From Macrostomum lignano (Eukaryota), in NCBI GenBank assembly GCA_002269645.1, contig NIVC01003808.1, positions 11,940 to 75,939 of the forward strand: DNA of 64,000 nucleotides, written 5' to 3'. Below are positions 1 to 64,000 of the stretch, piece by piece. Both the position numbers and the translations under genes were made by a program. The notes under the pieces were generated by a model. The model ran no database searches, was not told the origin of the DNA, and was given only the letters and a program-made list of their open reading frames with translations. Position 1 is the stretch's first letter. The number at the start of each line of letters is the position of its first letter.

Positions 1-60
1 AGGATTTGAGCACTCTAGGGTGGGTCAAAGAGGATTTGAGCACTCTAGGGTGGGTCAAAG
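1..60. repeat. 30-bp tandem repeat (window edge)
   Basis: aggatttgagcactctagggtgggtcaaag occurs twice in tandem and is cut by the window start. Confidence 0.8.
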
Positions 61-724
61 GGTATAACTGAGCAGGGTAGGTGAAAATTGGTTGCACTAT
101 TAGGCTGCCAAAATAGATAAAGGGGAACAGCTCGGGCGTTGAAGTAAGCGAAGCAGTGAAAATGAACACAGCGGTATTGAATTTTATATTGTTATGTCAA
201 GAGTAAATGATACAAGTTTCTTAAAAAATTATGTATATAAAACAGTTATTGAACCTTTGAAGACGCGAGAGTAACATGGAAAAAGGACTTCTTGGAATAC
301 ATTCTAATTAAGATATGTTGAGAATGATTCAAATTCAAACTTGTTCTGCATGCGGTCGCTGAATAATTTGAGCGAGAAAATTGTCTATTGAATTATCTTT
401 AACAGGAATAGACAAGCAATGCTTAAATAAATCATATACAGCGCATTGTACACTGGAATATTTAAATATATATTTTACGCTTATTAGCAAATCATGAATA
501 TAAAGCAAGCCTACTTACTTATAGGCCTATGACGCAGACACGGATACTAGAAAAACTAGATGGGCCAACTCAGAAACCATTTGCGTGTAAGCTACTTTCA
601 GTTCAGTAGTAAGTTAAAAAAAAGCATTTTAATGTATTCTTAAAGCCAAGGCTCAATTATTAGCTCTCACCCCCCCCCAGCTTGAGCCGTCCGAACACGC
701 CTTTCCACACTATCCCCCCCCCTC

Positions 725-1019
725 GCCCCAATTTATATTGCCTTTCTCGGAATTCCGCCCTAAAGCTGCCATGTACATTTCAGTGGACTGGCCAATGTAC
801 ATTACTGCTGAACCAATTAGCAAGTTGTTTACGCCTGCAAGCTTGGGCTTCTAAACTTATCAAAGTCCCCCGCCGCGCCCCAATTTATATTGCCTTTCTC
901 GGAATTCCAGCCTAAAGCTGCCATGTACATTTCAGTGGACTGGCCAATGTACATTACTGCTGAACCAATAAGCAAGTTGGTTACGCCTGCAAGCTTGGGC
1001 TTCTAAACTTATCAAAGTC
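725..1019. repeat. ~143-bp direct duplication, period 152 bp
   Basis: 725-867 and 877-1019 are near-identical (gccccaatttatattgcc...cttatcaaagtc). Confidence 0.85.
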
Positions 1020-1837
1020 ATTTTAGCTGCCTTTATTTTTATAAAATAGCTTGTATATTCGTCTTTGCTACTGAACTGAAAGTAGAAAGCTGTTTTGCTA
1101 AGTAGTCGTATATATGCCCGAGTGAGCATTCTAGTTATAGTAGTATCTGTGAGCGCAGATCGATCAACCTTAGGCATGATTAATCGATAAATTGATTGGC
1201 AAAAATCAAATGACAGTCATTATAATAAGCACTGCTATGGGCACAAACAGACACCAAGATTGGAAGCCAGAAATCATAATTAAGTGGCAAAAGTTTAACT
1301 TATTAAAACTTATTAACGTATTAGCTCACAGCCGAAAACAAGCATAATTAAACGAATGTCAGTATTGAACGTTTATGTAAGAGGGAAACTTGCCAATTAG
1401 TAAAAAATCTGCTTACAGATAAAAATATCATAAAAGATAGTATTACATAAAAGCATAGAATTATAAGCTTAATTAAAATTACTGGAATAGCAGTTTACCC
1501 TCATTTATATTGAATTCTAAATACCAAGAAAAACTCGCATATAAACACGACAGTAGTCACCCATCTTATTAAAAAGTATTCGTTAAAATCTTTAAAAACA
1601 CAATAATCAATACATAGTTTGTGATGTACTTTCTTAAAACTGAAGTTTTTTTCCAGAAAAAAACACTAGACTACTAACAGTAGCGGTATACTTCTAATTT
1701 ATTCGTCTTCTATTTTACTGTTTTCTACTATTATAAACCTAATAATGATCAAGTAATTTGTCGATTTTCTGGTACTATCAGCAATACAAACAGTTTTTAA
1801 AATTGATTTTTTATTCAAAAAGATGGATCGATAATCC

Positions 1838-3188
1838 TTAGGCGGCAGCTCCGCTCAGCTTTTTCAAGGCTCCGACGCCCATCTCCTGGTACTCCTGCCG
1901 GCTAATCCAGAACTTATCGTCGTGATCCTTCATAATATCGGCCAGGATAGCGCCGCCCAGGAACACCATGTGCTTGCGCCTGGGCGGATCCTCGATTCGG
2001 ATTTTAAACTTGCTCAATCGTTCCGTGTCGCCTTTGAGCACCTGCTCCAGGTACAACTGCTTCATTTCCCTCTCTAGCCGGCTGGGCAGACCCGGGTACA
2101 TTGTGGTGCCGCCCGATAGCACAATCTTCTTGTAGAACTCGGGCCTGATGTCCATGTCCGCCTGCTGGATGGTGTTGAACAGCAGTTCCGCCACGCCAAC
2201 CCCGTCTACATCCACCAGGTGAGGCTGGAATAACGCCTCGGGAGCTTGAAAGCGCTCGCCACTTACCTGTGGTGTTTGGGGGGGGGGCAACTGGCGGTTA
2301 ATAAGCTGTTCTAGCTTTACCGTCATCCCATCCCCCTCCTCCCTCTCGTTAACCTCTCCATCTCCCTTCCCTCTCATATCCCTTGCCTCCCATCTGCCTT
2401 CCCTCCCATCTCCCTTCCCTCTTATCTGCCTTCCCTCTAATCTCCCTTCCCTGTCAACTGCCTTTCCTCCCATCTCCCTTCCCTGTCAACTGCCTTTCCT
2501 CCCATCTCCCTTCCCTGTCAACTGCCTTTCCTCCCATCTCCCTTCCCTCCCATCTCCCTTCTCTTTCATATCCCTTTCCCTTTATACCCCTTCCCTTCCA
2601 TCTCCCTTCTCATCCCATTCTCTACACCTCAGAAGAATCTCCATCCGCTCCTCTTGTGTCACATCTCAATCCATCTTCCCAGCGGCCACCCATCGGCTCA
2701 CCTTGATGACGCGGCCATCCGGCAGGGTGTACTTCTCGACCAGCACGGTGGTCTCCAGCGACAGCCGCTCCTCCTGAGCAATATCGTAAGCCACATAGCA
2801 CAGACGCTCCTTCAGCTGACGGATTGTCTCAAAATCAGCGCTAGCATTAAAAGCGTAGCCTCTGAGCAGCAGGAGCTTGATGAGATAGCGCGTGATGTCC
2901 CGGCCGGCAATGTTCAGCCGCTTGGTGAGATGCGGCAATGCGAAGCCGTCGTACACCGGGCAGATGTGGGTGACGCCGTCGCCTGAGTCAACTACAACTC
3001 CAGTGAGCAGGCCTTGAGCATAGAGGGTCAGCACCGCCTGAAATGTATAGTGCAAGGCCACTGCTCGTATTCTAGTGCTGAGGGTCGCAACTCATACACT
3101 GTACATAAGTTTCTACTTTGTACTTTTATTGGAGATGATAAATAGGCTGCTAACTCGCTAACTAACTACCCAACTAACTGACCAAGTG

Positions 3189-3227
<39 letters not shown>

Positions 3228-5624
3228 CACTAACTAACTAACTAACTAACTCACTAACTAACTCACTAACTAACTAACTAACTAACTCACTCACTAACTA
3301 ACTCACTAACTAACTAACTAACTAACTAACTCACTAACTAACTCACTAACTAACTGACTAACAAACAAACAAACAAACAAACAAACTAACTCACTAACTA
3401 ACTAACTAACTAACTAACTGACTAACAAACAAATAAACAAACAAACAAACTAACTAACTCACTAACTAACTAACTAACTGACTAACTGACTAACAAACAA
3501 ATAAACAAACTAACTAACTAACTAACTCACAAACAAACAAACAAACAAACAAACTGACTAACAAACAAATAAACTAACTAACTAACTGTCTGACTAACTA
3601 ACTTACTACTAATAAAGTAAATAACTAACTAATTAACTAACGAGTAAGGTCACAATAACACGCAGAGACTTCACCTGAATAGCCACGTAGACTCCGGCAA
3701 AGTTGTACTTTTCAAACATTGCCTCAATCATGCGCTCCCGGTTCTTAGCCGGGTTCATGGGTGGCTCTGTCAGCAACACCTTGGTGTTCGGACAGTCCAG
3801 GTTCATCTTCTTCGGACCGAAGATGTAGTCGTACAGGTGCAGCATGTCAGTCCAGTTGCTGACTATGCCGTTCTCCATTGGGTAGTTCACCTGCGATGGG
3901 AAGTAAGACAGGCAAATTAGCTGACGTATATCTTTCCCTGCATTATACACTTCGACCATTGTGCTAATCTCGATTCCCATTGTAGAAGTAGAGAGTAGAC
4001 TTCAGTCTTAATGGAACTACAGTTAGAACAACTTCCGGTTCTCGAATCTAATTGGAGATACAGTTAGAACAACTTCTGGTTGTCGAATCTAATTGGAGAT
4101 ACAGTTAGAACAACTTCCGATTCTCGAATCTAATTGGAGATACAGTTAGACCAAGTTCCGATTCTCGAATCTAATTGGAGATACAGTTAGACCAACTTCC
4201 GGTTGTTGAATATAATTGTAGATACAGTTAGAACAACTTCCGGTTGTCGAACCTAATTGGAGATACAGTTAGACCAACTTCCGGTTGTCGAACCTAATTG
4301 GAGATACAGTTAGACCAACTTCCGGTTCTCGAATCTAATTGGAGATACAGTTAGAACAACTTCCGGTTGTCGAACCTAATTGGAGATATAGTTAGACCAA
4401 CTTCCGGTTCTCGAATCTAATTGGAGATACAGTTAGAACAACTTCCGGTTGTTGAACCTAATTGGAGATACAGTTAGAACAACTTCCGGTTGTTGAATCT
4501 AATTGGAGATACAGTTAGAACAACTTCCGATTCTCGAATCTAATTGGAGATACAGTTAGACCAACTTCCGGTTGTTGAATATAATTGTAGATACAGTTAG
4601 AACAACTTCCGGTTGTCGAACCTAATTGGAGATACAGTTAGACCAACTTCCGGTTCTCGAATCTAATTGGAGATACAGTTAGAACAACTTCCGGTTGTCG
4701 AACCTAATTGGAGATATAGTTAGACCAACTTCCGGTTCTTGAATCTAATTGGAGATACAGTTAGAACAACTTCCGGTTGTTGAACCTAATTGGAGATACA
4801 GTTAGAACAACTTCCGGTTGTCGAACCTAATTGGAGATATAGTTAGACCAACTTCCGGTTGTCGAATCTAATTGGAGATACAGTTAGAACAACTTCCGGT
4901 TGTCGAACCTAATTGGAGATACAGTTAGAACAACTTCCGGTTGTCGAGCCTAATTGGAGATATAGTTAGACCAACTTCCGGTTGTCGAATCTAATTGGAG
5001 ATACAGTTAGAACAACTTCCGGTTGTCGAACCTAATTGGAGATACAGTTAGAACAACTTCCGGTTGTTGAACCTAATTGGAGATATAGTTAGAACAACTT
5101 CCGGTTCTCGAATCTAATTGGAGATACAGTTAGACCAACTTCTGGTTGTCAAATCTAATTGGAGATACAGTTAGACCAACTTCCGGTTGATAAAGCTGAA
5201 TTCCGAAGATAAACCCTACTTCCCTACTTCCGGTCTGACAGATTTGACTACAGTTGGACTGCTTCCGTTTATAAAAAAATCGCCATATTCAATACTACTT
5301 CCGATTGTCGCAAAAGGCTATTCATTACTAGGTCCAGTCCCGGCTTCCGGAATTTAAAGAGAGCTCTCGCCACTGTCACATTAAGAAGCGAGTGAAACGA
5401 AAAAAAAACATTTTTACCTGCAGCATCTGTCGAACTTCCGCAGCCTCGTCGCCCACCATCAGGTCGCGAATCTCCACGTCGCCAATGCGCGACGAGCTGC
5501 GCAGAATTGGCCGGCCAACCAGAGACGGGAAAATGTGCTCGGGATAATTCGCGCCGGCCCGGCCGCACTTGACAAATCCCGTGCCATTGTCGCATACAAC
5601 CACGTGTCTGCCTTTGCTATCCAT
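1838..5624 (-). CDS. ACTR2: Actin-related protein 2 (Arp2/3 complex subunit), 4 exons, ~395 aa
   Basis: Exons 5624-5418, 3890-3675, 3037-2702 and 2266-1838, all with GT-AG phase-0 junctions and joining in frame. Arp2 motifs: [74 protein letters not shown]. Confidence 0.96.
2326..2640. repeat. CT-rich minisatellite in Arp2 intron 3
   Basis: Repeated ctcccatctcccttccct(gtcaactgcctttc) units. Confidence 0.8.
3150..3640. repeat. (ACTA)n/(ACAA)n microsatellite in Arp2 intron 2
   Basis: Long run of actaactaacta with ctca/acaa variants. Confidence 0.92.
4012..5189. repeat. 41-bp minisatellite (~28 copies) in Arp2 intron 1
   Basis: Unit GGAGATACAGTTAGAACAACTTCCGGTTGTCGAACCTAATT; period 41 read at 4021/4062. 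Confidence 0.95.
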
Positions 5625-5764
5625 GCTGGCCTGATTTACAATTTGTAGAGCTTCATGAATTTTAGCATTTAGAAATGGAATCAGATGCGCACGCCGTTAA
5701 TAACTTTCTATTTCTACTAATAGTAGCAAAGAGAGAAATTTTATTGAAATATTTACAATTTTAA

Positions 5765-6745
5765 GGGGAATTACTCAAATGCTAAAGGCTCAGGGGGATT
5801 TACTCAGATGCTAAAGGCTCAGGGGGATTTACTCAGTTGCTAAAGGCTCAGGGGGATTTACTCAGTTGCTAAAGGCTCAGGGGGATTTACTCAGATGCTA
5901 AAGGCTCAGGGGGATTTACTCAGATGCTAAAGGCTCAGGGGGATTTACTCAGATGCTAAAGGCTCAGGGGGATTTACTCAGTTGCTAAAGGCTCAGGGGG
6001 ATTTACTCAGTTGCTAAAGGCTCAGGGGGATTTACTCAGATGCTAAAGGCTCAGGGGGAATTGCTCAGTTGCTAAAGGCTCAGGGGGATTTACTCAGATG
6101 CTAAAGGCTCAGGGGGATTTACTCAGATGCTAAAGGCTCAGGGGGATTTACTCAGATGCTAAAGGCTCAGGGGGATTTACTCAGATGCTAAAGGCTCAGG
6201 GGGATTTACTCAGATGCTAAAGGCTCAGGGGGATTTACTCAGATGCTAAAGGCTCAGGGGGATTTACTCAGATGCTAAAGGCTCAGGGGATTTACTCAGA
6301 TGCTAAAGGCTCAGGGGGATTTACTCAGATGCTAAAGGCTCAGGGGGATTTACTCAGATGCTCAAAACTCAGGGAGAATTGCTCAGATGCTCAAAACTCA
6401 GGGGGAATTGCTCAGATGCTCAAAACTCAGGGGGGATCACTCAGATGCTCAAACTCAGGGGGAATTGCTCAGATGCTCAAAACTCAGGGGGAATTGCTCA
6501 GATGCAAAAGGCTTGGGGGAATCACTCAGATGCTAAAAGCTCAGGGGGAATTACTCAGATGCTCAAAACTCAGGGGAATTACTCAGATGCTCAAAACTCA
6601 GGGGAATTGCTCAGATGCTCAAAACTCAGGGGGAATTGCTCGGATACTAAATGCTCTGGGGAATTGCTCAGATGCTAAATGCTCAGGGGAATTGCTCAGA
6701 TGCTAAATGCTCAGGGGAATTGCTCAGATGCTAAAGGCGCAGGGG
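5765..6745. repeat. 29-bp minisatellite (~33 copies) between Ral and Arp2
   Basis: Unit GCTAAAGGCTCAGGGGGATTTACTCAGAT, grading to GCTCAAAACTCAGGGGGAATTGCTCAGAT after ~6360. Confidence 0.95.
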
Positions 6746-7516
6746 AAATCGATCATGAGCAAAGACCTTGGCTTATATGCCTCTAAGATGATAAATGGAT
6801 TGATATCTCAACAGTGATGCAACGATGAAGCGTTTATTGATAAGAAAGCATTGAAGTCCGCTATGTAAGCATGTTTATGCACATATATTTGAATATTTAG
6901 CATAAATATAATGGCCTTGAATACCGCCCTCCATTGAAAACCTCTACTGATCTACTCGGCAGTAAAAAATCACAATTGCTGACAGACTTTGAGAAAAAAT
7001 AAAGGTTATAAATTACAATCATAATCTATTTATTCAACAGGAAATCAGTTTAATTAAACATTTTATATAGCCTCACAGATTTGGTCCGGGTTAGCAAGGT
7101 AGGAATAAAATAATACGATAATGCAATGCAGAAAGTTTATCGTAGCAACCGGAGCGCTTCTATCTGAGCCGTCATCATTTTGAATCATATTTTCAATTAT
7201 TTTATTTATATCAATCTAAAGCCAATTAAGTCAATAAGCCAATAATAGATTACTAATAGTAATAACCTTTGATTTTTCAACGGAATCGTTAACTGACTCT
7301 CAAGTTTAAGCGCTGACAGTTAATTACAGCAACAGAGACTGGATAATAATGGTGGATTTAAACACAGTTGAGCCGGTATAAACAAATAAACAACAGCGTA
7401 TTGCCAGTGTCAGTAACAAACTAGATTTCATTATGGATGCCTTGTGCGAAAAAATTAATAGTTAATTAGCACGAGCGAGTGAACTGCCATTGAAATAACT
7501 GGATCCATTTTTATCC

Positions 7517-7775
7517 CAACAAATTCAAAATCCCATTCTCAACAAATTCAAAATCCCATTCTCAGCAAATTTGAAATCCCAATTCTCAACAAATTAAAAA
7601 TCCCATTTTCAACAAATTTGAAATCCAATTTCTAAACAACTTTAAAATCCCATTCTCAGCAAATTTAAAATCCCATTCTCAACAAATTTGAAATCCCATT
7701 CTCAACAAATTTGAAATCCCATTTTCAACGAATTCGAAATCCCATTTCTCAACAAATTTCAAATCCCATTCTCAA
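7517..7775. repeat. ~23-bp minisatellite (Ral distal 3' UTR region)
   Basis: Unit AAATCCCATTCTCAACAAATT(C/T)(A/G), about 11 copies. Confidence 0.85.
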
Positions 7776-7934
7776 CGCGCAGGAACTACAAATTTTGAAT
7801 CCTGATCTCAAACTGAGGACAGAGCATTGATTTGATCACTTGGACAAAAATAGCAACACAATGGCGAATAGAAAAAAACTGATTTTTAAAAAATCGCACA
7901 AAAGGCTGGCCTTCTTTTTAAAGAAAAAAACGCG

Positions 7935-8048
7935 TCAAAGAATTTCGCATCTGCGCTTTTTCGGCTTCTTGCTGCGTCCGCCGCCGTTTCCGGTGACGGC
8001 CGATTGCTGCTTCCGGTGATGAATCTCGGTCAGCAGGTCGTAGAAAGC
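7935..8048 (-). CDS. RALA: Ral alternative terminal exon 4b (polybasic + CaaX): AFYDLLTEIHHRKQQSAVTGNGGGRSKKPKKRRCEIL*
   Basis: The first AG after a TTAAT branch-like motif and pyrimidine tract (AAG at 8051-8049) gives a phase-0 join to exon 3 (...ENVDK). It encodes the Ras-family alpha5 helix, a polybasic stretch and CEIL-stop. Not in the ORF track. Confidence 0.85.
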   Translation of the reverse strand, partial: AFYDLLTEIHHRKQQSAVTGNGGGRSKKPKKRRCEIL

Positions 8049-8419
8049 CTTGGTTACAATTCGATTAATAAAAGAAGGTTGAGAAAATTTATATTTCATT
8101 TTCAACAAACCGACAATGCGTAAAATTTAGATTGCGAATCAAAATTGACTGCTAATAGGCTTTCATCGCTACTAACGGTAGTGCTATTTGAAAAGCTATT
8201 TAGACTAAATTTTCGGGTTGAATAATTTTTTTCTAAAATCATGTAATTGAATTTGAAATACGTAATCTCACTGTGCATGCAATTTAAGTTTGCGAAGCTA
8301 TACAAAAATCAATTCTCTGAAATTTTGATTGCAGAGTTTCCACCGTGGAGAGGGAAGAGGGAAGGTGTGGAAGGAGATGAAGGGGGCTTGACGAGGATTT
8401 GGAAACCAGAGAAACGGGT

Positions 8420-8790
8420 GAGGTAGGGCGTCAGGCGATGAGGGTGAAATATGAGGGAAGGTAGGAGGGTGTGCGGGAGGGGATGATGAGGGGTGAGGGA
8501 GAGTAGGAGGGTAGAGGCAGAGGATGAGGGAGGGTAGAGGGAGGGGATAAGGAGGGTAGAGGGAAGGTAGAGGCAGGGTATGAGGGAGGGGATGATGAAG
8601 GGTGAGGGAGGGTAGGAGGGTAGAGGCAAGGGATGAGGGAAGGTAGAGGGAGGGGATAAGAGAGGGTAGAGGGAGGGGATAAGGAGGGTAGAGGGAAGGT
8701 AGAGGCAGGGTATGAGGGAGGGGATGATGAAGGGTGAGGGAGGGTAGGAGGGTAGAGGCAGAGGATGAGGGAGGGTAGAGGAAGTGCAAG
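8420..8790. repeat. Purine-rich (GA) low-complexity tandem repeat between Ral exons 4a and 4b
   Basis: Repeated gagggagggtagagg/ggatgagggag units. Confidence 0.8.
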
Positions 8791-9096
8791 AGGGAGAATG
8801 AATGAGAGAGAAAGAGATAAACAGGTACAGAAGGAAAATAGATGGGGCGAAAACAATGTATGACGGATGGAGAACTAATAAATATCACTATTAAGAGCGA
8901 TTGCTTCTTAACTACTGATTGATTCTGTAGTCATCAGTCTGGTAGACAATATGATAATAATATATAAATGAATTTATTGCGCCAGCAAACAGCTCTCGAA
9001 TCAAAATATATAATACAATAGCTGTTTGCTAAGCTGGCTATAGTACTATAACAAAATAGACTATTGTCGGAGTGTGAGAGTGTGCGTAGGCTGCGC

Positions 9097-11219
9097 TCAA
9101 AGCAGGCTGCAGCAGCATTTGGCAGACGAGCCGCCACCCTGCAGAGCAGCCATGCCAGACTGCTGCCTGTTCAGCTGCGGCCGGCCGCGCTTGTGGTCCA
9201 GCACGGAGCGGATCAGGCCGAAGAAGGCCTTCGTTGTGTTGCGTGTAATTAATTTTATTGTTTTGCATTGCGCGTTACATTTTTACAAAATAAAATGCTT
9301 GCACTGCCTCTAATGAGTAGGAATATTCGGACAGCACCTACCAATGTTGAAAAATAATAATAAATGGACAAAAATCATTACACTGTCACGGGGTCATGAG
9401 ACTGTCGGGAGTGATGAGATTTGTCTCGGAGTGATGAGATTTGCCTGAGAGTGATGAGATTGTCTGGGAGTGATGAGACTGTCTGGGAGTGATGAGACTG
9501 TCTGGGAGTGATGAGACTGTCTGGGAGTGATGAGATTTGTCTGGGAGTGATGAGACTGTCTGGGAGTGCGGAGACTGTCGAGACTGTCGGAGTGACGAGA
9601 CTGTCTGGGAGTGCGAAGACTGTCGGAGTGACGAGACTGTCTGGGAGTGCGGAGACTGTCGGAGTGACGAGACTGTCTGGGAGTGCGGAGACTGTCGGAG
9701 TGACGAGACTGTCTGGGAGTGACGAGACTGTCGGAGTGACGAGACTGTCTGGGAGTGCGGAGACTGTCGGAGTGACGCGAATGACGAGAACAAAGATGAG
9801 CGGCCCATCTAAAAGCGCAATCAATGGCTCACCTTGTCGACATTCTCTCTAGTTTTGGCCGACGTTTCCAGGTAGGGGATTCGCCAGGCTTCGGCCCGGG
9901 CCTCGGCCTCCCTGGATTGCACCTGCCGGCCGTCGGTGAGGTCGCTCTTGTTGCCAACCAGCAGCATGGGGATGGACTCGTCGCCTTTTACTCGGATGAT
10001 CTGCTCTCTGCGCGATGGATGCAGTGAGGAGGGAGTAAATTAAATAAGCTTTGCCTGGGAGGGTGGCTGGAAGGTAAGGAGTGTTCGGGAGGGTAAGGAG
10101 TGTTCAGGAGGGTAAGGAGAGTGTCCGGGAGGGTAAGGAGGGTTCGGGAGGGTAAGGAGTGAGAGAGCGGGCACTGCACAGGAATAGAAATCGATGGCCC
10201 CAGAGACGCGAACTGACCTTACCTGAACTCATTAGTGGCGGCAAAGGACTCAGGATCGGTGAGCGAGAACACGCATAGGAAGCCCTCTCCGCCGCGGAAA
10301 TAATTGTCCCGAATGCTGGCATAGTCCTCCTGGCCAGCCGTGTCCAGGATGTCAATGTGCACCTCGGTGCCCTCCAGGGTGACCTTCTTTCGATACATAT
10401 CGGCTTTGGTTGGCTCGTAGTCTTCAACGAACTGGGCGCGGTTGAGACGGAGTTTGACAGAAATTGGCCTAACTATTCGTACATATAGCAATGAATGATG
10501 CTCAAGTAGTGCCACAAGTGCATGAGTAACTACCCTAAAAGTATCAGATTGTATGATATCATGCAGATTGCTTAGCAGGAGTGATCTTCTAAAGAGTGGG
10601 TAGAGTGACTAGGAGAGTGGGTAGAGTGACTAGGAGAGTGGGTAGAGTGACTAGGAGAGTGGGTAGAGTGACTAGGAGAGTGGGTAGCTTCTAGAGAGTG
10701 GGTAGAGTGACTAGGAGAGTGGGTAGAGTGACTAGGAGAGTGGGTAGCTTCTAGAGAGTGGGTAGAGTGACAAGGAGAGTGGGTAGAGTGACTAGGAGAG
10801 TGGGTAGCTTCTAGAGAGTGGGTAGAGTGACTTGGGGAGTGGGTCGAGTACTCGGGAGAGTGGGCAGAATGCCCGGGGGGATTGGGTAGAGTTCCCGGAA
10901 GAGTGAGTAGAGTGCCCGGGAATGGGTAGAGTGACTAGAAGAGTGGGTAGAGTGCCCTAGAAAATAAATATAGTGGCTAGTTATAAATAAGTAATCGACG
11001 AGAATTTAGGACGAGATTACGGGGAGTCTGGAAGACAGCTAGAGCGGACAGTGATAATGTACATGCACAAAATTGCAACTTCAGCAGGCCGACCGTAACG
11101 CTCACCTCGTCGTACATGAACTGCAGCGTAAGGGCGCTTTTACCAACGGCGCCGCTGCCAACCATAATGATTTTGTGCACAGGCTGCGATGAGCTGGTCC
11201 CACTCTTCTGCTTGGACAT
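9097..11219 (-). CDS. RALA: Ras-like GTPase Ral, 4 exons, 209 aa with exon 4a
   Basis: Exons 11219-11106, 10431-10223, 10007-9833 and 9228-9097 (4a) join in frame. Motifs: [29 protein letters not shown] (Ral effector loop), [31 protein letters not shown]. The C-terminus is ...AKCCCSLL*. RalA vs RalB orthology is not resolvable (single invertebrate Ral). Confidence 0.93.
9385..9780. repeat. 19-bp / 36-bp minisatellite in Ral intron 3
   Basis: Unit GAGTGATGAGACTGTCTGG, later a 36-bp composite unit. Confidence 0.9.
10060..10165. repeat. Short GA-rich tandem repeat in Ral intron 2
   Basis: Repeated ggagggtaaggagtgttc-like units. Confidence 0.7.
10595..10960. repeat. 21-bp minisatellite in Ral intron 1
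   Basis: Unit GGAGAGTGGGTAGAGTGACTA. Confidence 0.9.
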
Positions 11220-11444
11220 GATTTCTTACTACTTACAGTACTAGATAACGATTAAGACTATACCTGGCTTGTGATGTAATTAAATTTGCAATTAGTGCGC
11301 AAACTGAGTGTGGCGTGGCAGCATGCATAAAATAAATTTGTGGCGTAAGTTTATAATTACCGATTAAATACATATACAGGTACTACTATGAGTAAAGTAA
11401 ATTCCAACCCTCTAATCTGGAATTCGCGCACATTTCGCGGGTAC

Positions 11445-12050
11445 TTCACAGGTGGAGTCCCTATTAGAGTGGGTAGAGTTTTCTATGAGTGTGGTAGAGT
11501 ACATGGGAGTGGGTAGAGTCCAAAGGAGAGTGAGTAGAGTCCTTAGGAGAGTGGGTAGAGCCACTAGGAGGGTGAGTAGAGTCCTTGGGAGCGTGGGTAG
11601 AGCCCCTAGGAGGGTGAGTAGAGTCCCTAGGAGAGTGGGTAGAGTCCCTAGGAGAGTGGGTAGAGTCCCTAGGAGAGTGAGTAGAGTCCCTAGGAGAGTG
11701 GGTAGAGTCCCTAGGAGAGTGGGTAGAGTCCCTAGGAGAGTGGGTAGAGTCTATAGGAGAGTGAGTAGAGTCCCTAGGAGAGTGGGTAGAGTCCCTAGGA
11801 GAGTGAGTAGAGTCCCTAGGAGAGTGGGTAGAGTCTATACCGGTAGGAGAGTGAGTAGAGTCCCTAGGAGAGTGGGTAGAGTCCCTAGGAGAGTGGGTAG
11901 AGTCTATAGGAGAGTGAGTAGAGTCCCTAGGAGAGTGGGTAGAGTCTATAGGAGAGTGAATAGTCCCTAGGAGGGTGAGTAGAGTCCCTAGAAGAGTGAG
12001 TAGTCCGTAGGAGAGTGAGTAGAGTCCCTAGGAGTGTTTAGTCCCTAAGA
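11445..12050. repeat. 21-bp minisatellite upstream of Ral (same family as the intron 1 array)
   Basis: Unit GGAGAGTGGGTAGAGTCCCTA. Confidence 0.92.
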
Positions 12051-12522
12051 GTGGGGTTAGAGAGTGGGCGCCAAAGTACTAGGGCTCGATTCCTGGGCGT
12101 CAGCTGTACACTACTCTTTTATAGACGTTAATCAAACAAATAAAAGACAGGCAGCCCAAGAATTCAATCCAAGAAAAAGGCGAGAACAGCAACAGCCAAT
12201 TCGGACGCACACGGAGAGACGGCACAATTAAGCGATGAAGTTAATCTCGCGAATTGCGCTCTCTGCGTGTGCGCTTGAATCATCATCACTTGACCAGCAG
12301 TTCTGCATCAATGAGCATCATTGCTTTATTAAATTTATATATAGTTACTAAACTAATCTGGTTAACAAAGTCACAGGGAAGTATAGGCTCGAAATTGGGA
12401 TAAAGTGAGTCATAGAAGCATAGCAGAGAGAAAAAATTCAGGCGTTACACATGCAGTTTGAATATTTTTACTATCATCATTTTATCGTGTGTAAGAAACC
12501 GTGCTTGCTTATGATTAGAAGT

Positions 12523-13719
12523 TCACTTCTTCTTGGCGGTGAGACCTGCGCCAGCGTTGAACTTGAAGAAGATAATATCCCCGTCCTGCACCACATAGTC
12601 CCTGCCCTTCTGCTTGTATTTGCCTTTGGCTTTCACCTCGCTCTCCGAGCCGCACTCTTTATAATCTTCGAAGCTCATAACCTCGGCCATGATGAAGCCA
12701 TTCTCCATGTCGGAGTGAATCTTGCCGGCAGCCTGAGGCGCTTTAGTATTTAGCGGAATTGTCCAAGCTTTCACTTCGTCTTTGCCGGCGGTAAAAAAGT
12801 ACTGCAGCTGCAGAGCCTTGTAGCCGGTTGAGATGATTTTGCCCAGAGCCGAGCTCACCCCGTGCTCCTTAGAGAACTCAGCCCTCTGCTCATCGGTCAT
12901 GTCCGCCCATTTAAACTCCAGCTCAGCGGACAGCGGGATCACTGCGGCTCCCGGATCGTGCTGGTCAATCCACTCCTTGATCTTTGGCAACCATTTGTTC
13001 TTCTTCCGAATGAAGTCCTTCTCGCTCAGGTTAACCAGGTACACGATTGGCTTAGCGGTGATGAACAGGTGCTCGTTGAGCAAATCGATTTCTTTGTCAT
13101 TCCACTGCTCGAACCGAAGCGACCGTTTCTCCTCGACAACGATCCGGTGCACCTTCTGGAAGGCTTCAAACAGCGCCGTTTTGGACTTGTCGCCGCCGCG
13201 GGTGACCACCTTCTCCAGCTTCTCAAACTCCTTCACAATGTAGGCCTCATCTTTCAGCCGGAGCTCCTCGGAGATGATTTCAAGATCGCGGATGGGATCT
13301 ACTTCGCCTTCAATGTGGGTGACCTCCTGGCAGTCGAATGCGCGCACCATGTGGAACAGCGCGTCAACGCCGCGGATATTGCTAAGGAAAGCGTTGCCAA
13401 GGCCCTGGCCTTCGCTGGCGCCTTTAACTAGGCCTGCAATGTCCCAGACATTGAGATAGGCGGGCACCCTGCTGGCAGGCTTCCAGTGCTCGCACAGCCA
13501 TTCCCACCTGTCGTCTGGCACAGCCACCCGGCTCTCGTGCGGATCAATAGTGCAAAATGGGAAATTCTCGGCCGGAGCCGAGCTCTTCGTCAGCACGTTG
13601 AAGAATGTACTTTTGCCAACGTTGGGCAGGCCGACAATGCCGATCTTGAGGTTGCTGCCCATCCGGCCAATGATTGGCGGGTTTTTCGGCTCATCTGCTC
13701 CCTTCTTCTTTGGCGGCAT
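12523..13719 (-). CDS. OLA1: Obg-like ATPase 1 (YchF family), intronless, 398 aa
   Basis: Single ORF with [14 protein letters not shown] (G1), NFPFCTIDP (G2), [20 protein letters not shown] (G3), the NLSE G4 variant typical of OLA1, and a TGS domain ([17 protein letters not shown]...[10 protein letters not shown]). AATAAA on the minus strand at ~12324-12329. Confidence 0.97.
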
Positions 13720-13939
13720 TCTGCTGTATCAGGCAGATTTACTCTCGAGTTCTGGCTGGCTGTCTAGTCTGTCTCACTCGCTAACTCTGAACTGGACCTG
13801 CTGCTGCCTGACCTGCTTAGGCGCTGAAAAAGTTCAATCCGTACTTTTATTTTGTTGAATTCAATTTTAATGCTCTTAAGACTAAAATAGCAACGCAAAG
13901 CCAGTCGGAGAATATGGAAAGGTGGCAAAGAACCAGCAA

Positions 13940-14700
13940 CTGAGGATCTGGGAGGCTGGCCCAGCAACTGAGAATCTGAGAGGCTGGCACAGCAACTGAG
14001 AATCTGGGAGGCTGGCACAGCAACTGACACTCTAGGAGGCTGGCCCAACAACTGGGGATCTGGGAGGCTGGCCCAGCATGTAAAGATCTGGGAGGCTGGC
14101 CCAGCATGTAAAGATCTGGGAGGCTGGCCCAGCATGTAAAGATCTGGGAGGCTGGCCCAGCATGTAAAGATCTGGGAGGCTGGCCCAGCATGTAAAGATC
14201 TGGGAGGCTGGCCCAGCATGTAAAGATCTGGGAGGCTGGCCCAGCATGTAAAGATCTGGGAGGCTGGCCCAGCATGTAAAGATCTGGGAGGCTGGCCCAG
14301 CATGTAAAGATCTGGGAGGCTGGCCCAGCATGTAAAGATCTGGGAGGCTGGCCCAGCATGTAAAGATCTGGGAGGCTGGCCCAGCATGTAAAGATCTGGG
14401 AGGCTGGCCCAGCATGTAAAGATCTGGGAGGCTGGCCCAGCATGTAAAGATCTGGGAGGCTGGCCCAGCATGTAAAGATCTGGGAGGCTGGTCCAGCAAC
14501 TGAGGATCTGGGAGGCTGGCCCAGAAACTGAGGATCTGGGAGGCTGGCCTAGCAACTGACACTCTGGGAGGCTGGCCCAGCAACTGGGGATCTGGGAGGC
14601 TGGCCCAGCAACTAAGAATCTGGCCCAGCAACTGACACTCTGGGAGGCTGGCCCAGCAACTGGGAATCTGGCCCAGCAACTGAGGGGATCTGGGAGGCTG
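13940..14700. repeat. 28-bp minisatellite upstream of OLA1 (family A)
   Basis: Unit GGCTGGCCCAGCATGTAAAGATCTGGGA, with CAGCAACTGAGG variants at the edges. Confidence 0.95.
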
Positions 14701-15323
14701 GCGGATTCTAATACTGTCACTCTGTCATGTCTATTCCTTTCAATCGTTAGATACAAAGCAGAAACTACGAGCAGAAATATTTGATTACAAACAGCAATTT
14801 TAATCAGACAGTTTATTATCCATTACACCAATTACTTGGATGATTCTTAGTTACAAAGATTATGAAAGCTATGATAAGGTACCGGGTATATTAATGAAAG
14901 GAAGAGTAAGTATGTGATTACATCTAGCGACGCCTGCTGATAGGTGGACAGAGACAAAACAGGCGAATACAGCAAAACTATACTCAAAGAAACTAATTGT
15001 CTCAGAGCACCAAAGTGTCTCGGACGTCACCAATGTTTAAATTAATTTTGGCAACAATTTGATTGGGAGTGAACAAATATAAAGCACACCCAAACATGGC
15101 TACTAATCTAGTAGTAAGCAGCGAGTTTAAAACACACATTAGAGAAAAAACTTGAATATTACAAAGAAATGCCTTACAGAAGCAGTTTTGTGAATTTTGA
15201 ATTTTTATAATTGAACGCATATGAATTGGGCTTCAACACACGGAAAACTTTGAGCAACAATTTATCGAATAGAAACTGAACAGCAACAAGAGGAACGAGA
15301 ACGCGCAGGCATCCGTATCGGGA

Positions 15324-18300
15324 TCAGGACCAATCTTCATCCGACAGCCAGTTCAATTGGATGGCGTCCTGGCACAGGCTTGGCGGGTAGGTTTGGTATT
15401 GCAGCTCGCTTGATGGGTCCGCGTCTGCCAACGATCAATACTAATGAGCTAATAGCATGTCGCCTGGATGACACCATCCTGTTTCCTGTCTGCACCTGCT
15501 GCTTCCTGTCTGACACCATCCTGTTTCCTGTCTGCACCTTCTGCTTCCTGTCTGTCACCTGCTGTTTCCTGTCTGTCACCTGCTGTTTCCTGTCTGCCAC
15601 CTGCTGTATCCTGTCTGCCTCCTGCTGTATCCTGTCTGCCTCCTGCTGTATCCTGTCTGTCACCTGCTGTTTCCCGTCTGTCACCTGCTGTTTCCTGTCT
15701 GTCACCTGCTGTTTCCTGTCTGTCACCTGCTGTTTCCTGTCTGTCACCTGCTGTTTCCTGTCTGTCACCTGCTGTTTCCTGTCTGTCACCTGCTGTTTCC
15801 TGTCTGTCACCTGCTGTTTCCTGTCTGTCACCTGCTGTTTCCTGTCTGCCAGCTGCTGTTTCCTGTCTGCCTCCTGCTGTTCTGTCTTCCACTTGCTGTT
15901 TCCTGTCTACCATTATGCTTTTTCCTGTCTGCCACCTGCTGTTTCCTGTCTGTCACCTGCTATTTCCTGTCTACCATTATGCTGTTTCCTGTCTGCCAGC
16001 TGCTGTTTCCTGTCTGCCTCCTGCTGTTCTGTCTTCCACTTGCTGTTTCCTGTCTACCATTATGCTTTTTCCTGTCTGCCACCTGCTGTTTCCTGTCTGT
16101 CACCTGCTGTTTCCTGTCTACCATTATGCTGTTTCCTGTCTGCCAGCTGCTGTTTCCTGTCTGCCAGCTGCTGTTTCCTGTCTGCCATTATGCTGTTTCC
16201 TGTCTGTCACCTGCTGTTTCCTGTCTACCATTATGCTGTTCCCTGTCTGCCACCTGCTGTTCCCTGTCTGCCACCTGCTATTTCCTGTCTACCATTATGC
16301 TGTTTCCTGTCTACCATTATGCTGTTTCCTGTCTGCCAGCTGCTGTTTCCTGTCTGCCTCCTGCTGTTCTGTCTTCCACTTGCTGTTTCCTGTCTACCAT
16401 TATGCTTTTTCCTGTCTGCCACCTGCTGTTTCCTGTCTGTCACCTGCTGTTTCCTGTCTACCATTATGCTGTTTCCTGTCTGCCAGCTGCTGTTTCCTGT
16501 CTGCCAGCTGCTGTTTCCTGTCTGCCATTATGCTGTTTCCTGTCTGTCACCTGCTGTTTCCTGTCTACCATTATGCTGTTCCCTGTCTGCCACCTGCTGT
16601 TCCCTGTCTGCCACCTGCTGTTTCCTGTCTGCCTCCTGTAGTTTCCAATACATTCTAATTTTACGACTATCCTGATCCAACTGTTTCCACAGTGTAAATA
16701 TACTTCAGGCAAATCATTACCGTCAGAGTAGAACGGCACCGAGGTCGACTTGAAATTGCCGCCGCCGCCGCCGCCGTCGTCGTACCTGGCCAGCAGCTGG
16801 CCGACTGTCGCCGTCTCGCAGCCGAACTCCGCCAGCCGGTGCCGCAGCTCGCCGCCAGCCTCAGCCTCGCCGCTGCAATCGTCCGGCACAAGCAGAAGAA
16901 ATTCGCGGTGCCGGCAGCGCAGGCGGGTCTGCAATTCGGCGAGGCCGTCAACGCAGCCGAGCAGCCCGGCGCCGCCGGAGCCGCCTTCGCCAGGCAGCAG
17001 CGAGTCGACGGCCCAGCGGCTGGCCTCCAGCATCTCCAGACAGGCGGCCAGGCGCTGCCGCTCCGATTTGGCTTTCAACGAAGCGGCCGCGGATGCCCCG
17101 GCGGCTTCAGTCGCGGCATCTCGCAAACGGCGAAGGTCGCGAGCTCGAATCCCGATTGGCCAGCGGCTGTCGCGGCGGCCTGCGGCGGCTAACAGGCGGG
17201 TCAGGGTGTCCGGCTGGTAGCGCAGCGGGTCGCCAAGCAGCAGGCAGGGACCGCCGGTGACGGGGAAAATTGGTTGGAGAGATGAGGCCAGCGATGAGGC
17301 TGAGCTGGAGGCTGGGGAAGTGGGAATAAACAATATGGATGTGGCAATCATAAATGTGTTCATTATAGCTTAGTCTCAACTGGGAAGCTGGGAGGCTGGC
17401 CCAGCAACTGGGGATCTGGGAGGCTGGCCCAGCAACTGAGGATCTGGGAGGCTGGCCCAGCAACTGAGGATCTGGGAGGCTGGCCCAGCAACTGAGGATC
17501 TGGGAGGCTGGCCCAGCAACTGAGGGGAGCTGAGAGGCTGGCCCAGCAACTGAGGATCTGGGAGGCTGGCACAGCAACTGACACTCTGGGAGGCTGGCCT
17601 AGCAACTGACACTCTGGGAGGCTGGCCCAGCAACTGAGGGGAGCTGAGAGGCTGGCCCAGCAACTGAGGATCTGGGAGGCTGGCCCAGCAACTGAGGATC
17701 TGGGAGGCTGGCCCAGCAACTGAGGATCTGGGAGGCTGGCCCAGCAACTGAGGATCTGGGAGGCTGGCCCAGCAACTGAGGGGAGCTGAGAGGCTGGCCC
17801 AGCAACTGAGGATCTGGGAGGCTGGCACAGCAACTGACACTCTGGGAGGCTGGCCTAGCAACTGACACTCTGGGAGGCTGGCCCAGCAACTGAGGGGAGC
17901 TGAGAGGCTGGCCCAGCAACTGAGGATCTGGGAGGCAGGCCCAGCAACTGACGCTTTGGGAGGCTGACCCTGAAATCGAAGATCTGGGAGGCTGGCCCAG
18001 CAACTGAGGATCTGGGAGGCTGGCCCAGCAACTGACACGCTGAGAGGCTGGCCCAGCAACTGAGGATCTGGGAGGCTGACCCTGAAACTGAGGATCTGGG
18101 AGGCTGGCCTAGCAACTAAGGATCAGGGAGGCTGGCCCAGCAACTGAGGATCAGGGAGGCTGGCCTAGCAACTAAGGATCAGGGAGGCTGGCCCAGCAAC
18201 TGAGGATCTGGGAGGCTGGCCCAGCAACTGAGGATCAGGGAGGCTGGCCTAGCTACTGAGGATCCCTATGAGCAGTCTCACCCGTAGCAGCGCAGGCAGC

Positions 18301-21300
18301 CGCCGCAGCCGCCCTGGCCTGCTCAAAAGCCAGAAATCGAACGTCGCGCCGTTTCCGAAGCTCCAGCAGGCCGGGCAGCTGCCAGGGCAACCTGTCCAGA
18401 GCGGAGGCGTGGGCGTACACCACGAGCTGCTGCTGCTGCTGCTGCTGCAGTTGCTGAATGCCATCCCGTCGGGGTCCACGGCACTGCAGCAGCAGGGAGG
18501 CGTGCAGCGGATCGCACTGCCGATGTCCGAGGCTGGTCAGGCGGCTGGCCAGATCTGCGCACTCCGCACTGTCCGAGATGCCGACCACGTGGAAGAATGG
18601 CGGCGGTGGAGGAGGAGGCGGAGGCGGCGGCGGCACAATGGACTGCTGCTGTGGCTGCAGTAGCGCAGATAGCAGAGGAGTAGGATAGTACTAATTAGAT
18701 GACGAGACATTTAGCCTTAATAATACAGTCATAGTTACTCCTGCTGTTTACCACAAAACTGCGTTAATTTTTGCTGAGGTTTCTTTTATAGGTAGGTCGC
18801 ATTTTTGGTAAAAAAAAGTAAGTTTAAGTTCCATAGTTTCTGTAATCCATATCTCATTAGTAGTATTAAATAATTTTATAATTTTTGGGATTCTCGTGAG
18901 TTCACTTGAAAGGTCAAGGGTTCGATTCCTGATTCTACTCGAGAGTTCACCCAGCTGTAAAATGGGTAACCAGCATTAGCTGGGGTAACTGAGGGTGTGA
19001 GTGGCGAACCCCCCAGTCCTTGGACTGAACAGCCGTACGCAGCCTTCAGATGCGACGATGCGCCACGCAATAGCTGCGGCTGAGCTGTAGGTTGCACATA
19101 TGGCCCAATTGGGGCAGGTTTATCAATTATTAATATTATTATTTTGGACAGTCTTGGCCCAGCGGCTAGCAACTGACACTCTTCGAGGCTGGCCCAGCAA
19201 CTGAGGATCTGGGAGGCTGACCCTGAAACTGAGGATCTGGGAGGCTGACCCTGAAACTGAGGATCTGGGAGGCTGACCCTGAAACTGAGGATCTGGGAGG
19301 CTGACCCTGAAACTGAGGATCTGGGAGGCTGACCCTGAAACTGAGGATCTGGGAGGCTGACCCTGAAACTGAGGATCTGGGAGGCTGACCCTGAAACTGA
19401 GGATCTGGGAGGCTGACCCTGAAACTGAGGATCTGGGAGGCTGACCCTGAAACTGAGGATCTGGGAGGCTGGCTTAGCAACTAAGGATCAGGGAGGCTGG
19501 CTCAGCAACTGAGGATCAGGGAGGCTGGCCTAGCAACTAAGGATCAGGGAGGCTGGCCCAGCAATTGAGGATCAGGGAGGCTGGCCTAGTAACTAAGGAT
19601 CAGGGAGGCTTAAATTTAAAATTCAAGACTGCTTATTAATTGTCAAACTTGAATAATCCGGATTCTGCATTCTGCAACTATTGTGGTTCAGAAAAAGACT
19701 CAGCAGTGTTAAGGGTAGGGCAGAGAATTTATTGACTAGAAAAAAGGTTCAGACATACCGCATGGCTGTAATAGGCGGCAAGGAAGCTGTGATCGATCGA
19801 GCCGGCTTGCCTAGCAACGGTTGCTAGGGCGGCGGACGCCCGCTGCTGCTGCTGCTGCTTAGCGACGGCCAGAGCGGCCAGCAGTCTGGTTTGCATCTGA
19901 GCGGACAGAGGCGGCGGCTGCTGCGGCTGAGACGGTGGCGCCTCATCGTCAAGGAAAGCATCGGCCAGGCCAATCTTGTAGCTGCGGATCATCGCGTCCT
20001 GGCGTTCCCGATAGGTCAGCGCGGAGCCGCCCGCGGCCGGCTCAGCAGCGGCAGGCGGCGGCGGTGGCTGCTGCCGGGGCATTGCGAGCTGGGAATTATT
20101 GTGATGGAGATGAGGCGGTTCAGGCGACGGCCGGAGCCTGGGCGGCAAGCAGCCTGCAGCAGGGGGTAAGGAGATTGAAGCAGCTGGGAGCGTTGCGTGG
20201 GCACTGAAGGGCTTGCTAATCTAAGGGATAGAAATGAACTAACATGGATACATGTGGGCAGGTTATTAGGAAGACGCTGCTTATAGTAGTATTCGGGATT
20301 TCAGAACGCAAGTCTTCGTATAGGGGGTATTAAGAGATTTTTACTTAAAGTACCTTTACGACTTTCGGTATTTACGTTGGGAGATTTTCGGAATCAGCTG
20401 TATTGCGGGGTTTTATGAATCAGCTGAATTGGGAGATTTTGGGAATTAGCTGAATTGGGAGATTTTGGGAATCAGCTGAATTGGGAAATTTTGGGAATTA
20501 GCTGAATTCGGACTTTAGGAATTAGCTGAATTGGGGGACTTTGGGAATTAGCTGAATTGGGGGATTTTAGGTATGAGCTGAATTGGGAAATTTTTGGAAT
20601 CAGCTAAAGTGGGAGATTTTGGGAAATTGTGTGAATTTGGGATATTTCGGGAATTAGCTTAATTGGGGGATTTTGGGAATTAGGTGAATTGCACGAGGGG
20701 GGGTTCGGAATCAGCTGAATTATGAGATTTAGGAACAGTTGAGTTGGGAGATTTTGAGAATCAGCTAAATAAGGTTTTTCCTTTAAAAATGAGTTAGTTT
20801 TTTAAATCAGAGCTGTGCCAACTCAGAACTCACACTTCTGCTGAGCAATGCTTCCAGCAGCGGCAGATTCGAAAAGAATATCGCTGGGCCACTGCAAACT
20901 GGGCGCCGGCGACAAAGGTCGACGCAGAACTTGCCGTTGACAGGCGGTCATCGTCCAGTCGGACAGACCCTTTGACAGACACCGGCTGGCCGAGAACCGC
21001 CTCGGTGGCAGTGGCGGCAGGGCTCCAATCGACGCCGCTGTCAAATTCGGCAAACAGCCGTCAGCGGCTCTTAGAAACCGGCGTGCAGTCGAGCGCAGTC
21101 GATGCCGCAGTCGACGAATTCGCCGACGAACAATCGAGCCAGACTTGGCGGCGCCGTCAATCCCAGCGTCAACATCGTCGACTACATCGAACTTGTCAAA
21201 GCCGATGCTCACAGGACTGCCGACATTGCCGCCACCGCTGCCGCTGTTATCATCGCCGTCAAAATCGTCGTCGTCGCTTGTCAAAGACGCGGCCGCCGTC

Positions 21301-24300
21301 AGAGAGTCTGGATAGAGTTGGTTGATCGCCAACTGCTCGTTGCTAAGGACGCCACCGCCGCCCGCGTAGAAACCGTCCAGGTAGCGCAGTAGAGCGAAGC
21401 CGACGTTGCGAACGCTTCTTGAGCGACGCTTGGGGTCTGCGGTAAGGTCCGGAAATGTGGACTGCCAGACTAGTGAAACATGGACTACCAGACTAGTGAA
21501 ACATGGACTGCCAGACTAGTGAAACATGGATTGCAAGACTAGTGAAACATGGATTGCCAGACTAGTGAAACATGGATTGCCAGACTAGTGAAACATGGAT
21601 TGCCAGACTAGTGAAACATGGATTGCTAGACTAGGGAAATATGGATTGCTAGACTAGGGAAATATGGATTGCTAGACTAGGGAAATATGGATTGCTAGAC
21701 TAGGGAAATATGGATTGCTAGACTAGGGAAATATGGATTGCTAGACTAGGGAAATATGGATTGCTAGACTAGGGAAATATGGATTGCTAGACTAGGGAAA
21801 TATGGATTGCTAGACTAGGGAAATATGGATTGCTAGACTAGGGAAATATGGATTGCTAGACTAGGGAAATATGGATTGCTAGACTAGGGAAATATGGATT
21901 GCTAGACTAGGGAAATATGGATTGCTAGACTAGGGAAATATGGATTGCTAGACTAGGGAAATATGGATTGCTAGACTAGGGAAATATGGATTGCTAGACT
22001 AGGGAAATATGGATTGCTAGACTAGGGAAATATGGATTGCTAGACTAGGGAAATATGGATTGCTAGACTAGGGAAATATGGATTGCTAGACTAGGGAAAT
22101 ATGGATTGCTAGACTATTCAAACGACTATCAAAAGCTCGCCATACCGCCGCTATCCAACGTGCCCCGCTCCATCAGCCACTCGGTCAGGGCTGCCTGAGC
22201 GGTGCGGCCGAGCTGACGCCGCAGGTGTAGCGGCAGCGACTCCTCCAACAGGGCGGCGTTGGCCCGTCGTGTTAGTCGAGACGCCGCATCCACTGGCAGA
22301 CGGCGAAGACGTCGACGTGGGGGAAAATGGCGAGACTGCTGAGAAGGCTGCGACTGGGATTCAGCTGGAATGGTGAGGTCAGCGTGGGTGAAAATTAAAG
22401 TGCAGATGCAGCAGCCGATTGACAATCCAACTATCAGAGTAGAGTGACAATCTGACTACAGAGTGACAATCTGACTATCAGAGTGACAATTTGACTATCA
22501 GAGTGACAATTCGACTACGAGAGTGACAATCTGACTATCAGAGTGACAATTTGACTATGAGAGTGACAATTTGACTATCAGAGTGACAATCTGACTATCA
22601 GAGTGACAATTTGACTATCAGTGACAATCTGACTATCAGAGTGACAATTCGACTATGAGAGTGACAATCTGACTATCAGAGTGACAATTTGACTATGAGA
22701 GTGACAATTTGACTATCAGAGTGACAATCTGACTATCAGAGTGACAATCTGACTATGAGAGTGACAATTCGACTATGAGAGTGACATCTGACTATCAGAG
22801 TGACAATTTGACTGTCAGAGTGACAATCTGACTATCAGAGTGACAATCTGACTATGAGAGTGACAATTTGACTATCAGAGTGACAATTTGACTATCAGAG
22901 TGACAATTTGACTATGAGAGTGCAGTTTGACTATCAGAGTGACAATCTGACTATCAGAGTGACAATTTGACTATCAGAGTGACAATTTGACTATGAGAGT
23001 GACAATCCGACTATCAGAGTGACAATTCGACTATGAGAGTGACATCTGACTATCAGAGTGAGAATTTGACTATGAGAGTGACAATTTGACTGTCAGAGTG
23101 ACAATCTGACTATCAGAGTGACAATCTGACTATCAGGACTAAAATCTGGTGAGTTTTAACTTCAATAGTATACACCTGGCGCATACCTGAGCAGTCGGCA
23201 GTGGACTGAGTATTATCCCGCAAAATGACGGCCAGATTCTGTTTAAAATCTGCCAGCGCCAATTCAGCCTGGGATCTGTCACCGGAATCGGAAGCGATAG
23301 CAGCGCGACCCGAGCCGGCGGATTGGGCCAGGCCACGGCCAAGACGGCGAACTTCTGACACCAGACTGGGCGACTTGGCGAGGCAGGTGGACAGCAGGCT
23401 GTCTGAAGAGGGTTAGGGTGATGCTGCAGATAAGCTTTCATGTGAGCAGTGAGGATCTGGGAGTGCGGCAGGTGGCCCAGCAACTGAGGATCTGGGAGTG
23501 CGGCAGGTGGCCCAGCAACTGAGGATCTGGGAGTGCGGCAGGTGGCCCAGCAACTGAGGATCTGGGAGTGCGGCAGATGACCCAGCAACTGAGGATCTGG
23601 GAGTGCGGCAGCTGGCCCAGCAACCGAGGATCTGGGAGTGCGGCAAGTGGCCCAGCAACTGAGGATCTGGGAGTGCGGCAGATGACCCAGCAACTGAGGA
23701 TCTGGGAGTGCGGCAGGTGACCCAGCAACTGAGGATCTGGGAGTGCGGCAGGTGGCCCAGCAACCCAGGATCTGGGAGTGCGGCAGGTGCTCAGCAACTG
23801 AGGATCTGGGAGTGCGGCAGGTGGCCCAGCAACTGAGGATCTGGGAGTGCGGCAGCTGGCTCAGCAACTGAGGATCTGGGAGTGCGGCAGGTGGCCCAGC
23901 AACTGAGGATCTGGGAGTGCGGCAGGTGACCCAGCAACTGAGGATCTGGGAGTGCGGCAGGTGGCCCAGCAACTGAGGATCTGGGAGTGTGGCAGCTGGC
24001 CCAGCAACTGAGGATCTGGGAGTGCGGCAGGTGACCCAGCAACTGAGGATCTGGGAGTGCGGCAGGTGGCCCAGCAACTGAGGATCTGGGAGTGTGGCAG
24101 CTGGCCCAGCAACTGAGGATCTGGGAGTGCGGCAGGTGGCCCAGCAACTGAGGATCTGGGAGTGCGGCAGGTGGCCCAGCAACTGAGGATCTGGGAGTGC
24201 GGCAGGTGGCCCAGCAACTGAGGATCTGGGAGTGCGGCAGGTGGCCCAGCAACTGAGGATCTGGGAGTGCGGCAGGTGACCCAGCAACTGAGGATCTGGG

Positions 24301-25353
24301 AGTGCGGCAGGTGGCCCAGCAACTGAGGATCTGGGAGTGTGGCAGCTGGCCCAGCAACTGAGGATCTGGGAGTGCGGCAGGTGACCCAGCAACTGAGGAT
24401 CTGGGAGTGCGGCAGGTGGCCCAGCAACTGAGGATCTGGGAGTGTGGCAGCTGGCCCAGCAACTGAGGATCTGGGAGGAATAAAAGTACTCAAAGTAGGC
24501 CACTCACCAACAGACGCAGGTAAGTCGATGCTGTCATCATCGGAGCCGCTGCTCACTTGAGCCTCCAAGTTGCACGCAGCGGTGAAGCGGTCGTCAATGA
24601 AGCTCTGCAGTTGGCTCACCGCTGTAGTTGGCGAAATTTCTGCATTGTTGAAAAAGTGAAAATAAAGCAGTTGCAGCACCATTGTGTAGGAGAATCCATC
24701 TTAGATAAGTAGGGACCTGAGCGGAGTGAACTATAGCTCATTCGGTAAATATAGGGACCTGAGCGGAGTTAACTATTGCTCACTCGGTAAAAATAGGGAC
24801 CTGAGCGGAGTACTGGCATAAATAGAACAATGCATTAAAACTACATATATTGAACACCTGCATCTGTTCCATTGACTTCAGAAGCTTTATCAGCCGGTTT
24901 GCTGCTAGCAGATGCATTGGCAACAACAACAGCAGAAGCAGTATCAGAAGAGGCTGGCAAGCACCGCGTCAGAGCCACCTGAGTCTCCGATAGCAGACAA
25001 TCTGCCAAATCGTCAAGCGATGAATCTCCATTTCCAGCATCCTCATTGCTGGCATTGTTATTAAACTCCTCGGCGGCCTTGCAAACTTCATCAAGCTGCT
25101 TAGCTAGGCTAGCCAGATTCAGCTTAGCAATCTTGTCCACCGAGGCGCAAATGGCAGCTTCACTGGGCTGCCCATCGCTAGATGACGGTGCCAGTTTCCG
25201 CTTCCGGTTGCCATTTCCCGTCTGGCTGGAACTGCCATCCAGGCCAGATTGGGTCAGCCGGTTCAAAAAGTTGGACACTTCATCGGCTGCTGTGGCCGAG
25301 GCTGCATCAACCTCGGGCATGTCCGGGCCATTGCCCAGCTTGGAGGTGAGCAT
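15324..25353 (-). CDS. TASOR/FAM208-like protein (C-terminal alpha/beta + PIN-like region), 9 exons, ~1040 aa
   Basis: Exons 25353(first Met)-24858, 24639-24508, 23402-23187, 22364-22146, 21436-20834, 20153-19759, 18654-18282, 17311-16721 and 15424-15324 are all GT-AG with consistent phases (3126 nt). C-terminal segments (FFHVVG..LASRLTSLGHRQCDP; QLPGLLELRKRRDVRFLAF; FPVTGGPCLLLGDPL; RWPIGIRARDLRRL; LLGCVDGLAELQTRLRCRHREFLLL; EFGCETATVGQLL) resemble, in order, my recollection of the TASOR/TASOR2 C-terminus. The exon structure is well supported; the family call rests on a by-eye comparison only. Confidence 0.7.
15470..16640. repeat. 21-bp minisatellite with higher-order blocks in the last intron of the TASOR-like gene
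   Basis: Unit CCTGTCTGTCACCTGCTGTTT, with recurrent longer blocks containing accattatgc. Confidence 0.95.
17375..18250. repeat. 28-bp minisatellite (family A)
   Basis: Unit GGCTGGCCCAGCAACTGAGGATCTGGGA. Confidence 0.95.
18695..18825. repeat. Dispersed repeat fragment shared with the MITE at 46091-46356
   Basis: gacgag.catt...acagtcatagttactcc.gc.gtttacc...gcgttaattttg...gtcgcattttt aligns with 46201-46325. Confidence 0.75.
18905..19143 (+). mobile_element. 5'-truncated tRNA-derived SINE with CORE-like central motif
   Basis: B-box GGTTCGATTCC (18919-18929), CCCAGCTGTAAAATGGGTA resembling CORE-type SINE cores, and a (TAT)n-like 3' tail. Confidence 0.6.
19160..19610. repeat. 28-bp minisatellite (family A variant)
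   Basis: Unit GGCTGACCCTGAAACTGAGGATCTGGGA. Confidence 0.93.
20395..20770. repeat. 26-bp degenerate minisatellite
   Basis: Unit GGGAATTAGCTGAATTGGGAGATTTT. Confidence 0.85.
21455..22115. repeat. 23-bp minisatellite
   Basis: Unit GGATTGCTAGACTAGGGAAATAT, nearly perfect; the first copies are GTGAAACAT variants. Confidence 0.95.
22425..23135. repeat. 20-bp minisatellite
   Basis: Unit GAGTGACAAT(C/T)TGACTATCA. Confidence 0.95.
23445..24477. repeat. 35-bp minisatellite (family A plus 7 bp)
   Basis: Unit GGCCCAGCAACTGAGGATCTGGGAGTGCGGCAGGT; the spurious ORFs repeat every 35 aa. Confidence 0.95.
24700..24812. repeat. 42-bp tandem repeat (~2.5 copies)
   Basis: tagggacctgagcggag at 24710, 24752 and 24794. 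Confidence 0.85.
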
Positions 25354-26307
25354 GTGACAGCTGCTGCTGTTTGACTCTCGAGTTGCAGGTGAAAGTTTTA
25401 ATAAATTGATTGACTTGGCACTGGGAGAGCAAAAGTTGCAGCATAAATGCAGCAGCAAGTAATTCAATACAATTGTGAAAATATACAACCCTTTAGATTC
25501 AATTTAGCAGCTATAAGGAGGAAACTGTCAGAGTCAGATGCAGATAAACATTGATTTTAAGTATTTCTTTATTGCAGAATTTTCTACAGCTTCTATAATA
25601 CTTTATGAAGATAGGAAATTTTAAAAAGCAATTTAGTGCTAAGTGATACCTGATTTTGAAGAGGCTTAGTGTGTATAGATTTCTATTAAATATACCTAGA
25701 CTATTGTGATAATATCTTTAAGATTTGTGCCATTTAAATAAATGCCAATTCATCAAATTAACACTATCAAAATTTTGGCTTTCTAAAAAATTAGGCTGCA
25801 ACAAAAGTTTTGAGCATTTTTGAGCATTTTGAGCACCCTATCCATAGCCCATAGTCCAGATCATGGCAGGCGTAGGCTGGAATGAAAATTCATGTTTTTT
25901 AAATTTTATGCTGACATAAAATAAAAAATTTTTCACACCAAGACTAAAATTGTTTATATGCCATTTTTTCAAAGCATATATATTTTTAGGAATTCAAAAC
26001 TTTTATTTAACTTTAAAATGGCTGTTTTTTGCTAAAAACTGAATATTGTTTGTTTTAATTTGGCCTTTCTTATAATTTTACGTTATTATTTTCAATTTTA
26101 GTTTGCAATTATTTTTAAAGAGCTTTCAATGTTGGTTGATATTTAACTACACAATTACACTAGCCTTGAACTTGGCTATTTTTGTATGCCGACTGTGTAC
26201 ACTTCATGTCAAACCTGAAAATTCTATATGCCAAGTGTATGCCAAGATTGTCAGCGAGACCAAAAATATGCCGGAAAATTCTGGCGAAAAGGCCACCTTC
26301 GAATGAG

Positions 26308-27315
26308 TATAACTTTGGCTGTCAACTTTTCTATCAACTATTCCATTAACTTTCTGTCAACTATTCCATTAAATTTTCCATCAACTTTTCTGTCAACTAT
26401 TTCATGAACAATTATGCAAGTCTGTTAACTAGATTCCATCAAATTTTCTGTGTACTCTGAATGGAAAGTGATATTTTTCTGTATAAGTGCAGACTTTTCC
26501 TTTGCAATTTTTTATGCATGCTTAAATTGGTTGAGTATTTATGTATATGTATAAATTATAAATAAATAACACACATGCAATTTTTTTTTCGTGTGACATA
26601 CATGTTCCAGAATTTAAATGGTATTGCTGCACTATTTGCACTATATCTGCACTTGTTTTATCGATTCATCTTTGGTAACTAGGGTAAATGGAAAAGATGC
26701 ACATTTTTACTAATGTAGGCTTGTTTTTTCATTGATATATAAGCATACAAACAGTCAATAAATGAGCAAAGAGCTACTCGCATGATGATCCTATTTGACA
26801 AAGTCACATGTTTTTCCAAACATTAAATTGCACTTTAATGAATGCATTTAAAGTGCAACACTATACTTTTTTTAATTAAATACATAGGTTGCTAGAATTT
26901 TGCCCATCCCCTAAAAAAATATTGAAAGAGTTCTAATCAAATTATTTTTGCTTAATTGAAGTACAATAAACATGTCCTGCTAACAGTTAACTACATATGC
27001 TCACACAAGGACTTCTAGATTTACTAGACCAACTAGTTAGTCTAGAAGTCCTTGTGCTTACAATTTACAAATAAAAATAACATTAATGTTTGAGCTTGGA
27101 TGTCATACAGAATTATTTCACAAAAGTTGATAGATAAAGTTGAAGGAAAAGTTGACAGAAAAGTTAACAGAGAAGTTTATAGAAAAGTTGATGGAAGAGC
27201 TGACAGAAAAGTTGACAGATAAAGTTGTGTACCCTACTTATAGGAAAAGTTGATGGAAAAGTTAACAGAAAAGTTAATGGAAAAGCTGAAAGAAAAGTTG
27301 TTGGCCAAAGTTATA
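26308..27315. mobile_element. Foldback/MITE-like element with subterminal inverted repeat arrays
   Basis: Terminal TATAACTTTGGC / GCCAAAGTTATA. The left arm has repeated (tc)aacttttct units and the right arm their reverse complement agaaaagttga. Confidence 0.7.
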
Positions 27316-30144
27316 TTTGTACCTTCCTGACTATGTCCCATACCACAGGGCCTAGTCCAGATCATGCTGGGTGCATGCCTGAACAAAAATTGAATAATTA
27401 CAAATGCACACCAGAAAAAAATGTAGTGCATGCCCATTCTAAAAAATATGCCAGTGTTGCAACAATAAATGACCTTTTTTACGTTGTGACAATAAAATAC
27501 TTTTTTTTTAAATTAGGCCTACATAATAGACCCCTATTACTCTATTACCAAATAATTTGGTTGCTTTTTATGCTTTTTTGGCAATACTATTTATAGCAGA
27601 AAATTTAAACACTCAAAGATTTGTTTAAATACCCTTTTAAGAGCTTGAAAAAACTGGAAAGCTTGAAATTTGCACTTAAAAATGAATTTTTTTATCTTTT
27701 TTCTACTTCACAATAACTTTTACACGTGATTCTATAAAGTTCACACTAGGTATGCACGCACACTATCTTCTCAGGAATGATGCACATTGCACGCCAACTG
27801 TGCACGCCTAATTTTGGCATGTAAGGCCAATGCACACCCAAATTTTTGGGCATATACTACATGATCCAGAGTGTGGGTCCCATCCCATAGCCATAGGCAT
27901 AGGGTCTTACTTTTAGGGATATAGACTAGAAAAAACTTTTTAAAATATATTTAGATATTAGTATATAATAAATTCTTGTCTTAAAAATTTTTAAAACTAC
28001 AAAAACTTTTAAGTTTATACCAACAAAAAACCCAATGTAGGCTTTATATTTGACAAGTCATACCTCATAGGACCCCCACCCCACTAAAGTCCCTATGCCA
28101 GGTAACAAAAATCATGACATGATGCCAATTGATGGTTATGCTGATGCCTATGAGGACTAAAAAGTGGTTTGGCAAAAAATTAAAGATTCAGACCTAAAGA
28201 TTTTAAAGACCTAGGCCTAGTCAAAGCAAAGAAACTAGTATAGGTCTAGTTCAATTTAATGCACTGGATATCTATGTAATTAAAAGGAAGTTGTTTGATT
28301 GGCGATTACACTAGGCCTACTGACTAGGTTAGCCTAACATGTTAGACGAAGTGTTTAACTTCGTTGAAAAATGAAACTCTCCATAACTAGAGGGAGATAC
28401 GTGCTATAAAGTTTTTATTATTGAATGACAATCGCCAAGAAGAAAGTGAAAGATTGTGCTAAGTTAGGTTGTTAAGGCAGTCAAATATTAACAGAGTTTA
28501 ATATTTATACCGCTGTTTTTCTTGGAATTCCGAACCGATTCTGGTTCTGGAATTGGTAATGTGAAAAGGCCCATTGAGAGATTCCCCGCGCTCTTTAACC
28601 TGGCGAAAATGATGTTTTTAAGTTCCTTCATGATGACTCACTCGTTATTTCACGATGTTTTTTTATAATATATTATAAATGCACTTTTCATTACAATTTT
28701 GCTCTTCAAAAGTCTATGCTCTTACCTTTTAGTATTGCAATGGCCGCCCTAACTTTATAACTTAAGAGGAATCAATCTTCATTCGTCCAAATAAACTGCA
28801 TACCAGTTTAATATAGTATTCGTTTCTTCTTGAAGCCAAAATCTTATTTAGAGCCTACGTTATATTTTAATTGCAGATACATAAAGACTAAAGATTATGT
28901 ATATTTATGTTATTTTCTAGTAATCGTGCATACATGTTTATTGGCCAATCGTCCTAAAGAGCCTAAAAATAACTATAAAAATTAGGTTACTTACTTTCTT
29001 ATGTATTTATAATTTATCATTTTGCAAGAGCTGCACCTGATATTAAAAAACGTATTCATTCACGCATTTGCATGTAGCTACTCCAAAAAAAGCACATTCT
29101 GACAATTGCATTCGGAAAGATTCGCGTATACCGAAACCTATACATTTAAAGTATAAGTATAGGCTGAAGCCTATAGTGTCGTATACAACCAAAGTATAAG
29201 TTCTAGTTAAACACATAGGTTGTAATAAAAATTTCAAGGTAGAACAGTTGAAAAATACTGAAACATTTTTGAGATAAAACGATTAATTTTTTAAGAAGTT
29301 ATATTAGTTTGTTTAAACTGAATAAGAAAGTTTAAAATACCAACTGATTTCCTGGAATGTTCAGCCCGCGCTGGGAACGGTCGAACGAAGTGTCAGTGTC
29401 AGCAAATGCTGAAAATGCTGATTGCATCGGCAGCACTTTTGCACTTTAGCTACCTAAGGATTATTGATACTTGAAAATGAATTGATAAAAGAATTTACTA
29501 ATTTAAGAAATGTATATTGTTTTATACATTTAGTTTAAAATGTATTAAATTGCTTCTTACAATTTTATTTCTAATAGAAATTTTCTATGCTATGTCACGT
29601 ATCTGACTGATGTTCCGATGGAATGGTATCAATAAAACATTGTCATTAATTGGCCTGGTTGGCTCTCTTATATTACCTCATCTTAGATCCTATCTTATTT
29701 CACTTAAAACTAAAAGCGCTATACTTGTCAAACTATTTCCAATTGCCAATTAGAATTAGATTGATTTAAAAATGCAATATAATAGAAATCAGGTAAAGTA
29801 GCTTGCTTGGCAAATAAAATAAAAAAAAATCCAAAAATCAACATGTGGTTTTTTCACACACCAAGGTGCATTGTCAGGTATATTGTTTGAGACAAAAGGT
29901 GTGAGTAAGCAAATTTATAAATTATTTGTCAATGAAACGTATGTTAGTATGTAGCTGGTGAGTAAGTATTTTGTTTATTATAGCTTTGTATTTTGTTTCA
30001 TAGCTGGTGAGTCACCCACCCTTAATACGCAACTCCAACACAGTGGTTCAGGCCATGTTTTTCGATTCCAGGTATTCTTAGTAAGAGAGCATTGACCTTG
30101 TTGTAACCACTGCTCACTCAATTATATTTTGTTTTCTACCTATT

Positions 30145-30710
30145 GGACATAGTCAGGAAGGTGTCCAGTGTATGCAAGAACTAATTCTGGGCAAAATTTA
30201 GCCTGTACGCCAATGTACGCCAATTTTTTTAGCTTCATTTCGAACATTACGCTGTACACTGAAGTCCTTTTTCCGTATTTGAAATTGGATTTTACGAAAG
30301 AATGGACTACTTTATTGCATGCAACAATTTAAAAAAGTTGAAAACAGAAACAAATAAAACAATTCTTTTTTCACAAAAGTGCAAAATAACAATCTTTAGA
30401 AATAGTTTTCCATTATCTGCTTACTTTTTATTATTCTTTAATTTTTTCAATGGCCATAAATCAACAAAGACATATGATACAATGCAAATAAGATTGAATA
30501 TGATTTGTAAAAAAGGTCACTGTGCAATTGCTTACGTATATGGACAGTGATTATGATGCCGCCAGTAAAATTGGTACACTGATTTTGTCGTTCTGTTGTG
30601 TGTATACGCAGATACGCAAGTTTTCTAAAGATCTATATGCTGAAACTGATTCTAACGGCCAAGTGTATGCGGGATTATTCCTGCGTACGGACACCTTCCT
30701 GACTATGGCC
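30145..30710. mobile_element. 566-bp MITE, 22-bp TIR, 4-bp TSD TATT
   Basis: TIR GGACATAGTCAGGAAGGTGTCC (30145-30166) / GGACACCTTCCTGACTATGGCC (30689-30710), one mismatch, with TATT on both sides. A stray right end of the same family lies at 27321-27338. Superfamily unresolved. Confidence 0.85.
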
Positions 30711-30792
30711 TATTGGTCTTTGCCTTGCCTTGCCCTATGGACTATTAACCTCCTATTACTCTGTACATACAAAATACTTACTCACTAGCTAC

Positions 30793-31536
30793 TGTGACAG
30801 GCCTTTTGGCTCTGTCTTTCTAAACTTCTAACTATTAGTGTTTATTAAATATCCTACGAGCTGCCACCAAAGTTGTTACAGGCCTTTCACCTCTTACTTT
30901 ATCAATTTTAATCCCACCGATTTGCCAACTACAGTTATCCTGATTATACTTGCTTTTACTCCCTAACTATTTCTTAGAATTTCATTTAAATATTTCTGGG
31001 TAGCGTTCTTAGTAGCGTTTCTGGTAGCTTATGGCTTGCTTTCTGGTAGCGTTCTAGTAGCTTATGGCCTGAGCGGTCTAGTACTGGTATATGTATTAGT
31101 GTATAGTCCTAATCGGGCGTTCACCGAGACTAGAGGGTCACGGCGCCTCTCTTGGTATATCTCCAAGAATTAGTCCCAATTCCCTTCTCTTAGCAAATTT
31201 CTTAGAATCGTTTCACAGGTTTTGCAAATAAATAAGTCGCTATTTAGCTCAAAGACTTTGAAATGGTTTAGATTGAACTGCTTATTCTGTTCGCAATTAT
31301 TTGCTCACGAGTAAAAGACAGTTAGAGTATATTTGTCGCGAAACCGCTCCTATATATAGTGATTTCCCCCACATACGATTAAAACAAAAAAATAATTCTC
31401 CAATTTATTTCACGCATTAAAACAAACTATTATTTGGCGTTCGCGTAGATTCAGTTTCTAAGAAAGATTCAAATATACAGTTATTACATTGAAAGAACAT
31501 TTGAGTATACTATGATAAAGGCATAGCACTAGTACA
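30793..31536 (-). repeat. 3' LTR
   Basis: Direct repeat of 37642-38385, adjacent to the polypurine tract. Confidence 0.95.
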
Positions 31537-31550
31537 ACTTTCCTCCTCTA
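31537..31550 (-). other. Polypurine tract
   Basis: The minus strand reads TAGAGGAGGAAAGT immediately before the 3' LTR. Confidence 0.8.
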
Positions 31551-31822
31551 TATATCAAATTTTGAACGAAATACTATATTATATGTATACAGTGAAAAAT
31601 TGATATCGTAGGAAAATGTAGGTGAAAAGGTGCAAAGCAAGGTGCAGAAAACACAATTCAGTGCTAAAACAATTGGTGCATAAAATGGTTGTGATAGAAC
31701 TATTATGTAGGTAAACCATTAAAGTGAGAACTATTATGGAAGCAAAACGAACTATTATAAAAGTATTATAAAAGGCAAAATTGTTATTAAAGGCAACGCA
31801 AAAGTTAGTTCACCTCAATAGT

Positions 31823-34800
31823 TCAGATAAACATGCAGGGCTCCGGGAGGTCGCGATAGTAGGGCCAGCCGACTTGAGCGAAAAACCATCGGTACTCTTC
31901 GTCGAGGACCGTCAGCGCTGGCGGCGGGTTGGCTCTTATAGCTCGCTGGAGGCGATAGGCGACGTCCTGGAGAACAGCGACAGCTTCCTGGTAACTGAAT
32001 TGATCCCTTAGAAACTTCAGGTGTGTCCAAATTTGCGAGCATTGGGGGTAGCGCTGTCGGCTGTCGGATAGGGGGCGACCCAGTCCCGGGCCCGGGCCCG
32101 AAAAGTCGGGAATCCCGACCAAAATCGTGGCCCGACCCGGGCCCGGGCCCGAACCTAAAAAAGTCGGGAAATCGGGACAAGTCTTTTTTCCCTAAAGGCA
32201 CTAACCGCGTGCGAATAAGAAAAAATTATTTTTCAACACATTCACACTAATTTACCCTTAATTCCAGCCCCAGGAAAATGCAACTGCAACTGCAAGGCAT
32301 GACTGCATGAGGCATCTCTGTCTCTGGTCGGTCACTGACCTCACCTCGACCTCACCTGACCTGACTGTGAGCGGTCTGTGATTCTATGAAGCTGTCGGTC
32401 ACTCACTGTCACTGGTGACTGGTGTCAGTCAAGCTCAAGCCTGTCTGCCCTGCCCCGGCTGTCCGTGAAGTTCGGTGATGTCTGGTGCTGCTCCCATCCC
32501 GATTCCCGATGTCCAGTCCAGGTCCAGGCTGCCAAGTCCGAGTGCCGATGCCGACTCCCGTTCCCGTTCCGTCACCGTCCTGAGTCTTGGACAGCTGGAC
32601 TCCTGTCCTGAGTCCTGACTCCCACTCGAGCTTGAGTCAAGTAACCCACTCACTTAACTAAACAGTCAGATTCGAATTTTCGAGTGTACATGTACGACAA
32701 TAAAATTACATACTGTTCAAAATTGATGATACATATCATACAATATACATACAATATAGATATATGTATATATATATATATGTAATACTGATAGACTGAT
32801 AGTGATATCATATCTGATACCGATTTATTGAAATTGACATCGTAAAAGATTACTGACTTCTGAGTTTTGACTTTTTCCTTTTTTATCACTTTCGTTTCGT
32901 CTGGACTCCTGGAGTGGAGAAGAGAAGTTGAGTGGAGGCCGAGGCCCGAGGGTGGACTGGACTGGACTTTGAACTTTCTGGGCTCGTGGAGTGGAGTCGT
33001 GTCGTGTCTGAGGCGTGAGTCGTGACTTGTGACTGATTCGTGATTCGCGAGTTTTGTTTTGACCGTGACGGTGACTCGTGATTGTGTAGTGACTCGTGAG
33101 TCGTGATCGTGACTCCGTAAGTGATGGACTACAGACGGAGTGCTAAAAATCACTGCTAGGCTAGTGCTATAAGTATCGAGTAATTATTACTGTCACTTTC
33201 GTTAGAATTATACAGTGTAGTGTAGTGTACTCTAATCAATAATCATTTCATCGTCATCCGTCATGTCAGGTCAGTGGTCAGGACTCAGGACTCAGGATCA
33301 GGACAGCACAACACTCAGTTAAGCATCGCATCAGTAATAGTAATAGATTTAGTATATTTAGATGATATGATGTGAAGTAGCAATATCATTGATTCGTAGT
33401 AGGCTCTTAGCGTGAGCGTCTGTGACCGTGAGCGTCAGCCACAGCCAGTTTCCACTTTCCAGGAAGATCGGATTTTTTTCCAGGAAGATAAAATTAAAAC
33501 ATAGTTTTGCAATACTTTTTTGCAATATTGATTCCACTTTACACGCTGCAGGCTGCAGCCTAAAAGCAAAAATATGATTCTTTAAAAAGTTTATTTGTCA
33601 TTTTTAAGCTTTTGTAAATAACATTTCCTATTTACATTCCAAGAAGGCTACCATTTTTCCAAGAAGTTTGCTATCTATTAGAGTTTGTAATCGTGTTCAT
33701 ATTTGTATCGTAGGTAGTCGTAGTCGTAGACTTGTAGTATCGTATTCGTAATCATATTCGTTTAAGTAGGTAGGTGAGCAGGTAGGCAGGTATCAGCTAA
33801 TTACTTGTATTTCCATTGTCTGTTTGCCTGTTCTGTTGAGACAGTTGAGTGTTGTGTTGTGTTGTCACTTCACTTGTGTTCTGTTCTGTTATCTTGTCTT
33901 GTTGTCTTACTGAATACTGACTGTGTACATGGCTCTTTACATTGAAGCTATGTAAAGGATCTAAAAATTCAAATAAAAGAATCAATCAATTGATTTGGTT
34001 CTTACTTCCTTACTGCTTCCTATGCCAAGTGCCTTATACTTAATGCTTCAGCTTTTCTTCTTTTGCTTACTGCCACTGCCAGTGCCAGCCGCACTGCCGC
34101 AGTGACTGCTTGCCTACCTCACTGCTTGTTAGTATCACTGTCACTGGCACACACACAGTACTTGTGCCACACACTCACACAGTGACATTGAATTTGAACT
34201 ATTGAGTATATTGATATTTGAGTATTAAGTCTTTTAATGTAACTCTTATCTTATTCTGAAGTCTTAACTAATGTATTAAATAATAATAATATTTATTGTA
34301 TATTTATTATATTTAAATTTAAATATTTATTATATTTAATATAATATATTATATTTATTATATTTATATATTATTATATATTTAATATATTTATATATTA
34401 TAATATATTTAATGTTTATCATATATTTATTATACCTTTAATATATTATATTAAATTTAATATATTGATATATTTATTATATATTTAATAGTAATCCGCA
34501 TATGCTAAAAGTATTAAGATTTATTATGATTTTTTTCCAATTATTGAGCTGTCCTAAAGATCTTGTCCCGAATTCCCGAGGCCCGACCCGGGCCCGAGTC
34601 CTCATTCCCGGGCCCGACTTTGGCCGTCCCGGTCGCCCCCTACTGTCGGATCGGTGGTACGCTACTTTCAGTGCGTATTGCTCAATGTGGAAGCGTAGCT
34701 TTTCCACCTCTGCTCCGCGAGTCTCCACAAGTTCTCGGACGATGCGATGAAAATCTCTCTGCGAATTCGATTGCTGCTGGCTCGGCTGTAGTGCTGATGG

Positions 34801-35279
34801 CTGGCTAGACTGCTGCGCTGATTGCAGGCTCGGCTGCAACGCTGACTGCTGCGCTGATTGCAGGCTCGGCTGCGACGCTGGCTGCTGAGCTGGCGGTGTC
34901 GCAGCTGTCGATTTCTTCTGCCGTGGTGCCGGGGTCTTTCTCGATGATGGGGCAGCTGGCGGTGACACCAACTGCTGCGTTCGGCTTGATGTCGACGATC
35001 CTGGCGTGGCCTTGACAACATAGGAGCGCACGGGCGCAGCTGCCTGTGCTGCCACCAGGGCGGCGCGCTTCTGCTCGGGCCTTCGACCCTCATTTGGCGG
35101 CAAGGCGATGAAGCTGGCGATGATGTTCTTGGCCGTTTGCTGGATACACCAGGCGCCTTTGGACGTGTTGCACATCGAAGCGGTGCCTCATTTTCGTCGG
35201 TGTTGGGCGCTGGCTGGGGCTCCATATCGTCTGACAGATTGCCAATTAACTCGTCCAAGATATCAATAGAGTTGTTCAT
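31823..35279 (-). pseudogene. Accessory ORF of the LTR element, interrupted by the hAT insertion (unknown function)
   Basis: Removing 32069-34642 and one TSD copy joins ...KVAYHRSDS to RQRYPQCSQIW...EPCMFI* in frame (35175-34643 + 32060-31823 = 771 nt). The probable true start is MNNSIDILDELIG at 35279, which needs a frameshift near 35100. Confidence 0.7.
32069..34642. mobile_element. Non-autonomous hAT-type DNA transposon (2574 bp)
   Basis: Perfect 12-bp TIR TAGGGGGCGACC / GGTCGCCCCCTA, an 8-bp TSD CTGTCGGA (32061-32068 and 34643-34650) and subterminal cccgggcccga repeats. An 8-bp TSD with TAGGG termini is typical of hAT. No transposase ORF is visible. Confidence 0.9.
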
Positions 35280-35362
35280 TTTGATTTCTCTGCGAATGGC
35301 TCTTAGAATAGAAAGGAAGCTAGCAGTGAGCTATGGGATCTGTGGGGCCTGCAGGGTGCTCG

Positions 35363-35430
35363 TATTTATAGGCTGGCGGGCCGAAAAACTGGACCTCTTC
35401 GAAGCACTCCCCTCGCGCGTGGGGCGGGGC
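35363..35430 (-). promoter_or_regulatory. Candidate internal Pol II promoter (TATA + GC box) for the accessory ORF
   Basis: TATAAATA on the minus strand at 35370-35363 and GGGGCGGGGC at 35421-35430, about 85 nt upstream of the ATG at 35279. Confidence 0.4.
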
Positions 35431-35680
35431 ATGCCAGATTTGACAGATTTGACAACTAAATTTTTATGGATTTTCTATTTCTTTTTATAACTTTTTTTAT
35501 TTTTTGATAGATTTTCTTGAGTAAAGTATCAAATTAAAGATCGCATTTTGTAGATTAATATGGTATTTACAGATTCGCTCTATGTACAGCATGTCAAATT
35601 TTATAAGCAGATAAGTAATTTTAATACGGAATTTTAACTATTTAACACTGTTTCTTATGGGAAATTGCTTACGTCATGAT

Positions 35681-36163
35681 TTAAGGTGCTAAATATTTCG
35701 CGTAGCGCCTTCGGGGCACAAATCCTGTCGCGCCTTCTCTTTCTCTCCTTCGCTGAGTCATCCTAAAGTTATACCTATTCTCTGGCTGAACTCGTTCCTC
35801 CTCTAACTCTAATGCTCCTTCTTCTTCTTCTGATGGCTCATCTGAGTCAGTCGCTCTCTCTGTATTCTCACTGTTCAATTCTTCATTTCCTTCGTTTTCA
35901 CTCTGCGAATTCGGATCTGCGAATACTCTCCATTGAATTCTGTTTTCTTCGTCTGAGCTTTCCTCCTCTAAAATTTGAACTTCTGGAATTCTAACTTCTT
36001 TTTGTCTATGGCAAATTCTTTTCTTCGGCTTCGGCTGTTCCTTCTTCTTAGTTGACACTATTGCTGGTTCTAAATTATCATTATTAATTTCTTCTGGTAA
36101 ATCAATTTCGGATTTCGGCACTGGAGTCAGATTATTACTGTTTTTCTTCGAACAATTTTGCAA
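35681..36163 (-). pseudogene. Acidic ORF, possible remnant of the pol C-terminal tail
   Basis: E/S-rich and ending RYNFRMTQRRR...PRRRY, like the RYNLR..RRPxRY tails after Gypsy integrases. No catalytic domain is left. Confidence 0.4.
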
Positions 36164-36961
36164 ATTCTCACAGCTTCTCTTCGAAATCTCATCTTCATTT
36201 TATCTCATCTCAACTCAACAACTTCTCGACTCAATATCTCAACTCGACCCTGACCTCTCGAAAGCTTCTCTGCTGAACTCATGCCAGCTACAGCTCTACT
36301 GTCACGGGTCCTACAACTCTTAACAAATTCTCAAATCTCGAATCTCCTTCCGCTATCTCAGTTTGGCCTCGTCAGTAGAATCATAGAAATTCTGTATTAA
36401 TCTGCTCTTTAGGCCTTACTGCCCTTCCTTTCCTGCATGGCCTGACTCTCTGAACCTTTTTTGGCTCTTCTGAAAGCGTCATCGGCCTCTTCTTTCTGCC
36501 TTTGGCCAATCCGCAATTGGTCAGCATGCGTAGCTGTCCGCGCGTCATGCCAATCTCTGCAATCCAATCTTTTCGACAATTCTCTTCGCACAATTCTGCA
36601 CAGTTCTCTCAGCATCAACTTCTCGTCAACTTCTCTGAGTAAAATAATCTTCCTTCAATGTTTTCAGTCCGAAATTGCAGTTCCCTGGCTTTCCTAAATA
36701 AGTTTTTTAGTAAAACGGCCCTTTTAAGGTCAAACGGCCCTTTTAAGGGTCACCTTCCTAAAATTTAATTATTTTATTTCTTTTAGACAGCTTATTGCCT
36801 TGCAACATGCCAACAAAATACCTCTTAATCAAATGTTTTTGGGTTTTTCTGAATTTTTTATTCGTTTTTATATTTATGCATATATATTTGAAACATATTT
36901 ACAGATTTGCTTTACAGACACTTTTAATTTGCTGATTCGCTTGAGTTCGCTCACTTTCTGA

Positions 36962-37540
36962 TTATGGCGGCTTCTGCTGGGCGTACCGATTGAAGTTGAT
37001 TCGGCACTGGTGTCCTGCTTGAGGCCTAATGGGTCCTGGCTGGTTGCAGAAGAAGCAGTGACCAGGTGTCGGCTCTGGCCTGATTCCACTGAATCTGTTC
37101 AGGCGGCGCGGTCTTGGCACTGACTGCTGCTGCTGCCCTGTCTTTGGTTCTAGGCTAATGTTCGTTAGCACGAAGGTCAAGGTCATTAGACACTCTACTA
37201 ATGCATCAATTCCCTCTTTTCGGTTCTGCTGCTTCGGCTCAAATTCTTCGATTATTCGTCGCCTAATTTCCTGATACTGACTCTGCTCTTTTCTGTGACT
37301 GATTCGGCGTTTCAGTCCCTCTGGGATGTTTAGATTAGCAAAGAGAGCTTCCTTCTGTTTCTCGCCTGTAATCCCTTGGATTCTGCACTGCTGCTCAAAC
37401 GTGTTCATCCACTGCCTAATGTTCTGACCAGGTGTGAACTTTTCTACTTGCACTTCAGCCTCCTTCGATCCTAACTTGAGATGTTTCCTCAGTTCCTCTG
37501 CCAGCATGGCGATGGCATCATTAGCCTGATTCTGATTCAT
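36962..37540 (-). CDS. Gag-like protein (192 aa) with a degenerate zinc knuckle
   Basis: First ORF about 100 nt after the PBS. Capsid-like segment (VEKFTPGQNIRQWMNTFEQQC...KQKEALFANL) and CFFCNQPG...HQC. Confidence 0.7.
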   Translation of the reverse strand: MNQNQANDAIAMLAEELRKHLKLGSKEAEVQVEKFTPGQNIRQWMNTFEQQCRIQGITGEKQKEALFANLNIPEGLKRRISHRKEQSQYQEIRRRIIEEFEPKQQNRKEGIDALVECLMTLTFVLTNISLEPKTGQQQQSVPRPRRLNRFSGIRPEPTPGHCFFCNQPGPIRPQAGHQCRINFNRYAQQKPP

Positions 37541-37628
37541 CTTCTCTCTATGAAAAACTTTTCAAATTATTCTTCGGAATTCTTCTGAATCTAGTTTTGA
37601 GAGTTCGCGCCGTTTCTCTAATCCTTAT

Positions 37629-37639
37629 CGCTGCCACCA
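37629..37639 (-). other. Primer binding site (tRNA-Leu-like)
   Basis: TGGTGGCAGCG lies 2 nt from the 5' LTR and is complementary to the ...CGCUGCCACCA 3' end of animal tRNA-Leu(AAG/UAG). Confidence 0.75.
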
Positions 37640-37641
37640 GC

Positions 37642-38385
37642 TGTGACAGGCCTTTTGGCTCTGTCTTTCTAAACTTCTAACTATTAGTGTTTATTAAATA
37701 TCCTACGAGCTGCCACCAAAGTTGTTACAGGCCTTTCACCTCTTACTTTATCAATTTTAATCCCACCGATTTGCCAACTACAGTTATCCTGATTATACTT
37801 GCTTTTACTCCCTAACTATTTCTTAGAATTTCATTTAAATATTTCTGGGTAGCGTTCTTAGTAGCGTTTCTGGTAGCTTATGGCTTGCTTTCTGGTAGCG
37901 TTCTAGTAGCTTATGGCCTGAGCGGTCTAGTACTGGTATATGTATTAGTGTATAGTCCTAATCGGGCGTTCACCGAGACTAGAGGGTCACGGCGCCTCTC
38001 TTGGTATATCTCCAAGAATTAGTCCCAATTCCCTTCTCTTAGCAAATTTCTTAGAATCGTTTCACAGGTTTTGCAAATAAATAAGTCGCTATTTAGCTCA
38101 AAGACTTTGAAATGGTTTAGATTGAACTGCCTATTCTGTTCGCAATTATTTGCTCACGAGTAAAAGACAGTTAGAGTATATTTGTCGCGAAACCGCTCCT
38201 ATATATAGTGATTTCCCCCACATACGATTAAAACAAAAAAATAATTCTCCAATTTATTTCGCGCATTAAAACAAACTATTATTTGGCGTTCGCGTAGATT
38301 CAGTTTCTAAGAAAGATTCGAATATACAGTTATTACATTGAAAGAACATTTGAGTATACTATGATAAAGGCATAGCACTAGTACA
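37642..38385 (-). repeat. 5' LTR
   Basis: Direct repeat of 30793-31536, adjacent to the PBS. Confidence 0.95.
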
Positions 38386-38531
38386 CTACATACATTTCAT
38401 TGACAAATAATTTATAAAATCGCTTACTCGCACCTTCTGTTTCAAACAATATAACTAACAATGCACCTTGCTATGCAAAGAAAAAAACTACATATTGATT
38501 TTGGGATTTATTTTCATTTTAATAGAAGTTT

Positions 38532-38931
38532 TGGCAATTGTCAAGTTCCATTCGTTAAATTATTTTAACTCTAGAAAAGTATTATACAAACTGTTTTAAG
38601 TACAAATAACTACTTTTAAGAGACTTCAGTTTAATTAGGCACTAATTCTATGCTTTAAGTTCAAAACTTGTTGTAAATATAATATATCTGACATAGAAAA
38701 GCTGCAATAGTCTATGGCTAAAATGTTAACAAGTGAACAAGTCTTGATAGAAACAAATAAAAAGTATTATTATTGATGGTCAAACTGCCAATAAATAGCA
38801 AAAGCTTTAAAATATAGAATTAGTGCTTAATCAGGCTTGTCTCTTAAAAGTATTTATTTTTACTTGAAACAATTGGTATAATACTTTTCTGGAGTCAAAA
38901 TAATTTATTGAACAAAACTTGACAATTGCCA
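38532..38931. mobile_element. ~400-bp MITE, possibly Merlin-like
   Basis: Perfect TIR TGGCAATTGTCAAGTT / AACTTGACAATTGCCA flanked by AAGTTT on both sides. An alternative reading is GGCAA termini with an 8-bp (G/A)AAGTTTT TSD. Confidence 0.65.
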
Positions 38932-41900
38932 AAGTTTTTTATATTTGACTTTTATAGAAGTCATATATTGTAAGGCCTAATTATATATAGTAGTTGTTAT
39001 TATTATAGTTACCATATAAATAGCAAAACTTACTTTTAGGGTCAACGCATAAGATACATCTGGGCCTAGGGTCTTTATTTAATGTAACTAGGTGTTAAAG
39101 AATATTGAATTTATCAAGATTTTTTACTCCAAGATTTTATATTTTTTCAACAATACAATAGTCAATATGAGATTTGATCAAGATTTTAAGATATATAGGC
39201 CTAATTCAAATTAGACAAAGCTAAAAAATTGAAACTAGGCTTACCCATATAACTTTAGTTAAAATCATAACCTTTAGTTCATAAAAAAACATAGATTTTT
39301 TAGTTCATCATTTTTCTTAATATGGCTTAATCCATTAATATGGATGACACTATAATAGGTTGATTTTTGGTATTAATTTGATCGAATTTGAATACAATCT
39401 ACTTTGGTATAGCCACTTTGGTAACTGCTACTTTAGTAATAAAAAATGACCACTTTGGTAATAGCCACTTTAGTAACTAAGTAGATTTATGACTACCAAT
39501 ACTATATTTTTATGGTAATTAAGTTTAGGAACTATTAGTTTAATAGTTAACATTTAAACTATTTTATTGCCTAGTGTAGTTTAATTTTCTATTTAAACTA
39601 AATTATAATTTGTTTAAATTTGTGCATTACTTTATAACAAAAATTTAAAGGTGACAGAGAACAACATGCCAATGTCCAGTTGAAAGTTGAAATATTAAAG
39701 TGAATAAATATAAAATTATAAATGAAAAAAGTAGATTTGGTCAACAAAGTTGCTAACTCAAAGATTCTAATATATATTATATTTGGTCAACAAGATGTCT
39801 TAGTTTGTACATGTATCTAGTGCACCTAGAAATTAAAATGAAATTTTTTTGTAGATTAAAATATACATTGTTTTTAGCTTTAATCCAAATCTTCAAGTTT
39901 TCAAGAACCTATTAATCAATTGTTTTTTGTTGTTCTTTCTTTAAACTTTGTTTGTAAAATATTTTTTGAGCATATCAATCAATATATACTGCTATTTCCA
40001 CTTGTTATTGAAGTGGCTATTATCAAAATGGCTAAATCTAAATTATCTAAATATAACTGTATAAATAGCAAAATTATTATTTTTATGGTCATCGTACATA
40101 GAAATCACAATGGCTATTTTTACAGTCATGAGGAAAAATATCATTTAAATTAAAATGTAATAGTTAATATTTATCCATTGTATCAATTTGTTGATTTAAC
40201 ACATTTTTTTTTAAATTTAGTCACCTTATTGTTCTTATTTGCATTGTAAGCTTGTTATTTTATTTAGATGATATTTATTTTTTAAGTGTTGACTGTAAAA
40301 TAACTATCTCACTTTTATATAGTCACCATAATAATAACAACTGCTATTATATAAATAGGCAATCTACAACTACAAAATTATATGTTTGTTTAATATTAAT
40401 TTAGTATGAATTTTCTTAATAAAAGTAATAAAAGTTACATTTTGGCTAGCTACTTTCAAGCTGACTATGGTTTATAGAGAAATTTCAGCTGTGACTAAGC
40501 TACCAAGCTTTTATTTATAGAGTAATATAGCTTATAGAATTATATAAAATGTATTTTGGCTAGTTCATATAGTCCCTTTTGGAAAAAAGTTGTTAAATAG
40601 TAGATAGCTATCTAGCATATTTTCAGTATGACCCTGCAATGCAGTGCATTTTCTATTAGGCACAGTGTGGTGTAGCACAGTAGGATACTTTGTGTGTAGT
40701 GCTTAGAATCTATATCAAAATGGTCATATACAAAATTGACAAAATGTCAAAACATCAAAAGTTGGCAACATTTTTGGTATGCTCTGCATAGTAGTGCTGT
40801 TTTATTAGTGTGTTACCATTGCCAAAGCAATGGAGAATGTTAAAAACCTTTATTGTTACACCTTACTCCCAAATCTTATATATATGCTAGAAAATTCTGG
40901 CATGTAATGGGCATGAAAAAAATTGGTATAAAGTATCTGGCGTAAGACATAATCTGCCAGAATATTGTACTGCAGAGCTGGTATATAGCATAGCTGTTTG
41001 CATACAAAAGACCAAAATGTCATAATGCAAGACAGGGTTCTATAGTCCTGACTCCTATCTTGTTGCAAAGCAGAAAAGTCCTTTATTGTTCCAATGACTT
41101 TTTGATAATGTCTGGCATATGTATCATGAGTAAATTTGTTTTCTGGCATAAACCCAAATTTATAGTTTAGGGGATATGAAGTCTAGCTCCAAATGACTAA
41201 GAATAAGATTATTCAAGTGTGTGTATGAGCCTCGCAGGCTAGCTCAATCTTGGTTTGTAGCTTGTTGCTGGGGCACCAGGCCCCAGGGTTCTTTATTTAT
41301 TTCTCTGCTTCCCAGCTTGGGGGAATAAAACCAGCAGGCCTATGCTTGTTGGGGGAAAAGGGTGCAGATAGACCAACTTGTGCATAGGACTTGGACATGC
41401 ATTGGCTGTACAGTAATGACTGTAATTGCTAGACAAAGACATATGCCTGGTGGGAGTGCAAGTAACAGATAGACATTACAGAGGGGTCACACTTTCTAGT
41501 ATACCATGTAACAGATTTGATAATATAGTTATTGCAATGCTTCTTGGGCCTAGTGCACACACATAGTGACCTTGACCCTAGATACAACACATGTACCTTA
41601 GAGAATGACCCCATTGGTGCATTTTTGCAGGATCCTTGATGCATGTATATGCATTTTAAATTTATTCCAAAAGGGTATATAGTAGTAGGAGTAAAGCCCA
41701 AGTTTGGGCCAAGCCTACATTTGAAAAGTGAAACACTGCAGCCTTGGATTGCATACTATCAAGGTACCTATTATATTAGAATTATGTCTAGTGGCTAAAG
41801 TTTGGACTGCTAATTGCCTGCTAGTTTCTTTAAGACCCAAGAGTTTATATTCTAGTGTACCAATACCTATGTATATTGCCTATAGCTAGGAAATAAAAAG

Positions 41901-44293
41901 CAAAAAGAGTATAAAAAAAAGGAAAAGCTAGAAAAGTATCATATAAAATCTCAAAAATGAAAATAAAGTTAGCAAAAAATATACAACTTGTAAAAGTTGG
42001 TTCAAAAGACATCTAAGCAGATTAGGAAAAAGCTAAAAACTAAGCAAATAGATGAAGCAAAGCAACTTTTTAGAGATGAAAAAAGGCCAAGAAGGCTAAG
42101 GATCATGATCTATAAAAGCTAAGACAAGAACTTGCTAGGAAAAGACCTAGGAAGCCCAATTGCAGCACATAAGCATTTTGGTAGATGGCATCCAATGTGG
42201 ATCAGCCTGGCTTAGTGCACCATGGCATGGCAGCATGGTATAGAGCAGTGGGAGGCTAAAAAACATGAGGCACTTTCTCCTCCCCTATGCATTGTGCCAC
42301 TGCGGCGCAGTTAGGGTGTGGGTGTCTAGAGCACCTAAGCTATGCGCTGCTAGGAAGACAAGAAAATTGTAGAGGCTATGTATACATATTAGGTTTGCTT
42401 AATTTTATTACTTTTAGGTAGAAATGCACTTTTGTTTGCAGAAGTAAAACTACAAAAAATTTAAATTTGTATTGAGGTTTTAGTAAATATCCATGCTAGT
42501 AGTTGTTTAGTACTTGTAAATGTCAAAACAAGTATGGCCCAAAAAAGACTATGCCTTACTCCCATCAATGGGGGTTATGATCATGGCTGAAATTTGGCAA
42601 TCAAAACTGAATTATCTACAAGGCAAAAGCATCTTTTAGACCAAAAAAAGTGATTCTTTGTTTGAGTTTCTATGCTCAGTTTTTTTTCAATTTCAAAGCA
42701 TTTGCTTAGATAGTTGGGTCTATATTGTTTTTAACCACTGCTCCAAATTACAAATCTAGTATAATGAATATTACTTAAATCCACATTTATATAGGTAATT
42801 GGTAATTTAGTAATTTAGAAGATATTCAATAATTTATAAAAAAAATTGAAGAATACTTTTTAAAAATATTATTTAAAAATATTTGTTTAATAGTAATAAT
42901 TATTATTAAAAGGTTAATAAAACATGAAAAAAAGTAAAACAAAATAATAAAAATATAAATAATAATAATAATAAAATATTACTTTTAAATACTTTTTCTT
43001 TTTGGTTATGACTAGGATCTTGATTAAACAAGTTACAGTTTATTTGTAAAACAAACAACAAAACAGTTTCATTTTGTCTAAATAAACTACATATAACAAC
43101 TTTTTTTCGATATGTTTTTTCTAGTATATGTTGTCTTTCTATATTTTATAATAAATAATAGTTTGAATGTTTTATGTTTTGACCCCAATTGTAGCTAATG
43201 GCCATTATTGCAAATAATATCTGATATAGATTGGCCCCTTACAGTGGCACAATGTGCAATGATTTTGCACTGCATATGGTAATAGCATATCATGCAGGGT
43301 AGTGGCATAATGTATAGTTTGAGCACTAAGAAGGGGTGTCTTATACACCAAATTGCTAATCCTTGGGACTTGCACTAGTATAAGAAAGGGAAGGAAGGCA
43401 TCTAGTATAGTTCAGACCTTAACTGCAATAGAGGTCACGATTATCTTTAACTAGAATTACCTTATTGCTATTCATCGTTATTGTATCAACAGTATTTCAA
43501 AAAATATGATTCAAACCTCTAATAAGAAGAAGGTTTTCATTTTATTTATCTTCTAAATTGGCCAACAGTATGTTTTAATAGATTAATATATTATTTCTCA
43601 ACTGTTGACATGGTAATAATGTACTGTAGTTCTCATTATAAGATTTATTAAATATAAATAAAACATGAGTACAAATACATGAGAGAAAAAAGGAAAGTAT
43701 TATTTGTAGTTATGCTTGCACTTTTATAATATTCAGTTGTAGGTATCACTAATATTAGGGAATAACTTTGTTACATTATGTGAAATACCTAGCAGAGCTA
43801 GCCAATCTAGCCATATAGCAAGGGGCTTAGCCAATTTGTTCAGTTGGTATTTTGCATTTTTGGTCAAAAAGTAAGTTGCATGGCCAATATCAATTGGGAG
43901 GTTGCGCATATATGTATTTTTTTATGCAATAGTTTACTAGATATTTTTTTAGATTTGAACATTGGTAAAAAAGAGTATTGGTATTAGCTAGGGGTTAGAT
44001 AGATCTCAACCTCAAATGCATCTTTAATATCAAATCCCAATGTTAAATCTCAACTATCTTATCTCATTTTCCTATTTTGGTCTCAATATTGTCTTAAAAC
44101 ATAAATAAAGTTGAGGTTTAAGATTTTATATCTATAGCTTTCCCTTGCTCTATTAACCACATTCACCAACAGATACCACACCCATATACAGGCCTATAGT
44201 ACACATTAGCAATCTAGTGCCCCCCTTTGGGTCACCCAAAAAGCAAGAGGCAAAATATTTATGTGAATCCTATTTTCCTTGACACCTAAGCAA

Positions 44294-44533
44294 TCTATAT
44301 ACTAATTTTGCGCTGTTTCGTGCGTGCGTGCGTGCGTGCAATTGATTTTTTCGAGAATGGCTCAACCGATTCTCTTCAAACTTGCACCATTCGATCAGAA
44401 ATTTTCCTGGGATGGTGCATGCATCTTGGCTAAGAAATTGATTAATATTAAAGGGATGAAATATTCGAAAAACATGATTTTTTGCAAAGGTCAAGCAGCT
44501 CTTTCGACCTGAAAGGCATTGTAAGAATGCTAG
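44294..44533 (+). mobile_element. Short Helitron-like (Lep1/DINE-type) non-autonomous element
   Basis: A|TCTATATACTAA start, internal (GCGT)n microsatellite, then TGGCTCAACCGATT, ending in a GCATT..AATGC hairpin and CTAG. The base after CTAG is A, not the canonical T. Confidence 0.5.
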
Positions 44534-44770
44534 AGAAAAACCTGACTGACTGAATTTCAATTCTGATAAAGATTGCATCACAGCAAGTTGAAAACAGTGC
44601 CAAAGAAATGCACACACGACTTGATTTAAATTGCGTAACCATACTGCTAACTTAAATTGAGACTGATACTGGCTGACTGAGAAATTGATTATGTCATAAC
44701 TTTTTACTCTAACCGATTTGCTATAATAATTGAATTATAAGGGCCACAATTCATGTTCTCCAATCGACAA

Positions 44771-44838
44771 GAGATAGCCTAGATGCGAGCAGACTGGACT
44801 GCTAATTCAGCGACCTGGGTTTGAATCTTAGTAGTGCA
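44771..44838 (+). pseudogene. Degenerate tRNA(Ser-GCT)-like / SINE-head fragment
   Basis: TAGCCTAG A-box-like motif, TGGACTGCTAATTCA anticodon-arm-like motif and decayed B-box GGGTTTGAATC. It cannot form a full cloverleaf. Confidence 0.3.
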
Positions 44839-44934
44839 AAATAATTTTTTTATTAAAACATCCTAAAAACAAAATGCTAAATATAAAAGAAGCACAAACA
44901 AAACAAGTCAAACAAAAGTGGCACCATTTCAAAC

Positions 44935-45460
44935 ATTAAAGGCCACCATGTCAAACATATATGTGACTCCATTTCTAACATTAAAGAGCCACCATGTCAA
45001 ACATATGTGACTCCATGTCTAACATTAAAGAGCCACCATATCAAACATTAAAGAGCCACCATGTCAAACATTAAAGAGCCACCATGTCAAACATCAAAGA
45101 GCCACAATGTCGAACATTAAAGAGCCACCATGGAGAACATTAAAGAGCCACCGTGGAGAACATTAAAGAGCCACCAAGTCGAACATTAAAGAGCCACCAT
45201 GTCGAACATTAAAGAGCAACCATGTCGAACATTAAAGAGCCACCATGTCGAACATTAAAGAGCCACTATGGTGAACATTAAAAAGCCATCCTTACAGACA
45301 TTAAAGAGCCACCACGTCGAACATTAAAGAGCCACCATGTCGAACATAAAAGAGCCACAATGTCGAACATTAAAGAGCCATCATTACAGACATTAAGGTG
45401 CCACCAGGTCAAACATTAAAGAGCCACATGTCAAACACAAAACAGCTACCATGTCAAACA
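44935..45460. repeat. 23-bp minisatellite
   Basis: Unit CATTAAAGAGCCACCATGTCGAA. Confidence 0.9.
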
Positions 45461-45469
45461 TAAATGGGG

Positions 45470-45825
45470 TGCCTACTATCTTGGAGTGCTTGCTATCTGG
45501 AGATGCGTGCTATCTGGGGATGCTTGCTATCTGGGGGTGCTTGCTATCTGGGGGTGCTTGCTATCTGGGGGTGCTTGCTATCTAAGGGTGCTTGCTATTA
45601 GGTGGATGCTTGCTATCTGGGGTCCCTGCTATCTTGGAGTGCTTGCTATCTGGAGATGCGCGCTATCTGGGGGTGCGTGCTATCTGGGGGTGCTTGCTAT
45701 CTGGGGGTGCTTGCTTTCTAAAGGTGCTTGCTATTAGGTGGATGCTTGCTATCTTGAGGTGCTTGCTATTAGGTGGATGCTTGCTATCTGGGGTGCCTGC
45801 TATCTGGGGGTGCTTGCTATCTGGA
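45470..45825. repeat. 17-bp minisatellite with a ~148-bp higher-order duplication
   Basis: Unit GGGGGTGCTTGCTATCT; the block starting cctactatcttggagtgc recurs near 45625. Confidence 0.88.
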
Positions 45826-46090
45826 GGGTTGCTGTCCTGGGATGTTTTCTTTTTGCATTGCACTTCATTTGAGCAGGTTTTCTATTGTCTATGTGAAGGC
45901 TTTATTTGGCCTTTTTGATACTTGTAGAGAGCCAGAGATTGTATCTAGATGCCCCCCATTGGGGGGCGAAGATTGCTAGTCCCCCCTAAAAGCCTTGGCA
46001 TTTCAATAAATATAAATATTCTATATAATAATTGAGTCAGTAAACAATTCACTTAAAAAAATTATGTATAACAATGTATGTGTGAACATA

Positions 46091-46356
46091 CATGCGCAAC
46101 AGTCGGCCGAGTCGGCCGATCCGGCCGACTGATTTGGCAGCCAACCAAGGAAGTCGCAAAAATGCCCACCCAAAAAATACCCACGCAGTAGTACTAAGTA
46201 GCTGACGAGGCATTTTTGCCTGATAAGACAGTCATAGTTACTCCCGCCGTTTACCCAAAGTTGCGTTAATTTTGCTTTAGGGTTTTTTTACATGTAAGTC
46301 GCATTTTTTGTTAAAACTAAGTCGCACGGCCGACCGAATTTTGGACGTTGCGCATG
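46091..46356. mobile_element. 266-bp MITE with TA TSD (Tc1/mariner-type)
   Basis: TIR CATGCGCAAC / GTTGCGCATG flanked by TA within a palindromic AACA-TA-TGTT target. The interior matches 18695-18825. Confidence 0.7.
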
Positions 46357-47402
46357 TATGTTATATATTGTGATGATCAATATGCAATACAATGTACATA
46401 ATGCTAGAAGGGCCAAAGCTCAAGCCGATTGGCTGCAGAGGACAGAAGAACTGATTGGAGTGGGGGTTTAAATATTGCAAGGGCCGAAGGGTTAAGTTGG
46501 CTGGCGGGAGAGAGAGTACATTGAACAGTGGGGCTGACAAGAGTGTGCAGCGCACGGGGACAGCTCACAGTATGTATCTAATATTATTTTTTGCATACAA
46601 AGACTAAGTATATTATTGTAAATGGCAATAATATTATAGGTTAAATTAAAATAAAGACAACAAAAACTAGGCTTATGTTTTATGATTGAAGACATTAGAG
46701 AAAAGGTAATTGTTGTGTCTAGTAACTGATGTATTTGTCTTGTTGCAGATTATCTCTTATGGCTGATATTGCTTTTTAATAAATGCACTTCATGTCCCCC
46801 TCCAAATGGGAACATCGGACAAGTATAGCAAAACAGTTAAATTATGTCAGTAAACAGTAAATGCACGCCAACTAGGGTCAATCTTAGCTAGTTCATGCCA
46901 TAGCAAGTTTATGGTGCAAATCTGTTAGGTTGCTGCCTAATGCGTGAGCTTCATCTCAGCGTAAACATTGGATGCTGTCCATTGTCATCCGGGGTCATTG
47001 CCGGTGTAGCAGTAATCTTAAAGAGAAGTTAATGGTTTTTTAGCTAATAAAATAACAAACCAATGTACAAGGTTTTTTATGATAAAATTTTTTTTATAAT
47101 ATTAAAGTTCTAAAGTACAGCATTGATTAAATGTTCAAAAATTATATTCTTTTAGTTAGGATATCATTTTTAATTTTTTAAAGAAAATGCTTATCTACTT
47201 CTGTGGCTAAAGTTGCAGTATAAGAAACCTCTATAGGTTTATTAATAAAATCTCTATGACTCCTGACTGGTCCATGTTAAGCGAAACTTAGTGTACTTTT
47301 ATTTATGCATGACTAAAACCGTCTTGCCAATCAGACAATCCGTCCATTGAAAGCCAACATTCGCTATCGATAGCAGCAGAACAATAAAGCCATTGTAAGG
47401 CC

Positions 47403-50400
47403 ATGCCAGACACTGCACAGCAGCAGCAGAAGGCCGCCAACGGTGCCAGCGGCAGCGGCGGCAAGTTCATCGACAGCGTCAACCCTGAAGATCCAGAATA
47501 TCAACGCCAGATGATACGGCCAGCCGAGATCAAGGAGGACCTGACCCTCATGGATCAGCGGAAGCGAGTGTCTCTGATACTGAACTCCGAGGCCTTCAAG
47601 CAGGAGCTGGAAGAGATTATCCAATCCCAGTTGAAGTCTGGCGCCCATCCGGCTTCGCTAATTGCGCTGCAGCAGATCTCCGACCTGCTGGTGCCGCACT
47701 CTGGCGGCGGAGGCCGCAGCGGCGCGCCGGCACCGGCTGGCCAAGTGGTGACGCCCGTCAACGATATCCGATCCGTTGACGTGGCCGACTATGACAAAGG
47801 CGAGCGGCTGCTTCGCTGCAAGCTGGCCGCCGTCTATAGGCTGCTGGACATCAACGCCTGGTCCGCTGGCGGCCTGTCCAGCTTGGTTACTGTGAGTGAC
47901 TGCGTGCTCTATACCCAAGAGTTGTCACTCATTTTTTAAGCTAAAACAGCCCCATTCTGAAGAATTGACCGTCAGGCCTCCTAAAGAATCGTCCCTCAGC
48001 CATAAAAAATCGGTCCTCAGCCATGAAAAATCGCCCCTCAGCCAAAAAGATCGTCCCTCAGCCATAAAGATCGTCCCTCAGCCATAAAGAATCGCCCCTC
48101 AGCCATAAAGAATCGCCCTCAGCCATAAAGAATCGCCCCTCGGCCACAAAGAATCACCCCTCATTCAAAGAGAGTCGCCACTCAGTCATCAAGAATCGCC
48201 CCTCAGTCATCAAGAATCGCCCCTCGGCCATAAAGTTCTTCCCTCGGCCACAAGGAATCACCCTCAGTCAAAGAGAATCGCCCCTCAGCCATAAATAATC
48301 ACCCCTCATTCAAAGAGAGTCGCCACTCAGTCATCAAGAATCGCCCCTCAGTCATCAAGAATCGCCCCTCGGCCATAAAGTTCTTCCCTCGGCCACAAGG
48401 AATCACCCCTCAGTCAAAGAGAATCGCCCCTCAGCCATAAATAATCGCCCTCAATCATAAAGAATTGCCCCTTAGTCATAAAGAATCGCCCCTCAGTCAT
48501 AAAGAATCGCCCCTCAGTCATTAAGAATCGCCCCTCAGTCATTAAGAATCGCCCCTCAGTCATTAAGAATCGCCCCTCAGCCATACAGAATCATCCTCTG
48601 TCATCGTTCTCCTAAATAATTGCGCTAAAATCCTCAATCCCGCCCCTGCCTCCCGCCCTCCCAAACGCGCAGGCCCGCGTCAACAAGGAGACGCAGCACT
48701 TCCTGGTGGCCCCGCACGGCCTCCGCCATAGCGAAGTGACGGCCAGCAGCCTGGCTAAAGTCGGTCTGAATGGCGAGGTCGCCAACTCGGGCAGCTCGGT
48801 GTTCGGCGTCAACCAAACCGCCTGGTTGGCCGCGGCCGCGATTCACTCGGCCAGGCCGGATGTCCGGTCGGTTGTCCAGCTGGCCACGCCGCGAGTTGTC
48901 GCCCTGTCCAACAGCCGGCGCGGCCTGCTGCCGCTGTGCATCGAGGCCTGCGTGCTGGGCGAGGCCGCCCTGGCCGAATCGGCCGATTCCGGCGCCATTA
49001 GCGCCGTATTGGCGCCAAACCATCGCATTCTAATAGTGCGCAATCGGGGCGCCTTTGCCCTAGGCGAAACCCTGGAAGAGGCCTGGATGTACGCCAGCCT
49101 GCTGGCCAGAGCCGCTGCCACTCAGCTGGTCTGTCTGCAGGCCGCAGGCGGCAACGTGGACCAGCTGTTGCTGCCCAGCCCGGAGTCCGCCGCCCGCGCC
49201 TTCGAAGTCGGCAACCAAGCCGCCGGCGGGGTGAACCTGAAGACCGCCAGCGGGCACAAGTGGCGCCGAGGCGAGCTGGAGTTCGAAGCGGCGATGCGCC
49301 GCCTGGACTCCGAGGGCTACCGCACCGGCTACGCCTATCACGAGCCCAACGTGCGCACCGAGCGTCGGGTGAAACGACACGAGGACGTGGAAATTCCGCC
49401 ATCCTCGTCCTCGTTTACGTACGTGTTCGACGGCGACGTGGAGCATTCGAAACTGGTGACGGCCAAGCAGGTGCTGGCGGCCGGGCAGCGCGGCCCGCAC
49501 GGCGAATGGCTGACCACGCCCAACAGCTACCACCGCGAGGAGATCGAAGAGATCAACACGGACAATCCGAAGAAGTTCACCAAATGGGTTCGCGACGGCC
49601 CCGATGCCAAGACGGCTGGCGGTACGCCGATAAAAATCAGCAACCCGAATCAGTTCGCGCCGCAGGGCGCCGATCCTAAGGAGTTCCGCAACCAGCAGCG
49701 CAAGGTAAAAAAGTGCAAATTCAATCTGAAAATTGGCCCAGGCTGTCGTTCGATTCGCAGTCAGGAAGGCCAGCCTTCAAGGTGCAGAGAGTTTAAAACG
49801 ACGTTTCCTTTTATATTAGCTTTCCCAAGCTTTGATCATCAGGTGTTCTATCCAACCATTGTAAACAATGACTAGCTCAACGTGACGGCAGCATTCTCAG
49901 CTCTCAATTACAATGAATAAAACACAATAAACTAATGCAGGTCAAGGACCACTACTACAAGGACTCCAAGGATGCCGGGCCTCAGAGCCGACTGTTCAAA
50001 GACCAGCTGACCACTGACGAGGTCAGCCGCATGATGGAGGAAGGCCGCGCCAAGGCCGCCTCGGACGGCTCAGTAGTGGTCGGCGCCGCTAGCAAGGGCA
50101 TCATCGCCAGGCAGCATCAGCACAATGCTCTGGTCTATCAAAATTATTATTCGCCTAATCCATTCTCCGATGTCACGGATGAACAGTTGAACAACTACGA
50201 GGAGAGCGTGCTGGGCAAGAAGAAAGGCGGCGGCGGCACCACGGAGACGGAGACCGACAGCGAGGCCGAAGGCGGCCGCGCCAAGTCTCAGGCTGGCGCT
50301 AGCGAGGCGCCGCTGCCCAGCATACCGGAGGATCGGGCTAGCGCGCCCGGCGGCGCCAAACAGCCGACCGCCGCTGGCGCTGTCACGTCCGACTCTGAGA

Positions 50401-53400
50401 CCGGTTTGTCCTCACAAAATCATTTTTATCATGAAATTTTGTTTTTAGTACTCAAGTTATTATCTTTTAATTAACCCGTTGATATAAAGGTAAGTAGAGA
50501 TTTTTTAATTTACAGAATCTTTTGAAAGATTTGCTGCCAATTGATTTTCTTATATATTAGCATTGAGTTGAGTAATCTATCAGTTGTTGTGTACTTATTT
50601 CTACTAACAGATATGCATGTTTGCTTAATATTGTCTTTTGTGTGTTACCTTACTCCAAAACTCACCTGTTTGTTGTGATTAACATTGTCTTCGATAAAAT
50701 TTGAAAAACTATCCACTAACAGACAGCTCAGTGCGGCAGCAGCCGCAGAAGCAGCAGCAGCCGCAGGAGCAGCAGAAGGCGAAGTCGCTTCAGCGGCACG
50801 AGTCTGACCGCCTCGCCGAGGCTCAGAGGCAGCTAGGTTAGTAGCGCTTAGACTGGCTTGGGCTAGGGCTAACACCGCAGTACTTTAGCTGTTGGAAGCT
50901 GGTGTAGATATTTATGTTCAGCATCCTGGAATCATTAATTAGTTAGTTAATTAATTAGTTAATTTCTAATTAACCAACCAACCCGCGTTGGCGTGAATTC
51001 TTCCTAATTTTCAACAGCCACTGGCCCAGCTAAGAGCGCCACAGTTGACAGGGCCCAGTCTCAGCGTCTGGCAGGAGGTATTTTAATCAGATTTATTATC
51101 CAAATTAACGATTGGCACTTAATTGCAATTGACTACTATCAAATATTTGTAGCGCACTTAACAACATAATCTATTAGCTAAGCAAAAGATTTATATTAAG
51201 ATTATGCAAGTACGAGTATTAATTATTTACTTTAATCTGATGGGTTGTGTTTATTTCGAAACCTGGAGAGCAAGAACTTATTCAGATTTTAGCGCTGCTC
51301 TGCACAAGTTGTCGCTTCCCTTCCTTTGGTGTCGTGTTGTTTACTAATTGTTAACTTTTTTAATCCGTACGATTACCAAATTTGTGTGTTAGATTAATTC
51401 CTGCTACCGGGCGTTTGATTGTCGCCTAGCTTAATTGGTTTGCGTTTAACATTGAGATGCCCATTTGCTACAGAGCAGTGTACATCGAATTCAGGAGGTC
51501 GCTACTACCTATTAAGGCATCTGTGTTTACAAGCACCAACCTCATGGAACCTTAGATCTTCCCAGTGACGTTTCCTAGAAATGAGATCTCTCATTAGATC
51601 TCCCAGTGACGTTTCCTTGTCAAGCCCTATACACCCCTTTCTATCCCTACCCCACTCCCCCACCTCGCACCCTTTCAATTCCTACCCCACTGTCCCCCAC
51701 CTCACACCCTTCCAATTCCTACCCCACTGTCCCCCACCTCACACCTTTTCAATTCCTACCCCAACTGTCCCCACCTCACACCCTTCCAATTCCTACCCCA
51801 CTGTCCCCCACCTCACACCCTTTCCATTCCTATCCCACTGTCCCCCACCTCACACCCTTTCCATTCCTATCCCACTGTCCCCCACCTCACCCTTTCCATT
51901 CCTATCCCACTGTCCCCCACCTCACACCCTTTCCATTCCTATCCCACTGTCCCCCACCTCACACCCTTTCCATTCCTACCCCACTTGGGCCCCACCTCAC
52001 GCCATCTAGGATATCATAATAAAAATTCAATGCAGAAACTAACTCATCTTTCATGTTGTTTACGCATGTGTTTGCTATGCGCAATGCACAATTTTCAGGC
52101 ATTAGATTTTTTCGCAAAGCAAAGCATCCGGGTAAGTTAAAATGCAGCAATCATGCAAGGAAACATGTAAATCTACGTGAATATTCAGTGAATTTGTTAT
52201 ATAATATGATATACTACATTGCACATTTAATGTATTAAAGCTTTCCCACTTGAACCAGCTCAATTATTTCCCGCCTAACTATTTAGCCGTGACTTTGAAA
52301 GACTTGCTGCTATAAAAACTTGCAAGGACCAGTAAAAACTCTTAGTCTGAACGTTTTCTGGTTTTGTATCTTTATCGCTGCCTACTGCGACTGTCAGAAA
52401 TAGTTGGGGTATGTAGGTTTTTACTACACTGCAACACAGGCATTACATGGATCTGTGCCCATTTCCTTTTCTGTTATGCATTTAACGGGCTCTCTGGCCT
52501 GTCTGCAAAGTCAGTCAGTCCTACACGAATGTGCAGCAAGGGTTCCAAAGATCTTATTTTGACACTGCGCGTCTATATGCTTGTTTATCTCTGTATTTAC
52601 AGACTGTTTGAGTTCTGTGTTTTATGAAACAATTTCATTCTGCGTGGAGGCAGCAGTCTGGACACGCATACTAATTTTCGTTCATTGCACATGTGCGCCT
52701 GTTCTGTGCTGGTCTGCGCGCACAGGGCCGCAGGGCTGCAAGACCCGCTTTGCCCGTCTAAGAAGTGTGCGCGTGTGCGACGCTGGTGTTTGCTGATCTT
52801 CAATCTCGAAGCCTTGGAAAGCCAACTTAAGAACTGTAGCTATTTGCAATGTGCTGTATTGTTACTTGCTTTGTGCAACTTCGCAGTTTTGCGGCGAAGT
52901 CCGTCCGTCCATTTCTTGCTGGAGTATCCCTCCCCTCCCCAGTTCCAGTGCACCAATTTTGAGGCTAATTTTTTTAATTCAGGCCTTCGTATTTATCGGC
53001 TTGTGAGATGCAAGAATTGATTTGAAATCTAGTCAGTTTAATCTCCTAGTCTTCTTGAGCTTTTCTTGGACATCATTTCTTACACTATAGCGGGTTTCAT
53101 TTCTTAGAAATCGGTTGTCTCGTATCTTCTCAGCGACCTTTTCTACAAATGAGCTCTCCCATTAGATCTTCTCAGCGACCTTTCCTACAAATGAGATCTC
53201 CCATTAGATCTTCTCAGTGTCCTTTCCTACAAATGAGATCTCCCATTAGATCTTCTCAGTGTCCTTTCCTACAAATGAGATCTCCCATTAGATCTTCTCA
53301 GTGTCCTTTCCTACAAATGAGATCTCCCATTAGATCTTCTCAGTGTCCTTTCCTACAAATGAGATCTCCCATTAGATCTTCTCAGTGTCCTTTCCTACAA

Positions 53401-56290
53401 ATGAGATCCCCCATTAGATCTTCTCAGTGTCCTTTCCTACAAATGAGATCCCCCATTAGATCTTCTCAGTGTCCTTTCCTACAAATGAGATCTCCCATTA
53501 GATCTTCTCAGTGTCCTTTCCTACAAATGAAATCTCCCATTAGATCTTCTCAGTGTCCTTTCCTACAAATGAGATCTCCCATTAGATCTTCTCAGTGTCC
53601 TTTCCTACAAATGAGATCTCCCATTAGATCTTCTCAGTGTCCTTTCCTACAAATGAGATCTCCCATTAGATCTTCTCAGTGTCCTTTCCTACAAATGAGA
53701 TCCCCCATTAGATCTTCTCAGTGTCCTTTCCTACAAATGAGATCTCCCATTAGATCTTCTCAGTGTCCTTTCCTACAAATGAGATCTCCCATTAGATCTC
53801 CCAGTGACGTTTCCTAGAGATCAGATCTCTCATTAGATCTCCCAATGACGTTTCCTAGAAATGAGATCTCTCATTAGATATCCGAGTGACGTTTCCTATA
53901 TCTAATCTCATGGTGTATCTTCGCTGCTTTCTTTTCTTAGAAATCACGTTTCATGACTTGCTCTAGTAGTATAGTTTCGAGCTGATTGCTCACCTTCTTT
54001 TCTCAGCAGTAGGATCTTAAATTATATTTTTTGGTCTTATTTAGTTCCTTACAGGCGTTAGCAAAACTACATCAGCTGTAGATACTAAAGGCTAGAGATT
54101 GTTTTTATACGAAACTTCAGACTGTCTAGGCAGTGCGCTCGAGCGTAGATATCTGAATGCACAGCTAGAGTTTATCTAATTCTAGGCCTTAGCTGAAGGA
54201 TTTTACAAGCTATAGAACAGATTACAAGAAAAGAGTTATGAGCTGAACTTGGGCACTAGCTAGTGCAAATTGCTCATGCTCACATGCAGCAATTGCCTGT
54301 CAGTCAGCCAGCTCATTTCTCCTTTCCCCCGCCCTGCCCCCATAAGTACACGGCCTCTAATAGCTTTTCTTCCCCCTCCTTGTGCCTATGAATCCCGACT
54401 AGCCTTAGTCAGCTGTCTACGCCTCGCGCATGAGTCACACCCGATCCGATGCCTCATATTACCCGAGCTCATATTTTATTTGATTTTTTCAAAAAAATTT
54501 TCTTCGCATCTCTAAGTCACTCGAGAACGATAGGAAGGAGGCTTAGCCCTCGCCTAAGCCCTCATGTCTACTTGATCTCCAGACTCCAGTCTTGGCTCTT
54601 TAGTTAATTGCCGATCCGATCCAATGTCTGATGAAATTATGCAAATCTCAAGAATAATTACGGATTGCTTTAGGCATATTTCTTGGGATTTTAAGTTTGA
54701 AACTCTGCTTATTGGAGTGGCTTAATATCTCAAACAAATTATGTCAATGTTTTCTGATTTTCCTAAGTTTAAATCAAATACTAGAAACAAGAGACGGCAG
54801 TTCAATTATCAAGAGTTCGATCGCGAAGGAACTATTAAAAATTATTTTAACTAGAAAACCACAATATAAATTACTTTCCCAGTCCACTGTCTCAATCTCG
54901 AGTCAGTCCACTGTCTCAGTCTCAAGTCAGTCCACTGTCTCATTCTCAAGTCAGTCCACTGTCTCAGTCTCAAGTCAGTCCACTGTCTCATTCTCAAGTC
55001 CGTCCACTGTCTCATTCTCAAGTCCGTCCACTGTCTCAGTCTCAAGTCAGTCCACTGTCTCAATCTCGAGTCAGTCCACTGTCTCAATCTCAAGTCAGTC
55101 CACTGTCTCAATCTCAAGTCAGTCCACTGTCTCAATCTCGAGTCAGTCCACTGTCTCAATCTCGAGTCAGTCCACTGTCTCAGTCACAAGTCAGTCCACT
55201 GTCTCAATCTCAAGTCAGTCCACTGTCTCAATCTCGAGTCAGTCCACTGTCTCAATCTCGAGTCAGTCCACTGTCTCAGTCACAAGTCAGTCCACTGTCT
55301 CAATCTCGAGTCAGTCCACTGTCTCAATTTCAAGTCAGTCTATTGTCTCAGTCACAAGTCAGTCAACTGTCTCAGTCACAAGTCAGTCTATTGTCTCATT
55401 CTCAATTCAGTCCACTGTCTCAATCACGAGTCAGTCCACTGTCTCAGTCACAAGTCAGTCTATTGTCTTATTCTCAATTCAGTCCACCGTCTCAACCTAG
55501 CTTAAGTTAGTTAGCAAAAGTATCTAAATATATTGACTTTGCTCACGTGCTGTGCTTCAATCAGCCTGATCTGCGTCTCTGTTGTCTTCTTTGATTTGGT
55601 CCTTGCAAGTTGAACTTTTAAAACGACATTGGACATGAAAACTCTACTTACCCAGACAAACTTTTACTGAAATATTGCTTCTGCTTGCGTCCCTCCTGAT
55701 TGTCAAAAATTTGTTTTTTTTTCAATTTCCAACGCTTTCGCAACGCGTTCAATTTGACCTTGACTTTAATTTCGATACATTTACTTATGAATCAATATAA
55801 GCATTCTAAGGGTCTCCGTTCGCGTATTTACGAGTACAAAGAAGATTCTATTTGCTTACTTCAAAAACCATAATACCGAGAGTATTTATCAATTTGTTGA
55901 GTCGGATATTGCTATTTATTGTAGCAAATATTTTTCCTGTCCCTATCTGGGGATGTCCACCATCCCTATCGAGGATGTCCAGTGTCCTTATCCGAAAATT
56001 TCATCTTTCTCAATTCAAAGATGTCTAGTGTCCAAAAACAGTGGTGTCCACTGCCCCTATCCAAGGATGTCCACCGCCCATATCCCATGACAGAGCGACC
56101 GGCGGCGTCCTCGCGCGGAGCAGCCGCAGGCGGTGACACCAGCGGCACGGAGGAGGGCGGCGGCGCCGGCCCGTCGACCTCGGGCGCCGCAGCCGGGTCC
56201 TCAGCCGAGAAGAAGAAGAAGAAGGGCTTCCGCATACCCAGCTTCTCCAGCAAGGACAAGGACAAGGACAAGAAGAAGAAAAAGAAGTAG
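47403..56290 (+). CDS. ADD1: Adducin (hts / ADD1-like): class II aldolase-like head, neck, MARCKS-like basic tail
   Basis: Exons 47403-47891, 48673-49704, 49941-50403, 50723-50836, 51018-51077 and 56094-56290 have GT-AG junctions and consistent phase. Motifs: RPAEIKEDL..MDQRKRVSLILNSEAFKQELE, LRCKLAAVYRL, HFLVAPHGL..SEVTASSL.KV, LDSEGYRTGY, WLTTPNSY, NPNQFAP, GPQSRL and terminal KKKKKGFRIPSF. The paralog name is nominal (single invertebrate adducin). Confidence 0.93.
47985..48590. repeat. 21-bp minisatellite in adducin intron 1
   Basis: Unit AAGAATCGCCCCTCAG(C/T)CATA, with a duplicated ~140-bp block. Confidence 0.92.
51640..51975. repeat. 37-bp pyrimidine-rich minisatellite
   Basis: Unit CACCTCACACCCTT(T/C)CA(A/T)TCCTA(C/T)CCCACTGTCCCC. 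Confidence 0.9.
53140..53900. repeat. 42-bp minisatellite
   Basis: Unit GTGTCCTTTCCTACAAATGAGATCTCCCATTAGATCTTCTCA; diverged relatives at 51550-51620 and 53790-53900. Confidence 0.95.
54880..55497. repeat. 24-bp minisatellite
   Basis: Unit AGTCAGTCCACTGTCTCAATCTC(A/G). Confidence 0.95.
55940..56075. repeat. Short degenerate ~20-bp repeat before the adducin last exon
   Basis: Repeated ccctatc.gaggatgtcca units. Confidence 0.6.
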
Positions 56291-59200
56291 AGTCCGGCCT
56301 GTTCTGTTGGAAAATAAATATTTTAAGGAGCTTTGCTTTTTTAACACTCGCCTAAACTACAAGCAAATACATTGCTTGTGAAAGTGCAAAAGATTCGAGT
56401 TCGCAAACTGATTTGGACCCGAGCTTGTCAATAGCTCTCATTTACCTATCGTTAATTATTATTTACCTGCAATCTGTTATAATATAATTATAATTATTCA
56501 ACTTTAATCTACTGTCCCACCGCTAAAATTTGCTTCTTGCTAGCTCGTGAATACTGTTTTCTACCAACTGGATCCTGTCAACCTCTTCCGCTTCCCATCT
56601 GTTTAACTATTGTTTTTGCATTATAGCTTTTTCTATTAGTTAATAGTTTCAATTTAGTCCAATAGCCGTTAAATGGCATATATTATCGATGCTAATTACT
56701 ACTTTGCACTTTAGTAATTTTGCCTTAATTTCGTATTCAGATCAGATAATTATATAAATTCTGGCGAGAAGCTTCTCATAGTAAAATTCCCTCGCGTTTA
56801 TTGCAGTTTTCGCGATTCAGGATCGTTATAAGTTTAGGATTTGCGTATCTGTCTAGGGATTTTTGTTCTATTCAAGCGAGCTTGGACCACCACATACATT
56901 AAGGTTGGCCATTGTTGGCTTGGCTTCCCACCCACCACGACCTGGTGGGTCCCTGGTGTCGAAAATTTATTTATAAGCCGCTTTAGTTCATTGTTAGTAT
57001 TGCTTGGATTGCTAAGACTCTGTCTCCCCAGGCCAGGGAATATAATAATATAAATATGAAACTTAAAACTGCTTTTGCGTTTGGGAATTGGCAAGCCGTG
57101 ACACAGCCCTTGGTTGGCCCTCCCTGTCGATCGACCCTCCAGTCAAACCATTGCCTGTTGTGCGGTGTATATATGTATTGGCCTGGATCCCGTTCGCCGT
57201 TGCAGCACTGCATTAACAGATACTAGCGCTGCATGTCAGTGTCCTGAAGCCTGGGGTAGGGGAAGGAATCGCGAAGGGGAATAGGATAGAAAGACCGACG
57301 CTGCCACGTCCCGGCAACCAAAAAAGGCCACCAACCCCTTGATTTCCATTCCCGCTGCTTTTAAAAAGTTGTAGCTAGGCTGTAGCGGAGGCAGAGAGAA
57401 ATATGGAATAATAATATATCTAGAGAAAAAAGATCTAATCAGAACTGTAGACCGCGGAAGAAAAAAGTACAGATCCGATCGTGCAGTTCTCGTGTTTTGG
57501 CGGGGAGCCACGTCACCCTTCTCTGTTATAAATGCGCAGTGTGCGCTTTCACGGCCTTCCTCTCCGCTTTCTTCCACACTCAAATTCTCTCTCCGTTTTC
57601 CAGCCCAGCCCCGTCATGGGGAGTTGACGTAGTTGTGTACATTCTAGCTTTTTATCAGGCTGTACGTTGCCCTTCGTACCCCGCCCTCTGATTTGGGGTG
57701 GGTGACCACGCGCTCGTGTCGGATAGCCTTTATAATGTTATTGATTTTTGGGGGAGAGAGTGGGCAGTCGCCCAGCAGACCCAGAGTCCAGACCTTCCCT
57801 TACCCACAAGCCTTGTCAACTATTTTTTGGTGCAAACTTCCTATTAACTTACTCCAGTCCCAACTACCTACTGGACAGTAGCAAGTATTGAAAGCTTTAG
57901 CTGAAAGTTTTCCAGACTGCTATAACGTCTTAACCACTGCCTTTCTGTGTGAAATATAATTAGAATTTGAGCGGCCTAATTACTAGTGTTAGCGTTTGTT
58001 TCATCATTCGTACTAAAAAGCCATCCAACAATCCAAGTTGTGTTCGATCTTTGCACTAACTAACTCGAAATCACGCGCCTGTCATTTTCGTTTCTAACGA
58101 GGGTTATATAGTACTGCTTCAGCGCCGATAAGCACGTCAGAATTTCCGTTTATAAAGGCCTAATTTTATAATGCCTTTATATGCTATCAAAATACGGTTA
58201 AGTGTGACTCGAGCACTGAGGCAGATCTCCTAAAAATGTTTTATTTATTTTAAGTGTTCGAAAAGATGCTAAACAAGCATCCAGGATTGCTTAAGTATTT
58301 TCGAATGTGTTTTTAGGTTAAAAGAAGCAAACAAACAACTATAGACATTTTTTCTGGCTCTGATTCTGTTTCGACTTTAAAAAACACCGGAGTATTAAGT
58401 TTTTTGCTTATTATGTATGCTTCGCTTTTCCGTTCATAAATTATTATTAGTATGTTTTAGTAATTTTTCTATTTATAATTCCACTGCTTTCTGTTGGATA
58501 ATTGGTTATTAAATTATTTAGTAACAACAGCACTGAGTAATATAATCTTTGCTTTGGCTAAGCCTACTCCTACTCAGATCCTTTCGCTTCCTGTTTTTAT
58601 TCACCAACCAAGAAGACCAAAATGTGAAAGCAGGTCTCCTGCATAGTTTATATTATAATGCAGTTTTATATTCACCTGCTATTTGCTTAGTTCAGCGCTG
58701 CTTTAGGCTTTATAAATTTATGTTTAGCTCATGTGCGTTTTGCTCATCAATGTCATTGTTGTTATTTCCAATCGTGTACTTTAATTATGTGTTCAATTAA
58801 ATCAGTATCAAGTTTTTAAAAGTCTGAAATTGAAACCAAAAAATAACTCCTGTTTAGCTCTAAATCTGTTATTAACAATTAGCAACACTTGGATGATTGC
58901 AGCAGCTGCCAGTTATATTTGTTTAATTTGGCAAGTTGTCCTCTATGTTTTGCTTATTCTCTGAGTTTGAAATTATAAGCATCTGCTCTAACCTTTGCAT
59001 ACTTTTCACCGGTTAATAATTAGTGCAGCAGTAACCTTTGATGTCTGCGAGCCTTGTTAACTTATTAATCTACTTGATGAATTATGTTTAGTTTTGCTTA
59101 TCTTTCTTCTTGAAGACTGGTTATAAATCAATAGATCACTCCCGTGCTTGTTTTTTTCACTAATAAGCAAATCCTATTGCCTCGAGTTAACTGTTTTGTC

Positions 59201-60337
59201 TGCTTGCGCGCCTTCAAATCTTTTTTATTGTTTTTTTTTATTGTTTCTTCTGCGCAACCTTGCCGCAGACGTTAATCGGACAGTTGGTTTGAGTTCCTTC
59301 TAATATTGCCCCCCCCCCTTATATGTACTCGTATTGATCCCAACGCTTAGGACGCATATATACTACACGCAGTTCATGTTAACCCCAACTTTTTGTATGC
59401 TAACATGCTTAGTCCCCGACTCCATACAGCTTACTGCTCCCTGCAAATACTGAAATCTATTTCTTACATATTATTATTATTAATATTATTATAAAATTAA
59501 GAAACATTTGGCGCAAATTTTGTTTTGAAGTAGGCGAGACAACTTCAGAAATTGTGTTGACTTTGGTCTTGATTATTTTATTCATTTTTGCTTTTCGAAT
59601 ACTACTCGTGTTGTTCAGTAGTCTAAGTCGGTTGCTCGCAGTAATTTATTTGTAGTATGCTTTAAATCAGCTTCAATGGGGAAATCCTTTTTCTCTCTTG
59701 TCCGTCGTTTCTCTGTTTGAAGTTTCCACAGCAAATAAGCACTGTACGATAAAGTACGAGCGCTAGTGTATACTCGCTTATACTGTACCGGTATGTATGA
59801 GCGAATTGCTATTCCCCTTTTCTTCACCGCAACGGGCGTGGCCTTCCCATTCTAAGGGCGGGGTTTTGTCGGGATCTGGGAGGGAGAAAAGAATCAATAA
59901 CTTTCTTCCCCTCCTACTGCGTACATTTTCCTCAAGCATCTTTCTCTCCTCTGCAGTCTGCAAGAAGCTCCCGACCACTGAAAACTTATCGATCTGGGTG
60001 AGTATGGAGAAGGAAATGCCTGCATCGACTAGGGAGGTAGGGATCTTGCTTTGGACTTGGGGCTGGGACTTGAGAGGTTGGGAATTAGGATGAATGGAGC
60101 GCCTCCTCTTCTGCTGCTGCAGAAGCAACTACCTGCCGCTCCCTGGGTCTCGGCCAGCAAAAGCATCTTTATGCTGCTGCTACTCTCCTTTTCTTCCGTA
60201 ATGTTTTGCTTTTTTTAGCTTGCTTTCTGTTAATCTGTTTAGAAGCAACCGACGCGCAACCATACAAGAATTTTTCTCTTTGTTTCCTTGCAACGACTTT
60301 GAAGAAGCCATTTCTGCGTGATGTCTTTCTTTTTCAG

Positions 60338-60445
60338 CGGTGCCAATGTGAACGAGATATACAAGGCGGTTGTTTCAATTCGTCCTAGATGGATTCTGCC
60401 TATCCGCAGCCAGTCTCGGAACTGTCAAGCTCAGAAAGCCAAACG
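60338..60445 (+). other. Candidate orphan exon (ATG 60389: MDSAYPQPVSELSSSESQT, phase-0 donor)
   Basis: Strong tctttctttttcAG acceptor and GTAAGA donor; no homology recognised. Confidence 0.35.
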
Positions 60446-62311
60446 GTAAGATTTTGATTTTAAATTCATTTGTTTATTTCATAAGTTGATTATGAATTTA
60501 GCCTACTGTCTTATCGAATTCGAATACCTTACCATCTTTCTGTGCGCAAGAAATATTGATGAACTTAACTTTATCATCAGCTAGTTTATCAGCTGAATGG
60601 GTGACATCGCATGTGGCAATACTCCCCCCCCCCCAGCTGCATCCCGACGCCAGAGGCCATGCAGCTAAGTGAAGTAAATCAGTTTATCACCTTATCCGGA
60701 TATTTTGCAGAAAATTCAATTGGCACTCGTAATACTTATGGTTATTTACGTAACGTGGATTAGTCAGTTACTTTGATTTTTATCTTTAATTTTGGCAATT
60801 GCAATGCTACATTTGCATCGATTGTTTGAATTTGCATACGCTATGCGCTAATTGCTAATACCTTTCCGTTATCTATGGACACAGTATGGTATGTATGGTG
60901 ACGTGGGTTGATATTCCTGTCACGGCTGTCATTCATATTACATTGTGTAGTCCCTCCACTTGTATTTAAATATGCGATTTAAGTTATTCAACCCATTTAT
61001 CATATAGAATGAGTGGTCGCCTCCATTCGCCTGTTTAGTTAAGTTTATAACTTCAGTTAAATATTAAAAGGCTTTAGTTTGGGCGTGGCGTGCGTGGCTG
61101 GCTGGCTAAGGGTTCGCAGAACGGCTGAATCACTCCAGTCTGTGCCCGCCGCCACCCGCGCTCCTAGACCCGTCACCCCACCCACCCCCTCTGCCCGTTC
61201 AATTGGAGTCGCGTGCCCCGTTGTGCTGGCACTGGCGGCTTAGTTGTATTCGCGAGCCCCAACCCCCGTCCCCACCACCCCACTGACTGGGCCTTCTGCT
61301 GCAAAATTGCTTTGGGCCGCTTGTATATGGCTATATGCGTGTGTTATGGACGCTTTCCTAATTTGCATGCGGTCTTGGACAATGGTTTCATAACTCATAA
61401 AAATTGTTTCCATTAATCATTACTCTCCCGTTGCGTACGTGTACATGACGTTAAGTAGTTTTCGTTACTTTTCTAATCTTGCGTTGCTCTGTATGAATGT
61501 AGAGTGTCTGTGCAGATTAGCCTGTCAGTTTTCTTGTCGGTTATATTGTCCTTTATATCTATCTATATAGCTTTAAAAGAACATTTTTGGAAACTAAAAG
61601 TAGTTTTCAACGTTTAAGAATTAATCATTTTTCTAGGATTCAGTTCTTCGAAATTCGAGATTTGATTAATAGATAGTTCAGTGGGAAAACAACTGAGCTT
61701 GTCGTTAATTCCACTCCTAGACCCTAGCCCAATGAGTTTTCGATTCTATTGCAATAGTATACTCGGCAACACCACCCTTGGCAGAGCGATTGATTTCAGC
61801 TCACTTACACAGCAATGACGTGTGGTTTTTCCACTTTCGACTCAAAGTCTACTGCCACTGCCAGCCATTTTTTTTGATTCATTCGATTTCGACCTAATAG
61901 GGATAATTGAGCCGTTCAGTCATTTTAAAGTTGCCTTAGTTTGCCACGTCACGCTGGCTGTATTTTTGGTTGATTTAGTCCCGACATCCAACCAACCTTC
62001 AACCCCGCCGTTTAGCTCACTGTACATGGCTGGGCGCTGATAGCGGAGCTGTTTGTGCGTTCAGTCACTTCAGTGTACAAGTACAATGTACATCCACAAC
62101 CCCGGGAAGCATTGACGGCCCAAACAAGTTTTGGCTATAAGGCAGAAAGAAGTCTTCACGCCTTTCTATCGGATGCACATTGGATTATTTCTCTATCCCT
62201 CCCAAGCCCTAGAAGAATCTAGCGTTCATGCCACAACACAGGACACTCGCTCTCTCATGTATTCTCTGTCCTAGCCTGCCTCAACCTAGAGGATGGCGTA
62301 GATCTGTAGCT

Positions 62312-62353
62312 ATGGCGACAGCATTGATTCCCCCCAAAGAGAACAGAGAGAGC
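62312..62353 (+). other. Candidate first coding exon (MATALIPPKENRES, phase-0 donor)
   Basis: ATG in gctATGg context, GTGAGT donor at 62354 and an upstream ctctgtcctAG acceptor; no homology recognised. Confidence 0.3.
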
Positions 62354-64000
62354 GTGAGTGTGCGCCTCTTGGCCTTCACATTTTTGGAAACATTTTACTG
62401 CACGATCTCTTCTCAGTGAGTCAGTACAGTCCTTCTACAGGCAGCTGCCGGTCTGGCTAGAACTAGAAGCTAATCCCGCACACTGCTGCCGCCCACCCCA
62501 TTTCTGTATTGCTTTCCTTTCCTAACCCGACCAAACCTAAACCTCAGTGCATTTGTATCGCCCAGTCCTTCTTGTCTCCTGAATGGCAAACAACCAACCT
62601 CATCCCCGTGCACCCGCCCGCACCGCGGCCTCGCCCTTTGCGTTATTTTAACTTGCGAAAAGATCAAAACTAACCCTCCCCCTCTCTCCCTTACCAATGC
62701 GCCTTTCTCTTCAATTTGCGGCTGACTATCTCTTTAGTCTGTATCTACACATCTAGACACCGTGCCCAACTGCCGCAGCTGTTTGCACCTCTCCCCTTTA
62801 CTGTTCCAACCTCAATTCGCGCACACCTGGCCTTACCAAATTTGTTATATATAAGCAGAGCCTTAGTCCGAATCTAAGCCGCCGTCGTCGTTCCTCCTAA
62901 CCTAAGTCTACCTTTTTATTTATTATATCACAATACGCCTATTATTTCCTGCAAAGCAGGTCGCTCGTTTAGATTTCCAGCTCAGCTTGCCAACCGGGAC
63001 ATCCGGGAATTTGATTCGAAGCAAGTATTTCCTTAATTTTTGTGAGTTAATTCAGTAGCTAGCTAGGTGACTAGAATATTTTTATACGCATTAAGGTCTC
63101 TTTAGCAAGTCGACCCTCTTTGTACTGGAAAATCTTGCCTCCTCCATTTGCCCAACTTTAAATAAGCGTGCTACTTCTATATCAATTTTCCTCATGACTC
63201 GCTTCACTACCCGCCTCCCAGACCACAGTCGTCTCGTCTCCATAAAGAGGAAGCGAGAGGACTGTGGCTGTGGCGTCGGGAATTAGAGGAAAAGAGTCAG
63301 GGACCTCGTTTCCTTCCCCAGTCCCCCAGTCCCATTCCCATTCCATTAGAAGTTCCCATTGCATTTGCTAGGATTTTGCCATATGAGAGGAGGGTTGAGT
63401 GTAGAGCAATGAGGTTTGAACAAGGGCTTGCCCGTGACTCACCCTCCCTCCCCCCAAGGGGTAAGACTGGAAACCCCGCGCAGACTGTACATTCCGCCTC
63501 TCCCCCCTGCCCCCTCTTTCCGTCCCTTATCAAAATATAAATGTTAGACGAGTCACCCATTTCAGGTCCCCCCATTCCCACACCCCGGCCTTAACTAACC
63601 CCCTCCCTCTCCGTCTCGCGCACACCAAACCCAACAAAGCCCGCCGGTAAAACCTTACAAGATATGCATCTGCTGAACCGTCGCTTGTTTTTGACCAGCT
63701 TTTTCCGCACATCCTGTAGTTTATTTTCGTAATTAAATTAGTTTTACGGCAACTTTTTAATATGATATTTAATTGTGGTAAGTTAATTTTGCTTGATTGT
63801 TTTTTATTTTCAAATTATTTGAAAATTTAGAAATCAAACAATAACATAGTATTAACAATACCAAAAACTTAATAACCAACAGCTTCCAACTCCGAGACCA
63901 GTATGTGCATTTGCAGTGTGCTGTTGCATTCGTCTAACTTAATGATCAATAAATTGCCTTTCGGCCAGGCCCCTTTATCCATTCCAACTCGGACTGGAAG

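Follow-up and report, generated by a model that had tools for sequence, protein, structure and literature searches.

A probable pair of alternative last exons in a flatworm Ral gene

The Ral gene of the flatworm Macrostomum lignano (Mlig018345, together with two further genomic copies) appears, on balance, to carry two alternative last exons that arose by an old tandem duplication. The proximal of these, which we call exon 4a, would swap the basic membrane anchor of the annotated protein for a cysteine-rich one. The gene has four exons on the minus strand of the window (the whole 64,000-nucleotide stretch of contig NIVC01003808 analysed here), and a sequence look-up showed that the translation of exons 1-3 with the distal terminal exon, 4b, is exactly GenBank PAA49705.1. 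Exon 1 (11106..11219) encodes MSKQKSG...FMYDE, identical to the N-terminus of PAA49705.1, and is followed by the donor GTGAGC; exon 2 (10223..10431), which includes switch I and II and the DTAGQE motif, lies between a CAG acceptor and the donor GTAAGG; and exon 3 (9833..10007), with NKSD, ETSAK and a final ...ENVDK, has a CAG acceptor and a GTGAGC donor that is common to 4a and 4b. Exon 4a (9097..9228, minus strand), which is without GenBank annotation, codes for the remainder of helix alpha5 followed by a linker rich in Gln and Gly, then KCC, the CaaX box CSLL and a stop, so that its tail reads ...KCCCSLL. Exon 4b (7935..8048, minus strand) encodes AFYDLLTEIHHRKQQSAVTGNGGGRSKKPKKRRCEIL followed by a stop, and its canonical polybasic tail, RSKKPKKRR-CEIL, is that of the annotated isoform.

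Both terminal exons are in phase 0, and each is preceded by an AAG acceptor with ATTAAT some 15-20 nt further upstream; the acceptor of 4a has nearly no polypyrimidine tract. An AATAAA at 8973..8978 (minus strand), 119 nt past the 4a stop and kept in all three genomic copies, is a candidate poly(A) signal for a 4a isoform, and the candidate signals for 4b fall within 7029..7206 (minus strand; AATAAA at 7206-7201 and 7034-7029, ATTAAA at 7054-7049). Most of the intron between exons 3 and 4a is filled by a minisatellite of period 19/36 (9396..9777), and a second, of period about 23/132 (8453..8796), lies upstream of exon 4b, past the candidate poly(A) signal of 4a. The original prediction had given the exon coordinates and peptides correctly to the base, and what it said of phase, AAG acceptors, a branch-like motif and a separate AATAAA for each terminal exon is likewise borne out.

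By its sequence, the gene belongs to the Ral subfamily, as had been proposed. Among PDB sequences, Ral-A and Ral-B take the ten top places (258-281 bits), and H/K-Ras, which come next, reach at most 191 bits. ETSAK and the other G1-G5 nucleotide-binding motifs are present, switch I is of the Ral type (YEPTKADSYRKK), and both tails end in a CaaX box with a final Leu of the GGTase-I type (CSLL in 4a, CEIL in 4b). The protein deviates at two nearly invariant positions, having Ala24 for Gly and Met50 for Ser. A further hallmark of the subfamily is binding of the exocyst (Sec5/Exo84) and of RalBP1 in the GTP-bound state. The tails differ in their second membrane signal, which is a polybasic tract in 4b (Lys or Arg at seven of the nine positions preceding the CaaX Cys) and extra cysteines in 4a, where two of them adjoin the CaaX Cys and the 15 residues preceding the cysteine cluster contain a single Lys. 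The earlier contrast between a non-basic and a polybasic isoform holds to this extent, but 4a is not simply non-basic: a KRGR..R patch follows directly after the helix.

We propose a model in which tandem duplication of the terminal exon took in its acceptor region, and in which the exon 3 donor (9833) can be spliced to either of two acceptors. Splicing to the proximal, weak AAG of 4a, with cleavage past the AATAAA at 8978, would yield a 209-aa Ral with the tail KCC-CSLL, in which the CaaX Cys is predicted to be geranylgeranylated and its two neighbours are candidates for palmitoylation. Splicing to the distal AAG of 4b would yield the annotated 203-aa Ral, for which geranylgeranylation and a polybasic anchor (RSKKPKKRR-CEIL) are predicted. 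Since both exons provide the C-terminal half of helix alpha5, either would complete the G domain. The anatomy, the homology of 4a to Ral terminal exons and its exon-like conservation and composition are read directly from the sequence; actual use of 4a, the predominance of one isoform, the lipids attached and a different localisation of the two are inferred.

Exon 4a as a Ral terminal exon

Several observations support the reading of exon 4a as a diverged duplicate of the terminal exon, capable of completing the G domain, and agree with the homologous pair originally envisaged. With either tail the protein covers the Pfam Ras profile over its full length (185.1 versus 186.3 bits; positions 1-161/162), and AlphaFold predicts a continuous helix, residues 161-181, across the exon junction (block pLDDT 76 and 86). 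Only the first six or so residues are common to 4a and 4b, which become nearly unalignable past the helix start, and the duplication would therefore be old. Despite this divergence from 4b, the frame of exon 4a has stayed open through to a CaaX box and stop, and both an AG acceptor and an AATAAA are still in place. It also stands out as a sharp island of GC (0.66) and GC3 (0.82) in an AT-rich intron with flanks of 0.33-0.39, and its codon bias is that of exons 1-3.

The match to a Ral terminal exon exceeds chance as judged from a loose pattern that asked for a helix start, an open frame, a CaaX box with a stop and an AG in front. Applied to both strands of 550 kb of real DNA, this pattern found true Ral terminal exons only, and when the 1784 nt separating exon 3 from exon 4b were shuffled 5000 times, it turned up in 3 of the shuffled sequences. 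Exon 4a is moreover intact and 100% identical in the three genomic copies (L001-L003), with 0/132 nt substituted, while their flanks differ at 16 of 393 ungapped columns (about 4%; the probability of no substitution in 4a is about 0.004) and the other Ral exons at 5 of 612 positions, although these copies are recent duplicates and the power of the comparison is accordingly limited. Frames are open on the plus strand under 4a as well, but nothing was found in support of this alternative. Taken as a stretch of sequence, exon 4a is probably an alternative last exon.

Other readings of exon 4a

A less favourable reading, which we regard as unlikely but still a serious contender, is that exon 4a is a relic of the duplication, either unused or contributing only splicing noise, and that the gene effectively makes the polybasic isoform alone. 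The annotation contains isoform B only, the AAG acceptor of 4a is weak and lacks a pyrimidine tract, and a more canonical Ral paralogue (L004), whose last intron is a single tandem-repeat array, was searched for a 4a-like exon and has none. The databases point the same way. Isoform A gave no match in an exact look-up in protein databases; word-indexed searches with full isoform A, with the tail alone or with exon 3 plus 4a returned no 4a-tailed protein; no transcript or protein spanning the exon 3-4a junction was found in the databases searched; and among 5.8 billion protein clusters the 4a tail is confined to one chimeric model. When 1.84 billion representatives were searched by HMMER for the 4a tail, the sole real match was likewise this chimeric Ral-4a/Arp2 model, derived from an older assembly. 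Such absence is weak evidence, however, because isoform B is itself represented there through genome annotations only, with no transcript assembly to its name. The GenBank annotation of M. lignano came from TACO run at --isoform-frac 0.75, with filtering afterwards (PMC5730564), a pipeline by which a minor isoform would have been discarded. Furthermore, in a neutral relic of such age the frame, the CaaX box, the stop or the GC3 bias ought to have decayed, yet all persist in 4a, and a relic would not be expected to lack any substitution over 132 nt where its flanks differ by about 4%.

The two remaining readings concern the transcript to which exon 4a belongs. The KRAS4A exon is of the cassette type, included ahead of the 4B exon, and exon 4a could in the same manner be included between exon 3 and 4b, with the protein stopping in 4a, 4b serving as 3' UTR and a single poly(A) region downstream. 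The protein outcome would equal that of alternative last exons. We nevertheless consider a cassette improbable: no GTRAG donor follows the 4a stop ahead of the AATAAA at 8978, which is kept in three of three genomic copies, and the sole GTRAG before 4b, at 8271, lies far past this signal. More improbable still is that 4a is part of some other transcription unit, for example a read-through or chimera with the downstream Arp2 gene. UniProt A0A1I8JS33 (P0205) begins exactly at the first codon of 4a, continues past the 4a stop codon and is fused to Arp2 coding sequence from window position 5657 onward, and transcriptional units in M. lignano are often polycistronic precursors (PMC5730564). This model requires three frame changes relative to the window, which are typical of indel errors in older assemblies, and the stop that it crosses is intact in all three Mlig_3_7 copies; for these reasons we rejected it as a sign of a separate gene. 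Exon 4a is, besides, plainly of the Ral alpha5-plus-CaaX kind and in phase with exon 3. Our preferred reading remains that 4a and 4b are alternative last exons of one Ral gene.

Relation to known membrane-anchor switches and significance

Two terminal exons of the same phase, each with the end of alpha5, its own hypervariable region, a CaaX box and a stop, have the layout of a switch between membrane anchors as known from other small GTPases. CDC42 has canonical and brain isoforms, the one with a prenyl-only tail and the other with a palmitoylatable CC tail. In this vertebrate Rho-family GTPase alternative last exons give either a dibasic, prenyl-only tail or a CC tail that can be both prenylated and palmitoylated (PMC9772827), the CC lying inside the CaaX box (CCIF), which sets it apart from the flatworm case. 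In KRAS4A/4B, as two papers describe it, the choice of fourth exon sets both the end of the G domain and the membrane-targeting region, with a palmitoylatable Cys in one form and a polybasic tract in the other (PMC9663995, PMC11636682). The M. lignano terminal exons likewise complete the G domain and pair candidate palmitoylation cysteines with a polybasic tract. They differ from those of KRAS, a farnesylated member of the Ras subfamily, in that the Ral tails end in Leu, with geranylgeranylation predicted, and in that exon 4a has its own candidate poly(A) signal. Vertebrate RALA and RALB share the G domain with the flatworm protein (the best PDB matches are Drosophila and human Ral structures), but they are two genes instead of two exons, and in both the tail has a basic tract as well as CCxL (P0004, P0122).

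The suggestion that Ral lacked any such known arrangement is not borne out. Proteins listed in RefSeq as 'Ral-a isoform X2' from flies, wasps, moths and Artemia have non-basic CCxxL tails, and at the loci of Bactrocera oleae, Odynerus spinipes and Plutella xylostella (L005, L006 and L007) a polybasic and a CC terminal exon share the same phase-0 junction, after NVDK, that is found in the M. lignano window. The same kind of switch is thus already annotated in insects, and the flatworm pair adds an example without introducing a new principle. The literature searched yielded no paper describing C-terminal splice isoforms of Ral, nor did the Mlig gene identifiers occur in it.

Like the M. lignano gene, arthropod Ral-a has two tandem terminal exons, each with the end of alpha5, a hypervariable region, a CaaX box with a final Leu and a stop codon. 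One tail is of the polybasic KKRRLKCTLL type and the other is non-basic with adjacent cysteines (HCCQLL, KCCILL, PCCRVL). The exon order differs, however, with the polybasic exon proximal and the CC exon distal in insects and the CCC exon proximal and the polybasic exon distal in M. lignano, as do the acceptors (CAG/TAG versus AAG), and in 4a the cysteines number three and the Gln/Gly linker is longer. The best z-scores for 4a are with CC-type tails (7-9), although these are short peptides with scores dominated by the cysteines, and its helix reads LIRSV where CC-type tails have LIRAV, LIRSI or LIRDI. Because this affinity is largely driven by cysteines, orthology of 4a with the arthropod CC exon is not established; the scores against that exon, and against the first of the two terminal exons of Capitella teleta, are suggestive, not decisive. 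The Capitella Ral gene (L009) has two tandem terminal exons with CAG acceptors at the same junction (13444 and 14324), but both tails are polybasic and neither is a Cys-rich variant. The reversed exon order, together with the absence of a 4a-like exon from the canonical paralogue, suggests an independent origin. We raise, tentatively and as a minority possibility, that the flatworm switch arose apart from the arthropod one, and that, with the Capitella pair taken in as well, protostomes have repeatedly duplicated the Ral terminal exon in tandem, converging at least twice on a polybasic and a Cys-rich, palmitoylatable pair. If so, the exon pair would do the job performed in vertebrates by the RALA/RALB gene duplication and mixed tails.

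Given that KRAS and CDC42 have already established the principle, and that the Ral case is visible in RefSeq, the finding is incremental. If exon 4a is used, a Ral isoform anchored to membranes in a different way is absent from the genome annotation of M. lignano, a regeneration model capable of transgenesis. More broadly, the databases already imply that invertebrate Ral switches between polybasic and Cys-rich tails by means of alternative last exons. Such a switch bears on the sorting of Ral between the plasma membrane and endomembranes for exocyst-dependent traffic, and it is directly testable in flies or in M. lignano.

Identity and setting of the Ral gene

The window, which matches contig NIVC01003808.1 (locus L002), carries a four-exon small-GTPase gene on its minus strand. 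Exons 1-3 joined to exon 4b encode a protein of 203 amino acids (isoform B) identical to M. lignano GenBank PAA49705.1/PAA94545.1. Judged by sequence, this protein is Ral: its top ten solved relatives are all RalA or RalB (258-281 bits), and the best non-Ral, H-Ras, scores 191 bits. Exons 1, 2 and 3 lie at 11219-11106, 10431-10223 and 10007-9833, the latter two with CAG acceptors; exon 3 ends in ...ENVDK and has the donor GTGAGC. The original prediction placed two phase-0 terminal exons with AAG acceptors after this point, each with its own downstream AATAAA, and re-reading the minus strand bore out every one of its coordinates. Exon 4a occupies 9228-9097 and is followed by AATAAA at 8978-8973, 119 nt past its stop; exon 4b occupies 8048-7935, encodes AFYDLLTEIHHRKQQSAVTGNGGGRSKKPKKRRCEIL* and is followed by AATAAA at 7206-7201 and 7034-7029. 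Both exons are indeed in phase 0, and at both ATTAAT lies approximately 15-20 nt upstream of the AAG acceptor.

Two residues of the shared exons are atypical. Codon 24 (11150-11148, minus strand), equivalent to Ras Gly13, is Ala within GSGAVGKS, and codon 50 (10398-10396, minus strand) is Met within ADMYRKK of switch I; in an alignment of 49 Rals, at least 90%, among them paralogue P0006 of M. lignano, carry Gly and Ser there. In the copy with the extra exon, the GTPase cycle or the effector interface may also be unusual.

The gene has minisatellite arrays (periods 19-23 and multiples) in all of its introns, in the 5′ flank and in the 3′ UTR of 4b, at 7517-7776, 8453-8796, 9396-9777, 10069-10161, 10593-10954 and 11451-12034. 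Each array is rich in purines on its plus strand (GC skew ~+0.38 across 8-12 kb), and the 5′-flank and intron 1 arrays have the core AGAGTGGGTAGAGT in common. The assembly holds the Ral locus in three copies (L001, L002 and L003), among which array lengths are unequal. At L004, the locus of P0006, the last intron of Mlig009726 (NIVC01000023.1, 12588-13415) is almost entirely one tandem array with a AATCCTCAAATCCCAAAATCCTCAAGCCCG-like unit, into which UniProt A0A1I8JIE3 (P0018) extends by a few codons. Gene order is the same in the three copies, with a YchF/OLA1-like GTPase, Ral and Arp2 on one strand (window ~1800-5650 and ~12500-14000) and ~2.3 kb between Ral and Arp2; an EF-hand (FSTL1/SPARC-like) gene was seen next in line in L001 and L002 only.

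Exon 4a as a terminal exon

Exon 4a is more than chance. A pattern kept loose on purpose (an AG, then a helix start, an open frame, a CaaX box and a stop) matched nothing but authentic Ral terminal exons when run over both strands of 550 kb of real DNA, and 3 of 5000 shuffled versions of the 1784-nt interval contained it. The Pfam Ras profile was covered from 1 to 161 of 162 whichever tail was used (185.1 and 186.3 bits), and AlphaFold gave the 4a isoform a single unbroken helix at 161-181 spanning the exon junction (block pLDDT 76 and 86) with a disordered tail. By these results 4a is a diverged copy of the Ral terminal exon with the correct phase. The duplication is old, because 4a and 4b share little past AF(F/Y)xL.

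Whether 4a is functional can be approached through the three copies. Unique intron sequence beside the exons diverges by ~4% among them, plus indels, and the flanks of 4a show 16 substitutions in 393 ungapped columns, yet exon 4a has none in 132 nt (P(0) ~0.004); the remaining coding exons have 5 in 612. Old duplicate though it is, 4a keeps its open frame, CaaX box, stop, AG acceptor and conserved AATAAA. It also forms a sharp GC island (GC 0.66, GC3 0.82, against 0.33-0.39 in the flanks), with a codon bias like that of exons 1-3 (GC3 0.74). This conservation, integrity and composition indirectly favour a functional exon. Against function count the near absence of a pyrimidine tract at the 4a acceptor, the recent origin of the copies and the second, more canonical paralogue at L004, which has one terminal exon. 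Isoform A (exons 1-3 plus 4a, 209 amino acids) is absent from a collection of 15 billion sequences, and no protein with the 4a tail was found in the protein collections searched. That absence is weak evidence, however, because isoform B itself is known via genome annotations only, never from transcript assembly, and because the pipeline behind the GenBank annotation ran TACO with --isoform-frac 0.75 and filtered the resulting transcripts, so that minor isoforms would be lost (PMC5730564). On balance 4a is probably a real alternative last exon.

A search of 1.84 billion representatives with the 4a tail returned UniProt A0A1I8JS33, an M. lignano 'Actin-related protein 2' whose first residue corresponds exactly to the first codon of 4a. 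It combines window 9228-9039 with 5657-1841, both on the minus strand, and changes frame three times relative to the window; it reads past the stop of 4a and on into 3′ flanking sequence before it enters the coding sequence of the downstream Arp2 gene (ATG at 5623). We read it as a chimeric model built on the older assembly, which is prone to indels; all it shows is that the acceptor of 4a was accepted by some pipeline.

Proposed alternative Ral tails and membrane anchoring

CaaX boxes ending in Leu direct geranylgeranylation, and cysteines adjoining the prenylated cysteine are frequent palmitoylation sites. We infer a choice in which exon 3 joins either 4a or 4b: splicing to 4a, with cleavage past 8978, would yield a candidate prenyl-plus-palmitoyl Ral, and splicing to 4b a prenyl-plus-polybasic Ral. 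The KRAS4A/4B and CDC42 isoforms offer precedents (PMC9663995, PMC9772827). Use of 4a as a KRAS4A-style cassette exon, spliced onwards, is less likely than its use as a last exon, because the stretch from the 4a stop to the AATAAA that follows it contains no GTRAG donor.

Of the 120 top-ranking homologues, ~25 are 'Ral-a isoform X2' entries in RefSeq, belonging to Diptera, Hymenoptera, Lepidoptera and Artemia, with non-basic, adjacent-cysteine (CC-type) tails such as HCCQLL, RCCILL, KCCNIL, NCCNIL and SCCILF; the familiar Ral tails are polybasic. We took four loci for comparison, in all of which the terminal exons are phase 0 after ...NVDK. Three insects have a proximal polybasic and a distal CC-type exon: Bactrocera oleae (19639-19752 and 22756-22857), Odynerus spinipes (12423-12536 and 13714-13815) and Plutella xylostella (21974-22084 and 24785-24901). 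In the annelid Capitella teleta (KB306751.1) both exons are polybasic (13444-13575 proximal, 14324-14434 distal); the second follows the annotated exon at a distance of ~750 nt, has a CAG acceptor, encodes VFYDLMRDIRSRKAESEKQTNDKSKKKPKRKKCTIL* and falls outside the annotated product P0078. The sole annotated Ral-a product of the B. oleae assembly (CM090310.1, P0055) ends with the distal CCQLL exon, and the polybasic exon (KKRRLKCTLL, 19639-19752) sits unannotated inside its last intron.

Exon 4b scored like a canonical Ral tail, with z 10-20 in comparisons with polybasic tails, and 4a scored best with CC-type tails (z 7-9), a score driven by its cysteines. Whereas the polybasic exon is proximal in insect Ral, it is distal in M. 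lignano; from this reversed order and the paralogue lacking the exon, we lean towards an independent duplication. The literature searched yielded no description of Ral C-terminal splice isoforms. Of the proposed anchor switch, then, what stands is a phase-correct Ral terminal exon with a CaaX box, upheld by the pattern test, Pfam, AlphaFold and conservation; its novelty for Ral does not, given the RefSeq X2 tails and the tandem polybasic and CC-type exons at three insect loci. The M. lignano 4a/4b pair is thus probably a further case of a known kind of switch, in an arrangement that is not new for Ral.

Follow-up and report, generated by a model that had tools for sequence, protein, structure and literature searches.

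A flatworm (Macrostomum lignano) gene of nine exons encoding a protein whose C-terminal region may be a very divergent relative of the TASOR/TASOR2 DomII and PIN-like module

Here we describe a genuine nine-exon protein-coding gene of Macrostomum lignano, located on the minus strand of the window (the whole 64-kb stretch of DNA that was analysed). On balance, the C-terminal ~280 aa of its predicted product are probably a very divergent relative of the DomII and PIN-like module of TASOR/TASOR2, and it is plausible that this flatworm protein carries a TASOR-type C-terminal module. Because it is without a pseudo-PARP domain, a SPOC domain and a recognisable DomI, the protein cannot be recognised as an orthologue of the HUSH scaffold, and we offer it as an interesting lead, a candidate rather than a demonstrated HUSH component.

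Background

Both the activity and the assembly of HUSH require the pseudo-PARP, SPOC, DomI/MPP8-binding and Periphilin-binding parts of TASOR, whereas its DomII/PIN part, of which residues 1233-1466 are homologous to DomII/PIN of Chp1, is dispensable for transgene repression (PMC7532188). No experimental structure exists for TASOR DomII/PIN (PMC7618375). TASOR-like proteins with a DUF3715-SPOC-DomI architecture are known throughout Metazoa (PMC10578480), and the view in the earlier note that HUSH-like machinery is poorly characterised in lophotrochozoans is therefore only half right; literature linking HUSH or TASOR to flatworms was not found.

Results and discussion

Gene structure

The spliced coding sequence (minus strand, 25353..15324; Table 1) comprises 3126 nt, encodes 1041 aa with no internal stops and ends with a TGA at 15326-15324, in agreement with an earlier note that had proposed nine phase-consistent exons and a product of ~1040 aa. 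All eight introns are bounded by GT..AG with good consensus. Exon GC content ranges from 0.54 to 0.70, with introns 1 and 3-6 clearly AT-richer than the exons and introns 2 and 7 equal to them. A minisatellite array (20-35 bp) is present in each of introns 2 to 8, and the ORFs flanking the exons are translated minisatellites, as was recognised earlier when they were called repeat-derived. Several frames are open in these GC-rich exons, so that the length of an ORF counts for little by itself. An earlier AG was ruled out as the acceptor of exon 3 because an in-frame stop sits upstream of the chosen site. Exon 1 is acidic and Ser-rich and holds an NLS-like NRKRKL (25209-25192); exon 5 holds a basic patch, RRRIRRLRHRLR (21128-21093).

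Table 1. Exons of the predicted gene and candidate domains of its product
Feature	Coordinates	Strand	Description
Exon 1	24858..25353	-	aa 1-165; ATG at 25353; open frame, GT donor; joined to later exons by phase consistency only
Exon 2	24508..24639	-	aa 166-209; acceptor AG, donor GTGAGT, in phase
Exon 3	23187..23402	-	aa 210-281; acceptor ...CTCTTCAG/ACAGCC
Exon 4	22146..22364	-	aa 282-354
Exon 5	20834..21436	-	aa 355-555
Exon 6	19759..20153	-	aa 556-687; Pro/Gln-rich; acceptor 20153 matches P0001
Exon 7	18282..18654	-	aa 688-811; poly-Pro run, then most of the putative TASOR alpha/beta (DomII)-like domain
Exon 8	16721..17311	-	aa 812-1008; end of the alpha/beta-like domain and candidate PIN-like region
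Exon 9	15324..15424	-	aa 1009-1041 and stop; acidic tail ...LNWLSDEDWS; phase-1 acceptor TTGGCAG/AC, sequence signal only
Putative TASOR alpha/beta (DomII)-like domain, main part	18282..18597	-	aa 707-811; FFHVVG...; poly-Q insertion; PF23314, hhalign, Smith-Waterman
Putative alpha/beta-like domain, end	17250..17311	-	aa 812-832; ...IFPVTGG vs TASOR ...ELFVSGG; MAFFT and hhalign; TASOR Pfam boundary
Candidate degenerate PIN-like region	16782..17249	-	aa 833-988; PCLLLGD...RWPIGIRARDLRRLRD...RHREFLLLV...GQLLARY; hhalign and MAFFT collinear

Two public M. lignano models, which are gene models rather than reads, overlap the prediction, one (P0001) covering exons 5-8 and the other (P0002) exons 7-8. 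P0002 (UniProt A0A1I8HAZ4, 174 aa) is 100% identical to the predicted protein and matches the exon 7/8 junction (18282/17311) residue for residue ('...CAAT/ASSSASS...'), the same boundaries as in the join of 18654-18282 to 17311-16721 on which the earlier note depended. P0001 is frameshifted and links exons 5 to 8, with an exon 5 donor that corresponds to a second in-phase site at 20900, and it leaves out the last part of exon 6 and the first part of exon 7.

Similarity of the C-terminal region to TASOR/TASOR2

Among 24,736 Pfam families, PF23314 (TASOR_alpha-beta, "DomII") is the sole one to appear for the protein, and its match (aa 708-799) is located where the similarity to TASOR had been placed before. 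All of its scores (12.6-21 bits) are lower than the curated gathering threshold of 27 bits: 12.6 bits (E 0.15) for the full-length 1041 aa, rising to 20-21 bits (E 4-7e-4) when only the exon or domain is used as query, with an E of 6.7e-4 for the raw ORF 18253-18636 and 3.8e-4 for the 97-aa domain; with the 354-aa C-terminus as query, it again ranks first in Pfam (E 0.015). The alpha/beta part taken alone gave P 1.4e-4 in hhalign and P about 1.5e-4 by Smith-Waterman alignment, with non-significant cross-domain controls. These results provide reasonable support for a DomII-like similarity to TASOR/TASOR2, in a domain whose end (aa 812-832) is preceded by an Ala/Ser-rich insertion.

The similarity is concentrated in this domain and is weaker in the region that follows. 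PF24630 (PIN_TASOR) had no match in the Pfam scan of the protein, such that the Pfam check suggested earlier for the C-terminus returned the predicted alpha/beta family, sub-threshold, and not the PIN family. This part was non-significant against the human TASOR PIN in Smith-Waterman alignment (P 0.4), as it was against an unverified fragment of human TASOR2 (P 0.4), and TASOR2-like P0025 was the only family member to give significance (Smith-Waterman P about 1e-4); in hhalign, the part alone gave P 0.044 and was surpassed by shuffles. A degenerate PIN-like domain after DomII is thus weakly indicated.

When the C-terminus as a whole was compared with a real TASOR/TASOR2 alignment, hhalign returned a probability of 66.7% and a score of 39.2 over 192 collinear columns (TASOR 16-216 vs ML 7-245), with a P of 5.3e-5 which, like the other targeted P-values, overstates database-wide significance because TASOR was chosen from all families by the same similarity. 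Compared with this 39.2, the best of 60 shuffles scored 21.9, windows from the N-terminal part of the protein no more than 20, and the sequence in reverse 10. BLASTP gave E 8e-6 with TASOR2-like P0025, in an alignment crossing the DomII/PIN boundary, and E 0.005 with human-type TASOR. In domain-wise Smith-Waterman comparisons, each half of the M. lignano region was similar to the cognate domain of the TASOR family (P about 1e-4) but not to the non-cognate one (P 0.1-0.8), and MAFFT independently gave the same register. Identities at family-invariant columns (24/59) compare with 17.5 +/- 3.0 (maximum 26) in a shuffled and realigned control (z about 2.2), under which the enrichment largely vanishes. 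Exhaustive phmmer searching of 1.8e9 representatives recovered relatives from M. lignano only, and hence no bridging sequences.

The five collinear matches first proposed are approximate but genuine, the same segments being paired by MAFFT, BLASTP and hhalign with true TASOR/TASOR2 sequences. In the order flatworm then TASOR family, these are FFHVVG..LTSLGHRQCDP with FYIHEE..LIKLGNTECHP, LPGLLELRKRRDVRF with IPGLVTLKKLPCVSF, IFPVTGG with ELFVSGG, RWPIGIRARDLRRLRD with KWQWKVHCKFQKKLKE, and VDGLAELQ..RHREFLL with LDCLIRLQ..RHVVFLT.

Structure prediction

The last ~320 aa had been described as globular, a description that the predictions do not bear out: the region is broken by three low-complexity insertions (poly-Q, poly-A/S and poly-G), and AlphaFold2 modelled it at a mean pLDDT of 38.5 when given one sequence only and of 52.5 when the TASOR alignment was added. 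The alignment-assisted model contains a low-confidence beta-alpha-beta-alpha-beta pattern in the DomII-like part. Foldseek searches with this poor model, covering the PDB, which includes a Chp1-Tas3 entry, gave no meaningful match (best PDB E 1.9).

N-terminal part and upstream DNA

The first ~690 aa are of low complexity (Ala/Ser/Asp/Pro/Gln-rich), with basic NLS-like patches. No Pfam family was found at E<=10 in aa 1-687, SPOC included, and the pseudo-PARP domain (DUF3715) was found neither there nor in the full 1041 aa at the same cutoff. The pseudo-PARP domain of TASOR has a PDB entry; the N-terminal part of the flatworm protein had no PDB sequence match. An unverified human TASOR N-terminal sequence, used as query in exploratory tblastn and BLASTP searches, gave no similarity. 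Upstream minus-strand ORFs of at least 90 aa had no Pfam match, and the interval 26-31 kb (31% GC) is almost devoid of ORFs of at least 60 aa on both strands. Neither strand holds a competing gene accounting for exons 1-4, and MPP8, Periphilin and SETDB1/MORC2 were not found within the 64-kb window.

Comparison with known systems

As in vertebrate TASOR (FAM208A) and TASOR2 (FAM208B), the flatworm protein, long and largely disordered, appears to carry near its C-terminal end an alpha/beta domain with about 150 aa beyond it. It differs from them in its identity of only 17-27%, in its sub-threshold PF23314 and absent PF24630 matches, in its low-complexity insertions, in being without pseudo-PARP or SPOC, and in size (1041 aa vs about 1670 aa for TASOR, TASOR2 being longer). 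Of the original designation as a TASOR-like (HUSH-type) protein, a C-terminal module is plausible, given PF23314, hhalign and BLASTP, and the remainder is not borne out. Invertebrate TASOR-like proteins share with it a partial TASOR architecture, but theirs is the N-terminal DUF3715-SPOC-DomI part, with DomII/PIN not reported (PMC10578480), whereas the flatworm protein would represent the complementary half, a DomII/PIN-like end only, which could be a novelty. By transitivity via TASOR, the module may share an ancient silencing-platform fold with Schizosaccharomyces pombe Chp1 (RITS), probably in non-catalytic form; Chp1 has a chromodomain and SPOC, and the flatworm protein has neither.

Alternative explanations

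The principal alternative is that the gene is real and its C-terminus is a lineage-specific orphan region, Ala/Leu/Arg-rich and largely helical, in which common beta-alpha-beta and amphipathic-helix patterns marginally resemble TASOR by coincidence. We consider this rather unlikely, though several observations favour it, including Pfam scores that are all sub-threshold (and insignificant at full length), PIN matches that differ between TASOR-family members, the marginal realignment control, an hhalign probability of just 67%, the failure to find homologues elsewhere, and uninformative AlphaFold and Foldseek results. Against it, the single Pfam family listed is the predicted one, aligned at the right place, hhalign and Smith-Waterman scores lie far beyond those of composition-preserving shuffles, and cognate domains match where non-cognate ones do not, in TASOR order and, as in TASOR, C-terminally in a protein that is long and disordered.

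A divergent TASOR/TASOR2-like C-terminal module could, at the other extreme, belong to a full TASOR orthologue and HUSH scaffold whose pseudo-PARP, SPOC and DomI have diverged or lie in unrecognised upstream exons, and which acts with MPP8- and Periphilin-like partners in retroelement silencing. The C-terminal similarity (hhalign, BLASTP, Smith-Waterman), the long protein with a disordered centre and the distribution of TASOR-like proteins across Metazoa (PMC10578480) are in keeping with this, but the empty N-terminal 687 aa, the upstream DNA with its ORFs free of Pfam matches, the fruitless tblastn search and the shorter length make it very unlikely, and DomII/PIN is the very part that HUSH transgene repression can dispense with (PMC7532188). 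Also very unlikely is that the gene model joins at least two transcription units (e.g. exons 1-4 and 5-9) or has a wrong last exon, in which case no such 1040-aa protein exists. M. lignano trans-splices, phase consistency is easily reached given the many GT/AG sites, and the public models are partial, P0001 also disagreeing with the prediction at exons 5 to 7; opposing this are eight good junctions, exons that form GC-rich islands (introns 2 and 7 being equally GC-rich), a 3.1 kb coding sequence with no in-frame stop, and exons 1-4 that no competing gene explains.

Conclusions

If the C-terminal region is indeed related to TASOR/TASOR2 DomII/PIN, the protein may be nuclear, with a disordered N-terminal part bearing interaction motifs, and its DomII/PIN-like end may be a platform, without catalytic activity, on which a partner protein or nascent RNA docks. 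By analogy with DomII/PIN of Chp1 (RITS) and with the uncharacterised DomII/PIN of TASOR, such a platform would act in the silencing of repeat or transposon transcripts. The gene structure, the organism and a sequence similarity exceeding shuffled controls are shown, whereas fold, localisation, partners and role are all proposed. A broader and rather improbable possibility is that Spiralia, too, have kept the DomII/PIN platform common to fission-yeast Chp1 and vertebrate TASOR/TASOR2, in the form of a free-standing protein detached from the pseudo-PARP/SPOC/DomI half. If so, the 'modern' TASOR architecture would have arisen by fusion, or would have been split in flatworms, and M. lignano would use modular HUSH/RITS-like silencing of nascent transcripts in an exceptionally repeat-rich genome.

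Gene structure and public protein models

The minus-strand gene for which the earlier note proposed a TASOR (HUSH-type) identity was rebuilt mechanically, giving a spliced coding sequence of 3126 nt (1041 codons) that is in phase, contains no internal stops, and ends in a TGA at 15326-15324. This matches the nine phase-consistent exons and approximately 1040 aa reported previously, with identical boundaries for the two exons that had been named (exons 7 and 8). Each of the eight introns has GT..AG ends that fit the donor and acceptor consensus well, and lies between coding islands of 54-70% GC. More than one frame is open within the GC-rich exons, and ORF length alone is therefore weak evidence. 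The encoded protein is long, largely of low complexity, and carries NLS-like basic patches (NRKRKL and RRRIRRLRHRLR). Exons and surrounding features are summarized in the table below.

Coordinates (window-based), strand, and supporting evidence or annotation of the nine-exon gene and surrounding features. P0001 and P0002 are public M. lignano protein models.
Feature	Position	Strand	Basis or annotation
Exon 1	25353-24858	minus	phase and splice signals only
Exon 2	24639-24508	minus	phase and splice signals only
Exon 3	23402-23187	minus	phase and splice signals only
Exon 4	22364-22146	minus	phase and splice signals only
Exon 5	21436-20834	minus	included in P0001 string of exons 5 to 8
Exon 6	20153-19759	minus	acceptor 20153 matched by P0001
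Exon 7	18654-18282	minus	junction to exon 8 matched by P0002
Exon 8	17311-16721	minus	junction to exon 7 matched by P0002
Exon 9	15424-15324	minus	phase and splice signals only
Minisatellite arrays with common core	13945-14702, 17377-18264, 19185-19610, 23450-24477		28-bp units, 35-bp variant; core GAGGATCTGGGAG
Other intron arrays	15479-16646, 20377-20770, 21451-22116, 22441-23136		21-, 26/52-, 23-, and 20-bp units; at most 55 copies
SINE-like stretch (intron 6)	18880-19060		GGAATCGAACCC-like
Long repeat-derived ORFs	11452-11970, 45592-45918, 51581-52019, 53149-53817, 54697-55500		periodic translations (RRVSRVPRRVGRV..., MRSPIRSSQCPFLQ..., SQSTVSISSQSTVS...)
YchF/OLA1-type GTPase gene, intronless, 398 aa	12523-13719	minus	Pfam MMR_HSR1 E 1e-20, YchF-GTPase_C E 3e-38
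Ras-family small GTPase, two exons	10219-10515, 10977-11219	minus	Pfam Ras, E 3e-21 and 2e-4
Adducin-like gene	47403-50474	plus	ORF 48706-49875: class II aldolase/adducin N-terminal domain, E 2e-16
ORF cluster, 160-230 aa, 42% GC	34477-37540	minus	Gln/Ser/Pro-rich with basic stretches; no Pfam match

To find relatives, the C-terminal 335 aa were compared with 5.8e9 proteins by word-indexed search and exhaustively with 1.8e9 cluster representatives by phmmer; only two proteins came back, both UniProt entries of Macrostomum lignano: P0001 (A0A1I8FQ82, 542 aa) and P0002 (A0A1I8HAZ4, 174 aa). A scan of JGI metagenome contigs yielded no relatives. Since only these two M. lignano fragments were found, no orthologue alignment could be built. 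P0002 is 100% identical to the model, which identifies the window as M. lignano DNA, and crosses the exon 7/exon 8 junction (...AAACAAT before it, ASSSASSLASS... after it); the joining of these exons, on which the earlier note had staked its reading, thus holds at the level of a public gene model. P0001 is a frameshifted translation, with repeated frame changes, in which exons 5 to 8 are linked. Its acceptor for exon 6 is the modelled one, but it implies an alternative in-phase exon 5 donor at 20900 (66 nt upstream of the modelled donor) and lacks the last part of exon 6 and the first part of exon 7 (19868..18516). Both entries are public gene models and not transcript evidence. The pattern in P0001 suggests that it was predicted from an indel-rich assembly, either paralogous or earlier, and its differences could also reflect alternative splicing. 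The two entries are named 'Adenylate kinase' and 'Nuclear receptor domain-containing protein', but the corresponding sequence has no such Pfam domain, and both names appear to be annotation artefacts. The gene itself is real, and as the public protein entries of the locus are fragmentary, frameshifted, and misnamed, the practical gain is a corrected gene model.

Repeats and genes surrounding the locus

The long ORFs flanking the exons, described in the earlier note as repeat-derived, are indeed tandem-repeat translations in several frames; the intron minisatellite arrays create spurious long ORFs on both strands. Four arrays share the core GAGGATCTGGGAG, which occurs in 56 exact copies, all on the plus strand (0.01 expected by chance), in introns 7, 6, and 2 and just downstream of the gene, and nowhere else in the 64 kb. 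The arrays appear to derive from one repeat family that was seeded several times within 11 kb. The remaining intron arrays are mutually unrelated, and since each remaining intron has its own array, introns 2 to 8 are all mostly tandem repeat. Such arrays are pervasive across the window and not peculiar to this gene. The stretch in intron 6 resembles the T-arm/B-box of a tRNA-derived SINE; ARAGORN and Rfam searches of the whole window identified no tRNA and no RNA family.

The YchF/OLA1 gene lies directly downstream of the nine-exon gene on the same strand. The Ras-family GTPase looks Ral-like, and ORFs 47403-47939 and 49935-50474, without Pfam match, are probably further adducin-like exons. 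The ORF cluster, in which ORF 36962-37540 carries a CxxC..P..H..C-like motif, resembles what is left of a Gag-like retroelement protein.

Similarity to the C-terminal domains of TASOR

The only Pfam family matched by the flatworm protein, in every context, is PF23314, the TASOR alpha/beta domain (DomII), with aa 708-799 aligned to positions 6-82 of the 95-position profile. The full 1041 aa score 12.6 bits (E 0.15); the C-terminal 354 aa reach 15.8 bits (E 0.015), the raw ORF 18253-18636 reaches 20.1 bits (E 6.7e-4), and the 97-aa domain alone 21 bits (E 3.8e-4). All of these lie below the curated cut-off of 27 bits, and PF23314 therefore never qualifies. Removal of low-complexity insertions brought no gain (17.2 bits), so the match is not rescued by trimming. 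No context produced a match to PF24630 (PIN_TASOR). The profile check proposed in the earlier note thus recovers the expected family in the right region, but below threshold and without its PIN companion. Its PDB check came back empty: phmmer searches of PDB sequences with the C-terminus and the N-terminus found nothing relevant, and the TASOR DomII/PIN profile has no solved relative among PDB sequences, consistent with the lack of an experimental structure for these domains (PMC7618375).

For direct comparison, a segment covering human TASOR DomII/PIN served solely as bait to retrieve real sequences. It retrieved P0003, a human-type sequence 100% identical over the whole length and annotated PF23314+PF24630. 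A TASOR profile search gave 277 proteins at E<=10; the 120 matches listed are mostly short fragments, the few named ones being vertebrate TASOR (Gracilinanus agilis, Larimichthys crocea), and include P0025, a TASOR2-like transcript product of 245 aa. BLASTP of the flatworm C-terminus gave 23.5 bits against P0003 (E 0.005, 17% identity over 204 aa) and 32 bits against P0025 (E 8e-6, 22% identity, 148 aa, spanning the DomII/PIN boundary). Using hhalign, a 12-row TASOR/TASOR2 alignment matched the flatworm sequence over 192 collinear columns (TASOR 16-216, flatworm C-terminus 7-245) with a probability of 66.7%, P 5.3e-5, and a score of 39.2, compared with at most 19.1 for 30 global shuffles, at most 21.9 for 30 local 20-aa-window shuffles, 10 for the reversed sequence, and at most 20 for three N-terminal windows of the flatworm protein. 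The five residue pairings proposed in the earlier note agree in register with an independent MAFFT alignment, but are only approximate as listed. Identities at TASOR-family-invariant columns (24/59 vs 4.6 expected by permutation) were rejected as strong evidence: shuffled sequences realigned by MAFFT reach 17.5 +/- 3.0 (maximum 26), which places the observed count only about 2 SD higher, and it is therefore not relied on.

The two domains behave differently when split at the Pfam boundary of P0003 (alpha/beta 6-100, PIN 104-245). With hhalign, the DomII half alone scores 30 (P 1.4e-4; shuffle maximum 20.8), and the PIN half alone 17.8 (P 0.044), which shuffles exceed (maximum 24.3). In Smith-Waterman tests with 1000 shuffles, the flatworm alpha/beta region gave P about 1.5e-4 against human TASOR and P 2-6e-3 against the partial P0025 domain, and the flatworm PIN region P 0.4 and P about 1e-4, respectively; all four cross-domain controls gave P 0.1-0.8. 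A human TASOR2 fragment (an unverified query, 49% identical to P0025) gave P 0.012 with the alpha/beta region and P 0.4 with the PIN region. Overall, the similarity to DomII recurs across tests and exceeds what composition would give by chance, yet is sub-threshold database-wide, and the PIN similarity is fragile.

AlphaFold2 models were too poor for structural comparison, with a mean pLDDT of 38.5 from the single sequence and 52.5 with 15 TASOR/TASOR2 rows. The latter model has a beta-alpha-beta-alpha-beta pattern in the DomII-like part (pLDDT 50-66) and helices only in the PIN-like part; Foldseek against the PDB with these low-confidence models returned noise (best E 1.9). The models do not confirm the globular character that the earlier note gave to the last ~320 aa.

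Interpretation and alternative explanations

On balance, we favour the view that the flatworm C-terminus is remotely homologous to TASOR/TASOR2 DomII, with a degenerate PIN-like region after it. That an orphan protein shows the similarity by chance is a less probable account, though one to be taken seriously: the fragile PIN comparisons and sub-threshold Pfam scores are consistent with it, and the DomII and collinear hhalign scores exceed those of their shuffled controls. A mis-joined gene model is improbable; exons 1 to 4 and 9 have phase and splice signals as their basis, and the exon 7/exon 8 junction is present in P0002.

Likewise improbable is a complete HUSH scaffold whose N-terminus has diverged beyond recognition. 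In human cells, the pseudo-PARP (DUF3715), SPOC, DomI, and the Periphilin-binding linker are needed for HUSH activity and assembly (PMC7532188). In the flatworm protein, aa 1-687 match no Pfam family at all, neither DUF3715 nor SPOC, and DomI and the linker, for which no profile surfaced, are not detectable. Pfam searches of minus-strand ORFs of at least 90 aa from 25.5 to 47 kb, seeking hidden pseudo-PARP or SPOC exons, gave no match, nor did an exploratory tblastn with an unverified human TASOR N-terminus. The 26-31 kb region upstream is AT-rich (31% GC), with ORFs of at least 60 aa almost absent on both strands, which together with the lack of Pfam matches makes a 5' end near 25.4 kb plausible; no hidden pseudo-PARP exons are apparent upstream. 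The protein is thus not a recognisable TASOR orthologue, contrary to the HUSH-type identity first proposed, and the locus does not show that flatworms have HUSH.

Most accounts treat HUSH as a vertebrate system, and our literature search found no link between TASOR or HUSH and flatworms. TASOR-like proteins have already been reported throughout Metazoa on the basis of DUF3715-SPOC-DomI; descriptions of the full architecture, DomII/PIN included, come from vertebrates (PMC10578480). Whereas the N-terminal half defines these invertebrate proteins, the flatworm protein has the DomII/PIN-like half only. The conserved DomII/PIN end, to which no role has been assigned, is not needed for repression of a transgene in the standard reporter assay, and all folded parts of HUSH except this one have been studied structurally (PMC7532188, PMC7618375). 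If it works as Chp1 does in RITS (PMC7532188), a DomII/PIN-like protein would most likely act as a non-catalytic docking platform on repeat-derived transcripts or chromatin.

The remote-homology signal is marginal and sub-threshold, and what it offers is therefore a lead that can be tested. Should the homology be real, a spiralian would have the complementary half of TASOR standing alone: a known module in a new architecture, and not a new kind of system. A protostome protein with only the DomII/PIN-like half would date the module before vertebrates. M. lignano is amenable to RNAi and transgenesis, and the function and antiquity of DomII/PIN would, if this reading is true, become testable with the module on its own in a genetically tractable animal.
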